Shown here: piece by piece, positions 1 through 64,000 of the stretch
Numbering within the stretch: position 1 is the stretch's first letter
How the letters are laid out: the number at the start of each line of letters is the position of its first letter
Origin: an uncultured Actinomycetes bacterium
GTDB taxonomy: Bacteria > Actinomycetota > Thermoleophilia > UBA2241
Direction of reading: 5' to 3'
DNA length: 64,000 nt
Assembly (NCBI GenBank): GCA_963767005.1
Contig: CAVYCN010000004.1
Location: 352,001 to 416,000, forward strand
Notes under the pieces: generated by a model
Told to the model about the DNA's origin: nothing
The model's database searches: none
The model's input: the letters and a program-made list of their open reading frames with translations, nothing else
Position numbers and translations under genes: made by a program

Positions 1-100
1 CGGTCGCCACCGGCCCCTCGCGCGGCCCCAGCACCGTGTTCACGTGGGCGGCGTCGACGCCCTCGCCCACGAACGCCTCACCGATCAGCATCTCGTCCAT
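1..100 (-). CDS. fae: Formaldehyde-activating enzyme (Fae) family protein, 5' part only (runs off window edge)
   Basis: Minus strand AAGGAG RBS, then ATG at 100: MDEMLIGEAFVGEGVDAAHVNTVLGPREGPVAT, matching the Fae N-terminal pattern (IGEAxVGEGxxxAHxxxxxGPRxGPV). Not in the ORF track. Confidence 0.8.
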   Translation of the reverse strand, partial: MDEMLIGEAFVGEGVDAAHVNTVLGPREGPVAT

Positions 101-262
101 GCCTGCGCTCTCCTTCGCGACGACGGCGCGCCGGCACTGCGCCGGCGCAGTCCCACTCGTCGCCGCTCGGGGCCCGCACCAAACCGTGGAGGCCCGCTTG
201 ACCCGACGATGAGGCCACCGGCCGATGTGGAGAGTTCGGAGCGCCACGATAGGCCTGTGCGG

Positions 263-305
263 TAGAATATTCGTCGGTCGTCTTGACGGGCAGAACTTCT
301 TGCTG
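263..305. promoter_or_regulatory. Two candidate Lrp-type binding sites in the divergent fae/lrp promoter region
   Basis: TAGAATATTCGTCGG (263-277) and CAGAACTTCTTGCTG (291-305) each match 12/15 of the E. coli Lrp consensus YAGHAWATTWTDCTR. They are AT-rich islands in GC-rich DNA, with TTGACG between them. Confidence 0.4.
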
Positions 306-345
306 GAACATTGAGGTCGGCCTGCATCTGAGTTGAGGAGGAGGC

Positions 346-810
346 GTGGACCAGCTCGACCGCGAGATCCTCGTCGCGCTGCAGCACGAGGGGCGCAAGT
401 CCAATCTGGCGCTCGCGCGCGAGCTCGACCTGTCGCCGTCGGCCATGCTGGGGCGCGTGCGCCGTCTCGAGCAGTCGGGCGCGATCCGCGGCTACCGCGC
501 CGAGGTCGACCCCGCCGCCCTCGGCATCAGCGTGCAGGCGCTCACCGTGGTCAAGCTGCGCGAGCACAGCGAGCAGGCCATCCGCCAGTTCGAAGCCGCG
601 GTCAAGGACGTCGTCGGGGTGCGCGCCTGCTACCACGTCACCGGGCAGTTCGACATGGTGATGGTGCTCGCCCTCCGCGACCTCGATCATCTCGCTCAGA
701 TGATCCGGGTCGACCTGGCCCGCATCCCGGGCGTCATGCAGCTCGAGACCATGCTCATCATGGCGGAATCCGTGGCCGACCAGGGCTGGCCGGTCTTCAG
801 CGAGGAATGA
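346..810 (+). CDS. Lrp/AsnC family transcriptional regulator
   Basis: MDQLDREIL..LQHEGRKSN..LARELDLSPS...RVRRLEQSGAIRGYRA HTH, C-terminal CYHVTGQFD; GAGGAGG RBS. Confidence 0.95.
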   Translation: MDQLDREILVALQHEGRKSNLALARELDLSPSAMLGRVRRLEQSGAIRGYRAEVDPAALGISVQALTVVKLREHSEQAIRQFEAAVKDVVGVRACYHVTGQFDMVMVLALRDLDHLAQMIRVDLARIPGVMQLETMLIMAESVADQGWPVFSEE

Positions 811-856
811 GACGAGCCGGCGCCTTCGGCGCCGGCTCGGCGCGAAGGAGGTACCG

Positions 857-1708
857 ATGCCGAAGAAGGGCGTCCTCGAGCTCACCGCGATGAAGCGTGC
901 CGGCCAGAAGATCACCTGGCTGACCGCCTACGACTACCCCACAGCGTCGTTCGAGCAGGCCGCCGGCGTCGACATGATCCTGGTCGGCGACTCGCTCGGC
1001 ATGTGCGTGTACGGCTACCCGGGCACCGTGCCTGTCACCATGGACCAGTGCATCGTGCACTCAGAAGCCGTGCGCCGTGCCGCGCCCGACTGCTTCGTGG
1101 TCGGCGACATGCCGTTCATGAGCTATCAGGCGTCCGACGAAGACGCCGTGCGCAACGCCGGCCGCTTCTTGAAAGAGGCCGCCGTCGATGCCATCAAGCT
1201 CGAGGGCGGTGTGCGCATCGTCTCGCGCGTGCGGGCGATCCTCGACGCCGGCATCGTGGTCTGCGGCCACATCGGCCTGACGCCGCAGAGCTCTGGTCAG
1301 CTCGGCGGGCACAAGGCGCAGGGTCGCACGCTCGAGTCGGCCAAGCTCGTGGTCGACGACGCCCGCGCGCTCGCCGAGGCCGGCGTGCAGCTGCTGCTGC
1401 TCGAGGCCGTGCCGCCCGAGGTCGCGGCCTTCATCACCGCCGAGCTGACGATCCCGGTGCTCGGCATCGGCGCCGGTGAGGCGGTCGACGGCCAGCTCCT
1501 CATCGTGAGCGACGTGCTCGGCACCTTCCAGGCCTTCACGCCGAAGTTCGTGAAGAAGTACGCGGATCTCGCCGGCGTGGCGACGGCCGCCCTCACGGAG
1601 TACGTGACCGACGTGCGCGCCGGGCGCTTCCCCGAGGAGCAGCACTGCTACCGCATGCTCGAGGGCGAGCACGACCGCTTCCTGGAGTTCACGCGGCAGA
1701 AGGTCTGA
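857..1708 (+). CDS. panB: 3-methyl-2-oxobutanoate hydroxymethyltransferase (PanB family)
   Basis: LTAYD, ILVGDSLGM, GDMPFMSY, KLEGG, GHIGLTPQ, IGIGAG-like and DGQ motifs; AAGGAGG RBS. Confidence 0.95.
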   Translation: MPKKGVLELTAMKRAGQKITWLTAYDYPTASFEQAAGVDMILVGDSLGMCVYGYPGTVPVTMDQCIVHSEAVRRAAPDCFVVGDMPFMSYQASDEDAVRNAGRFLKEAAVDAIKLEGGVRIVSRVRAILDAGIVVCGHIGLTPQSSGQLGGHKAQGRTLESAKLVVDDARALAEAGVQLLLLEAVPPEVAAFITAELTIPVLGIGAGEAVDGQLLIVSDVLGTFQAFTPKFVKKYADLAGVATAALTEYVTDVRAGRFPEEQHCYRMLEGEHDRFLEFTRQKV

Positions 1709-1711
1709 CGC

Positions 1712-2977
1712 TTGAACGCCGCCAACCTTCCCCCCAGCTCCCCCCGGCGCCGATTGGCGGGCGCCCGCGCAGCCGGCGCCCCGGGCGCCGCCCGCGTCGA
1801 CGACCTCGGCACCGAGACGGTGTTCGCGGTCGCGGCCGACTGTGCGGCGCTGGCCGCCACCGGTCGCACCGTCTATCCGTTCCACCTCGGCGACCTCAAC
1901 ATCCCGACCCCCGCCAACATCACCGAGGCGGCCTTCCGCGCGATCGCCGAGGGCAAGACCGGCTACTGCCCGAACGGCGGCATCGCGCCGCTGCGCGAGG
2001 CGATCGCCGCCGACGTCGGCGGCGCACGCGGCATCGCCTACGGCCCCGAGCACGTGAGCGTGCAGCCCGGCGGCAAGCCGGTGATTGGCAAGTTCCTGCT
2101 TACCCTCATGGACCCCGGCGACGAGGTGCTCTACCCGAACCCGGGCTTTCCCATCTACAGCTCGCTGATCGAGTTCTTCGGCGGCCGCGCGGTGCCCTAC
2201 ACCTACGTCGAGGGGCCGGAAGGCTTCGCCCTCGACCTCGAGCAGATCGAGCGCCTGATCACGCCGGCCACGCGGCTGCTCATCCTGAACGACCTGCACA
2301 ACCCCACCGGCGTGCAGTGCGCGCCGCGCGAGCTCGAACGCGTCGCCGACCTCGCCCGGCGCCACGACCTCTTCGTGCTCTCCGACGAGGCCTACTTCGA
2401 CGTACGGTACGCTGCTCCGAGCCGCTCAATCGCCAGCCTGCCCGGCATGCAGGAGCGCACGGTCATCCTCTACACGTTCTCCAAGAAGTACGCGATGACC
2501 GGCTGGCGGCTGGGCGCGGCGATCGGGCCGGCGTGGTTCATCGACGTCTGCACTACGCTCAACACGAACGTCGAGTCGTGCACCAACCATTTCGTGCAGG
2601 CGGCCGGCGTCGAGGCGCTCACCGGCGACCAGAGCGGCGCCCAGGCGATCCTCGCCGAGCTCGTGCGCAGGCGCGACGCGGCCTGCGACGCGCTCAACGC
2701 CTGCCCCGGCATCACCTGCCTGCGACCCGAGACCACGTTCTACCTGTATCCGAACGTGACCAGGGCGATGGCGCTCACCGGCCTGACCGATTACGAGGAC
2801 TTCCGGCGCGCCATCCTGGCCGAGACCGGGGTGTCGATGTGCACGCGCCTGCACTTCGGGCCCGAGCTGCCCGGCGAGACGCAGCGCTACCTGCGCTTCG
2901 CCTACTCGGGTCTCGAGGTGGAGCGCATCGAGGAGGGCCTCGCGGCGCTGCGCACGTTCCTCGAACAGCGCGCGTGA
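1712..2977 (+). CDS. Class I/II PLP-dependent aminotransferase (AspC-like)
   Basis: HNPTG, LSDEAY and FSKKYAMTGWRLG motifs; start codon uncertain. Confidence 0.9.
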   Translation: MNAANLPPSSPRRRLAGARAAGAPGAARVDDLGTETVFAVAADCAALAATGRTVYPFHLGDLNIPTPANITEAAFRAIAEGKTGYCPNGGIAPLREAIAADVGGARGIAYGPEHVSVQPGGKPVIGKFLLTLMDPGDEVLYPNPGFPIYSSLIEFFGGRAVPYTYVEGPEGFALDLEQIERLITPATRLLILNDLHNPTGVQCAPRELERVADLARRHDLFVLSDEAYFDVRYAAPSRSIASLPGMQERTVILYTFSKKYAMTGWRLGAAIGPAWFIDVCTTLNTNVESCTNHFVQAAGVEALTGDQSGAQAILAELVRRRDAACDALNACPGITCLRPETTFYLYPNVTRAMALTGLTDYEDFRRAILAETGVSMCTRLHFGPELPGETQRYLRFAYSGLEVERIEEGLAALRTFLEQRA

Positions 2978-3095
2978 CGCCGCGCTCCCCGACAAGACCA
3001 CGCGTGACGGCGCCCGAACGACGGGCGGTGCTACGCTGCCAGGTGACCGGAACGGTCGTCGACCAGTCCATGACCATGCGGAGGAGACAAGGACG

Positions 3096-4547
3096 ATGAA
3101 AGAGGTTCGTGACCCGGCGATCACCGGTCGACTGACCGTGCTGAGCCAACAGGGCAAGCAGGACATCTACGCCGCCGCCGTGCGCATCGTGAGCGAGATC
3201 GGCATGCGCGTGCCGCACCAGACCTCGCGCGACATGCTGCTCGCCGCGGGTGCGACCGTCGCAGACGGCGACCTCGTGCGTCTCACGCCCGCCATGGTCG
3301 AGCAGGCGCGCGCGACGGCGCCCGCGTCGTTCAGCGTCTACGACCGCAACGGCGAGCCGGCCATGGAAGTCGGCAGGTACCACAGCTACTTCGGCACGGG
3401 CTCCGACCTGATGGAGATCTACGACCTCGAGACCGGTGAGCCGCGCGAGAGCGGTCTAGCCGATGTGGCGCGCGCCGCGCACCTTTGCGACGGCCTGCCG
3501 AACATCGACTTCATCATGTCGTGCGCCTACCCGCACGACGTGCAGCCCGCCTCGCGCGCCTACCTCGAGAGCTTCCGCGCGATGATCACCAGCACCACCA
3601 AGCCGATGGTCATGACGGCCGAGGGCGCCGGCGACCTCGAGGTCATGTGGCGCATCGCCTGCGCGCTGCGCGGCGGCGAGGACGAGCTGCGCGCCAAGCC
3701 GTACTTCATCATGTACGGCGAGCCGGTCAGCCCGCTCAAGCACGCGGTCGAGGTGCTCGACAAGCTCCTCTTCTGCGCCGACAAGGGCATCCCGGCGATC
3801 TACTCGCCGGCGCCGAGCGCCGGGGCGACCGCACCGATCACGCAGGCCGGCCACATCGTGCTGGCCGTCGCCGAGTCCCTCTTCGGCCTCGTCATCCACC
3901 AGCTCCGCGTGCCGGGCGCGCCCTTCATCTTCGGCATGGGCCCGGTCAAGATCGACATGTCGACGCTCCAGGCCCTCTACAACTCGGCCGAGTACTACAC
4001 GACCATCCTCGGCATCTGCGAGATGGCCAAGTGGCTCGACCTGCCCAACTGGGGCTATGCCGGCTCGAGCGATTCGCACGTGGTCGACGCCCAGGCCGGC
4101 ATGGACGCGGCCGAGCTCACCATGCTGTCGATGCAGGCCGGCTCCAACCTGAACCACGACATCGGCTACCTCGCCTTTGGCCTGATCGGCGCCCTCGAGC
4201 TCGTGGTGATCACCGACGAGATCGTGTCGCTCAACCGTCGCACGTTCGAGGGCATCGAGGTGAGCCCCGAGACGCTCGGCTACGACGTCATCGCCAAGGT
4301 CGGCCCGGGCGGCAACTTCCTGCGCGAGAAGCACACCGCCAAGTACGTGCGCGGCCAGCAGTGGATGCCGACGATCCTGAACCGCAAGACGCGCGAGAAC
4401 TGGAAGGCCGACGGCGCCCCCGACCTGCGCGAGCGGGCCCGCCGGCGGGCGCTCGACATCCTCGCCGATCACAAGCCCGAGCCCATCCCCGCCGCCCTCA
4501 TGGAGAAGGTCGACGCGCTGACCGACTCCTACCAGCCGGTGGCGTGA
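3096..4547 (+). CDS. MttB-superfamily (trimethylamine methyltransferase-like) corrinoid methyltransferase, non-pyrrolysine (copy 1)
   Basis: SPL, AGATAPITxAG, PGAPFIFG, SDSHVVDAQAG and VGPGGNFL motifs; no in-frame amber codon. Confidence 0.92.
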   Translation: MKEVRDPAITGRLTVLSQQGKQDIYAAAVRIVSEIGMRVPHQTSRDMLLAAGATVADGDLVRLTPAMVEQARATAPASFSVYDRNGEPAMEVGRYHSYFGTGSDLMEIYDLETGEPRESGLADVARAAHLCDGLPNIDFIMSCAYPHDVQPASRAYLESFRAMITSTTKPMVMTAEGAGDLEVMWRIACALRGGEDELRAKPYFIMYGEPVSPLKHAVEVLDKLLFCADKGIPAIYSPAPSAGATAPITQAGHIVLAVAESLFGLVIHQLRVPGAPFIFGMGPVKIDMSTLQALYNSAEYYTTILGICEMAKWLDLPNWGYAGSSDSHVVDAQAGMDAAELTMLSMQAGSNLNHDIGYLAFGLIGALELVVITDEIVSLNRRTFEGIEVSPETLGYDVIAKVGPGGNFLREKHTAKYVRGQQWMPTILNRKTRENWKADGAPDLRERARRRALDILADHKPEPIPAALMEKVDALTDSYQPVA

Positions 4548-4583
4548 CGGGGCGAGGCGACCGCGCGTCGCGCGGGTGACGCG

Positions 4584-5966
4584 GTGATCGACGAGGCGGG
4601 TCTCGAGGCGATCCACGCGGGTGCGCTGCGCCTGCTGTCCGACGTTGGGTGCGCGGTGCTCTCGTCCGAGGCGCTCGCGCTGTTCGCCGCCGCCGGTGCG
4701 GCGGTCGACGGTCGCCGCGTGCGTATCGGCGAGCGGCTCGTGGAGCGCGCGCTCGCGACGGCGCCGGCCGGCTACACCGTAGCCGGCCGGCGCCCCGAGC
4801 TCGACCGCGCTGTCGGCGCCGGCGCCGCGCCGGTGCTGTGCTCGGCTTCGGGCCCGGCCTTCGTGCTCGAGCGCGGTGAGCGGCGTCACGGCACGCTGGC
4901 CGACATGCGTGAGGCCGTGGCGCTGTTCCACCAGTCGGCCAACCTCGACGTCTACGGCATCGCCATCACGCCGCTCGACGTGCCCGAGGAGCGCCGGCCG
5001 CAGGTGGTCGGCCACGCGATCGCGACGGGCACCGACAGGCCGTCGCGCGTCGACGTCACGACCGAGCTCGAGCTGCAGGTCGCCATCGACGTCGCCGAGA
5101 TCGTCCACGGCGCCGACTGGCACTTGCGTCCGCGCCTGTGGATCGTGATCAACTCGACCTCACCGCTGCAGCTCTCGGCCGAGGCCTGCCGGGCCGTGCT
5201 GCGCCTCGCCCGCCTGGGCCAGCCCGTCTGCCTGACCGCCTGCGCGATGGCCGGCACCACGGCGCCGGTCACGCCGGCCGGCCTGCTCGCCGTGCAGCAC
5301 GCCGAGCTGCTCGCCGGCCTCGTGCTCACCCAGCTCGCGGCTCCGGGCGCTCCGTTCCTGTACGGCGGCACGTCGTCGGTGTCGTCCATGCACAGCGGCG
5401 CGCTGCTCATGGGCGCGCCCGAGTTCTGGCCGCTCGTCGAGGCCACGGTCGCGTTGGGCCACCGGCTCGGGCTGCCGGTGCGGGCCGGCGGCGCGCTCAC
5501 CGACTCCCACCTGCCCGACGCCCAGGCCGGCATCGAGTCGGCCCTCGCCCTCGACGCGGCCCTGCGCGCCGGCGTCGACTTCGTGCTGCACGCCGCGGGC
5601 ATCCTCTCGTCGTTCAACTCGTTCTCCAAGACGAAGCTCGTGACCGACGACGAGCTGATCGGGCTCCTGCGCCGCGCGCATCGCCCGATCGTGGTCGACG
5701 ACGAGACGCTGGCCCTCGACGTCGTGGCGGCGGCGGGGCCGGGCGGCACGCTGCTCGGCCAGTCCCACACGCGCCGCCACGCCCACGAGGCCGGGCCCGA
5801 CGGCCTCATGAACCGCGATCCTTACGAGACCTGGAGCGCTCAGGGTGGCTCCGACCTCGCCGCGCGCGCCGAGCGGCGCGTGGCCGAGCTGCTCGAATCG
5901 TACCGGCCGCCCGACGACCTCGACCCGGTCACCCGCCGCCAGCTCGACGAGTACTGCCTGGGGTAG
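4584..5966 (+). CDS. MttB-superfamily methyltransferase, non-pyrrolysine (copy 2; MtgB-like RAGGALTD motif)
   Basis: NSTSPL, MAGTTAPVTPAG, PGAPFLYG, RAGGALTDSHLPDAQAGIES, HAAG. Confidence 0.92.
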   Translation: MIDEAGLEAIHAGALRLLSDVGCAVLSSEALALFAAAGAAVDGRRVRIGERLVERALATAPAGYTVAGRRPELDRAVGAGAAPVLCSASGPAFVLERGERRHGTLADMREAVALFHQSANLDVYGIAITPLDVPEERRPQVVGHAIATGTDRPSRVDVTTELELQVAIDVAEIVHGADWHLRPRLWIVINSTSPLQLSAEACRAVLRLARLGQPVCLTACAMAGTTAPVTPAGLLAVQHAELLAGLVLTQLAAPGAPFLYGGTSSVSSMHSGALLMGAPEFWPLVEATVALGHRLGLPVRAGGALTDSHLPDAQAGIESALALDAALRAGVDFVLHAAGILSSFNSFSKTKLVTDDELIGLLRRAHRPIVVDDETLALDVVAAAGPGGTLLGQSHTRRHAHEAGPDGLMNRDPYETWSAQGGSDLAARAERRVAELLESYRPPDDLDPVTRRQLDEYCLG

Positions 5967-6081
5967 ACCGGCTCAGGCGAAGGGCGCGGGCGCCGGCGGC
6001 CAGGGTCGCCGGCGCCCGCGCCGCGACAGACAGACGACTACGAACGCGACGAGAGATCGCTTTGACACGAAGGAGGACCTG

Positions 6082-6732
6082 GTGAGCGACGAACTCTACG
6101 CAAAGATGGCCCAGGCGGTGATCGACGGCGAAGACGACAGCGCCGCCGCCTTGGCCCAGCAGGGCCTCGACGCCGGCCTCAGTGCGGCCGACATCCTGGA
6201 CAAGGGCTTCGTCAAGGGCATCGAGACCGTCGGCGAGCTGTTCGGCAAGGGCGAGTTCTTCCTGCCCGAGCTGGTCCAGGGGGCCGAGGCCATGAAGGCC
6301 GCGGTGAAGGTCCTGCAGCCCGCCCTGGATGCCTCCAAGGAGGGCCGCAAGGCGACCGGCATCGCGGTCGCCGGCACGGTGGCCGGCGACATCCACGAGA
6401 TCGGCAAGACGATCGTCTGCTCCATGCTCAGCGCGGCCGGCTTTGAGGTCACCGACGTGGGCTGCGACGTGGCCCCCGAGACCTTCGTCGCCACCTGCCA
6501 GTCCGTCAAGCCCGACCTGCTGCTGCTCAGTGCCCTGCTGACCACCACCATGCCCAACCAGCAAAAGACGATCGAGGCCCTGAAGGCCGCCGGTCTGCGC
6601 GAGTCGATCAAGGTGATGATCGGCGGCGCCCCGACGACGCGCGCCTGGGCCGATGAGATCGGCGCCGACGGCTACGCCGAGGACGCCATCGAGGCCGTGA
6701 GTGCCGCCAAGGGCCTGCTCGGCGTGGCCTGA
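6082..6732 (+). CDS. Cobalamin-binding corrinoid protein (MttC/MtbC-like)
   Basis: AAGGAGG RBS, then GTG at 6082; B12 cap domain (FFLPEL), GDIHEIGK (DxHxxG), SALLTTT, IGGAP. Confidence 0.95.
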   Translation: MSDELYAKMAQAVIDGEDDSAAALAQQGLDAGLSAADILDKGFVKGIETVGELFGKGEFFLPELVQGAEAMKAAVKVLQPALDASKEGRKATGIAVAGTVAGDIHEIGKTIVCSMLSAAGFEVTDVGCDVAPETFVATCQSVKPDLLLLSALLTTTMPNQQKTIEALKAAGLRESIKVMIGGAPTTRAWADEIGADGYAEDAIEAVSAAKGLLGVA

Positions 6733-6785
6733 GCCGACAGCCGGCTCACCCGCTTTTCGTCGCCCACAGCGACGGACCCGGTGAG

Positions 6786-6829
6786 GGCGGGGGCGGGCGG
6801 CGCGCACGTGCGCGCCGCCCGCCCCCGCC
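6786..6829. terminator. Perfect 44-bp GC-rich palindrome, probable terminator of the panB-mttB-corrinoid unit
   Basis: GGCGGGGGCGGGCGGCGCGCAC|GTGCGCGCCGCCCGCCCCCGCC followed by GTCTTC. Confidence 0.6.
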
Positions 6830-6901
6830 GTCTTCGTGCCGCCGGCCCGGCGTGGCTCGGCGCGAGCATTGTCGGCGGCGGCGGCGTAGACTGCACTGGC
6901 C

Positions 6902-8170
6902 ATGGCCGAGCACGACGACATCAGAGCGCGCCTGCGCATCGAACCCGCCGACCTCGAGGCGGTCAACGCCTTCTTGAGCGACCCCGACAACCCCTTCGTC
7001 ACGAGCCTGCTCGAGGTCGTCGACCGGTACGGCGGCGTCGACGCGGTCAATCGCGCGGCCGACGAGGCCGGCCGCCTCGAGAACCGGCTCGCGCGCCTGC
7101 GCGAGGAGCACTCCACCTACCTTGCGGACGTCGAGTGGCTGGCCGAGCAGCGCGACGCGGGCCGCTTCGTCAAGCTGGCCGACTACCGCGACGCCGTGCT
7201 GGCCGACGCCCCGGGCGCCGCGGCGGGCGGCGACGCGAACGCCGTGACGCTCGAGATCAGCGCCCTGCAGTTCTTCCCCTGGCTGATCGCCGAGGCCCGC
7301 GAGGCGATCGAGCGCCGCGAGCTCATGCCGGGGCGCTTCATCCGCGAGCGCAACATGGCCGAGCAGTCGCGCCCCGGCGGCGACCTGCTCGCGGTGTGCG
7401 CGGCCATGCAGGTGATCGGTGCGACGCATGTCGAGAGCCTCGACACGCGCGGCATCGACGGCGCCAACCTGATGGTCGGAGTCGAGACGATCGCCGGGTA
7501 CTTCGGCGGCATCGGCGAGCCCAACGAGCACGTCCTGCGCTGGGTCGACGAGCACCTGCACTACCTCACCGAGTTCGGCGTGCGCGAGGTCCTCAACTTC
7601 AACATGGGCACCATCCTCGCGGCCTTCGTGCTGCGCAAGCTGGGCGTGCGCAACCACTTCAAGATCTCGGTCTTCATGGGCGTCGACAACCCCTGGTCGG
7701 TGCTCTGGCTGCTCATGGGCGCGCGCCTGCTGGGCGGCGGCGCCGGCGGCACGAGCCTGAGCGGCATCAACTTCTCGAACTCGGCCGACTCCGACACGCT
7801 GCGCGGTGCGTCGGCGGCGCGCGAGGCCCTGGGCCTGCGCGACGCCGTGCGCTTCGAGCACCACGTGACCGAGGCCTACAAGTCGATCGTGCGCCAGCCC
7901 TACGAGCGCCGCGCCGAGGTCGTCGAGATCGCCGCCGACGTGCCCAACATCTCGGCAGAGCACGAGGGCGGCGACCCCGCGGTCGAAGCCGGTCGCAAGC
8001 ACCGCAGCGACATCCTCGACTACTTCATCTCCGAGAACGTGATCGTCGCCGCCGGCGCCATGGAGGCGCTGCAGCGCAACTACTTGGATAAGCACGCCGC
8101 GCTCAACCACACCGCCGCCGACCTCATCCGGGCCGGCATCGGGGTCAAGCCGGCGAGCCTGTTGCACTAG
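6902..8170 (+). CDS. Uncharacterised 422-aa soluble protein
   Basis: Typical host codon bias and globular alpha/beta composition; candidate conserved motifs (LEISALQFFPW, GYFGGIG, EHH, EHEGGDP); family not recognised. Confidence 0.8.
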   Translation: MAEHDDIRARLRIEPADLEAVNAFLSDPDNPFVTSLLEVVDRYGGVDAVNRAADEAGRLENRLARLREEHSTYLADVEWLAEQRDAGRFVKLADYRDAVLADAPGAAAGGDANAVTLEISALQFFPWLIAEAREAIERRELMPGRFIRERNMAEQSRPGGDLLAVCAAMQVIGATHVESLDTRGIDGANLMVGVETIAGYFGGIGEPNEHVLRWVDEHLHYLTEFGVREVLNFNMGTILAAFVLRKLGVRNHFKISVFMGVDNPWSVLWLLMGARLLGGGAGGTSLSGINFSNSADSDTLRGASAAREALGLRDAVRFEHHVTEAYKSIVRQPYERRAEVVEIAADVPNISAEHEGGDPAVEAGRKHRSDILDYFISENVIVAAGAMEALQRNYLDKHAALNHTAADLIRAGIGVKPASLLH

Positions 8171-8197
8171 GCCCGCGACGACGTCGCAAGCGACCCG

Positions 8198-8977
8198 ATG
8201 ACCGAGACCTCAGATCCCGCCGACCACGTCGCGCGCAACGCGGCGGTCTGGAACGAGCGGGCCGCCGACTTCGTGGCGCCCGGCGAGGCCAACTGGGCGG
8301 CCGCCGAGCCGAGCTGGGGCATCTGGGGCGTTCCCGAGTCCGAAGCTCACGTGCTTTCCGACGATCTCGCCGGCCTCGACACGATCGAGCTCGGCTGCGG
8401 CACCGCCTACGTGTCGGCCTGGCTCGCGCGCCGCGGGGCGCGGCCGGTCGGCGTCGACGTCTCGACCGAGCAGCTTGCCACGGCGCGCCGGCTGCAGCAG
8501 GAGCACGGCCAGCCGTTCCCGCTGCACGAGGTGAGCGCCGAGCACCTGCCCTTCGCCGACGAGAGCTTCGACTTCGCGATCTCCGAGTACGGCGCCTGCC
8601 TGTGGGCCGACCCGCACCTGTGGGTGCCCGAGGCGGCGCGCGTGTTGCGGCCCGGCGGCCGGCTGACCTTCCTGACCAACGGCACCATCCTGATGCTCTG
8701 CATGCCCGACGCCGTCGACGAGCCGGCCGCCGACCGCCTCGTGCGCGACTACTTCGGCATGCATCGCTTCGAGTGGGTCGACTCACCCGAGGTCGAGTTC
8801 CATCTCGGCTACGGCGACTGGATCAGGCTGCTGCGCGCCAGCGGCTTCGAGATCGAGGACCTGATCGAGCTGCGGCCGGCGACGGGCGCGGCGGCGGTCT
8901 TCGCCGACATCGTCGACCTCGAGTGGGCGCGGCGCTGGCCCTGCGAGGAGGTCTGGAAGGCGCGCAAGCGCGCCTGA
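8198..8977 (+). CDS. Class I SAM-dependent methyltransferase
   Basis: IELGCGTA motif I, LPFADESFD, EAARVLRPGG. Confidence 0.9.
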   Translation: MTETSDPADHVARNAAVWNERAADFVAPGEANWAAAEPSWGIWGVPESEAHVLSDDLAGLDTIELGCGTAYVSAWLARRGARPVGVDVSTEQLATARRLQQEHGQPFPLHEVSAEHLPFADESFDFAISEYGACLWADPHLWVPEAARVLRPGGRLTFLTNGTILMLCMPDAVDEPAADRLVRDYFGMHRFEWVDSPEVEFHLGYGDWIRLLRASGFEIEDLIELRPATGAAAVFADIVDLEWARRWPCEEVWKARKRA

Positions 8978-9008
8978 GACCGACGCGCTCGCGACGAGTC
9001 GCTCGCGC

Positions 9009-9857
9009 CTAGCGCAGCCTGCGTGCGGGGTTGCCCACCCAGACTTCGCCGGCAGCGACGTCGGTGCGGACCATGGCCCCCATGCCGATGACCGCGTCGT
9101 CGCCGACCGTGACCCCGTTGGCGATCGCAGCGCTCTGCCAGATCACGACGCGGCGGCCGAGGCGGACGCCGCCGGCGAGCTGCGAATGACCGGTGAGGAG
9201 CGAGTCTTCGCCCACCTCGGAATTGTGCGCCACGTTCACGTGCGGACCGATCTTGGCGCCGCGGCGGATGGTCGTGTCGCCGAGCGCGCCACGCTGCACC
9301 ATCGCCTGGGCGGCGATGTGCACGTCGTCCTCGATGACCACGCCGCCGATCTGCGGGAACGGCACCAGCCGGCCGTCGCCGCCGCGCTCGTAGCCCATAC
9401 CTGAGGAGCCCACCGTTGCCAGCGCGTCGATGCGCACGTTACGGCCCACGACGGCGTTCCTTACCCAGGCGCCCACCTCGTCGACCCGGCGGGCGGTCTC
9501 GGGGTCCGCATAGACCGCGGGCCGGTCGTCGGCAAGCTGCCCGAAGAACTGCGACACCACGTGCGCCATGGCCAGCCGCGGCTGCTCGCAGACGACGATC
9601 ACCTGGTCTGGTCTCGCCGGCTCGGCGAGCTCGTCGGCCGCCTCCGGGGAGCAGACCAGCAGGGAGCCCCGGAACCGCGCGGCGGCGCCGGGACGCCTGG
9701 ACCACGCGATGTCTCCGGGAGCAGCCTGCGTGTCGGTGGCGACCGCGCCGATCGGCGCACCCGACCCGGGCGCGCCGATCAGCGCCGTCGCCAAGTCGAG
9801 CTCACGCAGGTGCGCGACGATCTCGCTGACAGTGACGGTCGCTGTGCTCAGGGTCAT
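9009..9857 (-). CDS. LpxD-like hexapeptide-repeat (left-handed beta-helix) acyltransferase
   Basis: GSSGMGY...FPQIGGVVIEDDVHI, RGALGDT.I, VNVAHN and C-terminal WVGNPAR. Confidence 0.8.
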   Translation of the reverse strand: MTLSTATVTVSEIVAHLRELDLATALIGAPGSGAPIGAVATDTQAAPGDIAWSRRPGAAARFRGSLLVCSPEAADELAEPARPDQVIVVCEQPRLAMAHVVSQFFGQLADDRPAVYADPETARRVDEVGAWVRNAVVGRNVRIDALATVGSSGMGYERGGDGRLVPFPQIGGVVIEDDVHIAAQAMVQRGALGDTTIRRGAKIGPHVNVAHNSEVGEDSLLTGHSQLAGGVRLGRRVVIWQSAAIANGVTVGDDAVIGMGAMVRTDVAAGEVWVGNPARRLR

Positions 9858-9927
9858 CTCCTCGTGGGCGCCGGCCGGTTCGCGATGCCCGACGAGCTCG
9901 CGAGTCGTGCGCGACGGGAGGTGGACT

Positions 9928-10236
9928 TCAACGCTCGCCGGCCTCGACCGTCGCTTCCGAGGAGCGGCGCGCCTCGTGCTGGGTCACTTCGATCACGTGC
10001 CGGTAGATCTCGTGCAGGGCATCGCCCGAGATCGGGCCCTTGTTGGCCCGCGACACGTAGGTGATGAGCCAGTCTTCCTGGGCGGGCGCGTAGACGTCGA
10101 TGTCGCGCTCGCGCTTGTACTGCCAGAGCTGGCCGACCAGCTTGATGCGCTTGTTGAGCAGCTCGACGAGCTTGAGATCGTTGTCGGAGATCTTCTCGCG
10201 GAACTGCTTGATGACGGGGTCGCTCTCGACGCTCAT
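9928..10236 (-). CDS. Chorismate mutase (AroQ type II)
   Basis: REKISDNDLKLVELLNKRIKL...K...VYAPAQE helical pattern; AAAGGGAG RBS. Confidence 0.8.
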   Translation of the reverse strand: MSVESDPVIKQFREKISDNDLKLVELLNKRIKLVGQLWQYKRERDIDVYAPAQEDWLITYVSRANKGPISGDALHEIYRHVIEVTQHEARRSSEATVEAGER

Positions 10237-10314
10237 GGCTCCCTTTCGGGTGGTCGGGGTCTGTCGGGGGGTGGGGAGGCGGTGCCGGCTCGCCGTGCGA
10301 GCCGCTCGACGAGC

Positions 10315-10869
10315 CTAGTCGTCGTCCTCCTCTTCGTCGTCGGCCTCCTCCTCCTCGTCGGCGGCCTCGTCGGCGGCGCTGGCGCGGAAGTCGTCGGGGG
10401 TCACCTGGTCGAGGAAGTCGCGGAAGCGCTCGACGATCTCCTCGGTGTCGTCGACCTCGTGCTCGAACTCGATCGCGTTCTCCTCGATCAGGTCCTCGGC
10501 CGCGAAGATCGGCGCGTCGGTGCGCACGGCGAGGGCAAGGGCATCGCTCGGTCGCGAGTCGACCTCGATGTCCTCGCCGTCGCGCGACAGCGTGAGCATG
10601 GCGTAGAAGGTGTTGTCGCGCAGGGCGGTGACCGTGATGCGCTTGACCTCGGCGTTGAAGCGCTCGATGAGCGCGGTCATGAGGTCGTGCGTCATGGGCC
10701 GCGGCAGCTCGGTGCCCTGCAGCTTGATAAGGATGGCGGCGGCCTCGGGGTGGCCGATCCAGATGGGCAGGAACTTGTTGCCGTCGACGGTCTTGAGCAG
10801 GACGATCGGCTGCTTGCCGATGACGTCGAAGCTCACCCCGTAGATGACCATCTCATGCACCTCGTCCAT
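10315..10869 (-). CDS. Bifunctional nuclease family protein (DUF151)
   Basis: LPIWIGHPEA, RPMTHDL and DSRPSDALALA motifs; acidic tail. Confidence 0.93.
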   Translation of the reverse strand: MDEVHEMVIYGVSFDVIGKQPIVLLKTVDGNKFLPIWIGHPEAAAILIKLQGTELPRPMTHDLMTALIERFNAEVKRITVTALRDNTFYAMLTLSRDGEDIEVDSRPSDALALAVRTDAPIFAAEDLIEENAIEFEHEVDDTEEIVERFRDFLDQVTPDDFRASAADEAADEEEEADDEEEDDD

Positions 10870-10932
10870 AGGGCTAGTATACGCCGCCGCCTCGCGTTTC
10901 TGACCAGTGACGACCGCCTCGCCGAGGCTAAC

Positions 10933-10962
10933 TTGACAGCCCCCCGAGGCCGAACCTACACT
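10933..10962 (+). promoter_or_regulatory. Sigma-70-type promoter of tRNA-Ile
   Basis: TTGACA-N18-TACACT, 11 nt upstream of the tRNA. Confidence 0.7.
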
Positions 10963-10973
10963 CGCTGTCCCGT

Positions 10974-11050
10974 GGGCGCATAGCTCAGTCGGTTAGAGCG
11001 CGTCTCTGATAAGGACGAGGCCCCTGGTTCGAATCCAGGTGCGCCCACCA
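10974..11050 (+). tRNA. tRNA-Ile (GAT)
   Basis: GGGCGCA/TGCGCCC acceptor stem, anticodon arm CGTCT-CTGATAA-GGACG, GGTTCGAATCC T-loop, encoded CCA. Confidence 0.97.
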
Positions 11051-11129
11051 GGCCGCCGCCCGCACCGCCCCTCGTCGCTGTCGACCGGGCGCGCGCCGTC
11101 TCTTCGGCAGCCCGTGAGCAAGGAGCGCG

Positions 11130-11783
11130 GTGGAGTTCGACGCGGTGATCTTCGACCTCGACGGCACGCTCGCCGACACGCTCGGCGACATCGCCGCCGC
11201 GATGAACACCGTGCTCACGCACCGCGGCCTGCCGGTCCACGAGCCCGCCGCGTACCGACTCATGATCGGCCTGGGCCTGCGCAATCTGGTGCACGAGGCG
11301 CTGCCGGCTGCGCGGCGCGACGACGAGACGATCGCGGGCTGTCTCGACGAGATGACGGCCGAGTACCGCCGGCACCTGCTCGACCGGACCCGGCTCTACG
11401 ACGGCGTCGCCGAGCTCGTCGCGCACCTGCGCGACGAGGAGCTCGGCCTGGCCGTGCTCTCCAACAAGGTCGACGAGCTCACGCAGCGCATCGTCGCCGC
11501 CCTGTTCGAGCCCGGCACGTTCGACGTGGTCCTCGGCGCGCGTCCCGAACTGCCGCGCAAGCCCGACCCGACGACCGCGCTGCGGGTGGCCGAGCGCCTG
11601 GGCGTGGCCCCGGCGAGGATCGCCTACCTCGGGGACTCGGCGGTCGACATGCGCACAGCCGTGGCGGCCGCCATGATCCCGGTGGGCGTGACCTGGGGGC
11701 TGCGCGATCGCGCCGAGCTCGAGGCGAGCGGCGCCCGCCTGCTGCTCGACCACCCGCTCGAGCTGGTCGCTCCGTCGCGCTGA
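11130..11783 (+). CDS. HAD-superfamily hydrolase (phosphoglycolate phosphatase-like)
   Basis: FDLDGTL, SNK, KPDP and GDSxxD motifs. Confidence 0.92.
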   Translation: MEFDAVIFDLDGTLADTLGDIAAAMNTVLTHRGLPVHEPAAYRLMIGLGLRNLVHEALPAARRDDETIAGCLDEMTAEYRRHLLDRTRLYDGVAELVAHLRDEELGLAVLSNKVDELTQRIVAALFEPGTFDVVLGARPELPRKPDPTTALRVAERLGVAPARIAYLGDSAVDMRTAVAAAMIPVGVTWGLRDRAELEASGARLLLDHPLELVAPSR

Positions 11784-11931
11784 CTCGGTCGCTGCCGGGC
11801 GTCGACGTGCGCGTGGTGGAGCGCCGACCGCACGGACAGCGCGACCACGCCTCGAGCGCAGCGGTTTTCGGCTCGGGCGCGCGGTGGTAGTGTAGCCGGC
11901 GGTAGCAACCAGATAAGCAAGCTCGAACGAC

Positions 11932-12105
11932 GGTCGCGCGAGAGCTCGCGGCGCCCCCTTTGCAGGGTGCGCCGGGCGAGCGCCGAAGGGGCAAGGCGAG
12001 CAGGTCCGCCGAATCTCTCAGGCAAGCGGAGCGCAGACCCGACGAGCCCCTGGAGCGCGTGCGGCGCACCGTCGACAGGGCCCGAATGGCGGCCTGTCGG
12101 ACGAC
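11932..12105 (+). ncRNA. Glycine riboswitch (one intact aptamer plus degenerate 3' element)
   Basis: GAGAG...CGCCGAAGGGGCAA...AATCTCTCAGG conserved motifs closed by GGTC-GCGC/GCGC-A-GACC (11932-12039), directly upstream of gcvH. Confidence 0.88.
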
Positions 12106-12201
12106 CCAATCGAGGTGACGGCGACCGGTGCGCGCTGCTTGTGGCTTCGGCCAGGACGACCCCCCGTCCGCCACCTCCCACAGAAAGCAAGGAGGGGGAC
12201 G

Positions 12202-12594
12202 GTGGCCGACGAGAGCTATCCCGATGATCTGAAGTACTTCAAGGAGCACGACTGGGTGCGGGTCGCCGGCGACGAGGCGACCTTCGGCATCACCTGGTGG
12301 GCCCAGGACGCGCTCGGCGACATGGTCTACGCGAGCCTGCCCGACGCGGGCGCCGCGGTCACGGCCGGACAGCCCTACGGCGAGCTCGAGTCGGTCAAGT
12401 CGGTGGCCGAGATCTACGCGCCGGTGAGCGGCCAGGTGGTGGCCGCCAACGACGCCCTCGTGGCCGACCCCGCCCTGGTGAACGCCGATCCCTACGGCGA
12501 CGGCTGGCTCATCCGTGTGCGCCTGTCCGACCCCGCAGAGCTCGACGGACTGATGGACGCGGCCGCCTACAGGGAGCTGCTGGCGACGGCCTGA
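12202..12594 (+). CDS. gcvH: Glycine cleavage system H protein
   Basis: AAGGAGG RBS + GTG; HDW, GIT..AQDALGD, lipoyl motif ESVKSV, NADPYGDGW. Confidence 0.96.
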   Translation: MADESYPDDLKYFKEHDWVRVAGDEATFGITWWAQDALGDMVYASLPDAGAAVTAGQPYGELESVKSVAEIYAPVSGQVVAANDALVADPALVNADPYGDGWLIRVRLSDPAELDGLMDAAAYRELLATA

Positions 12595-12634
12595 CGCCGG
12601 CCGGGCGGCCGCGAGACGAGGGAGGTACGCGCGC

Positions 12635-13994
<1,360 letters not shown>

Positions 13995-14002
<8 letters not shown>

Positions 14003-15521
14003 GATCCCGATCGCCGCCACACCGGCCGCCACCGCCTTGCACACCATCTTCGAGAAGTCGCGGCCCGGGCGCCGCGCCTTCAGTCTGCCCGACGCCGGTC
14101 TGCCGTCGACCCCGGCCGGCGAGCTCCTGCCCGGCGTCGCCCTGCGGGCGCGGCCGGCACGCCTGCCCGAGATCGCCGAGGTCGACCTGGTGCGCCACTT
14201 CGTCGAGCTGTCGTCGCGCGACTTCGGCGTCGACAAGGGCACCTATCCGCTGGGCTCGTGCACCATGAAGTACAACCCGAAGATCAATGAGCGCGTGGCC
14301 GCGCTCGAGGGCCTGCGCGGCCTGCACCCCTACGAGCCCGAGGAGCTCGTGCAGGGCGCGCTCGAGCTCATGGACACGCTCAGCCGCTGGCTCGCCGAGG
14401 TGGCCGGCCTGGCCCGCGCCACGCTGCAGCCGGCGGCCGGCGCCCACGGCGAGCTCACCGGCCTGCTGCTCGTGCGGGCCTACCACGACGACCGCGGCGA
14501 CGGTCGCCGCGTCGTGCTCATCCCCGACACGGCGCACGGCACCAACCCGGCCTCCGTCGTAATGGCCGGCTACCAGCCCGTCACGGTGTCGAGCGACGCG
14601 CGCGGCGGCATCGACCTCGAGGCCGTGCGCTCCCTGGTGACCGAGCGCGGCGCCGAGATCGCCTGCCTCATGCTCACCAACCCCAACACCCTGGGGCTGT
14701 TCGAGGCCGACATCGTCGCGGTCGCGCGCCTCGTCCACGATGCCGGTGGGCTGCTCTACTACGACGGCGCCAACTCGAACGCCGTGCTGGGGCGCTCGCG
14801 GCCCGGCGACATGGGCTTCGATATCGTCCACCTGAACACGCACAAGACGTTCTCGACGCCGCACGGCGGCGGCGGCCCGGGGGCCGGACCGCTCATCGTG
14901 CGCGACATCCTCGAGCCCTACCTGCCGGTGCCGGTGCTGCGCAAGACCGGAGAGCACGCCTTCACGCTCGACTACGACCGGCCCAGGTCGATCGGCAAGG
15001 TGCGTTCCTTCTACGGCAACTTCGGCGTGCTCGTGCGGGCCTACGCCTACATCCGCGCGCTCGGCGCCGAGGGCCTGCGCGAGGTGAGCGAGGCGGCGGT
15101 GCTCAACGCGACCTACGTCCTGGCCGGCATCCGCGACCTGTTCGAGGTGCCCTACGACCGGCCCGTCATGCACGAGTTCGTGGTGTCCGCCGAGCCCCTG
15201 CGCGCCCACGGCGTGCGCGCCCTCGACGTGGCCAAGCGCCTGCTCGATCACGGCGTCCACCCGCCGACCACCTACTTTCCGCTGATCGTCAAAGAGGCGC
15301 TCATGGTCGAGCCGACCGAGACCGAGTCGAAGGCCGACCTCGACGCCTTCGTCGCCGCGGTGCGCGCGGTCGTCGACGAGGCCCGCACCCGGCCCGAGCT
15401 GCTCACGGCGGCGCCGTACACCATGCCGGTCGGGCGTCTCGACGAGGTCGGCGCCGCGCGCAACCCCGTGCTGCGTCAGCGCTTTGCCGACGACCAGCCG
15501 GTGACGGTGACGCCCCAGTGA
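13995..15521 (+). CDS. gcvPB: Glycine dehydrogenase (decarboxylating) subunit 2
   Basis: YPLGSCTMKYNP, AHGTNPAS, HLNTHKTFSTPHGGGGPG, EPTETE. Confidence 0.96.
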
Positions 15522-16279
15522 GCGTGACCGCCGCCGGTCTGACCAGCTTCGTCGAGCTGCCGCTGCGGGCCGACCCGGGGGCCGCCCAGATGCTGTGCGA
15601 CGAGCGCCTGCTCGCCGGGGCCGCGGAGCTCACGGTCCGGCGCTACGTGTGGGACCCGCCCGCGGTGTCGCTCGGCAAGTTCCAGGAGCTCGACGACGGC
15701 GCCCGCCGGGTGCTCGCGGCCGTCGGGATCGACGTGGTGCGCCGTCCGAGCGGTGGCCGTCTCGTGCTGCACGGCGCGGGCTTCGAGTGGTCGTTCGCCG
15801 TGGTCTGGCCGGCCGGCGCGCTGCCGTACGGCACGCAGGCGCCGTACCGTCTCGTGAGCGCCGCGATGGCCGGCGCCCTGACCGACCTCGGCGTGGCCGT
15901 CGACGCCACGCGCGAAGCGCCCTACACACGCTCCGCCCTGTGCTTCGCGAGCGCCCTCCGGCATGATCTGCTGGTGGCCGGCGACAAGACGGTCGCCGTG
16001 GCCCAGGCCGTGCGCCGCGGACGTGCGCTCGTCCACGGCAGTGTGCTCGAACGGCGTCCGCCGGCGGTGCTCGTCAGGGCGGTCGAGAAGGCCTGCGGCG
16101 AGCCCTGGCGCGGCGAGGGGATCGCGGGCGGCGGCTCCGTCCCCGACGCGGCCGCGCTCTGGGCGGCGTTCGTCGGCCGCCTCGTGGTGACCGGTGCCGG
16201 CGACGCCGGCTGGGCCGGGCTCGACCACGACGTGGTCGGGGTGGGCGTCCCGCCAGGTTCGAGAAGGGAGATGCGCTGA
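15518..16279 (+). CDS. Lipoate-protein ligase / octanoyltransferase (LipM/LplA family)
   Basis: RYVWDPPAVSLG.FQ, VVRRPSGG..VLH, CF, K..AxAQ, HGS motifs; located within the gcv operon. Confidence 0.85.
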   Translation: MSVTAAGLTSFVELPLRADPGAAQMLCDERLLAGAAELTVRRYVWDPPAVSLGKFQELDDGARRVLAAVGIDVVRRPSGGRLVLHGAGFEWSFAVVWPAGALPYGTQAPYRLVSAAMAGALTDLGVAVDATREAPYTRSALCFASALRHDLLVAGDKTVAVAQAVRRGRALVHGSVLERRPPAVLVRAVEKACGEPWRGEGIAGGGSVPDAAALWAAFVGRLVVTGAGDAGWAGLDHDVVGVGVPPGSRREMR

Positions 16280-17664
16280 TGACGTCGATCGTGGTGCTGG
16301 GCGGTGGCCCGGCCGGCTATGTGGCGGCGCTGCGCGCCGCCCAGCTCGGGGCGGGTGTGACGCTCGTCGAGGCGCGCGAGGTCGGCGGCACCTGCCTGAA
16401 CCGTGGCTGCATCCCGACGAAGGCGCTGGTGGCCGCCACCGAGCGCCTGCGCGCGGCGCGCGGCGCGGCCGAGTTCGGCGTGCTGATCGGCGAGCCGACA
16501 GTCGACCTGTCGGCACTGCTTGCCCGCAAGGACACCGTGACGGCGCAGCAGCGTGCCGGCGTCGAGCACCTGCTCAAGGGGCGCAAGGTCGCGGTGGTCG
16601 CGGGGGCCGGACGCCTGCTCGACGCGCACACCGTGCACGTCGAGCAGGCGTCCGGCGAGCGCCGCGAGCTTGCGCCCGACGCGGTGATCGTCGCCACCGG
16701 CTCGCGACCGGCGCTGCCGGCGGTCTTCGACGTGGCCGACCCGCGAGTCGTGACGAGCGACGGCCTGCTCGCGCTGCGCGAGCTGCCCGAGAGCCTCGCG
16801 ATCGTGGGCGGCGGCGTGATCGGCTGCGAGTTCGCGTCGATCTACGCCGAGCTCGGCACGCGCGTGACGGTCGTCGAGATGCTCGACCGCCTGCTGCCCC
16901 TCGAGGACCGCCGCGCCTCGGCGGCGCTCACGCGGGCCTTCGCGGGCGCCGGCATCCAGAGCCGCGTCAAGACGCGGGTCGAGCGACTCGACCTGTCGCA
17001 GCCGGGGCAGGTGAGTCTGGAGCTGAGTGAGGGCGCGGCCGTCGAGGCGAGCCTCGTGCTCGTCAGCATCGGCCGCGCCCCGCTGAGCCGGGGGATCGGG
17101 CTCGAAGAGGCCGGCGTCGAGCTCGACGGGCAGGGCTTCATCGTGACCGATCGCCGTCAGCGCACCTCGCTTGCCGGCGTGTTCGCCGCCGGCGACGTCG
17201 CCGGGCCACCGCTGCTGGCCCACTGGGCCTACCGCCAGGGCGCCGTGGCGGCCGAGAACGCGGTCACCGGCGCGGCCGTCGAGGTCGACGCCCGTTTCGT
17301 GCCCAACTGCATCTTCAGCCACCCCGAGGTGGCGAGCTTCGGCACGAGCGAAGACCAGGCCAGGGCGGAGAACCTGCCCATCGAGGTGGCGCAGGTACGT
17401 TTCAACGCCAACTCTAAAGCCGTGATAGAGGGTGAGGCCGAAGGCTACATCCGCATCATCACGCGCGCCGACGACGGTCGCGTGATCGGCGCGAGCCTCG
17501 TCGGGCCGCGCGTGACCGAGCTCGTGCACGAGCTCGTCCTGGCGGCCCGGGCCGGCCTCACGCTCGCCGACGTGGCCGACACGATCCACGCGCACCCGAC
17601 CCTCGCCGAGGCCGTGGGCGAAGCCGCCCTCGGCGGCGTCGGTCGCGGCATGCACACGCTGTGA
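16279..17664 (+). CDS. lpdA: Dihydrolipoamide dehydrogenase (L protein)
   Basis: GGGPAGY, GGTCLNRGCIP.K, GGGVIGCE, HAHPTLAE. Confidence 0.95.
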   Translation: MTSIVVLGGGPAGYVAALRAAQLGAGVTLVEAREVGGTCLNRGCIPTKALVAATERLRAARGAAEFGVLIGEPTVDLSALLARKDTVTAQQRAGVEHLLKGRKVAVVAGAGRLLDAHTVHVEQASGERRELAPDAVIVATGSRPALPAVFDVADPRVVTSDGLLALRELPESLAIVGGGVIGCEFASIYAELGTRVTVVEMLDRLLPLEDRRASAALTRAFAGAGIQSRVKTRVERLDLSQPGQVSLELSEGAAVEASLVLVSIGRAPLSRGIGLEEAGVELDGQGFIVTDRRQRTSLAGVFAAGDVAGPPLLAHWAYRQGAVAAENAVTGAAVEVDARFVPNCIFSHPEVASFGTSEDQARAENLPIEVAQVRFNANSKAVIEGEAEGYIRIITRADDGRVIGASLVGPRVTELVHELVLAARAGLTLADVADTIHAHPTLAEAVGEAALGGVGRGMHTL

Positions 17665-18638
17665 CCGGCGCCCCCGAGCGCCCGGCCGCCGCGGGCGGCA
17701 ACCTGGACGGTCGCGCCGGCGAGGCAGGCGGCGGCGCCAGCGAGGCAGGCGGCGGCGACAGGATCGGTGGTGGTGCCGGCAAGCCGGCCTGGCTGCGCGT
17801 GCGGTTGCCGCGGGCGGCGCCCTTCAGGGCGACCGCCGCCCTCCTCGACGAGCTCGAGCTCCACACCGTGTGCGAGGCGGCGCGCTGTCCCAACCGCGGC
17901 GAGTGCTTCGGGCTCGGCACGGCGACCTTCCTCATCCTCGGCGAGGCCTGCACGCGCGCGTGCGGCTTCTGCTCCATCGGCCGCGCGCCCTTGCGGCCGG
18001 CGCCGCCCGACCCCGACGAGCCGCGCCGCGTGGCGCGCGCCGCCGCCCGTCTCGGTCTGTCGCACGTGGTCGTGACGAGCGTCACGCGCGACGACCTGGG
18101 CGACGGCGGCGCGGCGCACTACGCGGCGACGATCGCCGCGGTGCGCGAGGAACTGCCGGAGACGACCGTCGAGGTCCTCGTGCCCGACTTTGACGGCGAC
18201 CCGGCGGCGCTTGCCACCGTCCTCGCGGCGCGGCCGCGGGTGCTCAATCACAACCTCGAGACCGTGCCGCGCCTGTACGGCAGGGTGCGGCCGGGCGCGT
18301 CGTATCGGCGCTCGCTCGACCTGCTGCGGGCCGCCACGTCGGCCGGCGGCGCCGGCGGTCGGCTGCTGGTGAAGAGCGGGCTCATGCTCGGCCTGGGCGA
18401 GAACGGAGACGAGGTCGCCGCCGTCCTGGCCGACTGCGCCGCGGCCGGCGTCGGCCTCGTCACGGTCGGCCAGTACCTGCGGCCGGCCGACGGCTGCCTG
18501 CCGGCCGCGCGGTACGTGCCGCCCGACGAGTTCGCCGTTCTCGTGCCGCTCGGCGAGAGTCTCGGGCTGCGGGTCGAGGCGGCCCCCTTCGTGCGCTCCT
18601 CGTACCGCGCCGCCGCGGCGCTTGCCGGCTGCGCTTGA
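17661..18638 (+). CDS. lipA: Lipoyl synthase
   Basis: KPAWL, CEAARCPNRGEC, CTRACGFC, HNLETV, RSSY. Confidence 0.95.
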   Translation: MTGAPERPAAAGGNLDGRAGEAGGGASEAGGGDRIGGGAGKPAWLRVRLPRAAPFRATAALLDELELHTVCEAARCPNRGECFGLGTATFLILGEACTRACGFCSIGRAPLRPAPPDPDEPRRVARAAARLGLSHVVVTSVTRDDLGDGGAAHYAATIAAVREELPETTVEVLVPDFDGDPAALATVLAARPRVLNHNLETVPRLYGRVRPGASYRRSLDLLRAATSAGGAGGRLLVKSGLMLGLGENGDEVAAVLADCAAAGVGLVTVGQYLRPADGCLPAARYVPPDEFAVLVPLGESLGLRVEAAPFVRSSYRAAAALAGCA

Positions 18639-18668
18639 GCGGGCCGCCGGCGGCGCGGCGCCCGCGCG

Positions 18669-19910
18669 TCAGCGCGACGCGTGCCGGGGCACCATCGCGT
18701 AGAGCGTGTTCACCCCGTTCACGTACAGCGTGCGCCCGTCGGTCGTGACGGGCGAGTACCTGCCGTCGTGGAACGTCCACACCACGCGACCGGTGCGCGC
18801 GTTCAGCCCCCAGGTGCGGTGGCCGAAGCTCGAGACGTAGACGACGCCGTCGACCACGGTGGGCGAGCCCGAGATCGGGGCGCCGGCCGAGAACCGCCAG
18901 ACCAGGCGGCCGGTGGCCGCGTTCAGCGCGTAGAACGTGCCGTCGTAGCTGCCCTCGTAGACCATGCCGCGCCACACCGCTGGCGACGAGTACACGTAGC
19001 CGCTCGTGCCGTAGGACCAGCGCTTGCCGCCGTTGCTCAGGTCGAAGGCGTAGATGCCGCCGCCGGTGCCGCCGATGTAGACCGTGTCGTAGGCGAGGGC
19101 GGCGGTCGCGTAGAACTGGTTCGACGAAAGAAGGCCGCCGGTGCCGCGCGACCACAGCAGCTTCCCGTTGTAGTTCAGGCAGTACACGGCGCCGTCGTAG
19201 GCGCCGAACACGATGCGGCCGTTCAGCTCGGCGAGGGCGCCCTTCACCGAGCCGCCGGCGCGGAACCGCCAGACCAGCTTGTGGGTCTCCAGGTTGAGCG
19301 CGTACACGCTGTCGTTCTCGTCGCCGAAGAACACGCGGCCGCGCCAGACGAGCGGCGACGACTCGCTGCGGCCGATCCCCGTGAGGCCCCACTCGCGCTT
19401 GCCGGTGAAGCGGTCCAGCACGTCGAAGCGGCCGCCGAGCGAGGTGACGAAGACCGCGGTCGAGTCGACCGTGGGCGTCGAAGCGAACAGCGCGCCGTCG
19501 GGCTCGCTGTACCGCCAGAGCACCTTGTGGTCGCGCGCGCTCAGGCAGTAGACGCGGCCGTGCTCCGTGCAGAAGTACAGGTCGCCGTCGTAGATCGACG
19601 GCGGGAACTCGAGGAGCTGCCGGGCCTTGAAGTGCCAGACGATGCGAAACGGGGGTCGCAGGCCGACGGCCGGGTTGAAGCGGGTGCGGGCCGGGTCGTA
19701 GCCGTAGGTCGGCCAGTCCTCGGTGGCGAGGGCGGCGCTCGCCGAGGGCGTCGGGGTCGGCGACGGCGACGGCGAGGCGAGATCGGCGGTGGGGAACGGC
19801 GTGGGCTTGGGGCCGCTCGAATGATGGAGGGCGAGAAACGCGACGGCGCCGATGCCGCCGAGCACGACGACGGCGGCGATGATGTCGATGACGAGGAGTC
19901 TGCGATGCAC
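18669..19910 (-). CDS. Membrane-anchored PQQ-like beta-propeller repeat protein (BamB/AfsK-like)
   Basis: N-terminal TM helix, P/S/T linker, WPTYGYD..RT, repeated SSP...G..YALNA.TG..W blades. Start taken as GTG at 19910 because the longer ORF overlaps selD. Confidence 0.85.
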   Translation of the reverse strand: MHRRLLVIDIIAAVVVLGGIGAVAFLALHHSSGPKPTPFPTADLASPSPSPTPTPSASAALATEDWPTYGYDPARTRFNPAVGLRPPFRIVWHFKARQLLEFPPSIYDGDLYFCTEHGRVYCLSARDHKVLWRYSEPDGALFASTPTVDSTAVFVTSLGGRFDVLDRFTGKREWGLTGIGRSESSPLVWRGRVFFGDENDSVYALNLETHKLVWRFRAGGSVKGALAELNGRIVFGAYDGAVYCLNYNGKLLWSRGTGGLLSSNQFYATAALAYDTVYIGGTGGGIYAFDLSNGGKRWSYGTSGYVYSSPAVWRGMVYEGSYDGTFYALNAATGRLVWRFSAGAPISGSPTVVDGVVYVSSFGHRTWGLNARTGRVVWTFHDGRYSPVTTDGRTLYVNGVNTLYAMVPRHASR

Positions 19911-19992
19911 GGGGATGTAGTGTACCTCTCTCGAAACGACTCGGGGGCACCCGGCCGCGCACCGGCGTTGGCGCTCGGTATATCGTAAGGCC

Positions 19993-21020
<1,028 letters not shown>

Positions 21021-21024
<4 letters not shown>

Positions 21025-22445
21025 GCCCGGAGCGCGCCAAGGCGGGCACGGCCGGCGACGAGCCGGCCGAGGCCGCCGCGCTGCGCGGCCTCGCCGCCGT
21101 CGACCAGGTCCTGCGTGAGCCGGCCGTCGCCGCGCTCCTCGAGCGCTATCCCCGCGACGTCGTCGTGCGCGCCGTGCGCACCGTGATCGACCGTCTGCGG
21201 CGCGAGATCATCGAGGGCGGGCGAGAGGCCGACGCGGCCGGCCTCACGCCCGCCCATCTCGCGCCCTGGGTCGAGCAGCTCGTCGAGACGGCCGTCTCCC
21301 CGTCGCTGCGCCGCGTGATCAACGCGACCGGCGTTGTCGTCCACACCAACCTCGGGCGCTCCGTGCTGCCGGCCGAGGCGCTCGCCGCGGTCGTCACCGC
21401 CGCCGGCTCGTACACCGACCTCGAGATCGACCTCGCCGGCGGCGAGCGGGCCACCCGGCAGCGCCACGTGCGCGACGTGCTGTGCGCCCTCACGGGCGCC
21501 GCCGACGCGCTCGTCGTCAACAACAACGCCGCGGCGGTGCTGCTCGCCCTGGCGGCGACTTGCCGCGACGGCGAGGTGATCGTGTCGCGTGGCGAGCTCG
21601 TCGAGATCGGCGACGGGTTTCGCATCCCCGACATCCTCGCCGAGAGCGGCGCCCGCCTGGTCGAGGTGGGCACCACCAACCGCACCTACCTGCGCGACGT
21701 CGAGCGTGCCTGGACCGAGCGCACGCGCGCCGTGCTGCGCGTGCACACGAGCAACTACCGCATCGTGGGCTTCACCACGCAACCGGCGCTCGACGAGCTC
21801 GTGGGCTTCGCCCACGAGCGCGACGCGCTGGTGATCGACGATCTGGGCAGCGGCGCCCTGGCCGACCTGCCGCTGCTCGCCGAGGAGCCGGCGGCGCGCG
21901 AGTCGCTGCGCCTCGGCGTCGATCTCGTCACGTTCAGCGGCGACAAGCTGCTCGGCGGGCCGCAGGCCGGCATCGTGCTCGGCACGGCCGCCGCCGTCGA
22001 GCGTCTGCGCACCCACCCCCTGGCGCGCGCCGTGCGCATCGACAAGCTCAATCTGGCCGCGCTCGACGCGCTGCTGCGTCTCTACCTCGACCCCGCGGCC
22101 GCCGTCGAGCGCGTGCCGACGCTCGCCCTCCTCGTCCAGGCCCGCGCCGCGCTCGTGGCGCGCGCCGAGCGGCTGCGTGCCGCGCTCGGCGACGGCGAGG
22201 TCGTCGACGCCGTGGGGCGCGCCGGCGGCGGTGCGCTGCCGCTGGCCGAGGTCGCGAGCGCGGCCGTCGCCCTGGCCCCGGCACGGCTCGCTGTCGGTGA
22301 GCTGGCCGCCCGCCTGCGGCGCGGGCGCCCGGCGGTGCTCGGCTACGTCCACGACGGCCGGGTCCTGCTCGACGTGCTCGCCGTGCGCGACGACGAGGTC
22401 GACGCGCTCGCCGCGGCCGTGGGCGCCGCCCTGACCGCGGGGTAG
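21021..22445 (+). CDS. selA: L-seryl-tRNA(Sec) selenium transferase
   Basis: VINATGVVVHTNLGR, VNNNAAA, SRGELVEIG, EVGTTN, DLGSG, FSGDKLLGGPQAG. Confidence 0.97.
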
Positions 22446-22450
22446 GAGCC

Positions 22451-24409
<1,959 letters not shown>

Positions 24410-24477
24410 GCTTCACGCCGCAGCGAGCGGCGCATCACAGAGGATCGGCGGGCGGGGGGCTGCCCCCGAAGCGGCCC

Positions 24478-25536
24478 TTACGGCCGGCCGGAGGCGAAGT
24501 AGTCGCCGCTGAAGGCCGAGTCGTAGCGCACGTCGACGCCGGTGTAGGGCGCGTCGATCATGGAGCCGCCACCCACGTAGATGCCGACGTGGTGGATGCC
24601 GCCGGCCGAGGGGCCAAAGAAGACGAGGTCGCCGGGCTGCTCGGAGCCGTGCGCGACGGGCGTGCAGTCGGCGTACTGCATGGCGGCGTTGTGTGGCAGG
24701 GAGATGCCGACCTGCGCGTAGCAGTACATGACGAGACCCGAGCAGTCGAAGCCGGACGGGCTTGCGCCGCCCCACACGTAGGGCACGCCGAGGTAGCGCT
24801 GGGCGATCCCCACGATGCCGCCGTGCGCGCCGGCCGACGAGGTCGTGCCGCCCGGGTTCTGCTGGACGTGCGAGGCCGACTCGCGCGCGGCGGCGGCACG
24901 CTCGGCAGCCAGCTTGGCGGCGCGCGCCTGAGCGGCCTCCATGGCCTTGATCTGCTTCTGCACGCCGGCGAGCTTGCTCTGACGGTAGCTCAGGTCGGAG
25001 TAGATCTGCTGTTTGGTCGCGGCCCGCTCCGCGACGAGCGCCGTCGCCTGCTTGCCCTCGACCAGCAGCGCCTTGCGACGCTCGCTGATCTGCTTCTTGA
25101 GGGCGGTGATCGTGCTGACCGTCTGACTCTCGTTCTGGTCGACCTGCCGCATGGCGTCGACCTCGGTCACGAGCTGGTCGAACGACTTGGTCGACAGCAG
25201 CACGTCGAGCATGTCGGCCTTGTCCTGCTTGTAGAGCGACACGACGCGCTGAGTGAGGGTCTGGCGGGCGACGAGCAGGTTGTAGCGCGCGACGATGAGC
25301 TGGTGCTCGTTCGTGCTGATCCGGGCGCGGACGTCGGTGAGCTTCTGGTTGGCCGCGTCGTAGGCCTCGACCGCGATCTCCATCTTGGTGTTCAGGGCCT
25401 GGACCTCGGTGGCCAGGTTCTGAGCCTGCGCCTTCTTCTGGGCGATCGTGGTCGCCGACACCGAGCCGGGGATGAGCGAGATGGCCAGCATGGCCGTGAA
25501 GAGAAGCAGGGCGAGGGTGAGAAGCCTGCGCTGCAT
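24478..25536 (-). CDS. Secreted NlpC/P60 peptidoglycan endopeptidase with coiled-coil (CwlO/RipA-like)
   Basis: AAGGAGG RBS + ATG 25536; signal peptide, long coiled coil, PYVWGG, FDCSGL, GDLVFF, HVGIY. Confidence 0.92.
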   Translation of the reverse strand: MQRRLLTLALLLFTAMLAISLIPGSVSATTIAQKKAQAQNLATEVQALNTKMEIAVEAYDAANQKLTDVRARISTNEHQLIVARYNLLVARQTLTQRVVSLYKQDKADMLDVLLSTKSFDQLVTEVDAMRQVDQNESQTVSTITALKKQISERRKALLVEGKQATALVAERAATKQQIYSDLSYRQSKLAGVQKQIKAMEAAQARAAKLAAERAAAARESASHVQQNPGGTTSSAGAHGGIVGIAQRYLGVPYVWGGASPSGFDCSGLVMYCYAQVGISLPHNAAMQYADCTPVAHGSEQPGDLVFFGPSAGGIHHVGIYVGGGSMIDAPYTGVDVRYDSAFSGDYFASGRP

Positions 25537-25658
25537 GCCGTCGCCTCCTTTTGGGCCTCGCCACTCACCGCGACGAGCCCCTGAGGTGCGCCCGTTTACG
25601 TCGTGCGCTTCGTTGCCTGCCGGGCCCCCGTACCCATGACAAGGGGCGCGAGCCCGGG

Positions 25659-25688
25659 ACCTTACCACAGAGCTGCCGCCACTTTCAA
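25659..25688 (-). promoter_or_regulatory. Candidate sigma-70 promoter for the NlpC/P60 gene
   Basis: Minus strand TTGAAA-N18-TAAGGT with TG immediately upstream of the -10 (TGn). Confidence 0.5.
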
Positions 25689-25936
25689 GCCGGCCCGTCC
25701 GGCCGGCACGTCCTTGATCGACCGGCGCGACCGCTGCCTGAAGCCCGCCGTGCCGGCCGCGGACGCCTCGGAGGCGCCTGCCAGAAGAAGTTCGCCCTCT
25801 GCTTCCCGTCACCTTCACGGCGCCGCCGGAGTCCCGTGCTCGTGGTCCGGGCGCCGCCGAGGTGATAGCGTGGCTAGGCCCGCCCGGGCGGGCGGGCCGC
25901 GACCCGGGCGGTCCGCGCAGGGAGTGTGAAGGGGGC

Positions 25937-26734
25937 ATGACGATGGAGCGCAGGGGACGGCTGGCCGGCAAGGTGGCGCTGATCACCGGGGTGGCCAAGC
26001 AGGACGGGATCGGCTTCGCCACGGCGCGGGTCTTCCTCGAGGAGGAGGCCGCCGGCATCGCCGTGGTCGACATCGCGGACGCCGTGCACGACTGCGCCGC
26101 CAGCCTGGGCGAGGGATGCACCGGGCACACCGCCGACCTCACAGCGGCCGCCGACGTCCAGCGCGTGGTCGACGAGGCGCTCGCCGCCCACGGGCGCATC
26201 GACGTCCTGGTCAACTGCGCTGGCATGGTCGTCTTCGGTCAGGACGAGGACTTCGCCGCCTTCCAGGACCTGAGCGAGCGGCAGTGGGACTTCGGCATCG
26301 CCATCAACCTGAAGAGCCAGTTCCTGGTGACGCGCGCCGTGGTGCCGCACATGATCGCGCGCGGCTCCGGCCGTATCGTGAACGTCTCGTCGGTCACCGG
26401 CCCGGTGGTCGCCAACCCCGAAGAGTCGGCGTACTGCGCGGCCAAGGCCGGCGTGGTGGGCCTTACCCGCGGCCTCGCGCTCGACGTCGCCAAGCACGGC
26501 ATCACGGTGAACGCCGTGGGACCGGGCTGGGTGGCCACGGGCTCGCAGGTCGAGGGCGAGGACGTGGGCGGCGACAACACGCCGCTCAAGCGCTCGGCCC
26601 GGCCCGACGAGATCGGCCGGCTGATCTGCTTCCTGGGCTCCGACGACGCGAGCTACATCACCGGGCAGCTCGTCGTGATCGACGGCGGCAACACGATCCA
26701 GGAGTACAAGGGCCCGAGCGAGCTCTACTACTAA
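25937..26734 (+). CDS. Short-chain dehydrogenase/reductase
   Basis: ITG...GIG, VNCAG, NVSS, YCAAK, DGG. Confidence 0.92.
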   Translation: MTMERRGRLAGKVALITGVAKQDGIGFATARVFLEEEAAGIAVVDIADAVHDCAASLGEGCTGHTADLTAAADVQRVVDEALAAHGRIDVLVNCAGMVVFGQDEDFAAFQDLSERQWDFGIAINLKSQFLVTRAVVPHMIARGSGRIVNVSSVTGPVVANPEESAYCAAKAGVVGLTRGLALDVAKHGITVNAVGPGWVATGSQVEGEDVGGDNTPLKRSARPDEIGRLICFLGSDDASYITGQLVVIDGGNTIQEYKGPSELYY

Positions 26735-26755
26735 GCGGCGCGGGGGGGATGGAAC

Positions 26756-27556
26756 GTGGCGGCGGAGTCCGAGTTCGACAACAGGGTCGTGCTGGTCACC
26801 GGCGCGGCGGGCGGCATCGGCAAGGCCGTCGCGCGGCGCTTCCTGGCTGCCGGGGCCCAGGTGTTCGCCGCCGACCTGCGGGCCGAGCCCCTGGCGGCCG
26901 CCGTCGCAGAGTTGTCGGCGTCGCCAGGCACGGCGATCTACCCCATCGAGGCCGACGTCACCGTCGTCGCCGACTGCGAGCGCATGGTGCGGGTCGCGGT
27001 GGCCGGCGGCGGGCGCCTCGACGTGCTCGTCAACAGCGCCGGCGTGTGGGTCGAGGGCCCGAGCGAGACCATGACCGAGGCCGACTGGGACGGCGTGGTC
27101 GACGTCAACCTCAAGGGCACCTTCTTCTGCTGCCGCTACGCCCTGCCGGAGCTGCGCAAGACGCAGGGCTGCATCGTCAACGTCTCGTCGGACGCCGGCG
27201 TGGTGGGCACGCCCGAGACGGCCGTCTACACGGCCTCCAAGGGCGGCGTCAGCCTGCTCACCAAAGCGCTCGCGCTCGAGCTCGCGCCCGACCTCGTGCG
27301 CGTGAACGCGGTCTGTCCCGGCGACGTGCAGACTCCCATGCTGCAGTACCAGGCCGACAACTTCGGCGGCGGCGACCCCGAGGGGTACCTGCGACGGCTG
27401 CTCGCCTCGTACCCGCAGGGCGAGCGTGCCCGCTTCATCAGGCCCGACGAGGTGGCGGAACTCATCTGCTACCTCGCCGGCGAGAAGGCGGCGCCGATCA
27501 CCGGCGCCCTCCTGTCGATCGACTTCGGGTCGAGCGCCGGCTACACGTATCAGTGA
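26756..27556 (+). CDS. Short-chain dehydrogenase/reductase
   Basis: TGAAGGIG, VNSAG, YTASK, VNAVCPG. Confidence 0.92.
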   Translation: MAAESEFDNRVVLVTGAAGGIGKAVARRFLAAGAQVFAADLRAEPLAAAVAELSASPGTAIYPIEADVTVVADCERMVRVAVAGGGRLDVLVNSAGVWVEGPSETMTEADWDGVVDVNLKGTFFCCRYALPELRKTQGCIVNVSSDAGVVGTPETAVYTASKGGVSLLTKALALELAPDLVRVNAVCPGDVQTPMLQYQADNFGGGDPEGYLRRLLASYPQGERARFIRPDEVAELICYLAGEKAAPITGALLSIDFGSSAGYTYQ

Positions 27557-27606
27557 CCGCGTCCGCGCGACCCGGCAAACCGCAAGGGAAGGAGTCCGAG
27601 TCCCCC

Positions 27607-29016
27607 ATGGCCGAGAGACCGTTCATCCACCCGTACATCCCCAACGCTGTGCCGGCCACCAAAGCGGCCATGTTGCGGGAGATCGGGCTCGACGGCGTCG
27701 AGGAGATCTACGCCGAGATCCCCGACCGCCTGCGCTTTCGGGGGCGGCTCGACATCCCCGAGCCGATCCTCGCCGAGCGCGACCTGCGGCGGCACGTCAA
27801 GGGCCTGCTCGACCGCAACACGAGCTGTGAGGACAACCTCAACTTCTGCGGCGCCGGCTGCTGGCAGCACTACGTGCCGGCCGTCGTCGACGAGGTCGTG
27901 AACAGGGCCGAGTTCCTGTCGGCGTACTGCGGCGGCAGCTACTCCGACCTGGGCAAATACCAGGCGCGCTTCGAGTTCAACAGCCAGCTCGGTGAGCTGC
28001 TCGACCTGGACGGCGTCGCCAACCCGATCTACGACTGGGGCGACGTCGCCGGGCGCAGCTTCCGCATGGCCAGGCGCATCACGGGCCGCCGCCGGGTGCT
28101 CGTGCCGCAGGCGATGAGCCCCATGCGCCTGGCCGAGGCGCGTACGCTCTGTCAGCCCGAGGTGATGCCCACCCACGTCGCGATCGAGCAGGTCGCCTAC
28201 GAACCGGCCAGCGGCCGGCTCGACCTCGCCGACATGCGCGCGAAGATGGGCGACGACGTCGCCGCCGTCTATTGGGAGAGCCCCGGTTACCTCGGTACGA
28301 TCGAGGACCAGGGCGCCGAGATCGTGCGCATCGCGCACGAGCAGGGCGCTCTCGCCATCGCCGGCGTCGACCCGATCACGCTGGGCGTGCTCGCGCCGCC
28401 CGGTGCGATCGGCGCCGACATCGCCTGCGGCGACATCCAGTGCCTGGGCGTGCACATGCACGCGGGCGCCGGCTGCTCGGGCTTCATCGCCTTCCGCGAC
28501 GACGACCCGGTGTTCGCGCAGGAGTGCCCGCTCGAGCTCTACACGCTGCTCGAGACCGAGACACCCGGCGAGTGGCAGGTCGCCGAGGCCCTGGCCGAGC
28601 GCACGAGCTACGGCGCGCGCGACCAGGGCAAGGACTGGGTCGGCACCGCCTCGGGCCTGTGGACGATCGCCGCGGCCGTGTACATGACGGTCATGGGTCC
28701 CCAGGGCTTCAAGGAGGTCGGCGAGACCTGCATCGCACGCTCGCACTACGCCGCGAAGCGCCTCGCCGAGCTGCCCGGTGTGACGATCAAGCTCTCGCCC
28801 GCCTTCTTCAAGGAGTTCGTGGTCTGCTTCGACGGCACCGGCAAGACGGTCGCCGAGATCAACCACAGGCTGCTCGACCACGCCGTCTTTGGCGGCAAGG
28901 ACCTCTCGGCCGAGTTCCCCGAGCTCGGGCAGAGCGCCCTGTACTGCGTCACCGAGTATCACAGCGAGGCCGACATCGTGGAGCTCGTGATCGCCCTCAA
29001 GGAGGTGCTGCAATGA
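27607..29016 (+). CDS. Divergent GcvPA-like (glycine decarboxylase alpha-subunit family) protein
   Basis: HPYIPN, NFCGAGCWQHYVPAVVDE, FKEFV, LYCVTE; canonical YTPYQ and REQHIRRE motifs are replaced. Confidence 0.88.
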   Translation: MAERPFIHPYIPNAVPATKAAMLREIGLDGVEEIYAEIPDRLRFRGRLDIPEPILAERDLRRHVKGLLDRNTSCEDNLNFCGAGCWQHYVPAVVDEVVNRAEFLSAYCGGSYSDLGKYQARFEFNSQLGELLDLDGVANPIYDWGDVAGRSFRMARRITGRRRVLVPQAMSPMRLAEARTLCQPEVMPTHVAIEQVAYEPASGRLDLADMRAKMGDDVAAVYWESPGYLGTIEDQGAEIVRIAHEQGALAIAGVDPITLGVLAPPGAIGADIACGDIQCLGVHMHAGAGCSGFIAFRDDDPVFAQECPLELYTLLETETPGEWQVAEALAERTSYGARDQGKDWVGTASGLWTIAAAVYMTVMGPQGFKEVGETCIARSHYAAKRLAELPGVTIKLSPAFFKEFVVCFDGTGKTVAEINHRLLDHAVFGGKDLSAEFPELGQSALYCVTEYHSEADIVELVIALKEVLQ

Positions 29017-30632
29017 GCGACCGCGTGACCGACGACGTCGCCGCCAAGCTCGAGCGCCTGGGCCGCCTGCGCCGCGACGGCGGCGCCCTGCGCGACTACC
29101 ACGCGCCGCGCTGGAACGAGCCCCTCGTCATGGAGCAGAGCGTGCCCGGCGAGCGCGGCGTGCTCGTGCCGCAGCCCGAGGCCGAGGTCAGGGCCGAGGT
29201 CGGCGACCCGCTGCAGTACGTGCCGGCCGCGACGCGCCGCCGGCAGGCGCCCGACCTGCCCGAGATCTCCCAGCACCAGGCCCTGCGTCACTACCTGCGG
29301 CTGTCGCAGATGACGCTCGGCATGGACCTCGGTTCCGACATCTCCGAGGGCACGTGCACGATGAAGTACAGCCCCAGGATGCATGAGGAGCTCGTGCGCT
29401 ACCACAAGCACGCCGAGCTGCACCCCTGGCAGGACGAGGACTCGCTGCAGGGCCTGCTGCAGATCGTGTACGACTGCGGCGAGTACCTGAAGGCGATCTC
29501 GGGCATGGACGCCATCACCCTGCAGCCGGGCGGCGGCTCGCACGCCGTCTACACCAACGCCTGCGTCATGCGCGAGTACTACCGCGAGCGTGGCGAGCTC
29601 GACCAGCGCACCGAGATGATCACCACGATCTTCTCGCACCCGTGCGACGCGGCGACACCCTCGGTGGCTGGCTTCAAGGTCATCACCGTCATGCCCGACG
29701 AGAACGGCTACCCCGACCTCGAGGCCTTCAAGGCGGCCGTGTCCGAGCGCACGGTCGGCTGCATGATCACGAACCCCGAGGACACCGGCATCTACAACCC
29801 GCAGATCGACAAGTACGTCGAGGTGCTGCACGGGGCCGGCGCCCTGGCCTTCACCGACCAGGCCAACGCCAACGGCATCCTGGGCTTTGCCCGCGCCCGC
29901 GACGCCGGCTTCGACGCCTGTCATTTCAACCTGCACAAGACCTTCTCGAGCCCCCACGGCTGCGAGGGTCCGGCGACCGGCGCCTACATGGTGACCGACG
30001 AGCTCGCCAAGTACCTGCCCGTGCCGGTGGTCACCAGGGTCGGCGAGCGCTACCACCTCGACTACGACCGGCCGCAGTCGATCGGCCGGGTGCGCGGCTT
30101 CCTGGGCAACTGGATGGGCGTGCTGCGCGCCTACGCCTGGATCCGCAGCATGGGCCCCGACGGCCTGCGCGAGGTGGCCGAGATCAGTGTGCTCAACAAC
30201 AACTACCTCGACCGCCTGCTCATGGGCGTGCGCGGCGTGAGCCGTCCGTACGCCGAGGGCCATCGCCGGCTCGACCAGGTGCGCTACAGCCTCGAGACGC
30301 TCAAAGAGGAGACGGGCGTCGGCACCGAGGAGGTGCGCGACCGCATGGTCGACTTCGGCATCCAGAGCTACTGGATGAGCCACCACCCCTGGGTGGTGGC
30401 GGAGCCCTTCACGCCGGAGCCCTGCGAGACCTATTCGAAGGCCGACCTCGACGAGTGGGCCGCCGTCATCAAGAAGGCGAGTGACGAGGCCTACGCCGAC
30501 GCCGGCACGGTCAAGTCGGCGCCCCACGCCTCGAGCTCGGGACGCATGAAGGGGCTCGAGGCCCTCGAGGACCCCGGGCGCTGGGCCCTGACCTGGCGGG
30601 CGTATCGCCGCAAGAACGGCCTGGCAGGGTAA
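29013..30632 (+). CDS. Divergent GcvPB-like (glycine decarboxylase beta-subunit family) PLP protein
   Basis: GTCTMKYSP, HP.Q, MITNP, HFNLHKTFSSPHG (PLP Lys), NNNYL, EPCET; ATGA overlap with the upstream gene. Confidence 0.9.
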   Translation: MSDRVTDDVAAKLERLGRLRRDGGALRDYHAPRWNEPLVMEQSVPGERGVLVPQPEAEVRAEVGDPLQYVPAATRRRQAPDLPEISQHQALRHYLRLSQMTLGMDLGSDISEGTCTMKYSPRMHEELVRYHKHAELHPWQDEDSLQGLLQIVYDCGEYLKAISGMDAITLQPGGGSHAVYTNACVMREYYRERGELDQRTEMITTIFSHPCDAATPSVAGFKVITVMPDENGYPDLEAFKAAVSERTVGCMITNPEDTGIYNPQIDKYVEVLHGAGALAFTDQANANGILGFARARDAGFDACHFNLHKTFSSPHGCEGPATGAYMVTDELAKYLPVPVVTRVGERYHLDYDRPQSIGRVRGFLGNWMGVLRAYAWIRSMGPDGLREVAEISVLNNNYLDRLLMGVRGVSRPYAEGHRRLDQVRYSLETLKEETGVGTEEVRDRMVDFGIQSYWMSHHPWVVAEPFTPEPCETYSKADLDEWAAVIKKASDEAYADAGTVKSAPHASSSGRMKGLEALEDPGRWALTWRAYRRKNGLAG

Positions 30633-30676
30633 GCTGTGCGGCCAAGGAGCCTGAACGACTGGAAAGGGGTGCCGGC

Positions 30677-30922
30677 ATGTGCATCGTGATGGGGCCGATC
30701 CGGATGGTCAGGGGACTGATCGCCGCGATGCTGAAGATCGTCGCGACAATCGTCCTCGTGGCGATCGCGGTGGTCGCGCTGGTCCCGCTCGGCATCGCCC
30801 TGGCGGCGGTGCTCTACATCAAGCGCGACGCCTGGACGCTGCCCGCCTACCGCTGGGCGCGCGACACGAGCGGCCGCCTCGGCTTCACGCCCTGGGGCCC
30901 GGGCGACGGCGGAGCAGCCTAG
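30677..30922 (+). CDS. Small hypothetical membrane protein
   Basis: AAAGGGG RBS-like sequence and a long hydrophobic segment. Confidence 0.6.
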   Translation: MCIVMGPIRMVRGLIAAMLKIVATIVLVAIAVVALVPLGIALAAVLYIKRDAWTLPAYRWARDTSGRLGFTPWGPGDGGAA

Positions 30923-31047
30923 GCCACGTCGCGTCGTCGTCGACCGGCGGTCGCCGCGGACCGGCGGGGGCGGCGAGGGCTGACCTTCAGCCCTCGCCGC
31001 CCCTGCTCGTCGTGCGCCGGGCGCGCGCATCCGTCAGAATGGAGCGC

Positions 31048-31605
31048 ATGAGCTCGCGAGGTTCGAACAGAGGTAAGTCGCGCGGACGGCGCCGTGTGGC
31101 GCCGGTCGCGGCAGCGGCCGGACGCGGCCTGGCCGGGGTCGCCCGCGTCGTGCTGCTGGCGATCATGGCGGCCGCGGTCGTGCAGGCGCTTGCCATCCTC
31201 GTCACATTCGCCCTACGGCGCTCGTCGTTCTCGTCGTTTCCCACGGCGCAGGCCATCGTGGCGTTCATCCTGGCGGCCGTCGCCGTGCTCGTCATGCTGG
31301 CGCTCGCCGTGAACTCGTCGTACCTGCCCGACCGCGTCGTGCCGCGGCGCTACCTGGGCGTGGCGTTCGGCGTCGTCTGGGTCGTCGGGGCGGCGGCGAT
31401 CGTCGTCGGCCTCGTGGGGTCGTTCCGTCTCGGCGCCTACGTCGCGGTCGAGATCCTGCCGGCGGCCGTGGGCTTCGTCCTCATGGGCCTGGTCACGCCC
31501 GGCCTGTACCGCCGCCCGGGTGAGGACGCAGGCGCCGGCGGCGGCGACAGCACCGCGCCGTCCCCGCGCGGCCGCCAGCGCCGCGGCGGGCGGGCGAAGC
31601 GGTGA
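31048..31605 (+). CDS. Hypothetical integral membrane protein (about 4 TM)
   Basis: Four hydrophobic helices; start at 31039 or 31048. Confidence 0.7.
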   Translation: MSSRGSNRGKSRGRRRVAPVAAAAGRGLAGVARVVLLAIMAAAVVQALAILVTFALRRSSFSSFPTAQAIVAFILAAVAVLVMLALAVNSSYLPDRVVPRRYLGVAFGVVWVVGAAAIVVGLVGSFRLGAYVAVEILPAAVGFVLMGLVTPGLYRRPGEDAGAGGGDSTAPSPRGRQRRGGRAKR

Positions 31606-32228
31606 CCGGCGTGACCGACGTTCCGGGCGCGCCGCCGCCGGCGGCCGAACACCCCTCGCCGCCGCCCGCCGAGCCCCCCGCGCCGCCGGCCGCCGCACCA
31701 CGATCGCAGCCGACCACCGAGCCACCTCGACCATCGGCCGCTGAGCCGGCGCCGTCGCCAAGCGACACCGGCACCCGTCGGTCGCGCCGGGTGGTGAAGA
31801 CGACCTACCGGGTGGAGAAGCCGGTCAAGGCCGGTCCGCTCGCCGTCGCCGGCAAGGTCGTCGTCGCCATCGTGTTCGCCGGCACCGTGGCGCTCGCCGC
31901 CTACCGCGCCGACCGGCCGGCGGCGACGCCGCACGACCACGTGCCCGCCGTCCTCGTGACCGGCGGCTTCGTGCTCGTCGCCCTGCTCGCGGTGGTGCTC
32001 ACGGCGACCGCTGTCGCGTGGGTCGTGCGCGGCTCGCGTTTCGCCGACAACCTCGCCTTCGCCGTCCTGTGGCCGATCGCCACAGTGCTCATGGCGATCC
32101 TGGCGGGTCTGTCGTTCGTGCCCCAGCACTACCTGCGTCCGGGGCCGGTGCTGGCGCCCGCCGGGATCGCCGCGGTCGTCATGATGGTGTCCGTCGCGAT
32201 CGTGTACAACAGGGCGCCACGGCGCTGA
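31602..32228 (+). CDS. Hypothetical membrane protein with Pro-rich N-terminus
   Basis: GTGA overlap with the upstream gene; about 4 TM helices. Confidence 0.7.
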   Translation: MTGVTDVPGAPPPAAEHPSPPPAEPPAPPAAAPRSQPTTEPPRPSAAEPAPSPSDTGTRRSRRVVKTTYRVEKPVKAGPLAVAGKVVVAIVFAGTVALAAYRADRPAATPHDHVPAVLVTGGFVLVALLAVVLTATAVAWVVRGSRFADNLAFAVLWPIATVLMAILAGLSFVPQHYLRPGPVLAPAGIAAVVMMVSVAIVYNRAPRR

Positions 32229-32249
32229 CGCGCCGCCCGCCGCGAGCCC

Positions 32250-33446
32250 ATGGCTGCGCCGTCAGAGCGCCGTCCCCGACTCGGCCTGATCATCAACCCC
32301 CTGGCCGGCGTGGGCGGCAAGGTCGGCCTCAAGGGCAGCGATGGTATCGAGATCGTGCGCCGGGCCCTCGAGCGCGGCGCCGAGCGCGACGCGCCGCGCC
32401 GCGCCGCGCTCGCCCTCGCGCGGCTCGGCCGGCTGCGCGAGAGGATCGAGATCGTGACCTGCCCCGGCGAGATGGGCGCCGACGAGGCGCGGGCCTGCGG
32501 CTTCGCGCCCGTCGTGCTCGAAGGCGTGCTGGGCGCGCCCTGGGGCGAGACCGGCGCCACCCTGCCGGACGGCGCGCCGCTGACGACCGCCGACGACACC
32601 GTCGCCGCGGCCCGCGCGATGCTCGACCTGGGGGTCGACCTGCTGCTGTTCGTCGGCGGCGACGGCACGGCGCGCGACGTCTGCCGGGTCGTCGGCACCC
32701 GCCTTCCCTGCCTGGGCGTGCCGGCCGGCGTGAAGATCCACTCGGCCGTGTATGCGACGACGCCGGCCAGCGCCGGCGAGCTCGCCGCGCGCTTCCTGCA
32801 CGACCGGCCGGCGGCGGCCGGCCTGCGCGAGTCCGAGGTCATGGACTTGGACGAGGACGCCTTTCGATCCGGCCGCGTGTCGGCCTGCCTCTACGGCTAT
32901 CTCTCGGTGCCCTTCGAGCGCAGCATGGTGCAGAGCGCCAAGGCCGGCGGCTGCGCGGGCGACGCCGCCGACCTGGCCGGCATCGCAGCCGACGTCGTGA
33001 ACGGCATGACACCGGGCGTGCTCTACCTGCTCGGCCCCGGCACCACGACCCGGGCCGTCGCGGAGACGCTGGGCCTGCCCAAGACCCTGCTCGGCGTCGA
33101 CGCCGTTCGCGACCGCCGCCTCGTCGCGAGCGACCTGGCCGAGGCCGAGATCCTCGACCTCGTCGCCGCGGACGGCCGCGGAGCGCGCATCGTCGTGACC
33201 GTGATCGGCGGCCAGGGACACATCTTCGGGCGCGGCAACCAGCAATTGAGCGCCGTGGTCATCCGCCGCGTGGGGCGCGAGCAGGTGACCGTCGTGGCCA
33301 GCCAGACCAAGCTGCTGTCGCTGCGCGGCGGACCGCTCCTGGTCGACACGGGCGACCCCGAGCTCGACGCGAGCTTCGCCGGCTACCTGCGGGTGGTGAC
33401 GCAGCTCGGACGCCGCACGATGTACCGGGTCGCGGGGGGCACCTAG
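32250..33446 (+). CDS. ATP-NAD kinase family / AcoX-like protein
   Basis: GLIINPLAG.GG..GLKGSDG, GGDGTARD, PAGVKIHS, TLLGVD, IGGQGHIFGRGNQQ, LLVDTGD. Confidence 0.85.
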   Translation: MAAPSERRPRLGLIINPLAGVGGKVGLKGSDGIEIVRRALERGAERDAPRRAALALARLGRLRERIEIVTCPGEMGADEARACGFAPVVLEGVLGAPWGETGATLPDGAPLTTADDTVAAARAMLDLGVDLLLFVGGDGTARDVCRVVGTRLPCLGVPAGVKIHSAVYATTPASAGELAARFLHDRPAAAGLRESEVMDLDEDAFRSGRVSACLYGYLSVPFERSMVQSAKAGGCAGDAADLAGIAADVVNGMTPGVLYLLGPGTTTRAVAETLGLPKTLLGVDAVRDRRLVASDLAEAEILDLVAADGRGARIVVTVIGGQGHIFGRGNQQLSAVVIRRVGREQVTVVASQTKLLSLRGGPLLVDTGDPELDASFAGYLRVVTQLGRRTMYRVAGGT

Positions 33447-33502
33447 CCCGAGGCCGCGGATCGACCGCCGTCGAGGCTCAGACCGGCGTGACGAGCGCGC
33501 GC

Positions 33503-34213
33503 CTACTCGCTCGCCTTGATGCGCCCGAGCGCGGCGCCGAGCATGGTCTCGACCATGGACAAGGCGGCCTCGACATCGAAGTCGGGGTCGAGTGCCGCCT
33601 GCAGGCCCAGGCCGTCTTCGATCGCCACGAGCACCGAGCCGACCGCCTCGAGCTCGCGGCGGCGCTCGTCGCTCACCGGCTGCCGGTTGGTCTCGTCGGC
33701 GGGGTCGGTCACCCCCGACATCTCGAGCACGAGCTCGCGGTAGTCGTCGTAGAGCGCGGCGATGCGGCCGGCGAGCTCGGGCTCGCGCAGCGTCGCCACC
33801 ACGAGCTCGAAGAAGTCGTGCTGCGACTGCACGTCGTCGGCCTCGCGCTTGATCCAGTCGAGGAACGTCGGCAGGCTGCCGCCCGGTCCGGCGAAGGAGT
33901 AGACCGACACGGCGAGGTCGTGGAAGAGCGAGTCGAAGAGGATGGCGACGAGGCCGGCGCGGCTGCCGAAGTGGTAGGGGATCAGCGTGCGGCTGACGTT
34001 TGCCTCGTTGGCCACGGCCTCGATCGTCAGACCCTCGAGGCCGCGTTCGGCGAGCACGCGGCGCGCGGCTTCGAGGATGGTGCGCGCGGTCGGGGGCAGC
34101 TCCTCCATCGGGTGGTCGCGCGGCAGCCCCGGCGAGTACTGCTGCGGCTTGACCTGGCGGGGCCGGCCGCGCGGTCGGGGCGGCTCGCTCGCGTGGTTTT
34201 CTTGGCTTGACAT
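33503..34213 (-). CDS. TetR/AcrR family transcriptional regulator
   Basis: ILEAARRVLAERG..GLTIEAVA.EANVSRTLIPYHFGSR HTH; alternative start at 34108. Confidence 0.9.
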   Translation of the reverse strand: MSSQENHASEPPRPRGRPRQVKPQQYSPGLPRDHPMEELPPTARTILEAARRVLAERGLEGLTIEAVANEANVSRTLIPYHFGSRAGLVAILFDSLFHDLAVSVYSFAGPGGSLPTFLDWIKREADDVQSQHDFFELVVATLREPELAGRIAALYDDYRELVLEMSGVTDPADETNRQPVSDERRRELEAVGSVLVAIEDGLGLQAALDPDFDVEAALSMVETMLGAALGRIKASE

Positions 34214-34234
34214 TTCAGGGGCCTGCTTTAGCGT
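34207..34234 (+). promoter_or_regulatory. Candidate promoter of the saccharopine dehydrogenase-like gene, overlapping the TetR start
   Basis: TTGACA-N16-TAGCGT. Confidence 0.5.
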
Positions 34235-34333
34235 CGGCTCAGTCCATGCGCCCGGAAAGGCGCCTTTTGTCCCTCTGCGGACGGCCTCGCACGGTTGTGA
34301 CCACGGCCGTACGCGCGACAAGGAGTGTAACGC

Positions 34334-35635
34334 ATGAAGGTTCTCATCGTCGGTACCGGAGGCGTCGGCGAGTCCATGGCCGCCATCGCGGCCCGGCGCG
34401 ATCCCAACAAGGGCTGGCTCGAGAAGATGGTCATGGCCGACTACGACCTGGCCAAGGCGCAGGCTGTGTCCAAGCGCCTGGGCGCGGACCGCTTCCCGGC
34501 CGAGAAGGTCGACGCGAGCAACCCCGACGAGGTCGCCGCTCTCGCCGGCAAGCACGGCGTCGACATCATCTGCAACCTCGTCGCGCCCGAGTTCAACCCC
34601 CAGCTCCTGCAGGCCGCCATCAAGGCCAAGACGCACTATCTCGACACTGCCATGACGGTCTCCGAGCCGCACCCCGAGGGCAAGATCGGCCCGACCCACG
34701 TCAAGCTCGGCGACAAGGAATACCCGCTCAGCCCCGAGTTCGAGAAGGTCGGCAAGCTGGCGCTGGCCGGCTTCGGCGTCGAGCCCGGCATGGCCGACTA
34801 CTTCGCGCGCTACGCCGCCGACCACCTCTTCGACGAGATCGAGGAGATCGGTATTCGCGACGGCTCCAACCTCGAGATCCCGGGCGCCAAGGGCATCGCC
34901 TTCGGCTTCTCCATCTGGACGACGATCGAGGAGTGCACGCAGCCCGGTATCATCTGGGAGAAGGACAAGGGCTGGTACACGGTCGAGCCGTTCGCCGAGA
35001 AAGAGATGTTCTACCTGCCCGAGGGCATCGGCTGGGTCGAGATCGCCCACGTCGAGCACGAAGAGGTCATCTGCCTGGGCCGCAACGCCCACCTGCTCAA
35101 GGGCAACAAGAAGGCCACCTTCAAGTATGCCCTCGGCGACGAGTTCATGGATGCCATCGACATCTTCAAGTCGACCAACATGGACAAGAAGACGCCGATC
35201 AAGGTGAAGGGCGTCGAAGTGGCGCCGCGCGACGTGATTGCCGCCGCCGCCCCCGACCCGAACGAGATCGGCAAGAAGTACGTGGGCCAGACCGCCGCCG
35301 GCACGTGGGTGCGCGGCAAGAAGGACGGCATGGTCCGCGAGGCGTACCTGTATCAGATCGCCGACAATCAGGAGTGCGTCGAGAAGTACGGCACCCAGGT
35401 CGTCGTGGCCCAGACGGGCTTCACGCCGGTCATCACGCTCGAGCTGCTCGCCACCGGCAAGCTGCAGGGCTACAAGGGCAACCCCGAGTCGGGCGTCCAC
35501 AACCCCGAGGAGTTCAGCGCCGACGACTTCGTGGCGCTCATGCCGGCCTACGAGTTCCCGGGCGGCCTGTACGAGATGGACTCCGAGTACAAGCGCAACC
35601 ACGATCACACGTCGCTGATCGCGGTGGCCAAGTAA
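34334..35635 (+). CDS. Saccharopine dehydrogenase-like / carboxy(nor)spermidine dehydrogenase-family oxidoreductase
   Basis: VGTGGVG Rossmann motif, YLDTA, GFGVEPG, FSIWTTIEEC, HEEV, V.PRD; strong codon bias. Confidence 0.85.
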   Translation: MKVLIVGTGGVGESMAAIAARRDPNKGWLEKMVMADYDLAKAQAVSKRLGADRFPAEKVDASNPDEVAALAGKHGVDIICNLVAPEFNPQLLQAAIKAKTHYLDTAMTVSEPHPEGKIGPTHVKLGDKEYPLSPEFEKVGKLALAGFGVEPGMADYFARYAADHLFDEIEEIGIRDGSNLEIPGAKGIAFGFSIWTTIEECTQPGIIWEKDKGWYTVEPFAEKEMFYLPEGIGWVEIAHVEHEEVICLGRNAHLLKGNKKATFKYALGDEFMDAIDIFKSTNMDKKTPIKVKGVEVAPRDVIAAAAPDPNEIGKKYVGQTAAGTWVRGKKDGMVREAYLYQIADNQECVEKYGTQVVVAQTGFTPVITLELLATGKLQGYKGNPESGVHNPEEFSADDFVALMPAYEFPGGLYEMDSEYKRNHDHTSLIAVAK

Positions 35636-35713
35636 GCAGACGATCGACCGGCGGCCGCCGCGTCTGCGGCGGCCGCCGCACACCAGCAGATCCACCGGGG
35701 GGCGGGTCCACAC

Positions 35714-35750
35714 GAGGGGCGGGGCGCCGCAGGCGCCCCGCCCCTCTTCT
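35714..35750 (+). terminator. Intrinsic terminator-like hairpin
   Basis: 15-bp stem GAGGGGCGGGGCGCC-GCA-GGCGCCCCGCCCCTC followed by TTCT. Confidence 0.6.
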
Positions 35751-35811
35751 GTCCGGTGCGCCCGGCCGCGGCCCGTTTGTCGGTCCGACCACCGCTTGGT
35801 AGGATGCCGGC

Positions 35812-37146
35812 ATGGTGCGCTTGCGTCTCGTGGCCCCGTCGGCAGCCGCCGGTCTTGCACTGGTCGTGGCGATCGCGCTCAGCGCGGTGCTGCCGGGCTG
35901 CGCGGCGGCGAGCCTCCTGGCGGCGCAGAAGCCCTCCCCGAGTGCCACCAGCGTCACGCTCGCCAGCGTCCTCTCGGGACGCTTCACCAAGCTCGTCCCG
36001 GAGCCGGCCTTCCTGCGCTATCCCACCGACGACGCCGGCCACGTGACCTACGAGATCGGCGCCCTGAAGGTCCATGCCCCCAAGGTCCTGCCCGTCTACA
36101 TCCTGGGCGGGTCCAACGTGCGTGAGGGAGTGCAGTCGCCCGCCGCCATGCAGGCCGCGATCAAGCAGGCGACGGGCCTCACGACCAAAGAGGTCACGTT
36201 GGCCTCCTTCTACCAGAACTTCGCCGGCGATCTCGCTCTGGTCGACAACCTGCCGCCCGGACCCGGCGTGGTCGTCATCTCGGTCAACCCGCCGGACTTC
36301 GGCTGGAACCTCGATCGCGCCGACGCCCAGGCCAAAGGCATCCCGCTCCTCATGGCATCGCCCGCGCTCGACGACCTGTTGAAGAACGCAGGGCACACGC
36401 CGCCGGCGACGATCGCGGACGGTTTTGCCCACTACATGAAGACCTGGCGCCAACGCAACAGCGCCGCCCTGAAGGCCGGCAAGCGGCCGTGGAACGTCTA
36501 CCGGCTGCACGAGTGCAACCTGCGGCCGCAGTCCCTGTCGATCCAGCAGCGCATCCTGAGCCGCTGGCTGACGACCATGGGCGCGCCCGGCGAGGGCTTC
36601 GCCGTTCATCATGTGTTCTGGGCCGGCGTGCTGGCCGCTGCCGCGGACCTGGCGCGCAGCCGCGGTTACTCGGTGGTGATCTCCGAGGCGTCGTACAACA
36701 GGACGCTCGTGGGGACGAAGTTCCGGCCCTACCACGCGATCTACGTGCCCGCCTGTCGCGCCATCGCGCGCAAGGACGACGGCTGGTACGTCGATCCCAA
36801 CACGACCGCGCACCTGACCGCGGCCGACTTCCGTGACCTGTACCACATGCTCGCGCCGGGGCGGCCCAAGTGGACCACGGCGCTCGCCCGGCTCATCGCG
36901 CCGGCCGTGCGCCAGGCGGCCAAGGCAAAGGCCGTCACGCCGACCCCGGCCGCCAGCCCCAGCCCCACGGTGAGCGCCTCGACCTCGCCGAGCGCGACCG
37001 CCAGCGCGACGGCGACCGCCTCGGCTTCACTGACTGCGACGTCGTCGGCCAGCGGCGAGGCGGCCCAGGGCTCTGTGCCCGCAATGGTCGCGGCCTGGCT
37101 CACGTCGGCCTGGCGCTTCGACCTGGGGGCGAGCCTCCTGCGCTGA
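35812..37146 (+). CDS. Exported SGNH-fold-like protein (DltD/AlgJ-like) with Ser/Thr/Ala tail
   Basis: Signal peptide with possible lipobox (LPGC), ILGGSN (G-x-S) and FRDLYH (D-x-x-H) motifs. Confidence 0.6.
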   Translation: MVRLRLVAPSAAAGLALVVAIALSAVLPGCAAASLLAAQKPSPSATSVTLASVLSGRFTKLVPEPAFLRYPTDDAGHVTYEIGALKVHAPKVLPVYILGGSNVREGVQSPAAMQAAIKQATGLTTKEVTLASFYQNFAGDLALVDNLPPGPGVVVISVNPPDFGWNLDRADAQAKGIPLLMASPALDDLLKNAGHTPPATIADGFAHYMKTWRQRNSAALKAGKRPWNVYRLHECNLRPQSLSIQQRILSRWLTTMGAPGEGFAVHHVFWAGVLAAAADLARSRGYSVVISEASYNRTLVGTKFRPYHAIYVPACRAIARKDDGWYVDPNTTAHLTAADFRDLYHMLAPGRPKWTTALARLIAPAVRQAAKAKAVTPTPAASPSPTVSASTSPSATASATATASASLTATSSASGEAAQGSVPAMVAAWLTSAWRFDLGASLLR

Positions 37147-37247
37147 TCGGCCGCCGCAGGGCCGGCCTGCGGGCGCGCGATCCTCACGCGGAGCAGCGAG
37201 GGGACCGGGTGCAGCCTGGTGTAGGATGCCGAAGCCAAGCTCGCCGC

Positions 37248-37345
37248 GGAGCGGCTCCCGGTCCGGTGACCGGCGCGGTCTTCAAAACCGTCTGCGGGGC
37301 GGTGCTCCCGTCCCGGGTGGGTTCGACCCCCATGCCGCTCCGCCA
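37248..37345 (+). tRNA. selC: tRNA-Sec (TCA)
   Basis: 8-bp acceptor GGAGCGGC/GCCGCTCC, 6-bp D-stem CCGGTC-CGGT-GACCGG, anticodon loop CTTCAAA, long variable arm, GGTTCGACCC, G-CCA end; 98 nt. Confidence 0.96.
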
Positions 37346-37441
37346 GCTCGTCGGCCCCGTGTCTCGAAGACGCCTGATCTCGGCGTACGCCTGCTCCCCC
37401 GCGCCGGCCGCCGTCGGTCATTCGACCGGCGGCCGCAGCTG

Positions 37442-38536
37442 TCAGTTCGTGGAGGAGGCCGGCGCGGCGCCTGGTCGCAGCGAGAGGCTGCGCGCGACGT
37501 CGCCCAGGGCGCTGACCACCCTCGCGCCGTCGCCGGGTGCGATGTACGTCTCCGCGCACACGATGCGACCGTTCGTCAGGAAGCCGGCGGCGGAGCACCA
37601 GGCCCTCTCGGCGCCGATCGCGACGGTGAACCGGCAGCGGATCGTCGGCGTACCGCTCGAGTCGACCACGGGCGTCGTCGCGGCCGTGACCGACGAGCCG
37701 CTCGGCAGCGCCTGGCGCAGCGACGAGGCGAGCAGGTCCTCGACCTGGACGGCGAGCTCCCGTGCCCGGTCGGGCACCGTCTGTGGCGGCGACGCGCGCA
37801 GGGCGGCCGGCTGCGCCACGACGGCGACGAGGAAGAACGACGAGGGATCCGAGTCGGGGGCCGCCCATGGGGGCCGCACGCGGACCCGGTACACGCCGGC
37901 CGAGGTCTCGCCTGGGACGACCTCGAGCGTGGGCGACGCGTAAGTGAGCTGAAAGCCGTAGCGCGGATCGAGGTAGAACACCGGCGTGGTCTCTCCTGCC
38001 GGCCCCGCGGCGTCCTTGGGCAGCACTGAGGCGCCGCTGAGGTCGACGACGGTGGCGCCCGCGCCGCGGCGGCACGAGGCCACCAGACCGATGACCTGGA
38101 CGGGGTCGCCGCGCAGAAAGTCGACGCGTGTGGGGCGCCGGCAGTCGAGCGTGACGTCGCCGACCAGCACGAGCAGGCGGTTGTCCGCGCCGGCTCGATC
38201 GGACAGGCGCAGGGGGCTCGACGAGGTCGGACCGGCGCCCCAGACTCGCGTCACGAGACCGCCGACGGCGATCCTTCTGCCGATGAGCGCCCCGGGGTCG
38301 GCCGACACGGCCTTGTCGAACGAGGTCGGGCTGAAGATGGCGACGGCGTGGCGGTGGGCATTGACGGCCGCGGCGGTCGTCGCGGCCGAACCGGCGACCA
38401 GCAGGCAGACGATCAGCAGCCAGCGGCGCGCGCCGCGGTGGCGCGCGACGTGCGATGTCGGCGAGCTGACGAGCGGCACGTTGACCTTTCCTGCCGGATT
38501 GGACTCGCAGGCGCGGCCACGGCAGTGCCCGCGCAC
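37442..38536 (-). CDS. Hypothetical exported protein (possible OB-fold plus PsbP-like domain)
   Basis: Signal/TM segment RRWLLIVCLLVAG, GRRIAVGGLV...GDPVQVIG, Y.DPRYGFQLTY; start uncertain. Confidence 0.55.
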   Translation of the reverse strand: MRGHCRGRACESNPAGKVNVPLVSSPTSHVARHRGARRWLLIVCLLVAGSAATTAAAVNAHRHAVAIFSPTSFDKAVSADPGALIGRRIAVGGLVTRVWGAGPTSSSPLRLSDRAGADNRLLVLVGDVTLDCRRPTRVDFLRGDPVQVIGLVASCRRGAGATVVDLSGASVLPKDAAGPAGETTPVFYLDPRYGFQLTYASPTLEVVPGETSAGVYRVRVRPPWAAPDSDPSSFFLVAVVAQPAALRASPPQTVPDRARELAVQVEDLLASSLRQALPSGSSVTAATTPVVDSSGTPTIRCRFTVAIGAERAWCSAAGFLTNGRIVCAETYIAPGDGARVVSALGDVARSLSLRPGAAPASSTN

Positions 38537-38727
38537 CCCCTCTATCGGCTGGGGAGCGCAAGAGGTGGAGAGGGCCGGCGGCAGGTGGCCTGATCGCGAG
38601 CCGGACCCGATGCTCCAGCGCGCGACGCGCCGATCCCGAACCTTGAGCTCAACGCGATCTCATCGTAGCTTCATCGCTGCCTCACAGAGCCCAGCCATGA
38701 TGGCGAGCAGTGGGCGAAGGAGGGGCG

Positions 38728-38886
38728 ATGGAAGCGTCGGTAGCCTGCAGGGAAGACCCGGTCGACGAGGACTGCGACAGCTGTCGCTACTGCGACCGTT
38801 GTCCGTGTCCCGGCTACTCGTCTACCCCCTCGGCTGCGGGGTGCCCGATCTACGCGAGGCTGTCGGTGTGGCACTCGCAAGAGTGA
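38728..38886 (+). CDS. Small Cys-rich protein (52 aa), possibly extended by UGA readthrough to 39057
   Basis: AAGGAGG RBS + ATG; MEASVACREDPVDEDCDSCRYCDRCPCPGYSSTPSAAGCPIYARLSVWHSQE; below the ORF-track cutoff. Confidence 0.55.
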   Translation: MEASVACREDPVDEDCDSCRYCDRCPCPGYSSTPSAAGCPIYARLSVWHSQE

Positions 38887-39145
38887 TGCGCTGAGTCGCG
38901 GGCGATGGATACCGTGGTCGTACTCCATCTGCGAAGCGAGGCGGAGCTCGAGGCGTTCCGGCTGCCCAGCGAGGGCCTCGTGGTGCCTACCGAGACGAAC
39001 GTGGCGCTCGAAGCGGGATGCGGTGTCGTCGTCCTGACCGAGCTCTGCCCTCAGTGACCGGCGGAGAGCGGCCGCCACGCACGCTTTCTCAACGATCGCG
39101 CCGCTCCGGCCGATACCATGCCCCAGTCGACAGCTGGAGGCACCG

Positions 39146-39367
39146 GTGCAGTGCTACATGATGAGTCGCGACCGGGCGCAGGCCCTCGCCGAGGCGCTTC
39201 GCAAGAAGTACCCGAAGCAGCGCAAGCGGATCGACGCCGATGCGGTGCGCATGTTCTGCGTGAGCAACGCCGAGGCCGAGAGCGGCGCCGCCGACCCCGA
39301 CTGGCTCGAACGAGGCCCGCTCGACGAGGTCGTCGCCTGGGTCGACGTCGCGCAGCTCGTCAGGTAA
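39146..39367 (+). CDS. Small hypothetical protein (73 aa)
   Basis: GGAGG RBS + GTG, host-like codon bias, TAA stop. Confidence 0.65.
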   Translation: MQCYMMSRDRAQALAEALRKKYPKQRKRIDADAVRMFCVSNAEAESGAADPDWLERGPLDEVVAWVDVAQLVR

Positions 39368-39717
39368 CCATCCGAATCGCGTGTGCGCCGCCGGCGCGAC
39401 GGCACGGCCGCCGCGCCGCGGTGGTAGGCTGTCGCCCGTGGACGGCGAGGTTCGCACAGGCATGATCGAGCGAGGGTGGCACGTGGCGCCGCGCTCGCGC
39501 CGCCGCGTCCCGACCGATCTCCTTTGGCCGCGCTGCCGTTCGGCGCGGATCTGGACGATCGAGGCGCGCGCGCCCGGCTGCCAGTGCTGGACGCTCGAGC
39601 CGCTCGTGCGTCTCTAGAACGTCGTACGAGCGCCGCGTTCGACGCGGCGCCACTCGGCCGGCGAACTGCGCTCGCCGGTCCCCCGTCCCGAACTTCCCGC
39701 AAGCGATGGAGCGACCC

Positions 39718-41169
39718 ATGACCGAGAGTGAACCACGCGGCCTGCGGCTGCAGGTCGGCTTCCTCACCGACGACGACAAGCGGGCCATCTACGAGGCAGC
39801 CCTCGAGATCTGCGCCACCGTCGGCATGCGCGTGCACCAGACCGCGGCCCTGGAGTCGCTGCGCGCCGCCGGCGCCGATGTCGAAGGCGCCGATCTCGTG
39901 CGCCTGCCCGCCCGCCTCGTCGAGCGCGCCCGCTCGACCGCGCCCGCCATGGTGCCCGTCTACGGCCGCGACGGCGACGAGGCCCTGCGGCTCGGCGGCC
40001 GCCGCAGCTACTTCGGCACCGGCTCGGACCTCATGAACCTGTACGATCTCGAGACCGGCGAGCGGCGCTCAGCGACCCTCGCCGACGTGGGCACCGCCGC
40101 TCGTCTGTGCGACGCTCTGCCGGCCATCGACTTCGTCATGTCGTGCGCCTACGCCCACGACCTGGCCGACCCGCATCTGGCCTACGTGCACGAGTTCCGG
40201 GCGATGCTCGCCAACACGGTCAAGCCGCTCGTCGTCACCGCCGAGGGCGTCGCCGACCTCGAGGTCATGTGGCGCATGGCCGGCGAGGTGCGCGGCGGCG
40301 CCGAGGCCCTGGCCGAGAAGCCGTACTTCATCATGTACGGGCAGCCCAGCAGCCCCCTCGAGCACCCCCGTGACAGCCTCGACAAACTGCTGTTCTGCGC
40401 CGACAAGGCCATCCCGGCGATCTACTCGCCGGCGCCGCTCGCCGGCGCGACCGCGCCGATCACGGTCGCCGGGCACCTCGCCCAGGGCGTGGCCGAGTCG
40501 CTCTTCGGTCTCGTCATCCATCAGCTGCGCCGGCCCGGCGCGCCGTTCCTGTTCGGCATCGGTCCGGCGGTCCTCGACATGGCGACGGCGCAGTCCTCGT
40601 ACAACGCACCTGAGTACCTCATGTCATACCTCGGCGCCGTCGAGATGGCGCGGTTCCTCGACCTGCCCAACTGGGGCTACGGCGGCACGACCGACGCCCA
40701 GCTGGTCGACGCGCAGGCCGGCCTCGAGGCCGGCGAGCTCACCCTGCTCGCCATGATGGCCGGCTCCAACTTGAACCACGACGTCGGTTACCTCGACTAC
40801 GGCATGACCGGCGCGCTCGAGCTCGTCGTCATCGTCGACGAGTTCGTCGCCATGAACCGGCGGCTGCTCGCCGGTGTGCCGGTCGACCGCGACGCGCTCG
40901 GTGTCGAGGTGATCGCCGCGACCGGCCCGGGCGGCGACTTTCTGTCGACGAAGCACACCGCCCGTCACCTGCGCAGCGCGCAGTGGCGGCCGACCATCAT
41001 CAACCGCAAGGGGTACGAGCGCTGGGCCGAGGACGGCGGCCTCGACCTGCGCGAGCAGGCCCGGCGCAAGGCCGTACGGCTGCTCGCCACGCACACGCCG
41101 CCGGCGCTGCCAGCCGACGTCGAGGCCCGCATCGCGGCCCTCGTCGAGGGGTTCAGGCCGGGCGCGTAG
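39718..41169 (+). CDS. MttB-superfamily methyltransferase, non-pyrrolysine (copy 3; close paralog of copy 1)
   Basis: YFGTGSD, AGATAPIT, PGAPFLFG, GGTTDAQLVDAQAG, GPGGDFL. Confidence 0.92.
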   Translation: MTESEPRGLRLQVGFLTDDDKRAIYEAALEICATVGMRVHQTAALESLRAAGADVEGADLVRLPARLVERARSTAPAMVPVYGRDGDEALRLGGRRSYFGTGSDLMNLYDLETGERRSATLADVGTAARLCDALPAIDFVMSCAYAHDLADPHLAYVHEFRAMLANTVKPLVVTAEGVADLEVMWRMAGEVRGGAEALAEKPYFIMYGQPSSPLEHPRDSLDKLLFCADKAIPAIYSPAPLAGATAPITVAGHLAQGVAESLFGLVIHQLRRPGAPFLFGIGPAVLDMATAQSSYNAPEYLMSYLGAVEMARFLDLPNWGYGGTTDAQLVDAQAGLEAGELTLLAMMAGSNLNHDVGYLDYGMTGALELVVIVDEFVAMNRRLLAGVPVDRDALGVEVIAATGPGGDFLSTKHTARHLRSAQWRPTIINRKGYERWAEDGGLDLREQARRKAVRLLATHTPPALPADVEARIAALVEGFRPGA

Positions 41170-41208
41170 GCCGCGGGCCGGTCACACGGGATGGAGCCCC
41201 GCCGGGCC

Positions 41209-41412
41209 TCAGACCGGCGGGGCCGACCCCGGCTCGCCCGGCGCGCTCGCCTGGAGGGGCGCGACGGTGTCGGTCGGCGTCGGCAGGGTCGGCTCGTCGG
41301 CGGGGTCCGCCAGGAGCTCGACGAGCACGGCGGCCGCGACGGTGAAGCCGATTGCGAAGGCGATCACCATGAGGTACATCATGGGGTCGAGGTGCGAGAG
41401 CAGATGCACCAT
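41209..41412 (-). CDS. Small single-TM membrane protein
   Basis: AGGAGGG RBS + ATG; one TM helix and a Pro-rich tail. Confidence 0.6.
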   Translation of the reverse strand: MVHLLSHLDPMMYLMVIAFAIGFTVAAAVLVELLADPADEPTLPTPTDTVAPLQASAPGEPGSAPPV

Positions 41413-41492
41413 CGTCGGTCCCTCCTGACGGCGTTTGCCGGTGTCATACTTCGCGGCACGGCCCAGTCGTGACAGACGAAGGGGGAGCGCCC

Positions 41493-43154
41493 GTGAGCAG
41501 GATACCCGCAGCGCGTGCCGTTGTCGCCGTCGTGCTCACGCTGGGTGTCCTGGCCCTGCCGGCCGTGCTCGCGCCCGGCGCCGCGGCCCACGCGCTGCTC
41601 GTACGGGCCCAGCCGGCCGCGAACGGCACGGTCGCCAGCTCACCCCGACTCATCGTGCTCACGTTCAGCGAGCCGGTCGACGCGTCGCTGTCGGCGGCGC
41701 GCATCGTCGACTCCCGGGGTCGCCCCGCGCCCGGCGTGGCGGCCGCCCGCGCCGTCGCCGGCGACCCGTACCAGCTTCGGCTGGCGCTCACGGCCACGCT
41801 GCCACGCGGCGTCTACACGGTCGACTGGCGCACCGTCTCGGCGCTCGACGGCCACGTCGCCGCGGGCGCGTACGCCTTCGGCGTGGGCGTCGCGAACGTC
41901 GGCACGGTCGCGCCCTTTGGCCGGTACGCCAGCACCGCGGCCTGGCTCACGGTGGTCTCGGCGGCGGGGCGCTTCGCGCTGTACGCCGGCCTCGCCGTGC
42001 TGCTCGGCGCCGTCGCCGTCTGTCTTGCGGCCTTCCACGGCCGGCTGCCGGCCGGCGGCGGCCCGCTGCTGTGGGGCGGCTGGCTGCTCGCCGCGGCGGG
42101 CGTCGCGACGGTCACCCTGAGCGAGCGCGCCATCGTGCGCGCGCCGTCGCTGCTGCCGTTCTTTGAGACGCAGGAGGGCGCCATCCTGCTGCTCCTCGGC
42201 CTGACGGCCGCCGTGATCTGCGGCATCGCCCAGGCCGCCTTCGGCATGCTCCCGCGTCCGGCCACGCTGATCGCGCTGGGCGCCGCGGCCGGCCTCACCG
42301 CGCTCGTCGCGGTGTGGGGCAGCCACGCCGACGCGCGGTCGGCCTGGCGGGTCGCCAACCTGGCCGACCAGTGGGTGCACATCGTCGCCGTGGGCGCCTG
42401 GGTCGGCGGCCTGCCCTGGCTGCTGCTCGGCCTGCGCGGCCTCGACGGCCCTGCCCGTGTGACCGCCGTGCGCCGCTTCTCGGCCCTCGCCAGCATCGCC
42501 CTGGCGGTGGTGCTGCTCACCGGGATCGCGCGCGCCGTGCCCGAGGTCGGCGCCCCCGCCGCCCTGGTGCGCACGAGCTTCGGCGTGACGCTGCTCGTCA
42601 AGGTGGCGCTCGTCGCCGGCCTCGTCGCCCTCGGTGCGTTCAACCACTTCCGCAGCGTGCCGGGCCTGAGCCGCGACGCCGAGGCGGTGGGCCCCCTGCG
42701 GCGCGCCCTGCACGGCGAGATCGGCGTGAGCCTGGCCGTGCTCGCGGTGACAGGCATGCTCGGCGGGCTCGCGCCGGCCGCCGTCGCCGCCTCGGCGACG
42801 AAGGCCGGCGCGTCCACTCGCGTGGTGCTGGCCGGCACCGACAGCGCCTCGACGGTGCGCGTCCAGCTGACGATCACGCCCGGCACGGTGGGCCGCAACG
42901 AGTTCGTCGCCCACCTCGCCGACCTCACGCTCGGCGGCGCGCTCGCCGGCGTCGACAGCATCGAGCTCGACTTCACGCTGCCGTCGCAGCCGGCCGTCGC
43001 GCCGATCACCGTGGCGCTCGCGCGAGCGTCCGACGGCACCTGGCGGGGGAGCGCCCGGGCGCCAACGGTCGCCGGCCGCTGGAGCATCGCGGTCGTCGTC
43101 GAGCGGGTGCAGGCGGTCGTCGTGCCGCTCACGTTGCAAGCCCGCGTGCAGTAG
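41493..43154 (+). CDS. CopC-CopD fusion copper transport/resistance protein
   Basis: Signal peptide then HA.L...PA, LTFSEP, Y.V.WR.VS.LDGH (CopC); H.....AWVGGL, RFS, LLVK (CopD). Confidence 0.9.
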   Translation: MSRIPAARAVVAVVLTLGVLALPAVLAPGAAAHALLVRAQPAANGTVASSPRLIVLTFSEPVDASLSAARIVDSRGRPAPGVAAARAVAGDPYQLRLALTATLPRGVYTVDWRTVSALDGHVAAGAYAFGVGVANVGTVAPFGRYASTAAWLTVVSAAGRFALYAGLAVLLGAVAVCLAAFHGRLPAGGGPLLWGGWLLAAAGVATVTLSERAIVRAPSLLPFFETQEGAILLLLGLTAAVICGIAQAAFGMLPRPATLIALGAAAGLTALVAVWGSHADARSAWRVANLADQWVHIVAVGAWVGGLPWLLLGLRGLDGPARVTAVRRFSALASIALAVVLLTGIARAVPEVGAPAALVRTSFGVTLLVKVALVAGLVALGAFNHFRSVPGLSRDAEAVGPLRRALHGEIGVSLAVLAVTGMLGGLAPAAVAASATKAGASTRVVLAGTDSASTVRVQLTITPGTVGRNEFVAHLADLTLGGALAGVDSIELDFTLPSQPAVAPITVALARASDGTWRGSARAPTVAGRWSIAVVVERVQAVVVPLTLQARVQ

Positions 43155-43249
43155 CGGCGTCGACAGTGGGAGGCAGGATCGCGAGCGAGCCGCCGCGGCC
43201 GGCCCGCGGAGTCGCTCGCGGCGGCTCGGCGTCGCGGCCGATCAGCTCG

Positions 43250-45454
43250 TCAGTCGGCCGCGCCGTGCAGGCGCGCCAGCTGCAGGGCGCGCAGCTCGTC
43301 CGGTTCGATGTGACAGAGGTAGTGGTGACCCTCGCTGACCTCGCGCCAGGGCGGCGACACGTTCACGCAGACGTCGCCGAGGAACCGATGGCAGCGGGTG
43401 TGGAACCGGCAGCCGCTCGGCGGCTCGCTCAGGCTGGGCACCGGCCCGCGCAGCTCGATGCGCCGCGAGTGGTGCTCGAAGTCGAGCGTCGGGATGGCCG
43501 ATTCGAGCGCTTCGGTGTAGGGGTGGTGCGGCGCCGTGAAGACCTCGTCGGCGCCGCCGAGCTCCATCAACTTGGCGAGGTACATGACGGCGATGCGGTC
43601 GGACAGGTAGCGCACCACCGCGAGGTCGTGCGAGATGAAGATGTACGACACGCCCTCGGTGGTCTGCAGCTCGGCGAGCAGGTTGAGGATGCTGGCCTGC
43701 ACCGACACGTCGAGCGCCGACGCCGGCTCGTCGCAGACGACGAGCGCCGGCTGCCCGGCGAAGGCGCGGGCGATGGCGATGCGCTGCTTCTGGCCGCCCG
43801 ACAGCTCGCCGGGGCGCGCCTCGAGGTGCTGCTCTTCGACCCGCACCCGCTGTGCGAGCTCGCCGACGCGGCGGTGGGCGGCGTCGCCCTGGAGGCCGCC
43901 GAGCCGCTTGACGGCCCTCGTCAGGATGCTGCTTGCGCTCTTCGCCGGGTTCAGCGTGGCGTCGGGGTTCTGGAAGACCATCTGGATGGCCCGCAGCGTG
44001 TCGGCGCCACGCTTCGAGACCGAGTCGGGCAGCGCGGCGCCGGCGAACCGCATCGTGCCAGCATTGGCCTGGTAGAGTCCGGTCACGCAGTTGGCGAGCG
44101 TCGTCTTGCCGCTGCCCGACTCGCCGACCAGGCCGAGGATCTCGCCGGCGCCGACCTCGATCGAGACGTCGTCGACCGCGATCACGCGCTTGCTGCCGTC
44201 CTTGAAGACCTTGACGACGTGCTCGACGGCGAGCGCGGCCTCGCGCACGATCTCGCGCACCGCGGCGACCTCGGCCGCTTCTGCGACGGGCGACTCGAGC
44301 ACGCCGCCTCCGCCGACCACGGGCTCGGCCGCGCCGACTTCGGTGACCGGGCGCTCCGCCGCCCGCCGCATGGCCGGCACGCGCTCAGAGAAGTAGCAGC
44401 GCGCGCGGCGTGGCGCGGCGGTCGCTCCCTCGAGGGTGTCGAGATCGACGACCGCCGGGTCGGGCGTCGGTCCCGGCCAGGGGAACAGGTCGGGCTCGCG
44501 CCCGCGGCATTCGGGCCGCACGAGCTCGCAACGCGGGGCGAACACGCAGCCGGCAAGGTCGGCGCCGAGGCGCGGCAGAAAGCCGGGGATCGGCACGAGC
44601 GTGGAGCTGTCCTTGCGCGCCCCGAAGCGCGGGACGCAGCGTAGCAAGCCCATCGTGTAAGGGTGGCGCGGATCGGTGAACAGGTCGCGGGCCGGTCCCT
44701 GCTCGACGATCCTGCCCGCGTACATGACCCCGACGCGCTCACACATGCGGGCCACCATGCCCAAGTTGTGGCTGATCAGCAGGATGGCGGCGTCGATGCG
44801 GGTGCGCAGATCGTCGATCAGGTCGAGTACCTCGGCCTCGACTGTGGCGTCGAGGCCGGTCGTGGGCTCGTCGAGCACGAGCAGCCGGGGATCGCCCGAC
44901 AGGGCCATGGCGATCACCACGCGCTGCTGCTGGCCGCCGGAGAGCTGGAACGGGTAGCGCCGCAGGGCGCCGGCGGGATCGGGCATGGCGACGCGCTCGA
45001 GTGAGGCGCGGGCGCTCTCGAGCGCGTCCTTCTTGGCGATGCCGGTGTGGGCGCGGATGACCTCGGTCATCTGGTCGCCGACACGGATCGAGGGGTTGAG
45101 GGCGGTCGCCGGGTCCTGGTAGACCATGCCGAGCTTGGTGCCGCGCACCTCTCGCAGGCGGTCCTCGGACATGGCGAGCATGTTCTCGCCGTCGAAGGTG
45201 ATGGAACCGGAATCGACGCGGCCGTTGCCGGCCAGGTAGCGCATGAGCGCGAGCGCCATCGTCGTCTTGCCGCAGCCCGACTCGCCGACCAGGCCGTAGG
45301 TCTGGGCCGCCCCGATCTGCAGCGAGACGTGCTTGACGACCGGCAGGTCGCGGTCGCGCCGCACGAAGGTCACCGACAGGTCGTCGATGCGCAGCACGGG
45401 GTCGGGCGCGGCGCTTGCGACACCCGGTGAGAGAGTGTCTGAGAACGCGCTCAC
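43250..45454 (-). CDS. Dipeptide/oligopeptide ABC transporter, fused double ATPase (DppD-F)
   Basis: Two GESGxGKT Walker A and two LSGGQ signatures, HPYT, oligo_HPY Cys motifs. Confidence 0.95.
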   Translation of the reverse strand: MSAFSDTLSPGVASAAPDPVLRIDDLSVTFVRRDRDLPVVKHVSLQIGAAQTYGLVGESGCGKTTMALALMRYLAGNGRVDSGSITFDGENMLAMSEDRLREVRGTKLGMVYQDPATALNPSIRVGDQMTEVIRAHTGIAKKDALESARASLERVAMPDPAGALRRYPFQLSGGQQQRVVIAMALSGDPRLLVLDEPTTGLDATVEAEVLDLIDDLRTRIDAAILLISHNLGMVARMCERVGVMYAGRIVEQGPARDLFTDPRHPYTMGLLRCVPRFGARKDSSTLVPIPGFLPRLGADLAGCVFAPRCELVRPECRGREPDLFPWPGPTPDPAVVDLDTLEGATAAPRRARCYFSERVPAMRRAAERPVTEVGAAEPVVGGGGVLESPVAEAAEVAAVREIVREAALAVEHVVKVFKDGSKRVIAVDDVSIEVGAGEILGLVGESGSGKTTLANCVTGLYQANAGTMRFAGAALPDSVSKRGADTLRAIQMVFQNPDATLNPAKSASSILTRAVKRLGGLQGDAAHRRVGELAQRVRVEEQHLEARPGELSGGQKQRIAIARAFAGQPALVVCDEPASALDVSVQASILNLLAELQTTEGVSYIFISHDLAVVRYLSDRIAVMYLAKLMELGGADEVFTAPHHPYTEALESAIPTLDFEHHSRRIELRGPVPSLSEPPSGCRFHTRCHRFLGDVCVNVSPPWREVSEGHHYLCHIEPDELRALQLARLHGAAD

Positions 45455-45458
45455 GCCG

Positions 45459-46370
45459 TCAATCCGCGAGCGCCTTGCGCACGCCGTCGGCGATCAGGTT
45501 GGCGCCGACCACAAGGGAGGCCAGGGCCAGGGCCGGGAACAGCACGGTCCACCAGGCCGTCTGCAGGTACTGGTAGTCGTTCGAGATGGTGAGGCCCCAG
45601 TCGGGCGAGGGGGGCTGCACGCCGAAGCCCAGGAAGGCGAGGCCCGCCGCGGTGAAGACGGCGTAGCCGAGCCGCACGGTGCCCTCGACGATGACCGGCG
45701 GCAGGATGTTCGGCAGGATCTCCGAGGTCAGGATGTAGAAGGACGGTTCGCCCCGCAGCTTGGCCGCCTGTACGTACTCCTTCTGACTCTCCGACACGGC
45801 GGCGGCGCGGATCGTGCGGGCCACCGGCGCCGAGAAGAGCATACCGATCACGAGGATGATCACCGGGATGGAGCGCCCCAGCGCGGCGACGGCGACGATC
45901 GCCGCGACGATCACCGGCAGCGCCAGCACCACGTCGACGAGCCGCATGATGATCTCGTCGCGCGTGCCGGCCAGGAAGCCCGAGAGCAGGCCCACGCCGC
46001 CGCCCACCAGCAGACAGAGCACGGTGGCGAGGGGGGCGATGATGAGCACGGTGCGCGCGCCCGCCAGCGTGCGCGACAGCACATCGCGTCCCGCTTCGTC
46101 CGTCCCGAACCAGTGGGCCGCGCTCGGGTGCGCGAAGGAATGCAGCGGGTCGATCGTGTAGGGGCCGTACTTGGTGACGTGGACCGAGAACAGCGCCATG
46201 AAGACCCAGAACAGCAGGATGGCGAGCCCGACCAGGAACGTCGGGCTGCGGCGCAGCGAGCGCAGCACGTACCGCCGGCGCAGCGCCTGCTCCGACTCTT
46301 CCGGCGGCGACGGCGTGGCCGTCGCGGGGACGAGCGGGTCGATCTCTCCCGGCGACTGCAGCACGCTCAA
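45459..46370 (-). CDS. Peptide ABC transporter permease (DppC-like)
   Basis: HWFGTDEAGRD, EYVQAA, FLGFGVQPP.PDWG; GGAGG + TTG start. Confidence 0.92.
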   Translation of the reverse strand: MSVLQSPGEIDPLVPATATPSPPEESEQALRRRYVLRSLRRSPTFLVGLAILLFWVFMALFSVHVTKYGPYTIDPLHSFAHPSAAHWFGTDEAGRDVLSRTLAGARTVLIIAPLATVLCLLVGGGVGLLSGFLAGTRDEIIMRLVDVVLALPVIVAAIVAVAALGRSIPVIILVIGMLFSAPVARTIRAAAVSESQKEYVQAAKLRGEPSFYILTSEILPNILPPVIVEGTVRLGYAVFTAAGLAFLGFGVQPPSPDWGLTISNDYQYLQTAWWTVLFPALALASLVVGANLIADGVRKALAD

Positions 46371-46408
46371 CGCGCGCCCCTCCCCCCGGTCGCCGCGACG
46401 CGCACCGC

Positions 46409-47356
46409 CTACCTCCCGTACCTGACGCGCGGGTTGAGCAGGGCGACGATGACGTCGGCGCCCAGGTTGGAGAGCATGTAGATGACGGCGACGACCAGCA
46501 CGGTCGCCTCGAGCGTAGGGAAGTCCTTGTAGGTCGCCGAGTTGTAGATGAGGAAGCCGATACCCGGGTACACGAAGAGTCTTTCGACGATGACCAGACC
46601 GCCGACCAGCCAGCCGATCTGGGTGCCGATCACGGCGACGGTCGGCGCCATGGCGTTGCGCAGCGCGTGCCCGAACACGACGCGCCGCCGGGGCAGGCCG
46701 TTCAGCGTGGCGGTGCGGATGTAGGGCATGCTGAGGGCCTCGATCATGCCGGCCCGCGCCATGCGGGCGATGTAGCCCATCTCGATGAACATGAGCGGGA
46801 TGGCCGGCAGGAGCAGGTAGTAGATGCGAGTGAGCGGGCCGGCGCCGGGGGGCGGGGTCGCCGGATAGTGAAAGACTTTGAGGAACACGACGAACAGGAC
46901 GGCCAGCACGACGCCGCTCACGAACTCGGGGATGACGGTGAGCGACAGGCTGGTCACCGTGATGACCCGGTCGGCGATGCCGTCGCGGTGCAGGGCCGCC
47001 GTCACCCCCAGCACGATCGCCAGGGGGATGATGATGACGAGCGCCACCAATGCGAGCTGGATCGAGGCCCAGAGGCGCTGCATGGTGAGCGAGAAGATCG
47101 GCACGCCCTGGTTCCACGACGTGCCCCAGTGCAGCACGACGAAGCCGCCGAGCCAGTCCACGTAGCGCACCAGCAGGGGCCGGTCGACGCCGAGCTGGTG
47201 GTCGACCTGGGCGACCTGTGAAGCCGAGGCGTAGGGACCGAGCTTGACGCGGCCGGGATCGCCGGGCACGACCTGCAGCATGAGAAAGACGACCAGCGAC
47301 AGCAGGAGCAGCGACGGTATGAAGAGGAGGAGGCGGCGGACGATCAGCCGGCCCAC
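46409..47356 (-). CDS. Peptide ABC transporter permease (DppB-like)
   Basis: PGDP, Y.RTA...GL, HALRNA, VE..F.YPG.G. Confidence 0.93.
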   Translation of the reverse strand: MGRLIVRRLLLFIPSLLLLSLVVFLMLQVVPGDPGRVKLGPYASASQVAQVDHQLGVDRPLLVRYVDWLGGFVVLHWGTSWNQGVPIFSLTMQRLWASIQLALVALVIIIPLAIVLGVTAALHRDGIADRVITVTSLSLTVIPEFVSGVVLAVLFVVFLKVFHYPATPPPGAGPLTRIYYLLLPAIPLMFIEMGYIARMARAGMIEALSMPYIRTATLNGLPRRRVVFGHALRNAMAPTVAVIGTQIGWLVGGLVIVERLFVYPGIGFLIYNSATYKDFPTLEATVLVVAVIYMLSNLGADVIVALLNPRVRYGR

Positions 47357-47414
47357 ACCGCCTCCTCCGCTGTCAGATCACGCGATCGTTCGATGACGCT
47401 CTGCCGCGAGTCGT

Positions 47415-49064
47415 CTACGACAGGTAGGTCGTGGTCAGGTCGAGGAACTCGGCCGGGTCGGAGGTGAGACCGTTCACGTTCTTCTTCATGGCCCGGTTGA
47501 CGTTGATCCAGTACGAGATGATCGAGGGCGTCTCGTCGGTCAGGATGCCGGCGGCTGTGGCGGCGTACTGGCGCCGCTTGGCCTCGTCGAGCGTGGTGTC
47601 GTAGCCCTTGGCGGCCGCGTCGAAGGCGGCGTCCCTGAAGTGCGACGAGTTCCACACGCCGTTCGACGTGAAGGCCGGCAGGAAGTACTGCGAGGGCACG
47701 CCGCGGAAGGTCCAGTCGGTGATGCCCATCGGCACCTGCAGCCAGGGCTGGTTCTTGCCCGAGCCGTAGTAGTAGGTGACCGTCACCTGGTTCAGCTTCA
47801 GGTCGATGCCGGCCTGCTTGGCCATGGCCTGCAGCAGGGTGGCGTACTGCGGCACCTCCTCGAACTCCTCGACCGTGAGGTTCATGGTGATGCCGCTCGA
47901 GTAGCCCGCCGAAGCCAGCAGCGACTTGGCCTTGGCGATGTCCTGGGCGCGCTGCGGGATGGTCTTCGGCGCGAGCGGATAGAGCGGGCAGAAGACGTTG
48001 TCGTTGCCGACCTGGGCCTTGCCGTTGAACAGGTTGGCGACCAGGGCGGGACGGTCGATCGTGTAGGCGAGCGCCTGGCGCACGGCCTTATTGGTGAAGG
48101 GCGCCGTGTCGACCCGCATGTGCAGGAATCGGCTCTGCGTCGAGGGTGTCGTCAGGACCTTGAGGTTCGTATCGGTGAAGAGTGCCTGGGCGCCCTGGAC
48201 CGGCGTGGTCAGCATCACGTCGCTGCTGCCCGACTGCAGGGCCAGCGCCTCGGCCTGCGTCTCGTCGATGAACTGCACGCTGACGCCGTCGAGATAGGGC
48301 TTGCCCGTCTGCCAGTAAGTCGGGTTCTTGACGAACGTGGCGCCCTGCTTGGGTGTGAACTTGGTCATCTTGAAGGGCCCGGTGCCGACCGGGTCGCTCT
48401 GCCAGGTGCCGGCCTTGAAGGTCGTCGGCAGGATCAGGCAGTCGTAGTTGGTCGAAGCCACGAAGTAGGGGAAGTCGGCGAAGGGTGAGTCGAGGTGGAA
48501 GGCGACCGTGCTGTCGTCGACCTTCTGCACGCCGCCCTGTGAGAGGATGCCCTGGAACGAGGCGAGCGCCGCCGAGACCGTCTTGGGGTTGAGCAGGATG
48601 TTCATGGTAAAGACGACGTCGTCGGCGCCGAAGGGCTTGCCGTCCTGGAACTTGACGCCCTGCTGCAGGTTGAAGGTCCAGACAGTGGCATCAGAGTTGG
48701 GCGACCAGCTCTTGGCGAGCACCGGGCGCAGGCTCAGGTCGTTGTTGACCCAGATGAGGTACTCGGCCACCTGCTGGGCGATGGCGATCGAGCCGGTGTC
48801 GTACATGGTGGTCGGGTCGACCGTGACGGTCGGCGAGGGCATAGTGACCTTGAGTGTGCCGCCCGCCTTGGGTGCGCTCGACGGTGAGGTCGAGCTCGAC
48901 GGCGACGAGCCGCCGCAGGCGATCAGGACCTGGCCCAGCAGAGTGGCCGACAGGCCTACTACACTGGCGCGCACCAGCAGCTGACGCCGCGTCATGCGGC
49001 CCCCCAGGACCTCATGCAGAAGGTGGTCGGCGTACTCGCGCTGGAACGGAGTGTCGCTCGTCAT
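47415..49064 (-). CDS. Peptide/nickel ABC substrate-binding lipoprotein (family 5), Tat-like signal
   Basis: MTRRQLL twin-arginine, LIAC lipobox, LA.SW, WTF.L..GVKF.DG, PVGTGPF. Confidence 0.92.
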   Translation of the reverse strand: MTSDTPFQREYADHLLHEVLGGRMTRRQLLVRASVVGLSATLLGQVLIACGGSSPSSSTSPSSAPKAGGTLKVTMPSPTVTVDPTTMYDTGSIAIAQQVAEYLIWVNNDLSLRPVLAKSWSPNSDATVWTFNLQQGVKFQDGKPFGADDVVFTMNILLNPKTVSAALASFQGILSQGGVQKVDDSTVAFHLDSPFADFPYFVASTNYDCLILPTTFKAGTWQSDPVGTGPFKMTKFTPKQGATFVKNPTYWQTGKPYLDGVSVQFIDETQAEALALQSGSSDVMLTTPVQGAQALFTDTNLKVLTTPSTQSRFLHMRVDTAPFTNKAVRQALAYTIDRPALVANLFNGKAQVGNDNVFCPLYPLAPKTIPQRAQDIAKAKSLLASAGYSSGITMNLTVEEFEEVPQYATLLQAMAKQAGIDLKLNQVTVTYYYGSGKNQPWLQVPMGITDWTFRGVPSQYFLPAFTSNGVWNSSHFRDAAFDAAAKGYDTTLDEAKRRQYAATAAGILTDETPSIISYWINVNRAMKKNVNGLTSDPAEFLDLTTTYLS

Positions 49065-49233
49065 GGCATCCCCCCAGGGTGAGGCTCGGAAGTCCGGCCC
49101 ATTGTAGGTGCGCGATCAGAGTACATACAAGTCGGGACGAGGTCACCGTGTAATGTATGCGACACTATCTGCAACGTACGGGCCGACCCGCCATGGGGCG
49201 GAGCGGCGCAGCGGCCATCAAGCGAGGGAAGCG

Positions 49234-49752
49234 ATGCTGGACCAGCGTATGCAGGAAGCCCTGAACAGGCAGATCAACGCCGAGCTCTACTCGGCCTACC
49301 TGTATCTGTCGATGTCCGCCCAGTTCGCCGAGCTCGGCATGGCCGGCGGTCAGAACTGGATGCACGTGCAGTTCCAGGAGGAGCTCTTTCACGTCCAGAA
49401 GTTCTTCGACTACGTCGTGGAGCGCGGTGGCCGGGTGCTGCTCGCCACCATCGACCAGCCCGACCAGCAGTGGCCCTCGGCCCTGGCCATCTTCGAGCAC
49501 GCACTCGCCCACGAGCAGATGGTCACCGGCCTGATCAACGGCCTCGCCGACCTCGCCCTGGAGCTGCGCGACCACGCCACACTCCAGGAGCTGCAGTGGT
49601 TCATCGGCGAGCAGGTCGAAGAAGAGGCGACCGCCGACGACATGGTCAAGAAGCTGCGCCTCGTCGAGGGCGCTCCCGGCGGCCTCTACGAGATCGACAA
49701 GGAGCTCGCCGCGCGCATCTACACGCCACCGGCCGCGGCGTCGCAGGCGTAG
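49234..49752 (+). CDS. ftnA: Non-heme ferritin
   Basis: LNRQINAELYSAYLYLSM, EE..H, HE, LQWFI.EQVEEE. Confidence 0.9.
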   Translation: MLDQRMQEALNRQINAELYSAYLYLSMSAQFAELGMAGGQNWMHVQFQEELFHVQKFFDYVVERGGRVLLATIDQPDQQWPSALAIFEHALAHEQMVTGLINGLADLALELRDHATLQELQWFIGEQVEEEATADDMVKKLRLVEGAPGGLYEIDKELAARIYTPPAAASQA

Positions 49753-49824
49753 CGCCGTTCTGGAGCAGCGGACGGGGGCGGGGCAGGACCGACTGCCCAA
49801 GCGTCGGCGAAAGGAGAGCGGCCG

Positions 49825-50229
49825 TGCCTACCCGAGGAGCCGCGGCGCCGTCCGCGGAGGGCGCCGCGCCGCGGCTGCACCTGGCACGCCAGGGCGAGAC
49901 GGCTGCGGCCCGCGACGGGCGGTTCTGTGGCGTCACCGAGTGCGAGCTGACCGCCGATGGGCTGCGCATGGCGGCGCTGCTCGCGGAGCGCTGCGCCGCG
50001 GCGGGGCGGAGAGACCGGCTATGAGGTGGCGGCCCGGGCGGCGCCGGTCGTCGACTCGCTCCGCTCGGCATTCCGCGACGGCGACGTGCTGGTCGTCAGT
50101 CACAAGGCGACGATCCGGGTGCTCGTCTGCGCGCTCCTGGGGATCGACGTCGACCGCTATCGGGCCCGCCTCGCCTGCCCGCCCGGCTCGGTCACCACGT
50201 TCGAGCTGCGCGGCGGCGATCCGGCGTAG
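49825..50229 (+). pseudogene. Degraded histidine phosphatase (phosphoglycerate mutase family) gene
   Basis: One frame gives LHLARQGET...FCG..E.ELT..G (RHG degenerate to RQG), stopping at 50024. Another frame gives GET..EVAARA...VLVVSHKATIR. The middle of the fold is missing, indicating deletion plus frameshift. Confidence 0.7.
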
Positions 50230-50237
50230 CTCGCGGC

Positions 50238-50681
50238 CTACGCCTCCTCGAGGGTCGCCGCGACGCTGAGCGCGACGTTGCCCTTCAGGGCGTGGGAGAT
50301 CGGGCAGCCGTCCTTGGCGGCGGTGGCGGCGAGCTCGAAGGCCGTCTGATCGAGGCCGGGGACGACGCCCCGCACCTCGAGGCGCGAGCTCTCCACGCCG
50401 GAGCCGGCGTCGCTTTGGGCGAAGGTCACGGTGGCGGTGACGGCGAGCCGCCCGGGAGGTGTGCCGGCCTCGGTCAGGCCGTGCGAGAGGGCCATCGCGA
50501 AGCAGGCCGCGTGGGCGCCGGCGAGCAGCTCCTCGGGGCTCGTCCGGCCCGCGGATCGGGCTGTGCGTGAGGCCCAGGTGACCGGCAGCTCGGGGGCGAC
50601 GCCGCTCGTCAGGCGCAGCCGGCCGGCTCCCTGCGTGAGCGTTCCATTCCAGGTCACCTCGGCGCGGCTCTCGGCTGACAT
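50238..50681 (-). CDS. osmC: OsmC family peroxiredoxin
   Basis: W.G.L..G.G, TSPEELLAGAHAACF, AK.GCPIS.AL. Confidence 0.9.
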   Translation of the reverse strand: MSAESRAEVTWNGTLTQGAGRLRLTSGVAPELPVTWASRTARSAGRTSPEELLAGAHAACFAMALSHGLTEAGTPPGRLAVTATVTFAQSDAGSGVESSRLEVRGVVPGLDQTAFELAATAAKDGCPISHALKGNVALSVAATLEEA

Positions 50682-50742
50682 CGTGGCTCCTCTCCTCGGA
50701 TGGCGGACGTGCGGTGGCCCCTACGTACCCCGAAACTGCCCC

Positions 50743-51420
50743 CTACGTACCTCGCGGCCCCTGAGGAGCTCGAGACCTGCCGGTCGCCTGCGCATCGCCG
50801 GCCAGATGGCGGTTCCAGGCGGCGAGCACCTCGGGCGCGTAGCGCCCGAGACGCTCGCCGCTAACCGTGCTGTGCGGCGTGCGATCGGGCTGGAGATGGA
50901 CGACCTCAGCGCCCGCGTACACGACGAAGTCGGCGATCATCGAGCGGTGGCAGCGCCACCAGAGGGCTTCGCCGCACATGATCGCGAGATCGGTGCGGCG
51001 GCCGGCGAGCAGCAGCTCGCCGGCCGCCGCCAGAAAGGCCGGGGTCGCCATGTGCCACATGTAGTTCTCGAAGCTCTCGTTGTGCCAGCGCCGGGTCGGA
51101 GCCGTTGCCGGGAACAGGGTGAGCTCGTCGCCGGGCGGGGCGGCGGCGGAGGTCGTCGGGGCAGTCCCGGCGCCGTTCGTGGGGACCTCGGAGGGCGGCG
51201 CGGGGCGCCGCGGCGCCCCGCGCCGCCCTCCGAGGTCCTTCACCCAGCGGTAGCGCACGCCGGCCGCCGGCAGCCGGCGCTCGAGTTCGGCGCGCGCGAA
51301 CCAGGGCCAGTGCGACGAGGGGTACGAGCGGACGTCCCAGAGCTCCATCGCCGGGGCGCCCGCGAGCAGCGCGAGGAACTCGTCGGGCCCGAGCGAGGAG
51401 TGCCCGATGCTGTAGATCAC
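50743..51420 (-). CDS. DUF488 family protein
   Basis: IYSIGHS, DVRSYPSS, LGGRR, W.N.SF..Y..HM, MC.E..WWRCHRSMIAD. Confidence 0.88.
   Translation of the reverse strand: MIYSIGHSSLGPDEFLALLAGAPAMELWDVRSYPSSHWPWFARAELERRLPAAGVRYRWVKDLGGRRGAPRRPAPPSEVPTNGAGTAPTTSAAAPPGDELTLFPATAPTRRWHNESFENYMWHMATPAFLAAAGELLLAGRRTDLAIMCGEALWWRCHRSMIADFVVYAGAEVVHLQPDRTPHSTVSGERLGRYAPEVLAAWNRHLAGDAQATGRSRAPQGPRGT
51183..51238. repeat. Perfect 56-bp loopless palindrome inside the DUF488 CDS
   Basis: GGACCTCGGAGGGCGGCGCGGGGCGCCG|CGGCGCCCCGCGCCGCCCTCCGAGGTCC. Confidence 0.95.
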
Positions 51421-51476
51421 CTCGGCTCACCTTCCCTGAAGCACTGCACGTCGATCGGCCGAGAGGATAGAGTAGC

Positions 51477-52613
51477 GTGACGATGCGCCTCGACCCCTTC
51501 CAGCTCGAGCGGTACTTCGGCCAGTACGAGTTCTCGGTGCCCTACGCGCTGGCCTCGTCGGACTGCGACGGGCTCGCCCTGAACGACCTGCTCGCCACGG
51601 CCGACCCCGACACCCGCAGGCTCTGGGATTCGCTCGCGCTGGGCTACACCGAGACCCAGGGCCATCCCCTGCTACGCGAGGCGATCGCCGGGCTGTACGA
51701 GGGCTGCGGCCCCGAGCACGTGCTGGTCGCGGCCCCCGAGGAGCTCGTCTTCATCGCCATGAACTGCCTGGTGCACACCGGCGACCACGTCGTGACGACG
51801 TTTCCCGGCTACCAGTCGCTGTACTCCGTGGCCGAGTCGCTGCACGCCGAGGTGTCGCACTGGGAGCCCGACGAGAGCGCCGGCTGGCGGTTCGACCCGG
51901 AGCGCCTCGCCGAGCTCGTGCGGCCCAGCACGCGCCTGATCGTCGTGAACTTCCCGCACAACCCGACCGGCGCCCTGCCGAGCTACTCCGAGTACGAGCG
52001 CATCCTCGAGATCGCCGTGAGCCACCGCATCGCCGTCCTGTCCGACGAGATGTACCGCCTCCTCGAGCGCGCCGAGAACGACCGTCTGCCGGCCGCCGCC
52101 GACCTCTACGACCGCGCCGTGTCGCTGTCGGGCGTGTCCAAGACGCTGGGTCTGGCCGGCCTGCGCATCGGCTGGCTGATCGTGCGAGACGCACGTCTCA
52201 TGCGCCGCCTGATCGAGTTCAAGGACTACACCACGATCTGCAGCAGCGCCCCGAGCGAGATCCTGGCGATCGCCGGCTTGCGCGCCCGCGACGGCATCCT
52301 CGCCCGTCACCGCGCGCGGATCGCCCACAACCTGGGCCTGCTCGAGGGGTTCATGGCCAAGTACGCGGCGCTCTTCTCGTGGGTGCCGCCGCGGGCCGGC
52401 ACGGTCTGCTTTCCGCGCTTCACGCACGCGAGCATCGGCACGCCCGAGCTCTGCCGCCTGGCGCGCGAGCAGGCGGGCGTGATGCTCGTGCCCTCGACGA
52501 TGTTCGACTACGGCGAGCGCCACCTGCGCATCGGCGTGGGCCGCGAGGACTTCCCCGACGGCCTGCTGCGCCTGAGCACCTTCCTCATGAGCAGGCGCGC
52601 CGGGCAGGAGTAG
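51477..52613 (+). CDS. Class I/II PLP-dependent aminotransferase
   Basis: LGY.ET.G, NFPHNPTG, SDEMY, SKTLGLAGLRIGW. Confidence 0.92.
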   Translation: MTMRLDPFQLERYFGQYEFSVPYALASSDCDGLALNDLLATADPDTRRLWDSLALGYTETQGHPLLREAIAGLYEGCGPEHVLVAAPEELVFIAMNCLVHTGDHVVTTFPGYQSLYSVAESLHAEVSHWEPDESAGWRFDPERLAELVRPSTRLIVVNFPHNPTGALPSYSEYERILEIAVSHRIAVLSDEMYRLLERAENDRLPAAADLYDRAVSLSGVSKTLGLAGLRIGWLIVRDARLMRRLIEFKDYTTICSSAPSEILAIAGLRARDGILARHRARIAHNLGLLEGFMAKYAALFSWVPPRAGTVCFPRFTHASIGTPELCRLAREQAGVMLVPSTMFDYGERHLRIGVGREDFPDGLLRLSTFLMSRRAGQE

Positions 52614-52670
52614 GCGCGGCGCTCGGTCGGACCCGGCGATCGTGCCGGGCGCCGCGGTCTTCCCGAAAGA

Positions 52671-52714
52671 CGACGAGGGGCGGGGCGGCCACAACGCCGC
52701 CCCGCCCCTCGTCG
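52671..52714. terminator. Bidirectional terminator-like hairpin between convergent genes
   Basis: 19-bp perfect stem CGACGAGGGGCGGGGCGGC-CACAAC-GCCGCCCCGCCCCTCGTCG. Confidence 0.65.
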
Positions 52715-52770
52715 GTGGTCCGGTCCTGTCCGTCGGGGCCGCGCCCTGGGTCAGGCTCCGGGCCGTCTCA

Positions 52771-54597
52771 TCACGACTCGAGCGCCTGCGACGAGCGACG
52801 GCGCAGGAAGAACACGAGCAGGCCGACGATCACGGCCACCACGACCACGATGACCGCGATCGTGACGCCCTTGGCGCCGCCCGAGCTCTTGGCCGTCACG
52901 TTGGGCGCCAGGTCCCGGTAGGTGTCGATGTTGTTGTAGTTGTAGATCGCCGAGCCGGTGCCGGCCGGGGCCTTGGTCCAGCCGGTCCACTTGGCCGAGT
53001 TCCAGGCCTCGAGCTGGTAGGGGTAGGAGAGGACGGCGTACGGCGCGGCGTAGTAGAAGAGCTTCTGGGCCTGCTGCACGTCGGCGATGCGCTGGGTGTC
53101 GTTCAGCTCGGTCGCCGCGGCGTTGGAGAGCTTCGTGTAAGCCGGGTCGGTCCACAGGCAGTCATTCCAGCCGTAGCCGGTCGACTGGGGCGGCGTGTAG
53201 ATGCTGATCATGAAGGCCGGGTCGACGTCCTGGGTCCAGTACCACATGAACATGTCCCAGTTGGGCGTGTACGTGTTGCCGGTGAACTGATACTGGGCGC
53301 TCGTCAGCACGCCTGCGTCGACCACCGACAGCACGACCTTCACACCGACGGCCTTGAACCAGCCCACGACGAGCTTCGCGGCGATCACGTTCTGCGGCGA
53401 GTCGGTCGTGACCATGAGGCGCAGCGACAGTGGTTTGCCCTGCTTGGTCGTGCGGTAGCCGTCGGCGCCGCGCTTGTACCCGGCGCTGTCGAGCATCTGG
53501 TTGGCCTTGGCCGGGTCGTAGGTGAACATGTCGTTCGCCGGCGGCTGCCAGTGGTAGGGCGAGTAGGGCACGATCAGCGACGAGCCCGGCTGCGCGTAGC
53601 CGTTGAAGGCCGTCGTGACGATCTTGTTGCGGTCGATGGCGTAGTTCATGGCCTGGCGGAAGACCTGGTCGCGCAGCACCGGGTTGCCCTTGGAGTTGGG
53701 GCTCGCGTAGCAGTTGAAGGCGAGCTCGGTGAACTGCCACTCGTCGCCCTCGCTCGTCGTGATGCCGGGCGCCGACTTGAGCGCGCTGAACTCGGCCGGC
53801 GGGATGTCGACGGCGGCGTCGATCGCGCCCAGCTTGAGGTCCTGGGCCATCGTGTCGGAGTTGGTGTAGGTGAGGATGTAGAGGTACTTGATGTGCGGCG
53901 CGCCGCCCCAGTAGTTCGGGTTGGCCTTGAGCTCGACGTAGCTGTGCGAGACCCACTTGACCACCTGGAAGGGCCCCGTGCCGACGATCGGCGGGTTGTT
54001 CTGGAAGGTGCTGCTGGCGGCCTTGCCCGAGATCTTCGACCAGATGTGCTCGGGCAGGATCGGCACGACCATGCGCAGCATGTTGGCCTTGGGCGCCCTG
54101 GTGTAGACCTCGACCGTGTTGGGCCCCGTCGCCTTCGCTCCCGTGATGCCGTCGGTGTACACGGCGAGGTTGGCGAGGTTGTTCTTGACGATGTAGTTGA
54201 AGGTGAAGGCCACGTCGGCCGCCGTGAACGGCACGCCGTCCTGCCACTTCACACCCTGGCGCGTGGTGAACGTCCAGGTCTTGCCGTCGGGGGACACCTT
54301 CCACGAGGTGGCAAGCTCCGGACGCGGCGAGAGCGTCTTGGCGTCGAAGCCTACGAGGAAGTCGTAGTTCAGGTGCCAGATCTGGTAGTCGAGCCCCTGG
54401 ATCCCGATGAACGGGTTGAGGTTGTCGGGGTCCTGGAGCTGGCCGATGCGTACGACGAGCGAGCCGCTCGACGGCGCCGGCGACGGCGCAGGGCTCGAGC
54501 TCGCGGCCAGTGCCACGGCCGACCCTACGGCCACGATGGCGACGACGGCCGCGACGAGCAGGCCGAGTCGCGCCAGGAGGGCGGGCTTCAACGTCAT
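52771..54597 (-). CDS. Orphan family-5 ABC substrate-binding protein with C-terminal TM anchor
   Basis: AAGGAG RBS; signal peptide; LNPF, LATSW..SPDG.TWTF, GTGPF; ends ...IAVIVVVVAVIVGLLVFFLRRR. Confidence 0.9.
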   Translation of the reverse strand: MTLKPALLARLGLLVAAVVAIVAVGSAVALAASSSPAPSPAPSSGSLVVRIGQLQDPDNLNPFIGIQGLDYQIWHLNYDFLVGFDAKTLSPRPELATSWKVSPDGKTWTFTTRQGVKWQDGVPFTAADVAFTFNYIVKNNLANLAVYTDGITGAKATGPNTVEVYTRAPKANMLRMVVPILPEHIWSKISGKAASSTFQNNPPIVGTGPFQVVKWVSHSYVELKANPNYWGGAPHIKYLYILTYTNSDTMAQDLKLGAIDAAVDIPPAEFSALKSAPGITTSEGDEWQFTELAFNCYASPNSKGNPVLRDQVFRQAMNYAIDRNKIVTTAFNGYAQPGSSLIVPYSPYHWQPPANDMFTYDPAKANQMLDSAGYKRGADGYRTTKQGKPLSLRLMVTTDSPQNVIAAKLVVGWFKAVGVKVVLSVVDAGVLTSAQYQFTGNTYTPNWDMFMWYWTQDVDPAFMISIYTPPQSTGYGWNDCLWTDPAYTKLSNAAATELNDTQRIADVQQAQKLFYYAAPYAVLSYPYQLEAWNSAKWTGWTKAPAGTGSAIYNYNNIDTYRDLAPNVTAKSSGGAKGVTIAVIVVVVAVIVGLLVFFLRRRSSQALES

Positions 54598-54692
54598 GGA
54601 TGGCTCCTTTCGACGGACGGGACACGCTCCGCGGGGAGCGGCGATGCGAAACGACGATCGACGATCGTGGCCATGCCTCCTTGCGACGAGCC

Positions 54693-56108
54693 TCACCGGC
54701 CGGGCGGCGCCTGCGCGACGATCTCGTCGAGGCGCCGTCGTGTCGTTGGATCGAGTGTGAACGGCGGCTCGCCGCCGAGCAACTCGGCGGTGCGCGCCGC
54801 GACCCTCTGTTTGAGGGTGGTCGCGCCGTCGGCCCGCCAGCGCTCGTAGGGCGACTGGTCGAGCAGGTCGGTCGTGAGGAAGCGCCGGTAGCGGGAGCGC
54901 GTGTACGGCCGGGCCAGGTGGTTGCCACCGGGGCCGGCCAGCATGATCTCGTCGAGCGCCAGGGCCTCGTCGTCGACGGGCAGCTCCTCGGTCAGGGCGC
55001 GCGCATAGCCGATGAGCTCGTCGCCCAGGACGAGCGCCTCGAACGAGCTCTGCAGGCCCGACTCGAGGTAGCCGACGTCGTGCAGCAGCGTCGCTCCGCA
55101 GAGCTCGCCGAGCACGGTGGCGAGGGCCGACTCGGCGGCCGCCTGCTCGTCGAAGAGCTTGCTGTCTGAGTCGCCCGCGTAGGCCCAGCTCGGCAGGCCG
55201 TACCAGTGGGCGAGGTCGACCGAGGCCTGATTGCCGAGAGCCACCCCCGGCGGCCGGTAGGCGTCGACCATGGTCCGCATGTTGAGCACGCCGACGCCGG
55301 CGCCGTAGAGGAACGGCGCGCCCGGCGCGGCGAGCTGGTGCACGACGAGGCCGGCGAGCACCTCGGCGTTGGCGACCACGATGACGGCCGGGATCGATGC
55401 CGGCGCCGTCGAGCCGGCCGACGGCGCCGGCGCGAGGATCACGGGCAGATCGAGCTCGCCGCAGACGAGCAGCTTGTCGAGGCAGATCTCGTCGAGCTGC
55501 AGGGGCGGCGACGACATGACGAGGCAGCCGAGGCTGCCGGCCCCGTCGCAGGCCGCCGCCATCTCGGCCATCAAGCGCAGCGGCGCGCCGCCGAAGGGGC
55601 TCGAGACGACGATCGGCTTGCGCGTGCCGGCCAGCATCGCGGTGAGCTGGACGAGGTCGATGCGCTCGGGGTCGGCGTCGTCGGGCAGCCCCATCGACAT
55701 GACGAAGTCGACGTTGGTCAGCCGCTCGGCGAGGCGGGCGAAGCGCTCGCAGTCGGTCAGCCGCGCGCGGCGCCGGCCGCCGGCCGGGTCGTCGACGTAC
55801 AGGCAGTCGGGGCCGGTGCCGTACCAGGTGCGGCCGTCCGTCAGCTCGCGGTCGAGGCTGCGGTCGGGCGCGCGGCCCTTCAGCACGAAGCTGCGCGGAG
55901 CGCTCGCCAGGGCCCGGTCGACGAGCTCGCGGGGCAGGCGGGCGCGGGTGTCTCGGACACCCGCGCCCGCCTGCCGCAGCAGCTCGAGCGCGGCGGGGTG
56001 GCGCACCTCGACGCCGGTCTCGGCCAGCACGCGGCAGCTCGCCTCGTGCACCCGGGCGCAGGCGGCCTCGTCCCAGACGCGCACCCTGGCGCGCAGCGGC
56101 GCGGTCAC
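54693..56108 (-). CDS. MttB-superfamily methyltransferase, non-pyrrolysine (copy 4)
   Basis: YGTGPDC, DFVMS, AGSTAP, PGAPFLYG, AGDSDSKLFDEQA, LHDVGYLESG; GTG start overlapping the upstream stop. Confidence 0.9.
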   Translation of the reverse strand: MTAPLRARVRVWDEAACARVHEASCRVLAETGVEVRHPAALELLRQAGAGVRDTRARLPRELVDRALASAPRSFVLKGRAPDRSLDRELTDGRTWYGTGPDCLYVDDPAGGRRRARLTDCERFARLAERLTNVDFVMSMGLPDDADPERIDLVQLTAMLAGTRKPIVVSSPFGGAPLRLMAEMAAACDGAGSLGCLVMSSPPLQLDEICLDKLLVCGELDLPVILAPAPSAGSTAPASIPAVIVVANAEVLAGLVVHQLAAPGAPFLYGAGVGVLNMRTMVDAYRPPGVALGNQASVDLAHWYGLPSWAYAGDSDSKLFDEQAAAESALATVLGELCGATLLHDVGYLESGLQSSFEALVLGDELIGYARALTEELPVDDEALALDEIMLAGPGGNHLARPYTRSRYRRFLTTDLLDQSPYERWRADGATTLKQRVAARTAELLGGEPPFTLDPTTRRRLDEIVAQAPPGR

Positions 56109-57508
56109 GCCTTGCGCTCCCTTCCGGCGGCCTCCATGATCGCGGCGACGCGCTCGCGCGCGGCCGGGTCGAGCGTGAACGGCCGGCTCGCGCGCAACTC
56201 GGCGAGCCGCGTCTTCACACGGTCGAGCATCGTCTGGGCGCCACTGCCCTGCCAGCGGTCGAACACGGCGTGGTCGAAGAGGTCGTCGTACCAGAAGTCG
56301 CGCGCGTGGCGCCGCGTGTACCTGCGTGCCAGGAAGTTGCCGCCCGGCCCGACCTCGCGGATCTCGTCGAGGGCGAGCGCATCGTCGTCGGTCGGCACGT
56401 CGCGCATGAAGGCCTTGGCCCAGCCGACGGCGGCGTTGCCGAAGACGATCGACTCGCACGAGCTCTGCAGGCCCGATTCGAGGTAGCCGACGTCGTGCAC
56501 GAGCGTGCCACGTCCGAGCCCGCCCGACATGGCGGTGAGGCCGTACTCGAGCGCGAACTGCTCGTCGATCGTCTTCGAGTCGGACATCGATCCGTAGTCG
56601 AAGCACGGCAGCCCATAGAAGCGGCAGAGGTCCTCCATGGCGGCCTGGCCGAGCGGGCTCTCGGGCGTGGTGTAGGCGTCGACCGCGGTGCGCATGTCCA
56701 TGGCGCCCACGCCGACGCCCCAGACGAAGGGCGCGCCTGGGCGGATCTGCTGGTGGTAGACGAGGCCGGCCAGGGTCTCGGCGTTGGCTACGACGACGGT
56801 GCCGGCGATCGAGCGGGGGCCGGTGGAGCCCGCGTTGGGCGCCGGCGCCCAGATCACCGGTACCTGGAGCTCGGCGCAGGCCTGCAGCTTGGTGAGGCCG
56901 TCGCGGTCGTGCATGAGCGGCGGGGCCGGCATGGCGTAGATCATGAAGCTGTCGGCGGCGCCGGCCGCCTCGCACATCTGCTGTACGGCGCCGACGACAC
57001 CGCCGTTGCGTGTCGCCACCATGAGCGGCTTACGCGTGCCGGCCAGCATGGCCGCGACCGCCGAGAGGTCGTCGATCGAAAGCGGCGCGTCCTCGGGCAG
57101 CCCCATCGACATGACGAAGTCGATGTTGGGAAGCTGCTCGCAGAGGGCCGCCATCTCCTCGACGTCGGCACAGCGCACCCGCCGCCGCTCACCGGTATCC
57201 GGGTCGCGGTAGAACAGGCAGTCCGAGCCGGTGCCGAAGTAGGTGTTGCCGTTCGCGAGCTCGAGGGCTTCGTCGCGGCCGCGCGACCGGACGGTCCAGG
57301 TCCGGGGGGCGGAGGCAAGGGCCTTGTCGACGACGGTGGCGTCCAGGCGGACGCGCGTGCCGTCGACCCGGCCGCCGGCCGCGGCGAAGACTTCGAGGGC
57401 GGGTGGGTGGCGTACGTCGATGCCGGTCTCGGCGAGGACAGTGAGGGTGGCGTCGTGCACGCGACGGCAGTCGTCTTCGCTCCAGACGATGATGCGGGCC
57501 GCTGACAT
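56105..57508 (-). CDS. MttB-superfamily methyltransferase, non-pyrrolysine (copy 5)
   Basis: YFGTGSDC, DFVMS, PGAPFVWG, SMSDSKTIDEQ, VHDVGYLESG, VGPGGNFL. Confidence 0.92.
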   Translation of the reverse strand: MSAARIIVWSEDDCRRVHDATLTVLAETGIDVRHPPALEVFAAAGGRVDGTRVRLDATVVDKALASAPRTWTVRSRGRDEALELANGNTYFGTGSDCLFYRDPDTGERRRVRCADVEEMAALCEQLPNIDFVMSMGLPEDAPLSIDDLSAVAAMLAGTRKPLMVATRNGGVVGAVQQMCEAAGAADSFMIYAMPAPPLMHDRDGLTKLQACAELQVPVIWAPAPNAGSTGPRSIAGTVVVANAETLAGLVYHQQIRPGAPFVWGVGVGAMDMRTAVDAYTTPESPLGQAAMEDLCRFYGLPCFDYGSMSDSKTIDEQFALEYGLTAMSGGLGRGTLVHDVGYLESGLQSSCESIVFGNAAVGWAKAFMRDVPTDDDALALDEIREVGPGGNFLARRYTRRHARDFWYDDLFDHAVFDRWQGSGAQTMLDRVKTRLAELRASRPFTLDPAARERVAAIMEAAGRERKA

Positions 57509-57679
57509 CGGTTCCCCCTTTGCTCTTCGTTGGGCTCCCGTGACGGGGGGCCGGAGTGGGCGGGCGCCGATGCCGAAGGACGGCCCGAGGGCCGTGGTCT
57601 GGCTTGTGGTGCGCCCGCCTGGTCTTCGTCTTGTGGGGCGACCGCCTGTCGCTACGGGGAGCGGTCGCCCTGCGAAGGG

Positions 57680-57865
57680 CTACGGCGTGAGGGTGCTGCG
57701 CGAGGGGCCGCGTTCGGTGAAGATCTTGTACCAGATGCCGCCGAAGAACTCGCGGGCGGCCGCGCTCGTGGCGGCGCGCGTGGTGCTACGGGCGATGTCG
57801 GCGCGGTGGTACAGCTTCAGGTCCCCCCGTTGCGGCGTCCGGAAGGCCCGGACGATGTCCCGCAT
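57680..57865 (-). CDS. Short leader ORF upstream of the mttB pair (start uncertain, 44-61 aa)
   Basis: Almost all codons end in G/C in this frame; downstream of a TTGACA box (57888-93) and followed by hairpins. Confidence 0.45.
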   Translation of the reverse strand: MRDIVRAFRTPQRGDLKLYHRADIARSTTRAATSAAAREFFGGIWYKIFTERGPSRSTLTP

Positions 57866-58008
57866 CTTCGGCGACCGGCCCCGCGCGTGTCAAGCCGCTC
57901 ACGCCGGATGAGCCGCGCCGGGTCGAACGCCGACGACGGCGTCGCCAGGCGGGCGAGCCGTGCCACGAAAGCCGTCGCCACGCCTGGCGTCGGCCCCGGC
58001 GGGCTAAG

Positions 58009-59088
58009 CTAGGCCGTGTGGCGGAAGTTCATGACGTCGCCGTCGGCGACGACGTAGTCGCGGCCCTCGATGCGCAGCAGGCCCTTGTCGCGGGCGTGGG
58101 CGAACGAGCCCACGGCGATCAGGTCGTCGAGCGGGACGACCTCGGCCCGCACGAACTTCTTCTGGATGTCGCCGTGGATGCGGCCGGCCGCCTGCCAGGC
58201 GGTCCAGCCCTGCGGTAGCTGCCAGGCGCGACTCTCGCTCGACTTGAAGTCGCCGGTGAAGAACGTGATGTAGCCCAGGGCGCGATAGCAGCCGGCGATC
58301 AGCTCGTCGACGCCGCCCGGCGGCACGTCGAGCTCGGCGCGGAACTCGGCGGCGTCGGCCGGCTCGAGCTCGGCGAGCTCGACCTCGAGCCGGGCGGCCA
58401 GAACGACGACTTCGTCGCCGCGTGCCGCTGCCCAGGCGGCGAGGTCGTCGCCCGCGCTCAGGTGCGATTCGTCGGTGTTGAGCACGAACAGCACGGGCCG
58501 CTCGGTCACCAGGGCGAGGTCGCGCAGGAGCGGCTCGTCGTCGAGGGTCCGTTCGATCTGGCGTGCCCGGTGCCCGTCGCCCAGGCCGGCCGCCAGACGT
58601 TCGAGCACGGCCATCTCCCTCTTTGCCTGGGCATCGCCGGCGCGGGCCGCCTTGACGGTCTTGTCGCGGCGCCGCTCGACGAGCTCGAGGTCGCTCAGCA
58701 CGAGCTCGGTCTCGACCGCCTCGACGTCGGCGACCGGGTCGATCGCGGCGCGCGGGAAGGCCACCTCGGGATTCTCGAAGGCGCGCACCACGTGGGCGAC
58801 GGCGTCGACCTCGCGGATGTCGGCCAGGAAACGGCTGCCCAGAGCCTGCGAGTGCTCGCCGCCACCCACGCCCGGGATGTCGACGACCTCGATCGTGGCG
58901 TGCACCTCGCGCGGGGTCTGCAGCACCTCGTTCAGGCGGTCGAGGCGCGCGTCGGGCACGGCCACGACGCCGTGATTGGCCTCGGCCGAGCTGAAGGCGT
59001 AGGCGGTGGCGAGGGCGCCGGCGTGGGTGAGCGCGTTGAAGACCGTGGTCTTGCCGGCATTGGGTAGCCCTACGATGCCGAGTTTCAC
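58009..59088 (-). CDS. ychF: Redox-regulated Obg-like ATPase YchF
   Basis: GIVGLPNAGKTT, V.VPD.RL, FLADIRE, ITFFT, AG.IH.D, EG.DY.V.DGD. Confidence 0.92.
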   Translation of the reverse strand: MKLGIVGLPNAGKTTVFNALTHAGALATAYAFSSAEANHGVVAVPDARLDRLNEVLQTPREVHATIEVVDIPGVGGGEHSQALGSRFLADIREVDAVAHVVRAFENPEVAFPRAAIDPVADVEAVETELVLSDLELVERRRDKTVKAARAGDAQAKREMAVLERLAAGLGDGHRARQIERTLDDEPLLRDLALVTERPVLFVLNTDESHLSAGDDLAAWAAARGDEVVVLAARLEVELAELEPADAAEFRAELDVPPGGVDELIAGCYRALGYITFFTGDFKSSESRAWQLPQGWTAWQAAGRIHGDIQKKFVRAEVVPLDDLIAVGSFAHARDKGLLRIEGRDYVVADGDVMNFRHTA

Positions 59089-59178
59089 GAGCGCCTCATC
59101 GCGGCGTGCCCCGCCGGCGTTGCGTGGCGCGGGCTCTGCCCCTGCGGCTGCCTGTGGTGGTCGCGTTCCATGGCCGCA

Positions 59179-59739
59179 CTATATCCGCACGAAGGCGACG
59201 TAGGGCAGCCCCAGGGCGCAGCCCAGGCAGAGGCCGGCGACCACGTCGCCGAGGTAGTGCACGCGCAGGTACACGCGGCTGGCAGCAAGGACGGTCGCCA
59301 GGGCGGCGAAGGCCGGCCAGAGGTCGGGATAGAGCACGCCCATGGCGAGGGCGCCGACCGTGCTCATGCTGGCGTGCGACGAGGGAAACGATGGGCTCGA
59401 CGGCAGCGGGATGTCGGCGGTCACGCCCTCTTCGCGCTGGGGCGGGCGGCGGCGGCCCACGGCGCGCTTGACGCCGTACGTGATCCACTCGGTGGCAAGG
59501 ACGGCGCCCGAGACGTAGGCGAAGCGCCGGCCCGAGAAGCCCGGACCGTCGCTTGCGGCCGCGCACAGGGCGGCAAGACCGAACCAGACGATGCCGTAGT
59601 TGCCGGTCAGCGAGACGGCGCCCAGCGGCAGCGTGACCCAGCGGGGGTGCGGCCAGCGTGCGCCGATCGCCGTCGAAGCGGCGCGGTCGCAGGCTTCGAG
59701 GCGCCGCAGGAGGGTATCGGGTGGCGAGGGCATCGGCAT
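59179..59739 (-). CDS. PAP2-family phosphatase
   Basis: K....R.RP, SFPSSH, SRVYL.VHY..DV motifs. Confidence 0.92.
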   Translation of the reverse strand: MPMPSPPDTLLRRLEACDRAASTAIGARWPHPRWVTLPLGAVSLTGNYGIVWFGLAALCAAASDGPGFSGRRFAYVSGAVLATEWITYGVKRAVGRRRPPQREEGVTADIPLPSSPSFPSSHASMSTVGALAMGVLYPDLWPAFAALATVLAASRVYLRVHYLGDVVAGLCLGCALGLPYVAFVRI

Positions 59740-59801
59740 GGGCGGCGGCGTTCAGTATACTATCGGCCTTACCGTCTCCGTCGTTCCGTCCCGAGGCACT
59801 C

Positions 59802-60092
59802 ATGGCCGATCAGACCCCCCGCACGAGCGTCATCGTCACCGCTCTCGGCCCCGACACGCACGGCCTGCTGGCCGCCGTCGCCACGACGATCGCCGAGTGC
59901 GACGCCAACGTCGACGACGTCAGTCAGACCGTCACCGGCGGCATGTTCACGATGATCATGTTCGTATCGTTCTCGAGCGGCGACACCACGCTCGCGGCGC
60001 TCCAGGAGGCGCTCACCGCCACCGGCGCGCGGGTCGGCTTGCAGATCACGGTGCAGCACGAGGACATCTTCCGCTTCATGCACCGCGTCTAG
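59802..60092 (+). CDS. ACT-domain protein (UPF0237-like)
   Basis: VTALGPD..GLLA.V, N..DVSQT, F.M.M, QHEDIF..MHRV; precedes the DUF711 gene. Confidence 0.88.
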   Translation: MADQTPRTSVIVTALGPDTHGLLAAVATTIAECDANVDDVSQTVTGGMFTMIMFVSFSSGDTTLAALQEALTATGARVGLQITVQHEDIFRFMHRV

Positions 60093-60137
60093 CGGGCGCG
60101 GCGTGGACTCCCGTAACCGGCTGTAAGGGGCGGCGTC

Positions 60138-61502
60138 ATGGTCTTCATCACGAGCGAAGAGATCCTCGAGACCGTGCGCATGATCTCCGACGAGAACCTC
60201 GACGTGCGGGCCGTCACCATGGGCATCTCGCTCAACGACTGCGCCTCGCGCGACGTGGGGCGGGTCTGCGAGCGCATCCGGGCCAAGATCACGCAGCGCG
60301 CCGGACGCCTGGTGGCCGTCGCCCGCGAGATCCAGGACAAGTACGGCGTGCCGATCGTCAATCGTCGCGTCTCGGTCACACCGATCGCCGACGTGGTCGC
60401 CGCCGGCGACGCCGACGACTACGTCCTCGTGGCGCACGCCCTCGACGCCGCGGCGGCCGAGATCGGCATCGACTTCGTGGGCGGCTTCTCGGCTCTCGTG
60501 CAGAAGGGCGTCACGCGCCACGACGCGGCGCTCATCGAGGCGATCCCGCAGGCGATCGCCGACACGAGCCGCGTCTGCTCGTCGGTCAACGTGGCCTCGA
60601 CCCGAGCCGGCATCAACATGGACGCCGTCACCCGCATGGCCGACGTGCTGCTCGACGTCTCGCGGCGTACGGCCGACCGCGACTCGATCGGCTGCGCCAA
60701 GATCGTCACGTTCTGCAACGTGCCCGAGGACAACCCCTTCATGGCCGGCGCGCTGCACGGCAGCGGCGAGCCCGAGGTCAGCATCAACGTCGGCATCTCC
60801 GGACCGGGGGTGGTCCGCAACGTCGTGGCCGGCCACCCCGACCTGTCGTTCACCGAGCTCGCCGACCTCATCAAGCGCACGGTCTTCAAGATCACCCGCG
60901 TAGGCGAGCTCGTGGCGCGCGAGGCGGCCGAGATGCTCGACGCGCAGATGGGCATCATCGACCTCTCGCTGGCACCGTCGCCGGCGGTGGGCGATTCGGT
61001 GGCCGAGATCCTCGAGGCCATGGGGCTCGCGCGCACCGGCGCGCCCGGCACGACGGCCGCGCTCGCCATGCTGAACGACGCGGTCAAGAAGGGCGGCACC
61101 ATGGCGACCTCGTCGACCGGTGGCCTGTCGGGCGCCTTCATCCCGGTGAGCGAGGACGCCGGCATGGCGCGCGCCGCGGCCGAAGGGGTGCTCTCGATCG
61201 AGAAGCTCGAGGCGATGACGGCCGTCTGCTCGCTCGGCCTCGACATGATCGTCGTGCCCGGCGACACGCCGCGCGACGCCCTGGCGGGCACCATCGCCGA
61301 CGTCATGGCGATCGGCATGATCAACGGCAAGACGACGGGCGCCCGTCTGATCCCCGCTCAGGGCAAGGCGGTGGGCGACTGGGTCGAGCTCGGCGGCCTG
61401 TTCGGCGCCTCGCCCGTGATGCCGCTGAGCACGGCCGGCAACGCCGCCTTCCTGGCCCGCGGCGGCCGCATCCCCGCGCCGCTGCAGAGCCTGACCAACT
61501 AG
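60138..61502 (+). CDS. DUF711 / UPF0210 (PFL-like) protein
   Basis: ETVRMI..ENLDVR..TMGISL, R.SVTP, DNPFMAGA.HG, GGLSGAFIPVSED, KLEAMT.VCS.GLDM. Confidence 0.93.
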   Translation: MVFITSEEILETVRMISDENLDVRAVTMGISLNDCASRDVGRVCERIRAKITQRAGRLVAVAREIQDKYGVPIVNRRVSVTPIADVVAAGDADDYVLVAHALDAAAAEIGIDFVGGFSALVQKGVTRHDAALIEAIPQAIADTSRVCSSVNVASTRAGINMDAVTRMADVLLDVSRRTADRDSIGCAKIVTFCNVPEDNPFMAGALHGSGEPEVSINVGISGPGVVRNVVAGHPDLSFTELADLIKRTVFKITRVGELVAREAAEMLDAQMGIIDLSLAPSPAVGDSVAEILEAMGLARTGAPGTTAALAMLNDAVKKGGTMATSSTGGLSGAFIPVSEDAGMARAAAEGVLSIEKLEAMTAVCSLGLDMIVVPGDTPRDALAGTIADVMAIGMINGKTTGARLIPAQGKAVGDWVELGGLFGASPVMPLSTAGNAAFLARGGRIPAPLQSLTN

Positions 61503-61519
61503 GCCGTCAAGCGACTGCT

Positions 61520-61569
61520 GTCGGACGCGCGGCGGGGCGGCCGTACGGCCGCCCCGCCGCGCGTCCGAC
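61520..61569. terminator. Perfect 50-bp palindrome between convergent genes (bidirectional terminator)
   Basis: GTCGGACGCGCGGCGGGGCGGCCGT|ACGGCCGCCCCGCCGCGCGTCCGAC. Confidence 0.65.
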
Positions 61570-61602
61570 TCGTCTGCCGCGCCGCTTCGTGCGCGGGTGT
61601 CG

Positions 61603-62565
61603 TCAGGCCTGCAGCTCGGCGAGCAGCGCCCGCACCTCGGCGAGGCGCTCGTCCAGACCGAGCGCCTCGCAGACCTTCTCGGCCTCGGTGAGCTGCAGGA
61701 TCGCGTCGAGCGTCTGCTCGTGCGCCCGGCACTGCCTGGCGAGCTCGACCTCGTCGCCGACGAGCTGCTCGAGCAAGTGCCGCACCCCGGGGTCTGTCAG
61801 GTCGACCTCGGCTTCGCCGGTGGTCACCAGGATGTCCGACAGCAGCACCGGAGCCGGCGCCTCCGGCGTCTCTCGCGTGTCCGGCGTCGGCGCCGACTGG
61901 TCTGGTGGCACCACCGGCTCCGCTTCGGCGGCAGGCGCCGGTGCGGCGTCCGGCTCGGGTGCGGCCGCGGTCCCTTCGGCCGCGGCCGAGGGGGGCTCCT
62001 GCGCCGCCCTCGCGTGGTCGGGCGGGAAGATGTCGTCGTGGGAGCCGAAGGGATCGACGGGGAACGGCCCGTGATCGACAAAGACGCCCGGCGCCGCGGA
62101 TCCCGGTTCGGGTGAGGCGGGGCTGCCGAGCGCCTCGAAGTCGCGTGAGAGGGGCTCGTCGAGGAACGAGCCGGTCTGCTCGGGCGTCACGATCGGTGCG
62201 GCGGGTGGAGCCACCGCCGGCGTCGCCGCCTCGAGCGGCGGCGTGGCCGGCGCGAAGGCCGGCGCGGGCGACGGCTCCTCCGGAGCTTCGACGACCGGGG
62301 CGGGCGGCGTCGGTGACATCGCGGCGACCGGCGCCGGGGGCGCGTCGGCGAGCGGCGCCGGCGGGGCGGCCCACGACGGACGCGGTGCGGCCAGCGTGTC
62401 GGGTGCGGCCGGCGGCCCGCTCGCGGCCTGGTCGGCGGCCGGCCCCGCGGCCATCAGCTTGTCGTCGGCGCTGCGGTGGCGGATCAGGACGATGAGGAGC
62501 AGCACCGCGACGACCAGCGCCGCCACGGCGACCCCCAGCCACTGCATCTCGATCGCTGCGATCAT
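61603..62565 (-). CDS. Hypothetical N-terminally membrane-anchored Pro/Ala-rich protein
   Basis: Single TM helix, long low-complexity linker, helical C-terminal domain; AAGGGG RBS. Confidence 0.7.
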   Translation of the reverse strand: MIAAIEMQWLGVAVAALVVAVLLLIVLIRHRSADDKLMAAGPAADQAASGPPAAPDTLAAPRPSWAAPPAPLADAPPAPVAAMSPTPPAPVVEAPEEPSPAPAFAPATPPLEAATPAVAPPAAPIVTPEQTGSFLDEPLSRDFEALGSPASPEPGSAAPGVFVDHGPFPVDPFGSHDDIFPPDHARAAQEPPSAAAEGTAAAPEPDAAPAPAAEAEPVVPPDQSAPTPDTRETPEAPAPVLLSDILVTTGEAEVDLTDPGVRHLLEQLVGDEVELARQCRAHEQTLDAILQLTEAEKVCEALGLDERLAEVRALLAELQA

Positions 62566-62710
62566 GGCTACCCCTTGCCTTCACCTCGTGGTGGACGTCC
62601 GCATCCAAGTTCTGCCTGCACCGCCCGTTCCCTGCGCTGTCCCGCCGCGGCTCGCGGGGCAGTACAATCCGAGGCGCTCGCACTCCCGCTCATCGACGGT
62701 AGGTGGACGC

Positions 62711-63733
62711 ATGATCGACCCGGCCGTGCTGCGCGCCACGCTGGCCGAGCTCGGCCAGCCGCCGTATCGTGCCACCCAGGTCTACGAGGCCCTGACCCGC
62801 GGTCTCATCACCGACTTCGCCGACGTCGGCGTGCTGCCGCGGGCGCTGCGCGCGGCTCTGACCGAGCGCCTCGAGCCGCTCAGCCTGCGGCCGGTCGAGA
62901 CGCGCGCGACGGCGGCCGGCGACGCGCGCAAGACGCTCTTCGAGACGCGCGACGGACGGGCCGTCGAAGCCGTCCTCATGGTCTATCCGCGGCGCGCCAC
63001 GGTGTGCATCTCGAGCCAGGTTGGCTGCTCCGTGCGCTGCGCCTTCTGCGCCTCGGGGGCCCGCGGCCGCGCGCGCGACCTGAGCGCCGAAGAGATGGTC
63101 GACCAGGTGTTGCACTTCGCGCGCGTGCTGCGCGCCGCCGGACGGTCGGTCACCAACGTCGTCGTCATGGGCATGGGCGAGCCCTTCCTCAACTACGACG
63201 AAACGCTGCGCGCCTGCCGCCTGCTGAACGACCCCGACGGCTTCGGACTGGGTGCGCGCGGCCTGTCGATCTCGACGGCCGGGGTGATCCCGGCCCTGCG
63301 GCGTTTCACCGCCGAGGGATCGCAGATCAACCTCGCGGTCAGCCTCCACGCCGCCACCGACGAGCTGCGCGACCGGCTCGTGCCGCTCAACCGGCGCTAT
63401 CCGCTCGACGCGCTGCTCGCCGCCTGCGCGGAGTACGTGGAGCGCCGCCGCCGCAAGCTCCTGTTCGAGTACGTCGTGCTCTCCGGCGTGAACGACGGCG
63501 CCGACCAGGTGCGGGCCCTCGCGGCGCGCCTGCGGCGGCCGCTCTACCACCTGAACCTGATCGCCTACAACGAGGGGGGCGGCGAGTTCGCGCGCCCGCC
63601 GGCGCGCGAGCTCGCCGCCCTCCGCGACCGTCTCGTCGCAGCCGGCCTGCCCTGCACAGTCCGGCGCTCGCCGGGGGGAGAGATCGAGGCCGCCTGCGGC
63701 CAGCTCGCCGGGGCGCACCGGCCCGTCGGATAG
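62711..63733 (+). CDS. rlmN: Dual-specificity RNA methyltransferase RlmN (radical SAM)
   Basis: CISSQVGC.V.C.FC, MGMGEP, SLHA, FEY, I.AACGQL. Confidence 0.93.
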   Translation: MIDPAVLRATLAELGQPPYRATQVYEALTRGLITDFADVGVLPRALRAALTERLEPLSLRPVETRATAAGDARKTLFETRDGRAVEAVLMVYPRRATVCISSQVGCSVRCAFCASGARGRARDLSAEEMVDQVLHFARVLRAAGRSVTNVVVMGMGEPFLNYDETLRACRLLNDPDGFGLGARGLSISTAGVIPALRRFTAEGSQINLAVSLHAATDELRDRLVPLNRRYPLDALLAACAEYVERRRRKLLFEYVVLSGVNDGADQVRALAARLRRPLYHLNLIAYNEGGGEFARPPARELAALRDRLVAAGLPCTVRRSPGGEIEAACGQLAGAHRPVG

Positions 63734-63770
63734 GCGCTGTCGGCGCGCCGAGCGACTTCGTCGTCGGCGC

Positions 63771-64000
63771 TCAGGCCGGGGTGACTCCGTCGCGCGCCTC
63801 GTCGCCGGCGGGCGGCAACGCGTTTCGCAGCCGGGTGGCCGCCACGCTCGGTTCGACCGTGTTCACGCCGATGCCCGTGCCGAGCTCGAAGCCGGCCATG
63901 GTGGTCGTCCTGGGCGCCACCTCGAGGTGCCAGTGGAAGGGCGGGCGCGGCTCGTCGTCGGGCTCGCCGGTCGCGCGCGGCACGGTGTGCAGCCAGGCGT
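63771..64000 (-). CDS. galT: Galactose-1-phosphate uridylyltransferase family, C-terminal part (runs off window edge)
   Basis: FHWHLEVAPR....AGFELGTG..VN.V.P..AA.RLR. Confidence 0.8.
   Translation of the reverse strand, partial: AWLHTVPRATGEPDDEPRPPFHWHLEVAPRTTTMAGFELGTGIGVNTVEPSVAATRLRNALPPAGDEARDGVTPA

Follow-up and report, generated by a model that had tools for sequence, protein, structure and literature searches.

Why should a panB gene lie away from panC, behind an Lrp/AsnC regulator and ahead of an aminotransferase, two MttB-family methyltransferases and a corrinoid protein? This arrangement opens the window analyzed here, a stretch of 64,000 nucleotides from a soil actinobacterium (genome G000; Thermoleophilia, Actinomycetota; assembly completeness 100%). 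A first-pass annotation had read the run, together with a Fae homologue, as a possible route that dismantles a methylated amino acid into C1 units. Profile and motif checks placed all the genes that it named where it had put them (Table 1), and panC is on a different contig. The cluster had been delimited to positions 1 to 6732, with the right genes but too early an end, as the conserved orf422 was overlooked. To our knowledge, substrates have been assigned to only a minority of MttB-family enzymes, and the known systems end at methyl removal.

Table 1. Features at the start of the window.
Feature	Position in window	Strand	Remarks
Fae-family gene, 5' end	1..100	-	full span G000:C4:351597-352100
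Lrp/AsnC regulator	346..810	+	
GC-rich hairpin, lrp/panB gap	813..838	+	no U-tail; folding, no shuffle control
PanB*	857..1708	+	TIGR00222, NF001452
Class I PLP aminotransferase	1712..2977	+	PF00155; start codon uncertain, 1712 to 1820
MttB1, non-pyrrolysine MttB-family methyltransferase	3096..4547	+	PF06253
MttB2, non-pyrrolysine MttB-family methyltransferase	4584..5966	+	PF06253
Long GC hairpin, mttB2/corrinoid gap	5981..6024	+	
Cognate corrinoid protein	6082..6732	+	TIGR02370, 223.1 vs cut-off 215.3
Long GC hairpin 3' of corrinoid gene	6781..6832	+	also in contig C3 copy
Orf422, unnamed TIM barrel, 422 aa	6902..8170	+	no Pfam/NCBIfam match

The PanB of the window (PanB*) belongs to the PanB/KPHMT family, with scores of 313.1 against TIGR00222 (cut-off 207.55) and 348.3 against NF001452 (cut-off 272). 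Like Escherichia coli PanB (1M3U, EC 2.1.2.11), to which it is about 42% identical, it retains all metal and catalytic residues, D45, S46, D84, K112, H136 and E181 (a list drawn partly from the available portion of PMC13488298). Unlike the E. coli enzyme, it lies outside pan operons, falls into a separate clade and lacks the housekeeping pocket set V179, I/V212, V214 and H216, which is replaced by L, L, I and S (V179L, I212L, V214I, H216S). In the portions available of the respective papers, I202, I212 and V214 are described as steric active-site positions (PMC7610986), and the motif at 209-217 as flanking the pocket (PMC13488298). A quick tree, from which the partial rows L092 and L115 were omitted, grouped 57 rows in the PanB* clade (SH-aLRT 100, stem 0.53), which spans at least seven anaerobic phyla. 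All 57 carry L179 and I214, while V214 is found in 42 of the 43 remaining rows and in 108 of 140 diverse PanB representatives. The window protein nests among sequences of Desulfobacterota, Spirochaetota, Thermotogota and further groups, apart from the panB-panC copies of Thermoleophilia. A sole panB that grouped with housekeeping enzymes was to have spoken against the proposed route; the gene is the only panB of this complete genome, with no second copy beside panC, but the tree does not place it in the housekeeping group. Thus, PanB* is not a housekeeping-lineage PanB in spite of its single copy.

We compared the genes within 2 kb of 53 PanB* and 66 ordinary PanB loci, all outside Thermoleophilia. 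panC was present at 0/53 PanB* loci versus 22/66 ordinary ones, and any pan gene at 1/53 versus 51/66; PanB* shows neither the grouping with pan-operon PanBs of its own lineage nor the panC, panD or panE company of a housekeeping PanB. For partner categories picked from the PanB* clade's own neighbours, and over kin loci that are not independent, the counts were 16/53 versus 0/66 for an aminotransferase or amino-acid dehydrogenase, 17/53 versus 0/66 for a barrel and 7/53 versus 0/66 for MttB, with none of the scored partners at 22 of the 53 PanB* loci. Importers are also frequent, and product-removing neighbours include Fhs/FolD (L102) and pyruvate-dehydrogenase-like E1/E2/E3 (L088). In contrast to E. 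coli PanB, PanB* with its importers, deaminating enzymes, MttBs and unnamed barrel is often a second to sixth copy: an ordinary V214 PanB is also kept in 22 of 46 carrier genomes, and panC was detected in just 24 of the 46. Cultured or enriched carriers are Desulfoluna spongiiphila and "Candidatus Formimonas warabiya". The latter has eight PanBs, six of the I214 type, three of which lie beside MttBs (binomial p ~0.009 against an 8% background). In the main text of the Formimonas papers, panB is not mentioned.

PanB* likely helps to degrade a methylated amino acid to one-carbon units. We tentatively propose, giving it a little less than an even chance, that lrp-panB*-aminotransferase-mttB1-mttB2-corrinoid-orf422 is a module for demethylation, transamination and reverse hydroxymethyl transfer to tetrahydrofolate (THF), of which we infer the direction, the coupling of the steps and the substrate. 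MttB1 and MttB2 would likely demethylate an N-methylated alpha-amino acid, with the corrinoid protein as methyl acceptor, the aminotransferase would likely turn the freed amino acid into a 4-hydroxy-2-oxo acid, and PanB*, run in reverse, would likely pass the hydroxymethyl group to THF. The C1 units would then enter the FolD/Fhs/CO-dehydrogenase machinery of G000, whose genome encodes fhs, folD, cooS and, away from the cluster, a RACo activator, as well as panC and ilvD. If so, C1 release to THF by PanB* would tie methylated amino acids in soils, peat and sediments to the C1 metabolism of both acetogens and sulfate reducers.

Against this proposal stands the fact that PanB* is the sole PanB of G000, a genome that also contains panC and ilvD. 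PanB* might instead be a horizontally acquired housekeeping replacement that makes ketopantoate, with the aminotransferase converting valine to 2-oxoisovalerate under Lrp and the MttBs as neighbours or a C1 source. Besides the single copy in a complete genome that has panC, the intact catalytic residues would fit, as would the pan locus of the family, which is devoid of panB whereas outgroup families keep panB beside panC. Of 50 family genomes, 36 yielded a panB, and each of the 20 additional loci that were classified proved to be PanB*; this occurrence in the family counts against the module because a replacement housekeeping gene would look the same. IlvD, above the ilvD cut-off, adjoins PanB* at L096, L101 and L194 (with PanE at one of these), which hints at 2-oxoisovalerate, and Leu/Val-type dehydrogenases lie near some loci. 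Nevertheless, we consider a replacement unlikely. panC occurs without detected panB in 14 of 24 family genomes, several of them 97-100% complete, so that panC here needs no panB, and neither the lack of panC at every outside PanB* locus, nor the ordinary PanB alongside in nearly half of the carriers, nor the six copies in Formimonas would be expected of a replacement. The gene adjoining panC in G000 has a Rossmann fold and is presumably of the PanG/DUF2520 type.

The recurrence of the neighbourhood, which the first-pass annotation had suggested as a check, was borne out in part. Within the family of this organism, Lrp adjoins panB at 10/10 related and 18/20 further loci, the aminotransferase follows panB at 8/10 and 16/20, respectively, and the order panB-aminotransferase-mttB1 is maintained across three genera. 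Outside it, Formimonas locus L182 unites panB*, a class I aminotransferase and both MttB signatures. Lrp is also found beside PanB* in the Desulfobacterales and Anaerolineales loci L077 and L196, its companions being PanB* and Orf422, not Fae. The aminotransferase-MttB cassette is missing at the panB locus of the closest relative, G011 (panB 96% identical), and at L243, and G002 (61% complete) has the MttB cassette without a detected panB. These cases are what two adjacent units would produce, namely a catabolic core of lrp, panB* and orf422 (with or without the aminotransferase) that acts on a substrate lacking methyl groups, beside an mttB1-mttB2-corrinoid cassette with an unrelated substrate. 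The scarcity of MttB near outside PanB* loci agrees with such a division, and G000 holds 36 MttB-family sequences of at least 300 aa, a chance background so high that mttB proximity alone says little. However, the order conserved over three genera, the absence of MttB near all ordinary PanBs, the two MttB signatures flanking Formimonas panB* and the fact that the best Formimonas match of MttB1 is a panB*-linked copy make this division quite unlikely in our view. Identities of the MttBs to their Formimonas partners are 33-42%, about paralogue level.

Both MttBs match PF06253, have no in-frame stop or TAG and show Ser and Leu in the alignment column of pyrrolysine, which places them in the non-pyrrolysine MttB superfamily. 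They adjoin the gene of a cognate corrinoid protein as in three-component systems of the MttB type, and share fold and partner with MtgB/MtgC of Desulfitobacterium hafniense (2QNE, 9YCE) and with MtpB, MtcB and MtyB. The glycine betaine motif of MtgB, Y97, R312, H348 and F356 (residue roles from PMC13080624), is complete in neither. MttB1 reads S/W/H/G (Y97 to S, R312 to W, F356 to G, H348 retained) and MttB2 S/R/H/F, the latter being the sole MttB among the 36 of G000 with the MtgB carboxylate-site signature. Glycine betaine is disfavoured as a substrate, as the Y97 site is lost in both. Unlike the MtgB/MtgC system, the cluster contains no corrinoid:THF methyltransferase (MtgA-like) or transporter and is linked to putative carbon-skeleton-breaking enzymes. 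The aminotransferase has PF00155 and the PLP-lysine motif and scored under every specific NCBIfam cut-off shown.

Outside this organism's family, no gene accompanies PanB* more constantly than orf422, whose product probably acts in the PanB* route. Of 80 loci retrieved via Orf422, 31 have an adjacent panB, and by this independent entry L179/I214 occurred in 30/30 Orf422-linked PanBs covering those columns. No Pfam or NCBIfam family matched Orf422, and its Atlas scores were below 0.8; its predicted structure (pLDDT 89) yielded weak Foldseek matches to barrels only (class II aldolase, DAHP synthase; TM about 0.3-0.37). The Orf422 profile hits, at 79.7%, another barrel family that is linked to PanB*. 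Atlas look-alikes of that family carry PF01136 (peptidase U32) on 17-24% of members, one of its nine members matches PF01136 weakly (E 0.077), and its profile gave only spurious repeat matches among solved structures. The unnamed family of Orf422, with more than 7,000 protein clusters, would be tied to a pathway through PanB*.

The most likely single substrate of PanB* is 4-hydroxy-2-oxobutanoate (HOB) from homoserine, which would yield pyruvate and CH2-THF, although a homoserine-type substrate for the route is itself doubtful; homoserine betaine, suggested in the first-pass annotation, is a hypothetical substrate. According to the available part of 10.1101/2025.02.17.638773, Pseudomonas putida PanB as HOB aldolase partially rescued a homoserine auxotroph. 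More broadly, PanB* could be a dedicated HOB:THF hydroxymethyltransferase on which a so far undescribed anaerobic route from the homoserine skeleton to pyruvate and CH2-THF is centred, a possibility that we rate no higher than the homoserine-type substrate. The inputs of this route might be homoserine betaine (DGTS lipids), homoserine, methionine or diaminobutyrate derivatives, and tetronates; G000 would use its MttB pair and the aminotransferase to convert homoserine betaine to four C1 units, pyruvate and ammonia-nitrogen. In that case, the label panB would be wrong for PanB* in thousands of genomes, and the route would have a synthetic counterpart in the homoserine cycle (HOB aldolase plus HOB transaminase). 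The favoured substrate shares the chemistry of that cycle, which is engineered, assimilatory and dependent on free formaldehyde, whereas the PanB* route would be natural, THF-linked and probably catabolic. The titles and abstracts searched, with subscription journals outside the scope, describe neither a catabolic PanB paralogue nor homoserine betaine breakdown. The PanB*/MttB module leaves a short, testable substrate list, PanB* might offer synthetic methylotrophy a natural enzyme that forms HOB, and many "panB" annotations are unsafe markers of vitamin B5 synthesis.

The module could also run in the assimilatory direction as a natural homoserine cycle, PanB* joining MttB-derived C1 and pyruvate to HOB, which would be aminated to homoserine. 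A homoserine dehydrogenase gene lies beside Orf422 at L224, what we take to be a homoserine-kinase-like gene precedes the window by ~3 kb, and an aminotransferase 68% identical to that of the cluster follows presumed tdh/kbl-like genes on contig C19. However, hydroxymethyl transfer from CH2-THF to pyruvate is thermodynamically uphill, and many PanB* members are flanked by importers and product-oxidizing enzymes; this direction is therefore highly improbable, even though a PanB can work as an HOB aldolase in vivo (10.1101/2025.02.17.638773, available part). A third use of the enzyme, cleavage of pantoate or ketopantoate to 2-oxoisovalerate and CH2-THF with valine made by the aminotransferase, would account for the PanE, amidases, ECF S-component and 2-oxoacid oxidoreductases beside some PanB* members, and annotation gives the reaction of PanB as reversible. 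It would leave the MttB pair unexplained, and the bulkier PanB* pocket would probably suit a gem-dimethyl substrate less well. Moreover, a LarAH10-family gene adjoins PanB* at L110, and Megasphaera elsdenii LarAH10 prefers linear 2-hydroxy acids according to the available part of PMC11770544. We thus regard pantoate cleavage as very unlikely and favour demethylation followed by reverse transfer to THF.

The Fae homologue had been counted as a member of the pathway. Like Fae of the H4MPT pathway, it scores above the TIGR03126 cut-off (152 versus 118). Unlike in that pathway, it is paired with a beta-hydroxyacid dehydrogenase, the following gene encoding an NAD(P)-dependent oxidoreductase of the 3-hydroxyisobutyrate dehydrogenase family, and Mch gave no match in G000 in a search that was positive in three control archaea. 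Fae is not co-distributed with PanB*, being found in 0/46 other carrier genomes and missing at 6/10 related panB loci and at a 95%-identical metagenomic locus. Because of this distribution and the lack of Mch, we rejected Fae as a member of the route; it is probably a bystander, a genus-level neighbour outside the module. Regulation of the fae pair by Lrp was also rejected, as Lrp relatives accompany PanB* and Orf422, and fae of G015 has no adjacent Lrp.

Strong hairpins part lrp from panB and mttB2 from the corrinoid gene, and a single transcript for the module is putative. The lrp/panB gap has a predicted hairpin, of differing sequence, in 10/10 relatives folded. A promoter/terminator scan of the cluster found nothing that resembled a promoter and no signal above chance, the lrp/panB hairpin not being recovered as a terminator, and an Rfam search of the cluster found zero RNA families. 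The corrinoid gene has a 99.9% identical copy on contig C3, over 764 bp that include the downstream hairpin.

The run that the first-pass annotation had described, lrp-panB-aminotransferase-mttB1-mttB2-corrinoid gene with a divergent Fae homologue, was confirmed with all its genes present. Its claim that panB lies apart from panC was also borne out, as panC is on a different contig of the genome, whose assembly is rated 100% complete and has one panB, one panC and one fae. A second panB beside panC, proposed then as a check, was not found in this genome, the sole panB being the window's copy. Searches for panD and panE gave no match in it with the queries used; fhs, folD, cooS, ilvD and a RACo activator are present.

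Genes of the run at the start of the window
Gene	Position	Arrangement
Fae homologue	start at position 100	strand opposite to run
lrp	346-810	start of run
panB	857-1708	after lrp
class I aminotransferase	1712-2977	after panB
mttB1	3096-4547	after aminotransferase
mttB2	4584-5966	after mttB1
corrinoid gene	6082-6732	after mttB2

PanB*, the clade of the window's PanB, is a paralogue and not an ordinary PanB. A scan covering about 4/64 of the species collection yielded PanBs 57 to 88% identical in Desulfobacterota, Bacillota, Synergistota, Spirochaetota, Thermotogota, Armatimonadota and Chloroflexota. In a quick tree of 100 rows, 57 fell on one side of a branch with an SH-aLRT of 100 and a stem of 0.53. 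The Thermoleophilia PanB* rows were nested among other phyla, away from the panC-linked copies of their own class; the simplest reading would be that PanB* was gained by transfer into Thermoleophilia. All catalytic residues are kept in the clade; V179L and V214I are constant across it, I212L is usual, and position 216 shows H216S/G (E. coli numbering). Of 140 diverse PanB representatives, 108 have V214 and 21 have I214. Engineering of I202, I212 and V214 is described as altering the substrate range of E. coli PanB (PMC7610986, PMC7611260), and residues 209-217 as bordering the pocket (PMC13488298). Because V214G is reported to aid the use of large aldehydes, V214 may face the aldehyde and not the methyl site. 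A preference of the PanB* pocket for a smaller 2-oxo acid is inferred.

At least two full-length PanBs occur in 29 of the 46 other genomes with PanB*, and 22 carry a V214 copy, which frequently adjoins panC or panE; panC was seen in only 24 of the 46, most of which are incomplete MAGs. We compared neighbors within 2 kb outside Thermoleophilia, after dropping 15 duplicate loci and with flanks of only 1.5 kb for some non-clade loci. Genes of the I214 type had panC nearby in 0/53 cases versus 22/66 for other PanBs, any pan gene in 1/53 versus 51/66, deaminating enzymes in 16/53 versus 0/66, an MttB in 7/53 versus 0/66 and a barrel partner in 17/53 versus 0/66, the pan-gene contrast being the fair comparison because the partner categories were taken from the clade's own neighbors and related loci are not independent. 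None of the scored partners was found within 2 kb at 22 of the 53 I214 loci. The tests by tree, pocket and context contradict a housekeeping identity for the window's panB. Of the eight PanBs in “Ca. Formimonas warabiya” (loci L093, L182-L188), six belong to the I214 type; these homologues sit in differing catabolic clusters (MttB, opine dehydrogenase, glycyl radical enzyme, proline-racemase family). At another locus, a divergent PanB (L101:7121-7951; I202T, Asn at 212/214) directly adjoins an I214 PanB and lies between ilvD and panE, with no panC detected in that genome.

Close homologues carry Thermoleophilia labels. Among relatives, panC was found in 41/41 genomes and panB above the cut-off in 21/41. 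In outgroup families panB adjoins panC and is 40 to 56% identical to the window's; the pan locus of the window's own family is without panB, and no panB was detected in 14 of its 24 genomes. Where family relatives have panB, lrp precedes it in 10/10, the aminotransferase follows in 8/10, both mttBs come after it in 6/10 (contigs end early in two more), and fae is divergent from the locus in 4/10. A larger family sample had panB in 36/50 genomes. Twenty extra loci, which were the best-scoring ones and include at least two repeats of earlier loci, had the window's panB type in 20/20, lrp in 18/20 and the aminotransferase in 16/20; one low-scoring match (G093) was left unclassified. Several 94 to 100% complete genomes of family f1 (G012-G024) have panC with no panB detected, as do genomes of families f4 and f6.

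By ending the cluster at 6732, the first-pass annotation missed a partner, the TIM-barrel protein Orf422 (6902-8170). Orf422 gave no family match and has more than 7,000 homologue clusters; its model is a confident barrel with weak best fold matches, to class II aldolase and DAHP synthase. A search starting from Orf422 (80 metagenomic loci) placed panB within two genes in 31/80, with L179/I214 in 30/30 covering those columns. Lrp was present at 26 loci, and aminotransferases or amino-acid dehydrogenases were often downstream. A second, unnamed U32-like barrel, distantly related to Orf422 (hhalign 79.7%), replaces it in 10/50 clade loci (L076, L084, L086, L094, L096, L103, L107, L114, L117, L118), usually with an IclR regulator. 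The core thus comprises Lrp, PanB*, a barrel and a 2-oxo-acid-forming enzyme, and in the window's genus the aminotransferase-mttB-mttB-corrinoid block sits inside it. The genome also encodes an Orf422 paralogue (67%; G000:C3:191279-192529), near genes that by sequence look are glutamine-synthetase-like, amidohydrolase and cyclase-like.

Because the genome holds 36 MttB-family sequences, nearness to an mttB needs controls. Measured against the MtgB motif (Y97, R312, H348, F356; PMC13080624), MttB2 keeps R312, H348 and F356 with Ser at Y97, alone among the 36, a signature that would suit an N-methylated alpha-amino acid bearing a side chain; in MttB1, R312 and F356 are gone. The panB, aminotransferase and mttB neighborhood does recur elsewhere: Formimonas L182 combines a BCCT transporter, one MttB per signature, a methionine-gamma-lyase-like enzyme, glycerol kinase, panB* and a class I aminotransferase. 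MttB1 finds its best Formimonas match in the L182 copy, but at 42% versus 41% for the next. Three of the six Formimonas I214 genes adjoin MttBs (p ~0.009, given 82 mttBs in that genome; PMC6778437). G011 and L243, whose panBs are 95 to 96% identical, have no aminotransferase-mttB-mttB-corrinoid block at the panB locus, which counts against a fixed PanB*-MttB link.

Membership of Fae in the pathway, as first proposed, did not hold up: fae is present in 0/46 other carriers and in 5/24 family genomes, one of them (G015) without panB, and no mch was found in the window's genome. Fae is best treated as an inserted neighbor, though it could conceivably trap escaping formaldehyde locally. In L243 and G001, rtcB lies directly upstream of lrp.

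The clade's neighbors can be read two ways, pointing equally to 4-hydroxy-2-oxobutanoate (HOB) or 2-oxoisovalerate. Enzymes able to lead to HOB include aspartate-type aminotransferases, a homoserine dehydrogenase beside Orf422 (L224), a methionine-gamma-lyase-like enzyme, ectoine-hydrolase-like enzymes (L114, L117) and tetronate-kinase-like genes with LarAH10-family racemases (L110). Dihydroxy-acid dehydratases are candidates as well, because threonate dehydration yields HOB (PMC10079672). A partial HOB aldolase function is described for Pseudomonas putida PanB (10.1101/2025.02.17.638773), and Megasphaera elsdenii LarAH10 is reported to prefer 2,4-dihydroxybutyrate over branched acids (PMC11770544). 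A substrate chemistry centered on 2-oxoisovalerate is equally indicated by true IlvD, PanE and Leu/Val-type dehydrogenases next to clade members. Product sinks near PanB* comprise Fhs/FolD (L102) and a pyruvate-dehydrogenase-like complex (L088, E1 alpha under its cut-off). Cleavage toward THF is the expected downhill direction. The coupled catabolic reading, with demethylation, transamination and reverse PanB as first put forward, is possible, just short of an even call, and its homoserine-betaine version is unlikely. No catabolic PanB paralogue of this kind was described in the literature searched; the module is real and conserved, apparently an undescribed variant made of known enzyme families, and it gives a sharply testable hypothesis.

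The genome has two copies, 99.9% identical, of the corrinoid gene together with the hairpin downstream of it (window 6069-6832 and G000:C3:214130-214893). G002 likewise carries two copies, which suggests that gene conversion links the loci and that the duplication is not solely an assembly artifact. Three further MttB-family genes lie in the window (39706-41166, 54696-57508), the one at 39706 being 58% identical to MttB1 with the same W/G signature; seven other MttB genes of the genome (C3, C4, C6, C11, C18) have in-frame stops at the pyrrolysine column. A glycine riboswitch precedes genes that we take from their sequence to be gcvH-gcvPA-gcvPB-like (11927-15521). A second presumed gcvPA/gcvPB-like pair lies at 27607-30629, presumed selD/selA-like genes at 20050-22442, and a tRNA-Sec at 37248-37341.

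Follow-up and report, generated by a model that had tools for sequence, protein, structure and literature searches.

The window analysed here is a stretch of 64,000 nucleotides from an uncultured Actinomycetes bacterium. Besides the canonical genes for the two subunits of glycine decarboxylase, it carries a second, divergent pair accompanied by two short-chain dehydrogenases (SDRs) and an AcoX-like protein. The features are as follows:

12635-15521: canonical GcvPA/GcvPB pair of the window, used for comparison with the divergent pair
25937-26734, plus strand: SDR1, short-chain dehydrogenase (adh_short match)
26756-27556, plus strand: SDR2, second short-chain dehydrogenase (adh_short match)
27607-29016, plus strand: GcvPA-like alpha subunit, 469 aa (NCBIfam GcvPA), with rebuilt substrate loops
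29013-30632, plus strand: GcvPB-like beta subunit, 539 aa (NCBIfam GcvPB), with PLP lysine K309
30677-30922, 31039-31605 and 31602-32228, plus strand: three small hydrophobic ORFs between the beta and AcoX-like genes
32250-33446, plus strand: AcoX/ATP-NAD-kinase-family protein, 398 aa (Pfam NAD_kinase and NAD_kinase_C; GGDGT motif)
34334-35635, plus strand: carboxy(nor)spermidine/saccharopine-dehydrogenase-like (CASDH-like) gene (NCBIfam and Pfam profile matches)

The spacings from SDR1 through SDR2, alpha and beta to the AcoX-like gene are 21, 50, −4 and 1617 bases, the alpha and beta genes overlapping by 4 bases. In the 1.6-kb gap, no match was found for the 81-aa and 188-aa ORFs in NCBIfam at a strict 1e-62, nor for the 208-aa ORF in NCBIfam or Pfam. 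The AcoX gene directly follows or precedes the pair in loci outside the Thermoleophilia, and the small hydrophobic ORFs are probably a lineage-specific insert outside the core module. The CASDH-like gene, separated from the module in the window by a TetR gene on the opposite strand, is possibly accessory to it. No sigma-70 promoter was found at the locus, and terminator counts were at chance level.

All 14 sequence motifs quoted in an earlier note on this DNA are present in the translated proteins. The divergent and canonical subunits of the window share 33.0% identity (146/442) for alpha and 37.5% (186/496) for beta. Both divergent subunits pass the NCBIfam equivalog models for the canonical pair (NF001696 and NF003346), scoring 405 against a cut-off of 364 and 518 against 441. 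Pipelines therefore name the pair gcvPA/gcvPB, as the earlier note had expected, and plasmid-borne relatives carry these names in RefSeq. As a consequence, glycine cleavage or the reductive glycine pathway may be wrongly inferred in metagenome-assembled genomes (MAGs).

Phylogenetic analysis of both subunits set the divergent pair apart. In the alpha tree inferred with IQ-TREE, 39 divergent rows were separated from 16 canonical rows, the latter chosen by gcv-operon context and not as assayed enzymes, with an SH-aLRT of 100 on both sides; unlike IQ-TREE, FastTree with single-tip rooting gave a low stem support for alpha (0.535). The beta FastTree placed 43 of 43 divergent rows in a single clade (support 0.997). 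A recent duplication of the canonical pair, with the window's two beta subunits as sisters, was rejected (p-AU 2e-114), whereas a second topology test (p 0.04) concerns the position inside the clade only. Neither the trees nor the topology test thus nest the divergent P-proteins among those of canonical gcv operons and, judged from sequence, the pair is a sister family of two-subunit glycine decarboxylase. Its members come from five or more bacterial phyla as well as from haloarchaea, cultured hosts including, among others, Rhodococcus jostii RHA1, Paracoccus aminophilus and Gemmobacter fulvus.

The claim that the substrate pocket has changed with retention of the PLP residues was borne out across the family. 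The Lys, stacking His and pyridine Asp of the cofactor site (K309, H209 and D282) are present in all 43 divergent beta rows, and P-proteins are the best fold matches of the predicted beta structure. On the other hand, 36 of the 80 alpha and 52 of the 119 beta positions that are invariant in canonical enzymes are lost, and the glycine-pocket and channel motifs YTPYQ, REQH, NIC, HGTN and HEF are replaced. New invariants have appeared, namely D114, E224 and S334 in alpha (47/47 rows) and D257, R419, R424, S456 and H457 in beta (43/43 rows). A built-in disulfide taking the place of lipoate was considered and rejected because no clade-specific cysteine is universal (C211 in 32/43 rows, C317 in 26/43). 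The GDC-P fold, shared by the divergent pair, and the scores of both subunits above the family cut-offs would suit an ordinary glycine decarboxylase isozyme; given the lost invariants, the separate clade and its occurrence without H or T protein, we regard this as very improbable.

The gene neighbourhood is conserved together with the pair. An SDR lies beside it in 76 of 77 informative loci, and an AcoX-like gene is linked to it in 59 of 62, being absent from three. AcoX adjoins the pair in seven of nine plasmid loci of cultured strains; the loci of Bacillus F19 and Natronosalvus have none. The synteny pointed out in the window therefore holds widely, and its recurrence across phyla argues that the linkage of pair, SDR and AcoX is not due to chance.

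The earlier note had proposed lipoate-dependent oxidative cleavage of an amino acid other than glycine, with H and L proteins borrowed from the canonical operon. In the window that operon lies about 12 kb upstream of the divergent pair, and in locus L096 the distance is about 6 kb; the gene for the H-protein, GcvH, is present in the source genome, and full GcvH in 43 of 50 genomes tested. Moreover, AcoX elsewhere accompanies a lipoyl-dependent complex (PMC10943186, PMC3543383). Against this, in a family sample of 151 genomes, five of the 11 with a divergent beta subunit have no detectable canonical beta, GcvH or GcvT, and in four of these five, all MAGs, LplA/B and LipA were not detected either. 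Apart from three weak partial biotin/lipoyl matches, the domains read in these four MAGs were all of biotin type, with no lipoyl domain among them. At least five misses in 11 would arise by chance with p=0.003 at a miss rate of 10% and p=0.05 at 20%, in a set in which kin are not independent. The H-less genomes are all MAGs for which completeness figures are absent, and genome G029 has a canonical beta fragment without GcvH; gaps therefore do occur. The 80 divergent loci were scanned with GcvH, LplA and LipA among the queries, and no locus had a match to any of these three.

Two positions that have been linked in the human enzyme to the lipoyl arm or the H-protein differ as well. Human Q366 is described as a lipoamide-channel position (PMC4767401); 14 of 16 canonical rows have Gln at the equivalent site, as against 0 of 47 divergent ones. 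For human R373, which has been modelled in a salt bridge with the H-protein (PMC7259800), the equivalent is Arg or Lys in 16 of 16 canonical rows and Lys in one of 47 divergent rows. At the site of human K376, on the other hand, 29 of 47 divergent rows retain Lys, which counts against a lipoate-free enzyme. Taken together, neither lipoate dependence nor the borrowing of H and L proteins was supported; we consider the model improbable, and the divergent enzyme likely works without lipoate. The suggested link to MttB is also weak, as the genome holds 41 MttB matches and proximity to one is unspecific. A demethylated amino alcohol is a possible substrate.

Indications of the substrate come from the dehydrogenases. 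SDR1 is the only one of ten SDRs in the genome with both an SSxTG and a C-terminal DGGxxxxE motif, and it has these in common with PDB entry 6CI9. We take 6CI9 and 6CI8 to be the aminopropanol dehydrogenase of M. smegmatis, the Thr and C-terminal Glu of 6CI9 presumably being its amine-binding residues; the SDR1 counterparts, T154 and E256, are conserved without exception in the 16 rows aligned. Orthologues of SDR1 from different phyla are 46-74% identical. For the SDR of the Gemmobacter operon, 6CI9 and 6CI8 are the best PDB hits (E 3e-66), with four such entries before a drop to 6e-46. The strict signature, a pattern that undercounts, occurs in 58 of 112 loci versus one of the ten SDRs of the source genome, and is missing from 40 of 98 SDR-bearing loci. 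FabG-like proteins rank first when SDR1 alone is searched against the PDB, 6CI9 is only 14th of 16 by whole-profile score of the SDR1 orthologues, and the SDR of locus L097 had no PDB match at 1e-42. From its motifs, SDR1 is likely an amino-alcohol dehydrogenase. The top PDB hits of SDR2 include 2,3-butanediol dehydrogenases and are not specific; its orthologues (53-63%) are found in loci of Desulfobacterales, Phycisphaerae, Firmicutes and Spirochaetes. We infer that SDR2 likely provides the opposite stereospecificity or reduces a product.

The AcoX-like protein is likely a small-molecule kinase. Its GGDGT ATP-binding motif is invariant in 26 of 26 AcoX-like sequences, and members of the NAD-kinase superfamily phosphorylate hydroxyls. 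In Foldseek, the predicted structure (pLDDT 89) resembled DAGK/PFK weakly and over part of its length, no match reaching E≤0.001, and NAD kinase is not among the matches listed; a PDB sequence search returned nothing beyond a weak PFK match. Of six long AcoX-like hits, two have PdxB, an enzyme of vitamin B6, as a fusion partner. No AcoX-P fusion was seen among these six or among eight long representatives, and a single AcoX-aminotransferase fusion was discarded as an apparent frameshift artefact. The PdxB fusions would agree with AcoX being an ATP-dependent activator or cofactor-repair factor of the PLP enzyme instead of a substrate kinase, as would its position among thiamin genes in P. carbinolicus and the requirement of acetoin dehydrogenase activity for AcoX, whose substrate is not known. 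However, the fusions come from other contexts and the kinase motif belongs to a hydroxyl-phosphorylating superfamily; we give this explanation little credence.

Neighbouring genes in other genomes point to amines. An amine oxidase and an acyl-CoA synthetase lie near the pair in Gemmobacter and R. jostii RHA1, an aldehyde dehydrogenase lies within the Roseicitreum gene run, and several anaerobe loci have polyamine ABC transporters, agmatinase and class III transaminases close by. Distant CASDH-like homologues adjoin the module in L047, L060 and L094. The CASDH-like genes and polyamine transporters, present nearby in several lineages, would accord with a plain non-oxidative PLP decarboxylase of a hydroxy- or diamino acid (CobD/PduX-like, or a carboxy-polyamine), preceded or followed in the pathway by the SDR and kinase steps. 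This would be the smallest departure from GcvP chemistry, and the new acidic residues D257, E256 and alpha D114 fit a cationic substrate. Yet a CASDH-like gene occurs in 38 of 80 loci, mostly in one lineage, the Thermoleophilia, and a decarboxylase leaves the fixed kinase and SDR pair unexplained, so that we think it rather unlikely.

The module likely breaks down an amino alcohol and not glycine. Our tentative choice, held with less than even confidence, is a route in which a vicinal amino alcohol has its redox state or stereochemistry set by the SDRs, is O-phosphorylated by the kinase and then loses phosphate and ammonia through the action of the GcvP-fold enzyme. A permease would import a vicinal amino alcohol R-CHOH-CH2-NH2, probably bearing a second amine or a carboxylate. 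SDR1 and SDR2 would interconvert amino alcohol and amino ketone, thereby fixing the stereoisomer, and the AcoX-like protein would phosphorylate the hydroxyl with ATP as donor. The alpha/beta PLP enzyme would form an aldimine at K309 and eliminate phosphate to yield ammonia and an aldehyde, R419, R424 and H457 being, at a guess, the putative phosphate site. Finally, neighbouring dehydrogenases and acyl-CoA synthetases would oxidize and activate the aldehyde. Substrates probably differ between subclades.

The same partners could instead serve a lipoate-free C-C cleavage, in which an SDR-made alpha-amino ketone gives an acid (or acyl-phosphate) and an amine, or a phosphorylated amino diol undergoes a retro-aldol cut as by sphingosine-1-phosphate (S1P) lyase. 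By established PLP chemistry this retains the bond-breaking geometry of the decarboxylase, both products could be used by the acyl-CoA synthetase and amine oxidase neighbours, and the more distant fold matches include S1P lyase; a butanediol/acetoin operon with AcoX offers a parallel (PMC10943186). We hold it to be unlikely, though worth keeping in view: a kinase is superfluous for a hydrolytic cut, despite the close linkage of AcoX, and neither C211 nor C317 is universal. We judge the chances evenly balanced that bacteria and archaea alike have turned the GcvP fold to a new use, as a phospho-lyase or C-C lyase that needs no lipoate and serves an undescribed amino-alcohol or polyamine-derived catabolism, which would give the orphan AcoX kinases their first real substrate.

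To our knowledge, P-proteins are known for a single reaction. A large sister clade with another pocket and other partners would, if true, mean new chemistry on the P-protein fold and an unmapped amine pathway, and the module makes the long-orphan AcoX family testable. A literature search, with most subscription journals outside its coverage, found no paper on the divergent clade. With GcvPA/GcvPB of T. thermophilus (1WYT/1WYU/1WYV) the pair shares the fold, the alpha/beta split, the HKT PLP lysine motif, the stacking His, the pyridine Asp and CTxK. It differs in that NPNT and PxYFP are replaced along with the pocket motifs listed above, in having AcoX and SDR partners and no linked gcvH, and in occurring also in MAGs without a detected lipoyl system.

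The aminoacetone/aminopropanol pathway of the Rhodococcus-Mycobacterium microcompartment reportedly combines SDR 6CI9 with a kinase and a PLP phospho-lyase. The module shares this logic and the SDR motifs, and the Gemmobacter SDR is a close relative of 6CI9; the microcompartment kinase is said to be APH-type and its lyase a class III aminotransferase, families other than those of the module. No microcompartment shell genes came to notice in the loci inspected. Likewise, sphingosine kinase and S1P lyase place a DAGK/NADK-superfamily kinase before a fold-type-I PLP lyase acting on a phosphorylated amino alcohol. S1P lyase (3MAF) is a distant fold match of the predicted model at 14% identity, and is homodimeric and retro-aldol, whereas the module is alpha/beta. 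In P. putida acoXABC-bdhA, AcoX has as neighbours an alcohol dehydrogenase and an alpha/beta cleavage enzyme that depends on a cofactor (PMC10943186). The AcoX of acetoin dehydrogenase operons and that of the module have the Pfam NAD-kinase-like family in common, a likeness by annotation; in contrast to those operons, the module has a partner that depends on PLP, and it lacks a linked lipoyl E2.

Besides its ordinary gcvPA/gcvPB pair, the window (GC 70-75%; relatives labelled Thermoleophilia/Actinomycetes) encodes a divergent GcvPA-like/GcvPB-like pair (alpha and beta).

12115-18638: canonical run gcvH-gcvPA-gcvPB-lplA-lpd-lipA
25937-30632: second run SDR1-SDR2-alpha-beta, beginning with two short-chain dehydrogenase genes
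32250-33446: AcoX, NAD-kinase-family gene
G000:C2:315952-318801 (contig C2, genome of the window): long GcvT protein with SHMT-like C-terminal half, then a transketolase-like gene, both read from sequence

All 14 motifs quoted in the earlier note were recovered in the window proteins. The divergent pair is only 33.0% (alpha) and 37.5% (beta) identical to the canonical pair, despite which it passes the NCBIfam GcvPA/GcvPB cut-offs. One GcvH and two GCV_T matches were counted in the genome of the window, the latter being, as judged from their sequences, the long GcvT protein and a dimethylglycine-dehydrogenase-like protein. The canonical run lacks gcvT. In L096 and L122-L124, gcvH has a similar long GcvT gene beside it. 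A selD-selA-selB cluster (20050-24409) lies between the two P-protein loci, and in several further loci from Thermoleophilia selB likewise lies upstream of the module. A 422-aa ORF (6902-8170), 3' of a corrinoid protein gene, has no NCBIfam or Pfam match.

An alpha-subunit alignment was run against 185,579 genomes, yielding 381 confirmed relatives. The best 80 of these 381, which were retained, come from Thermoleophilia, Desulfobacterales and other deltaproteobacteria, Phycisphaerae, Bacillota and Spirochaetes; by database names, Bathyarchaeota are also among the hosts of the pair. Cultured Alphaproteobacteria, Rhodococcus, Bacillus and one haloarchaeon join them through plasmid records, with nine of the 30 rows listed (identity 48-52%). 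A match of at least 47% occurs in 21 of 24 genomes from the window's own family and in none of 16 other genomes of the same class. Several genomes carry two or three divergent paralogues, and in L049 (3878-12963) two pairs from different subclades stand in tandem, both accompanied by SDRs of their own, with AcoX absent from the locus.

With canonical rows chosen by gcv-operon context, a quick IQ-TREE of alpha (55 rows) separated 39 divergent from 16 canonical sequences on a long branch (SH-aLRT 100), and a beta FastTree united all 43 divergent rows (support 0.997). Alpha stem support in FastTree was just 0.535 under single-tip rooting. A sister relation of the window's two beta subunits was rejected (p-AU 2e-114). 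The pair thus falls outside the canonical P-proteins, as the earlier note had anticipated, and that it is an ordinary glycine decarboxylase isozyme, as its passing of the GcvPA/GcvPB cut-offs might imply, is very improbable.

Among 50 genomes with the divergent pair, 43 have a full GcvH match and seven have none, six of the latter also missing canonical beta. In a sample of 151 genomes from the family of G027 (90% completeness filter, per-genome values not given), divergent beta occurs in 11, five of them without canonical beta. Neither GcvH nor GcvT was found in these five, nor LplA/B or LipA in four of them, in which the domains read were of the biotin type only. In G032, lipoyl E2 domains are present together with LplA and LipA. 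LplA/B was found in two of three more H-less genomes and is missing from the third. For at least five misses in 11, p is 0.003 assuming a 10% miss rate and 0.05 assuming 20%; the genomes are related MAGs, this family has its gcv genes linked to lplA, and G029 exemplifies that gaps occur. Lipoate independence of the divergent pair is likely, though not proven. The earlier proposal of a lipoate-dependent cleavage borrowing H and L proteins from the canonical operon is improbable, given the four genomes in which the pair occurs and no GcvH, GcvT, LplA/B or LipA was detected.

Human numbering was transferred through alignment of the human sequence. PMC4767401 locates human Q366 in the lipoamide channel; the equivalent is Gln in 14/16 canonical versus 0/47 divergent rows. 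For R373, a modelled salt bridge to H-protein with K376 as modelled partner (PMC7259800), R/K occurs in 16/16 canonical rows and K in 1/47 divergent rows; Lys at the K376 equivalent is retained in 29/47 divergent rows. Beta C115, T116, K118, G175, H209, D282, A284 and K309 are kept in all 43 divergent rows. Of 80 canonical-invariant positions in alpha and 119 in beta, 36 and 52, respectively, were lost, and new invariants appeared in alpha (D114, E224, S334; 47/47) and beta (D257, R419, R424, S456, H457, T467; 43/43), which we infer to lie in the substrate pocket. The beta structure model (pLDDT 77) matched P-proteins best, followed by SufS and S1P lyase. Among the close rivals of our preferred reading (below), which share its lipoate independence, C-C cleavage on this fold is unlikely and plain decarboxylation less likely still.

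The SDR and AcoX synteny noted earlier proved conserved: among the best 80 of 381 relatives, AcoX is present in 59/62 loci having enough flank and an SDR in 76/77. AcoX adjoins the pair in 7/9 plasmid loci and was seen in none of 14 canonical loci, whose flanks are short. None of the 80 divergent loci matched GcvH, LplA or LipA; the sole L-like match (26%), within a grd cluster, was read as thioredoxin reductase. In Bacillota L052, L057, L059, L060 and L101 the module lies directly 5' of a grdX/grdE/grdB-type selenoprotein reductase operon. A cluster of FGGY kinase, permease, GntR, class III aminotransferase, SIS-domain deaminase-like and ArgE-type deacylase genes recurs upstream of the pair (L017, L018, L027, L028, L029, L040, L043, L079), adjoining or splitting the SDR genes; it may represent an amino-sugar pathway tied to the module.

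Our preferred reading, still tentative, is that the SDR(s) would act first on a vicinal amino alcohol, a kinase step would follow, and the pair would finish as a PLP phospho-lyase; putative conversions, as examples only, are 4-amino-3-hydroxybutyrate to succinate semialdehyde and 2-hydroxyputrescine to 4-aminobutanal. The GGDGT motif of AcoX is invariant. Its confident model gave no fold match at E≤0.001, matches covering only part of DAGK/PFK proteins, and an Atlas search returned unnamed ATP-NAD-kinase clusters only. The long AcoX relatives include two that are joined to omega-aminotransferases, of which one is probably artefactual, and two PdxB fusions:

P0393, P0394: AcoX-family domain fused to 4-phosphoerythronate dehydrogenase PdxB

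According to PMC10943186, AcoX lacks acetoin, NAD and pyruvate kinase activity, but acetoin dehydrogenase needs it to be active in E. coli. That AcoX serves here as an activator, likewise without lipoate, seems improbable.

The SDR is the sharpest substrate clue for the amino-alcohol reading. The best PDB matches of the Gemmobacter SDR, 6CI9/6CI8, which we take to be M. smegmatis aminopropanol dehydrogenase, outscore FabG-like entries by ~20 orders of magnitude. All 16 rows of SDR1 orthologues retain the corresponding Thr and the Glu near the C-terminus; 6CI9 ranks only 14th of 16 with the SDR1 profile, which counts against the link. A strict two-motif pattern, missing SSATG variants, found such an SDR in 58/112 loci versus 1/10 SDRs in the genome of the window. 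Frequent neighbours of the loci in anaerobes are polyamine ABC transporters, agmatinase, CASDH-like genes, class III transaminases, sigma-54 regulators and NhaC-type transporters, along with glycine/sarcosine reductase genes. Copper amine oxidase and acyl-CoA synthetase occur in the Gemmobacter and R. jostii RHA1 loci, a permease, acyl-CoA synthetase and deacylase in R. qingshengii, and aldehyde dehydrogenase and a tricarboxylate transporter within the module's run in Roseicitreum. Since neighbours vary, other loci having glycerate kinase, DhaKL or hydantoinases, subclades likely differ. The suggested link to demethylation products of MttB methyltransferases is weak: 41 MttB matches occur across the genome, making proximity unspecific. 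Seven of these 41 genes carry one in-frame TAG and one a TGA (e.g. C3:158476-159954, C4:145419-146813), which suggests pyrrolysine use in this actinobacterium.

In the literature searched, we found no study of this divergent GcvP-like clade. Compared with canonical P-protein, the divergent pair shares the scaffold, but differs in invariant motifs, tree position and H-protein availability.
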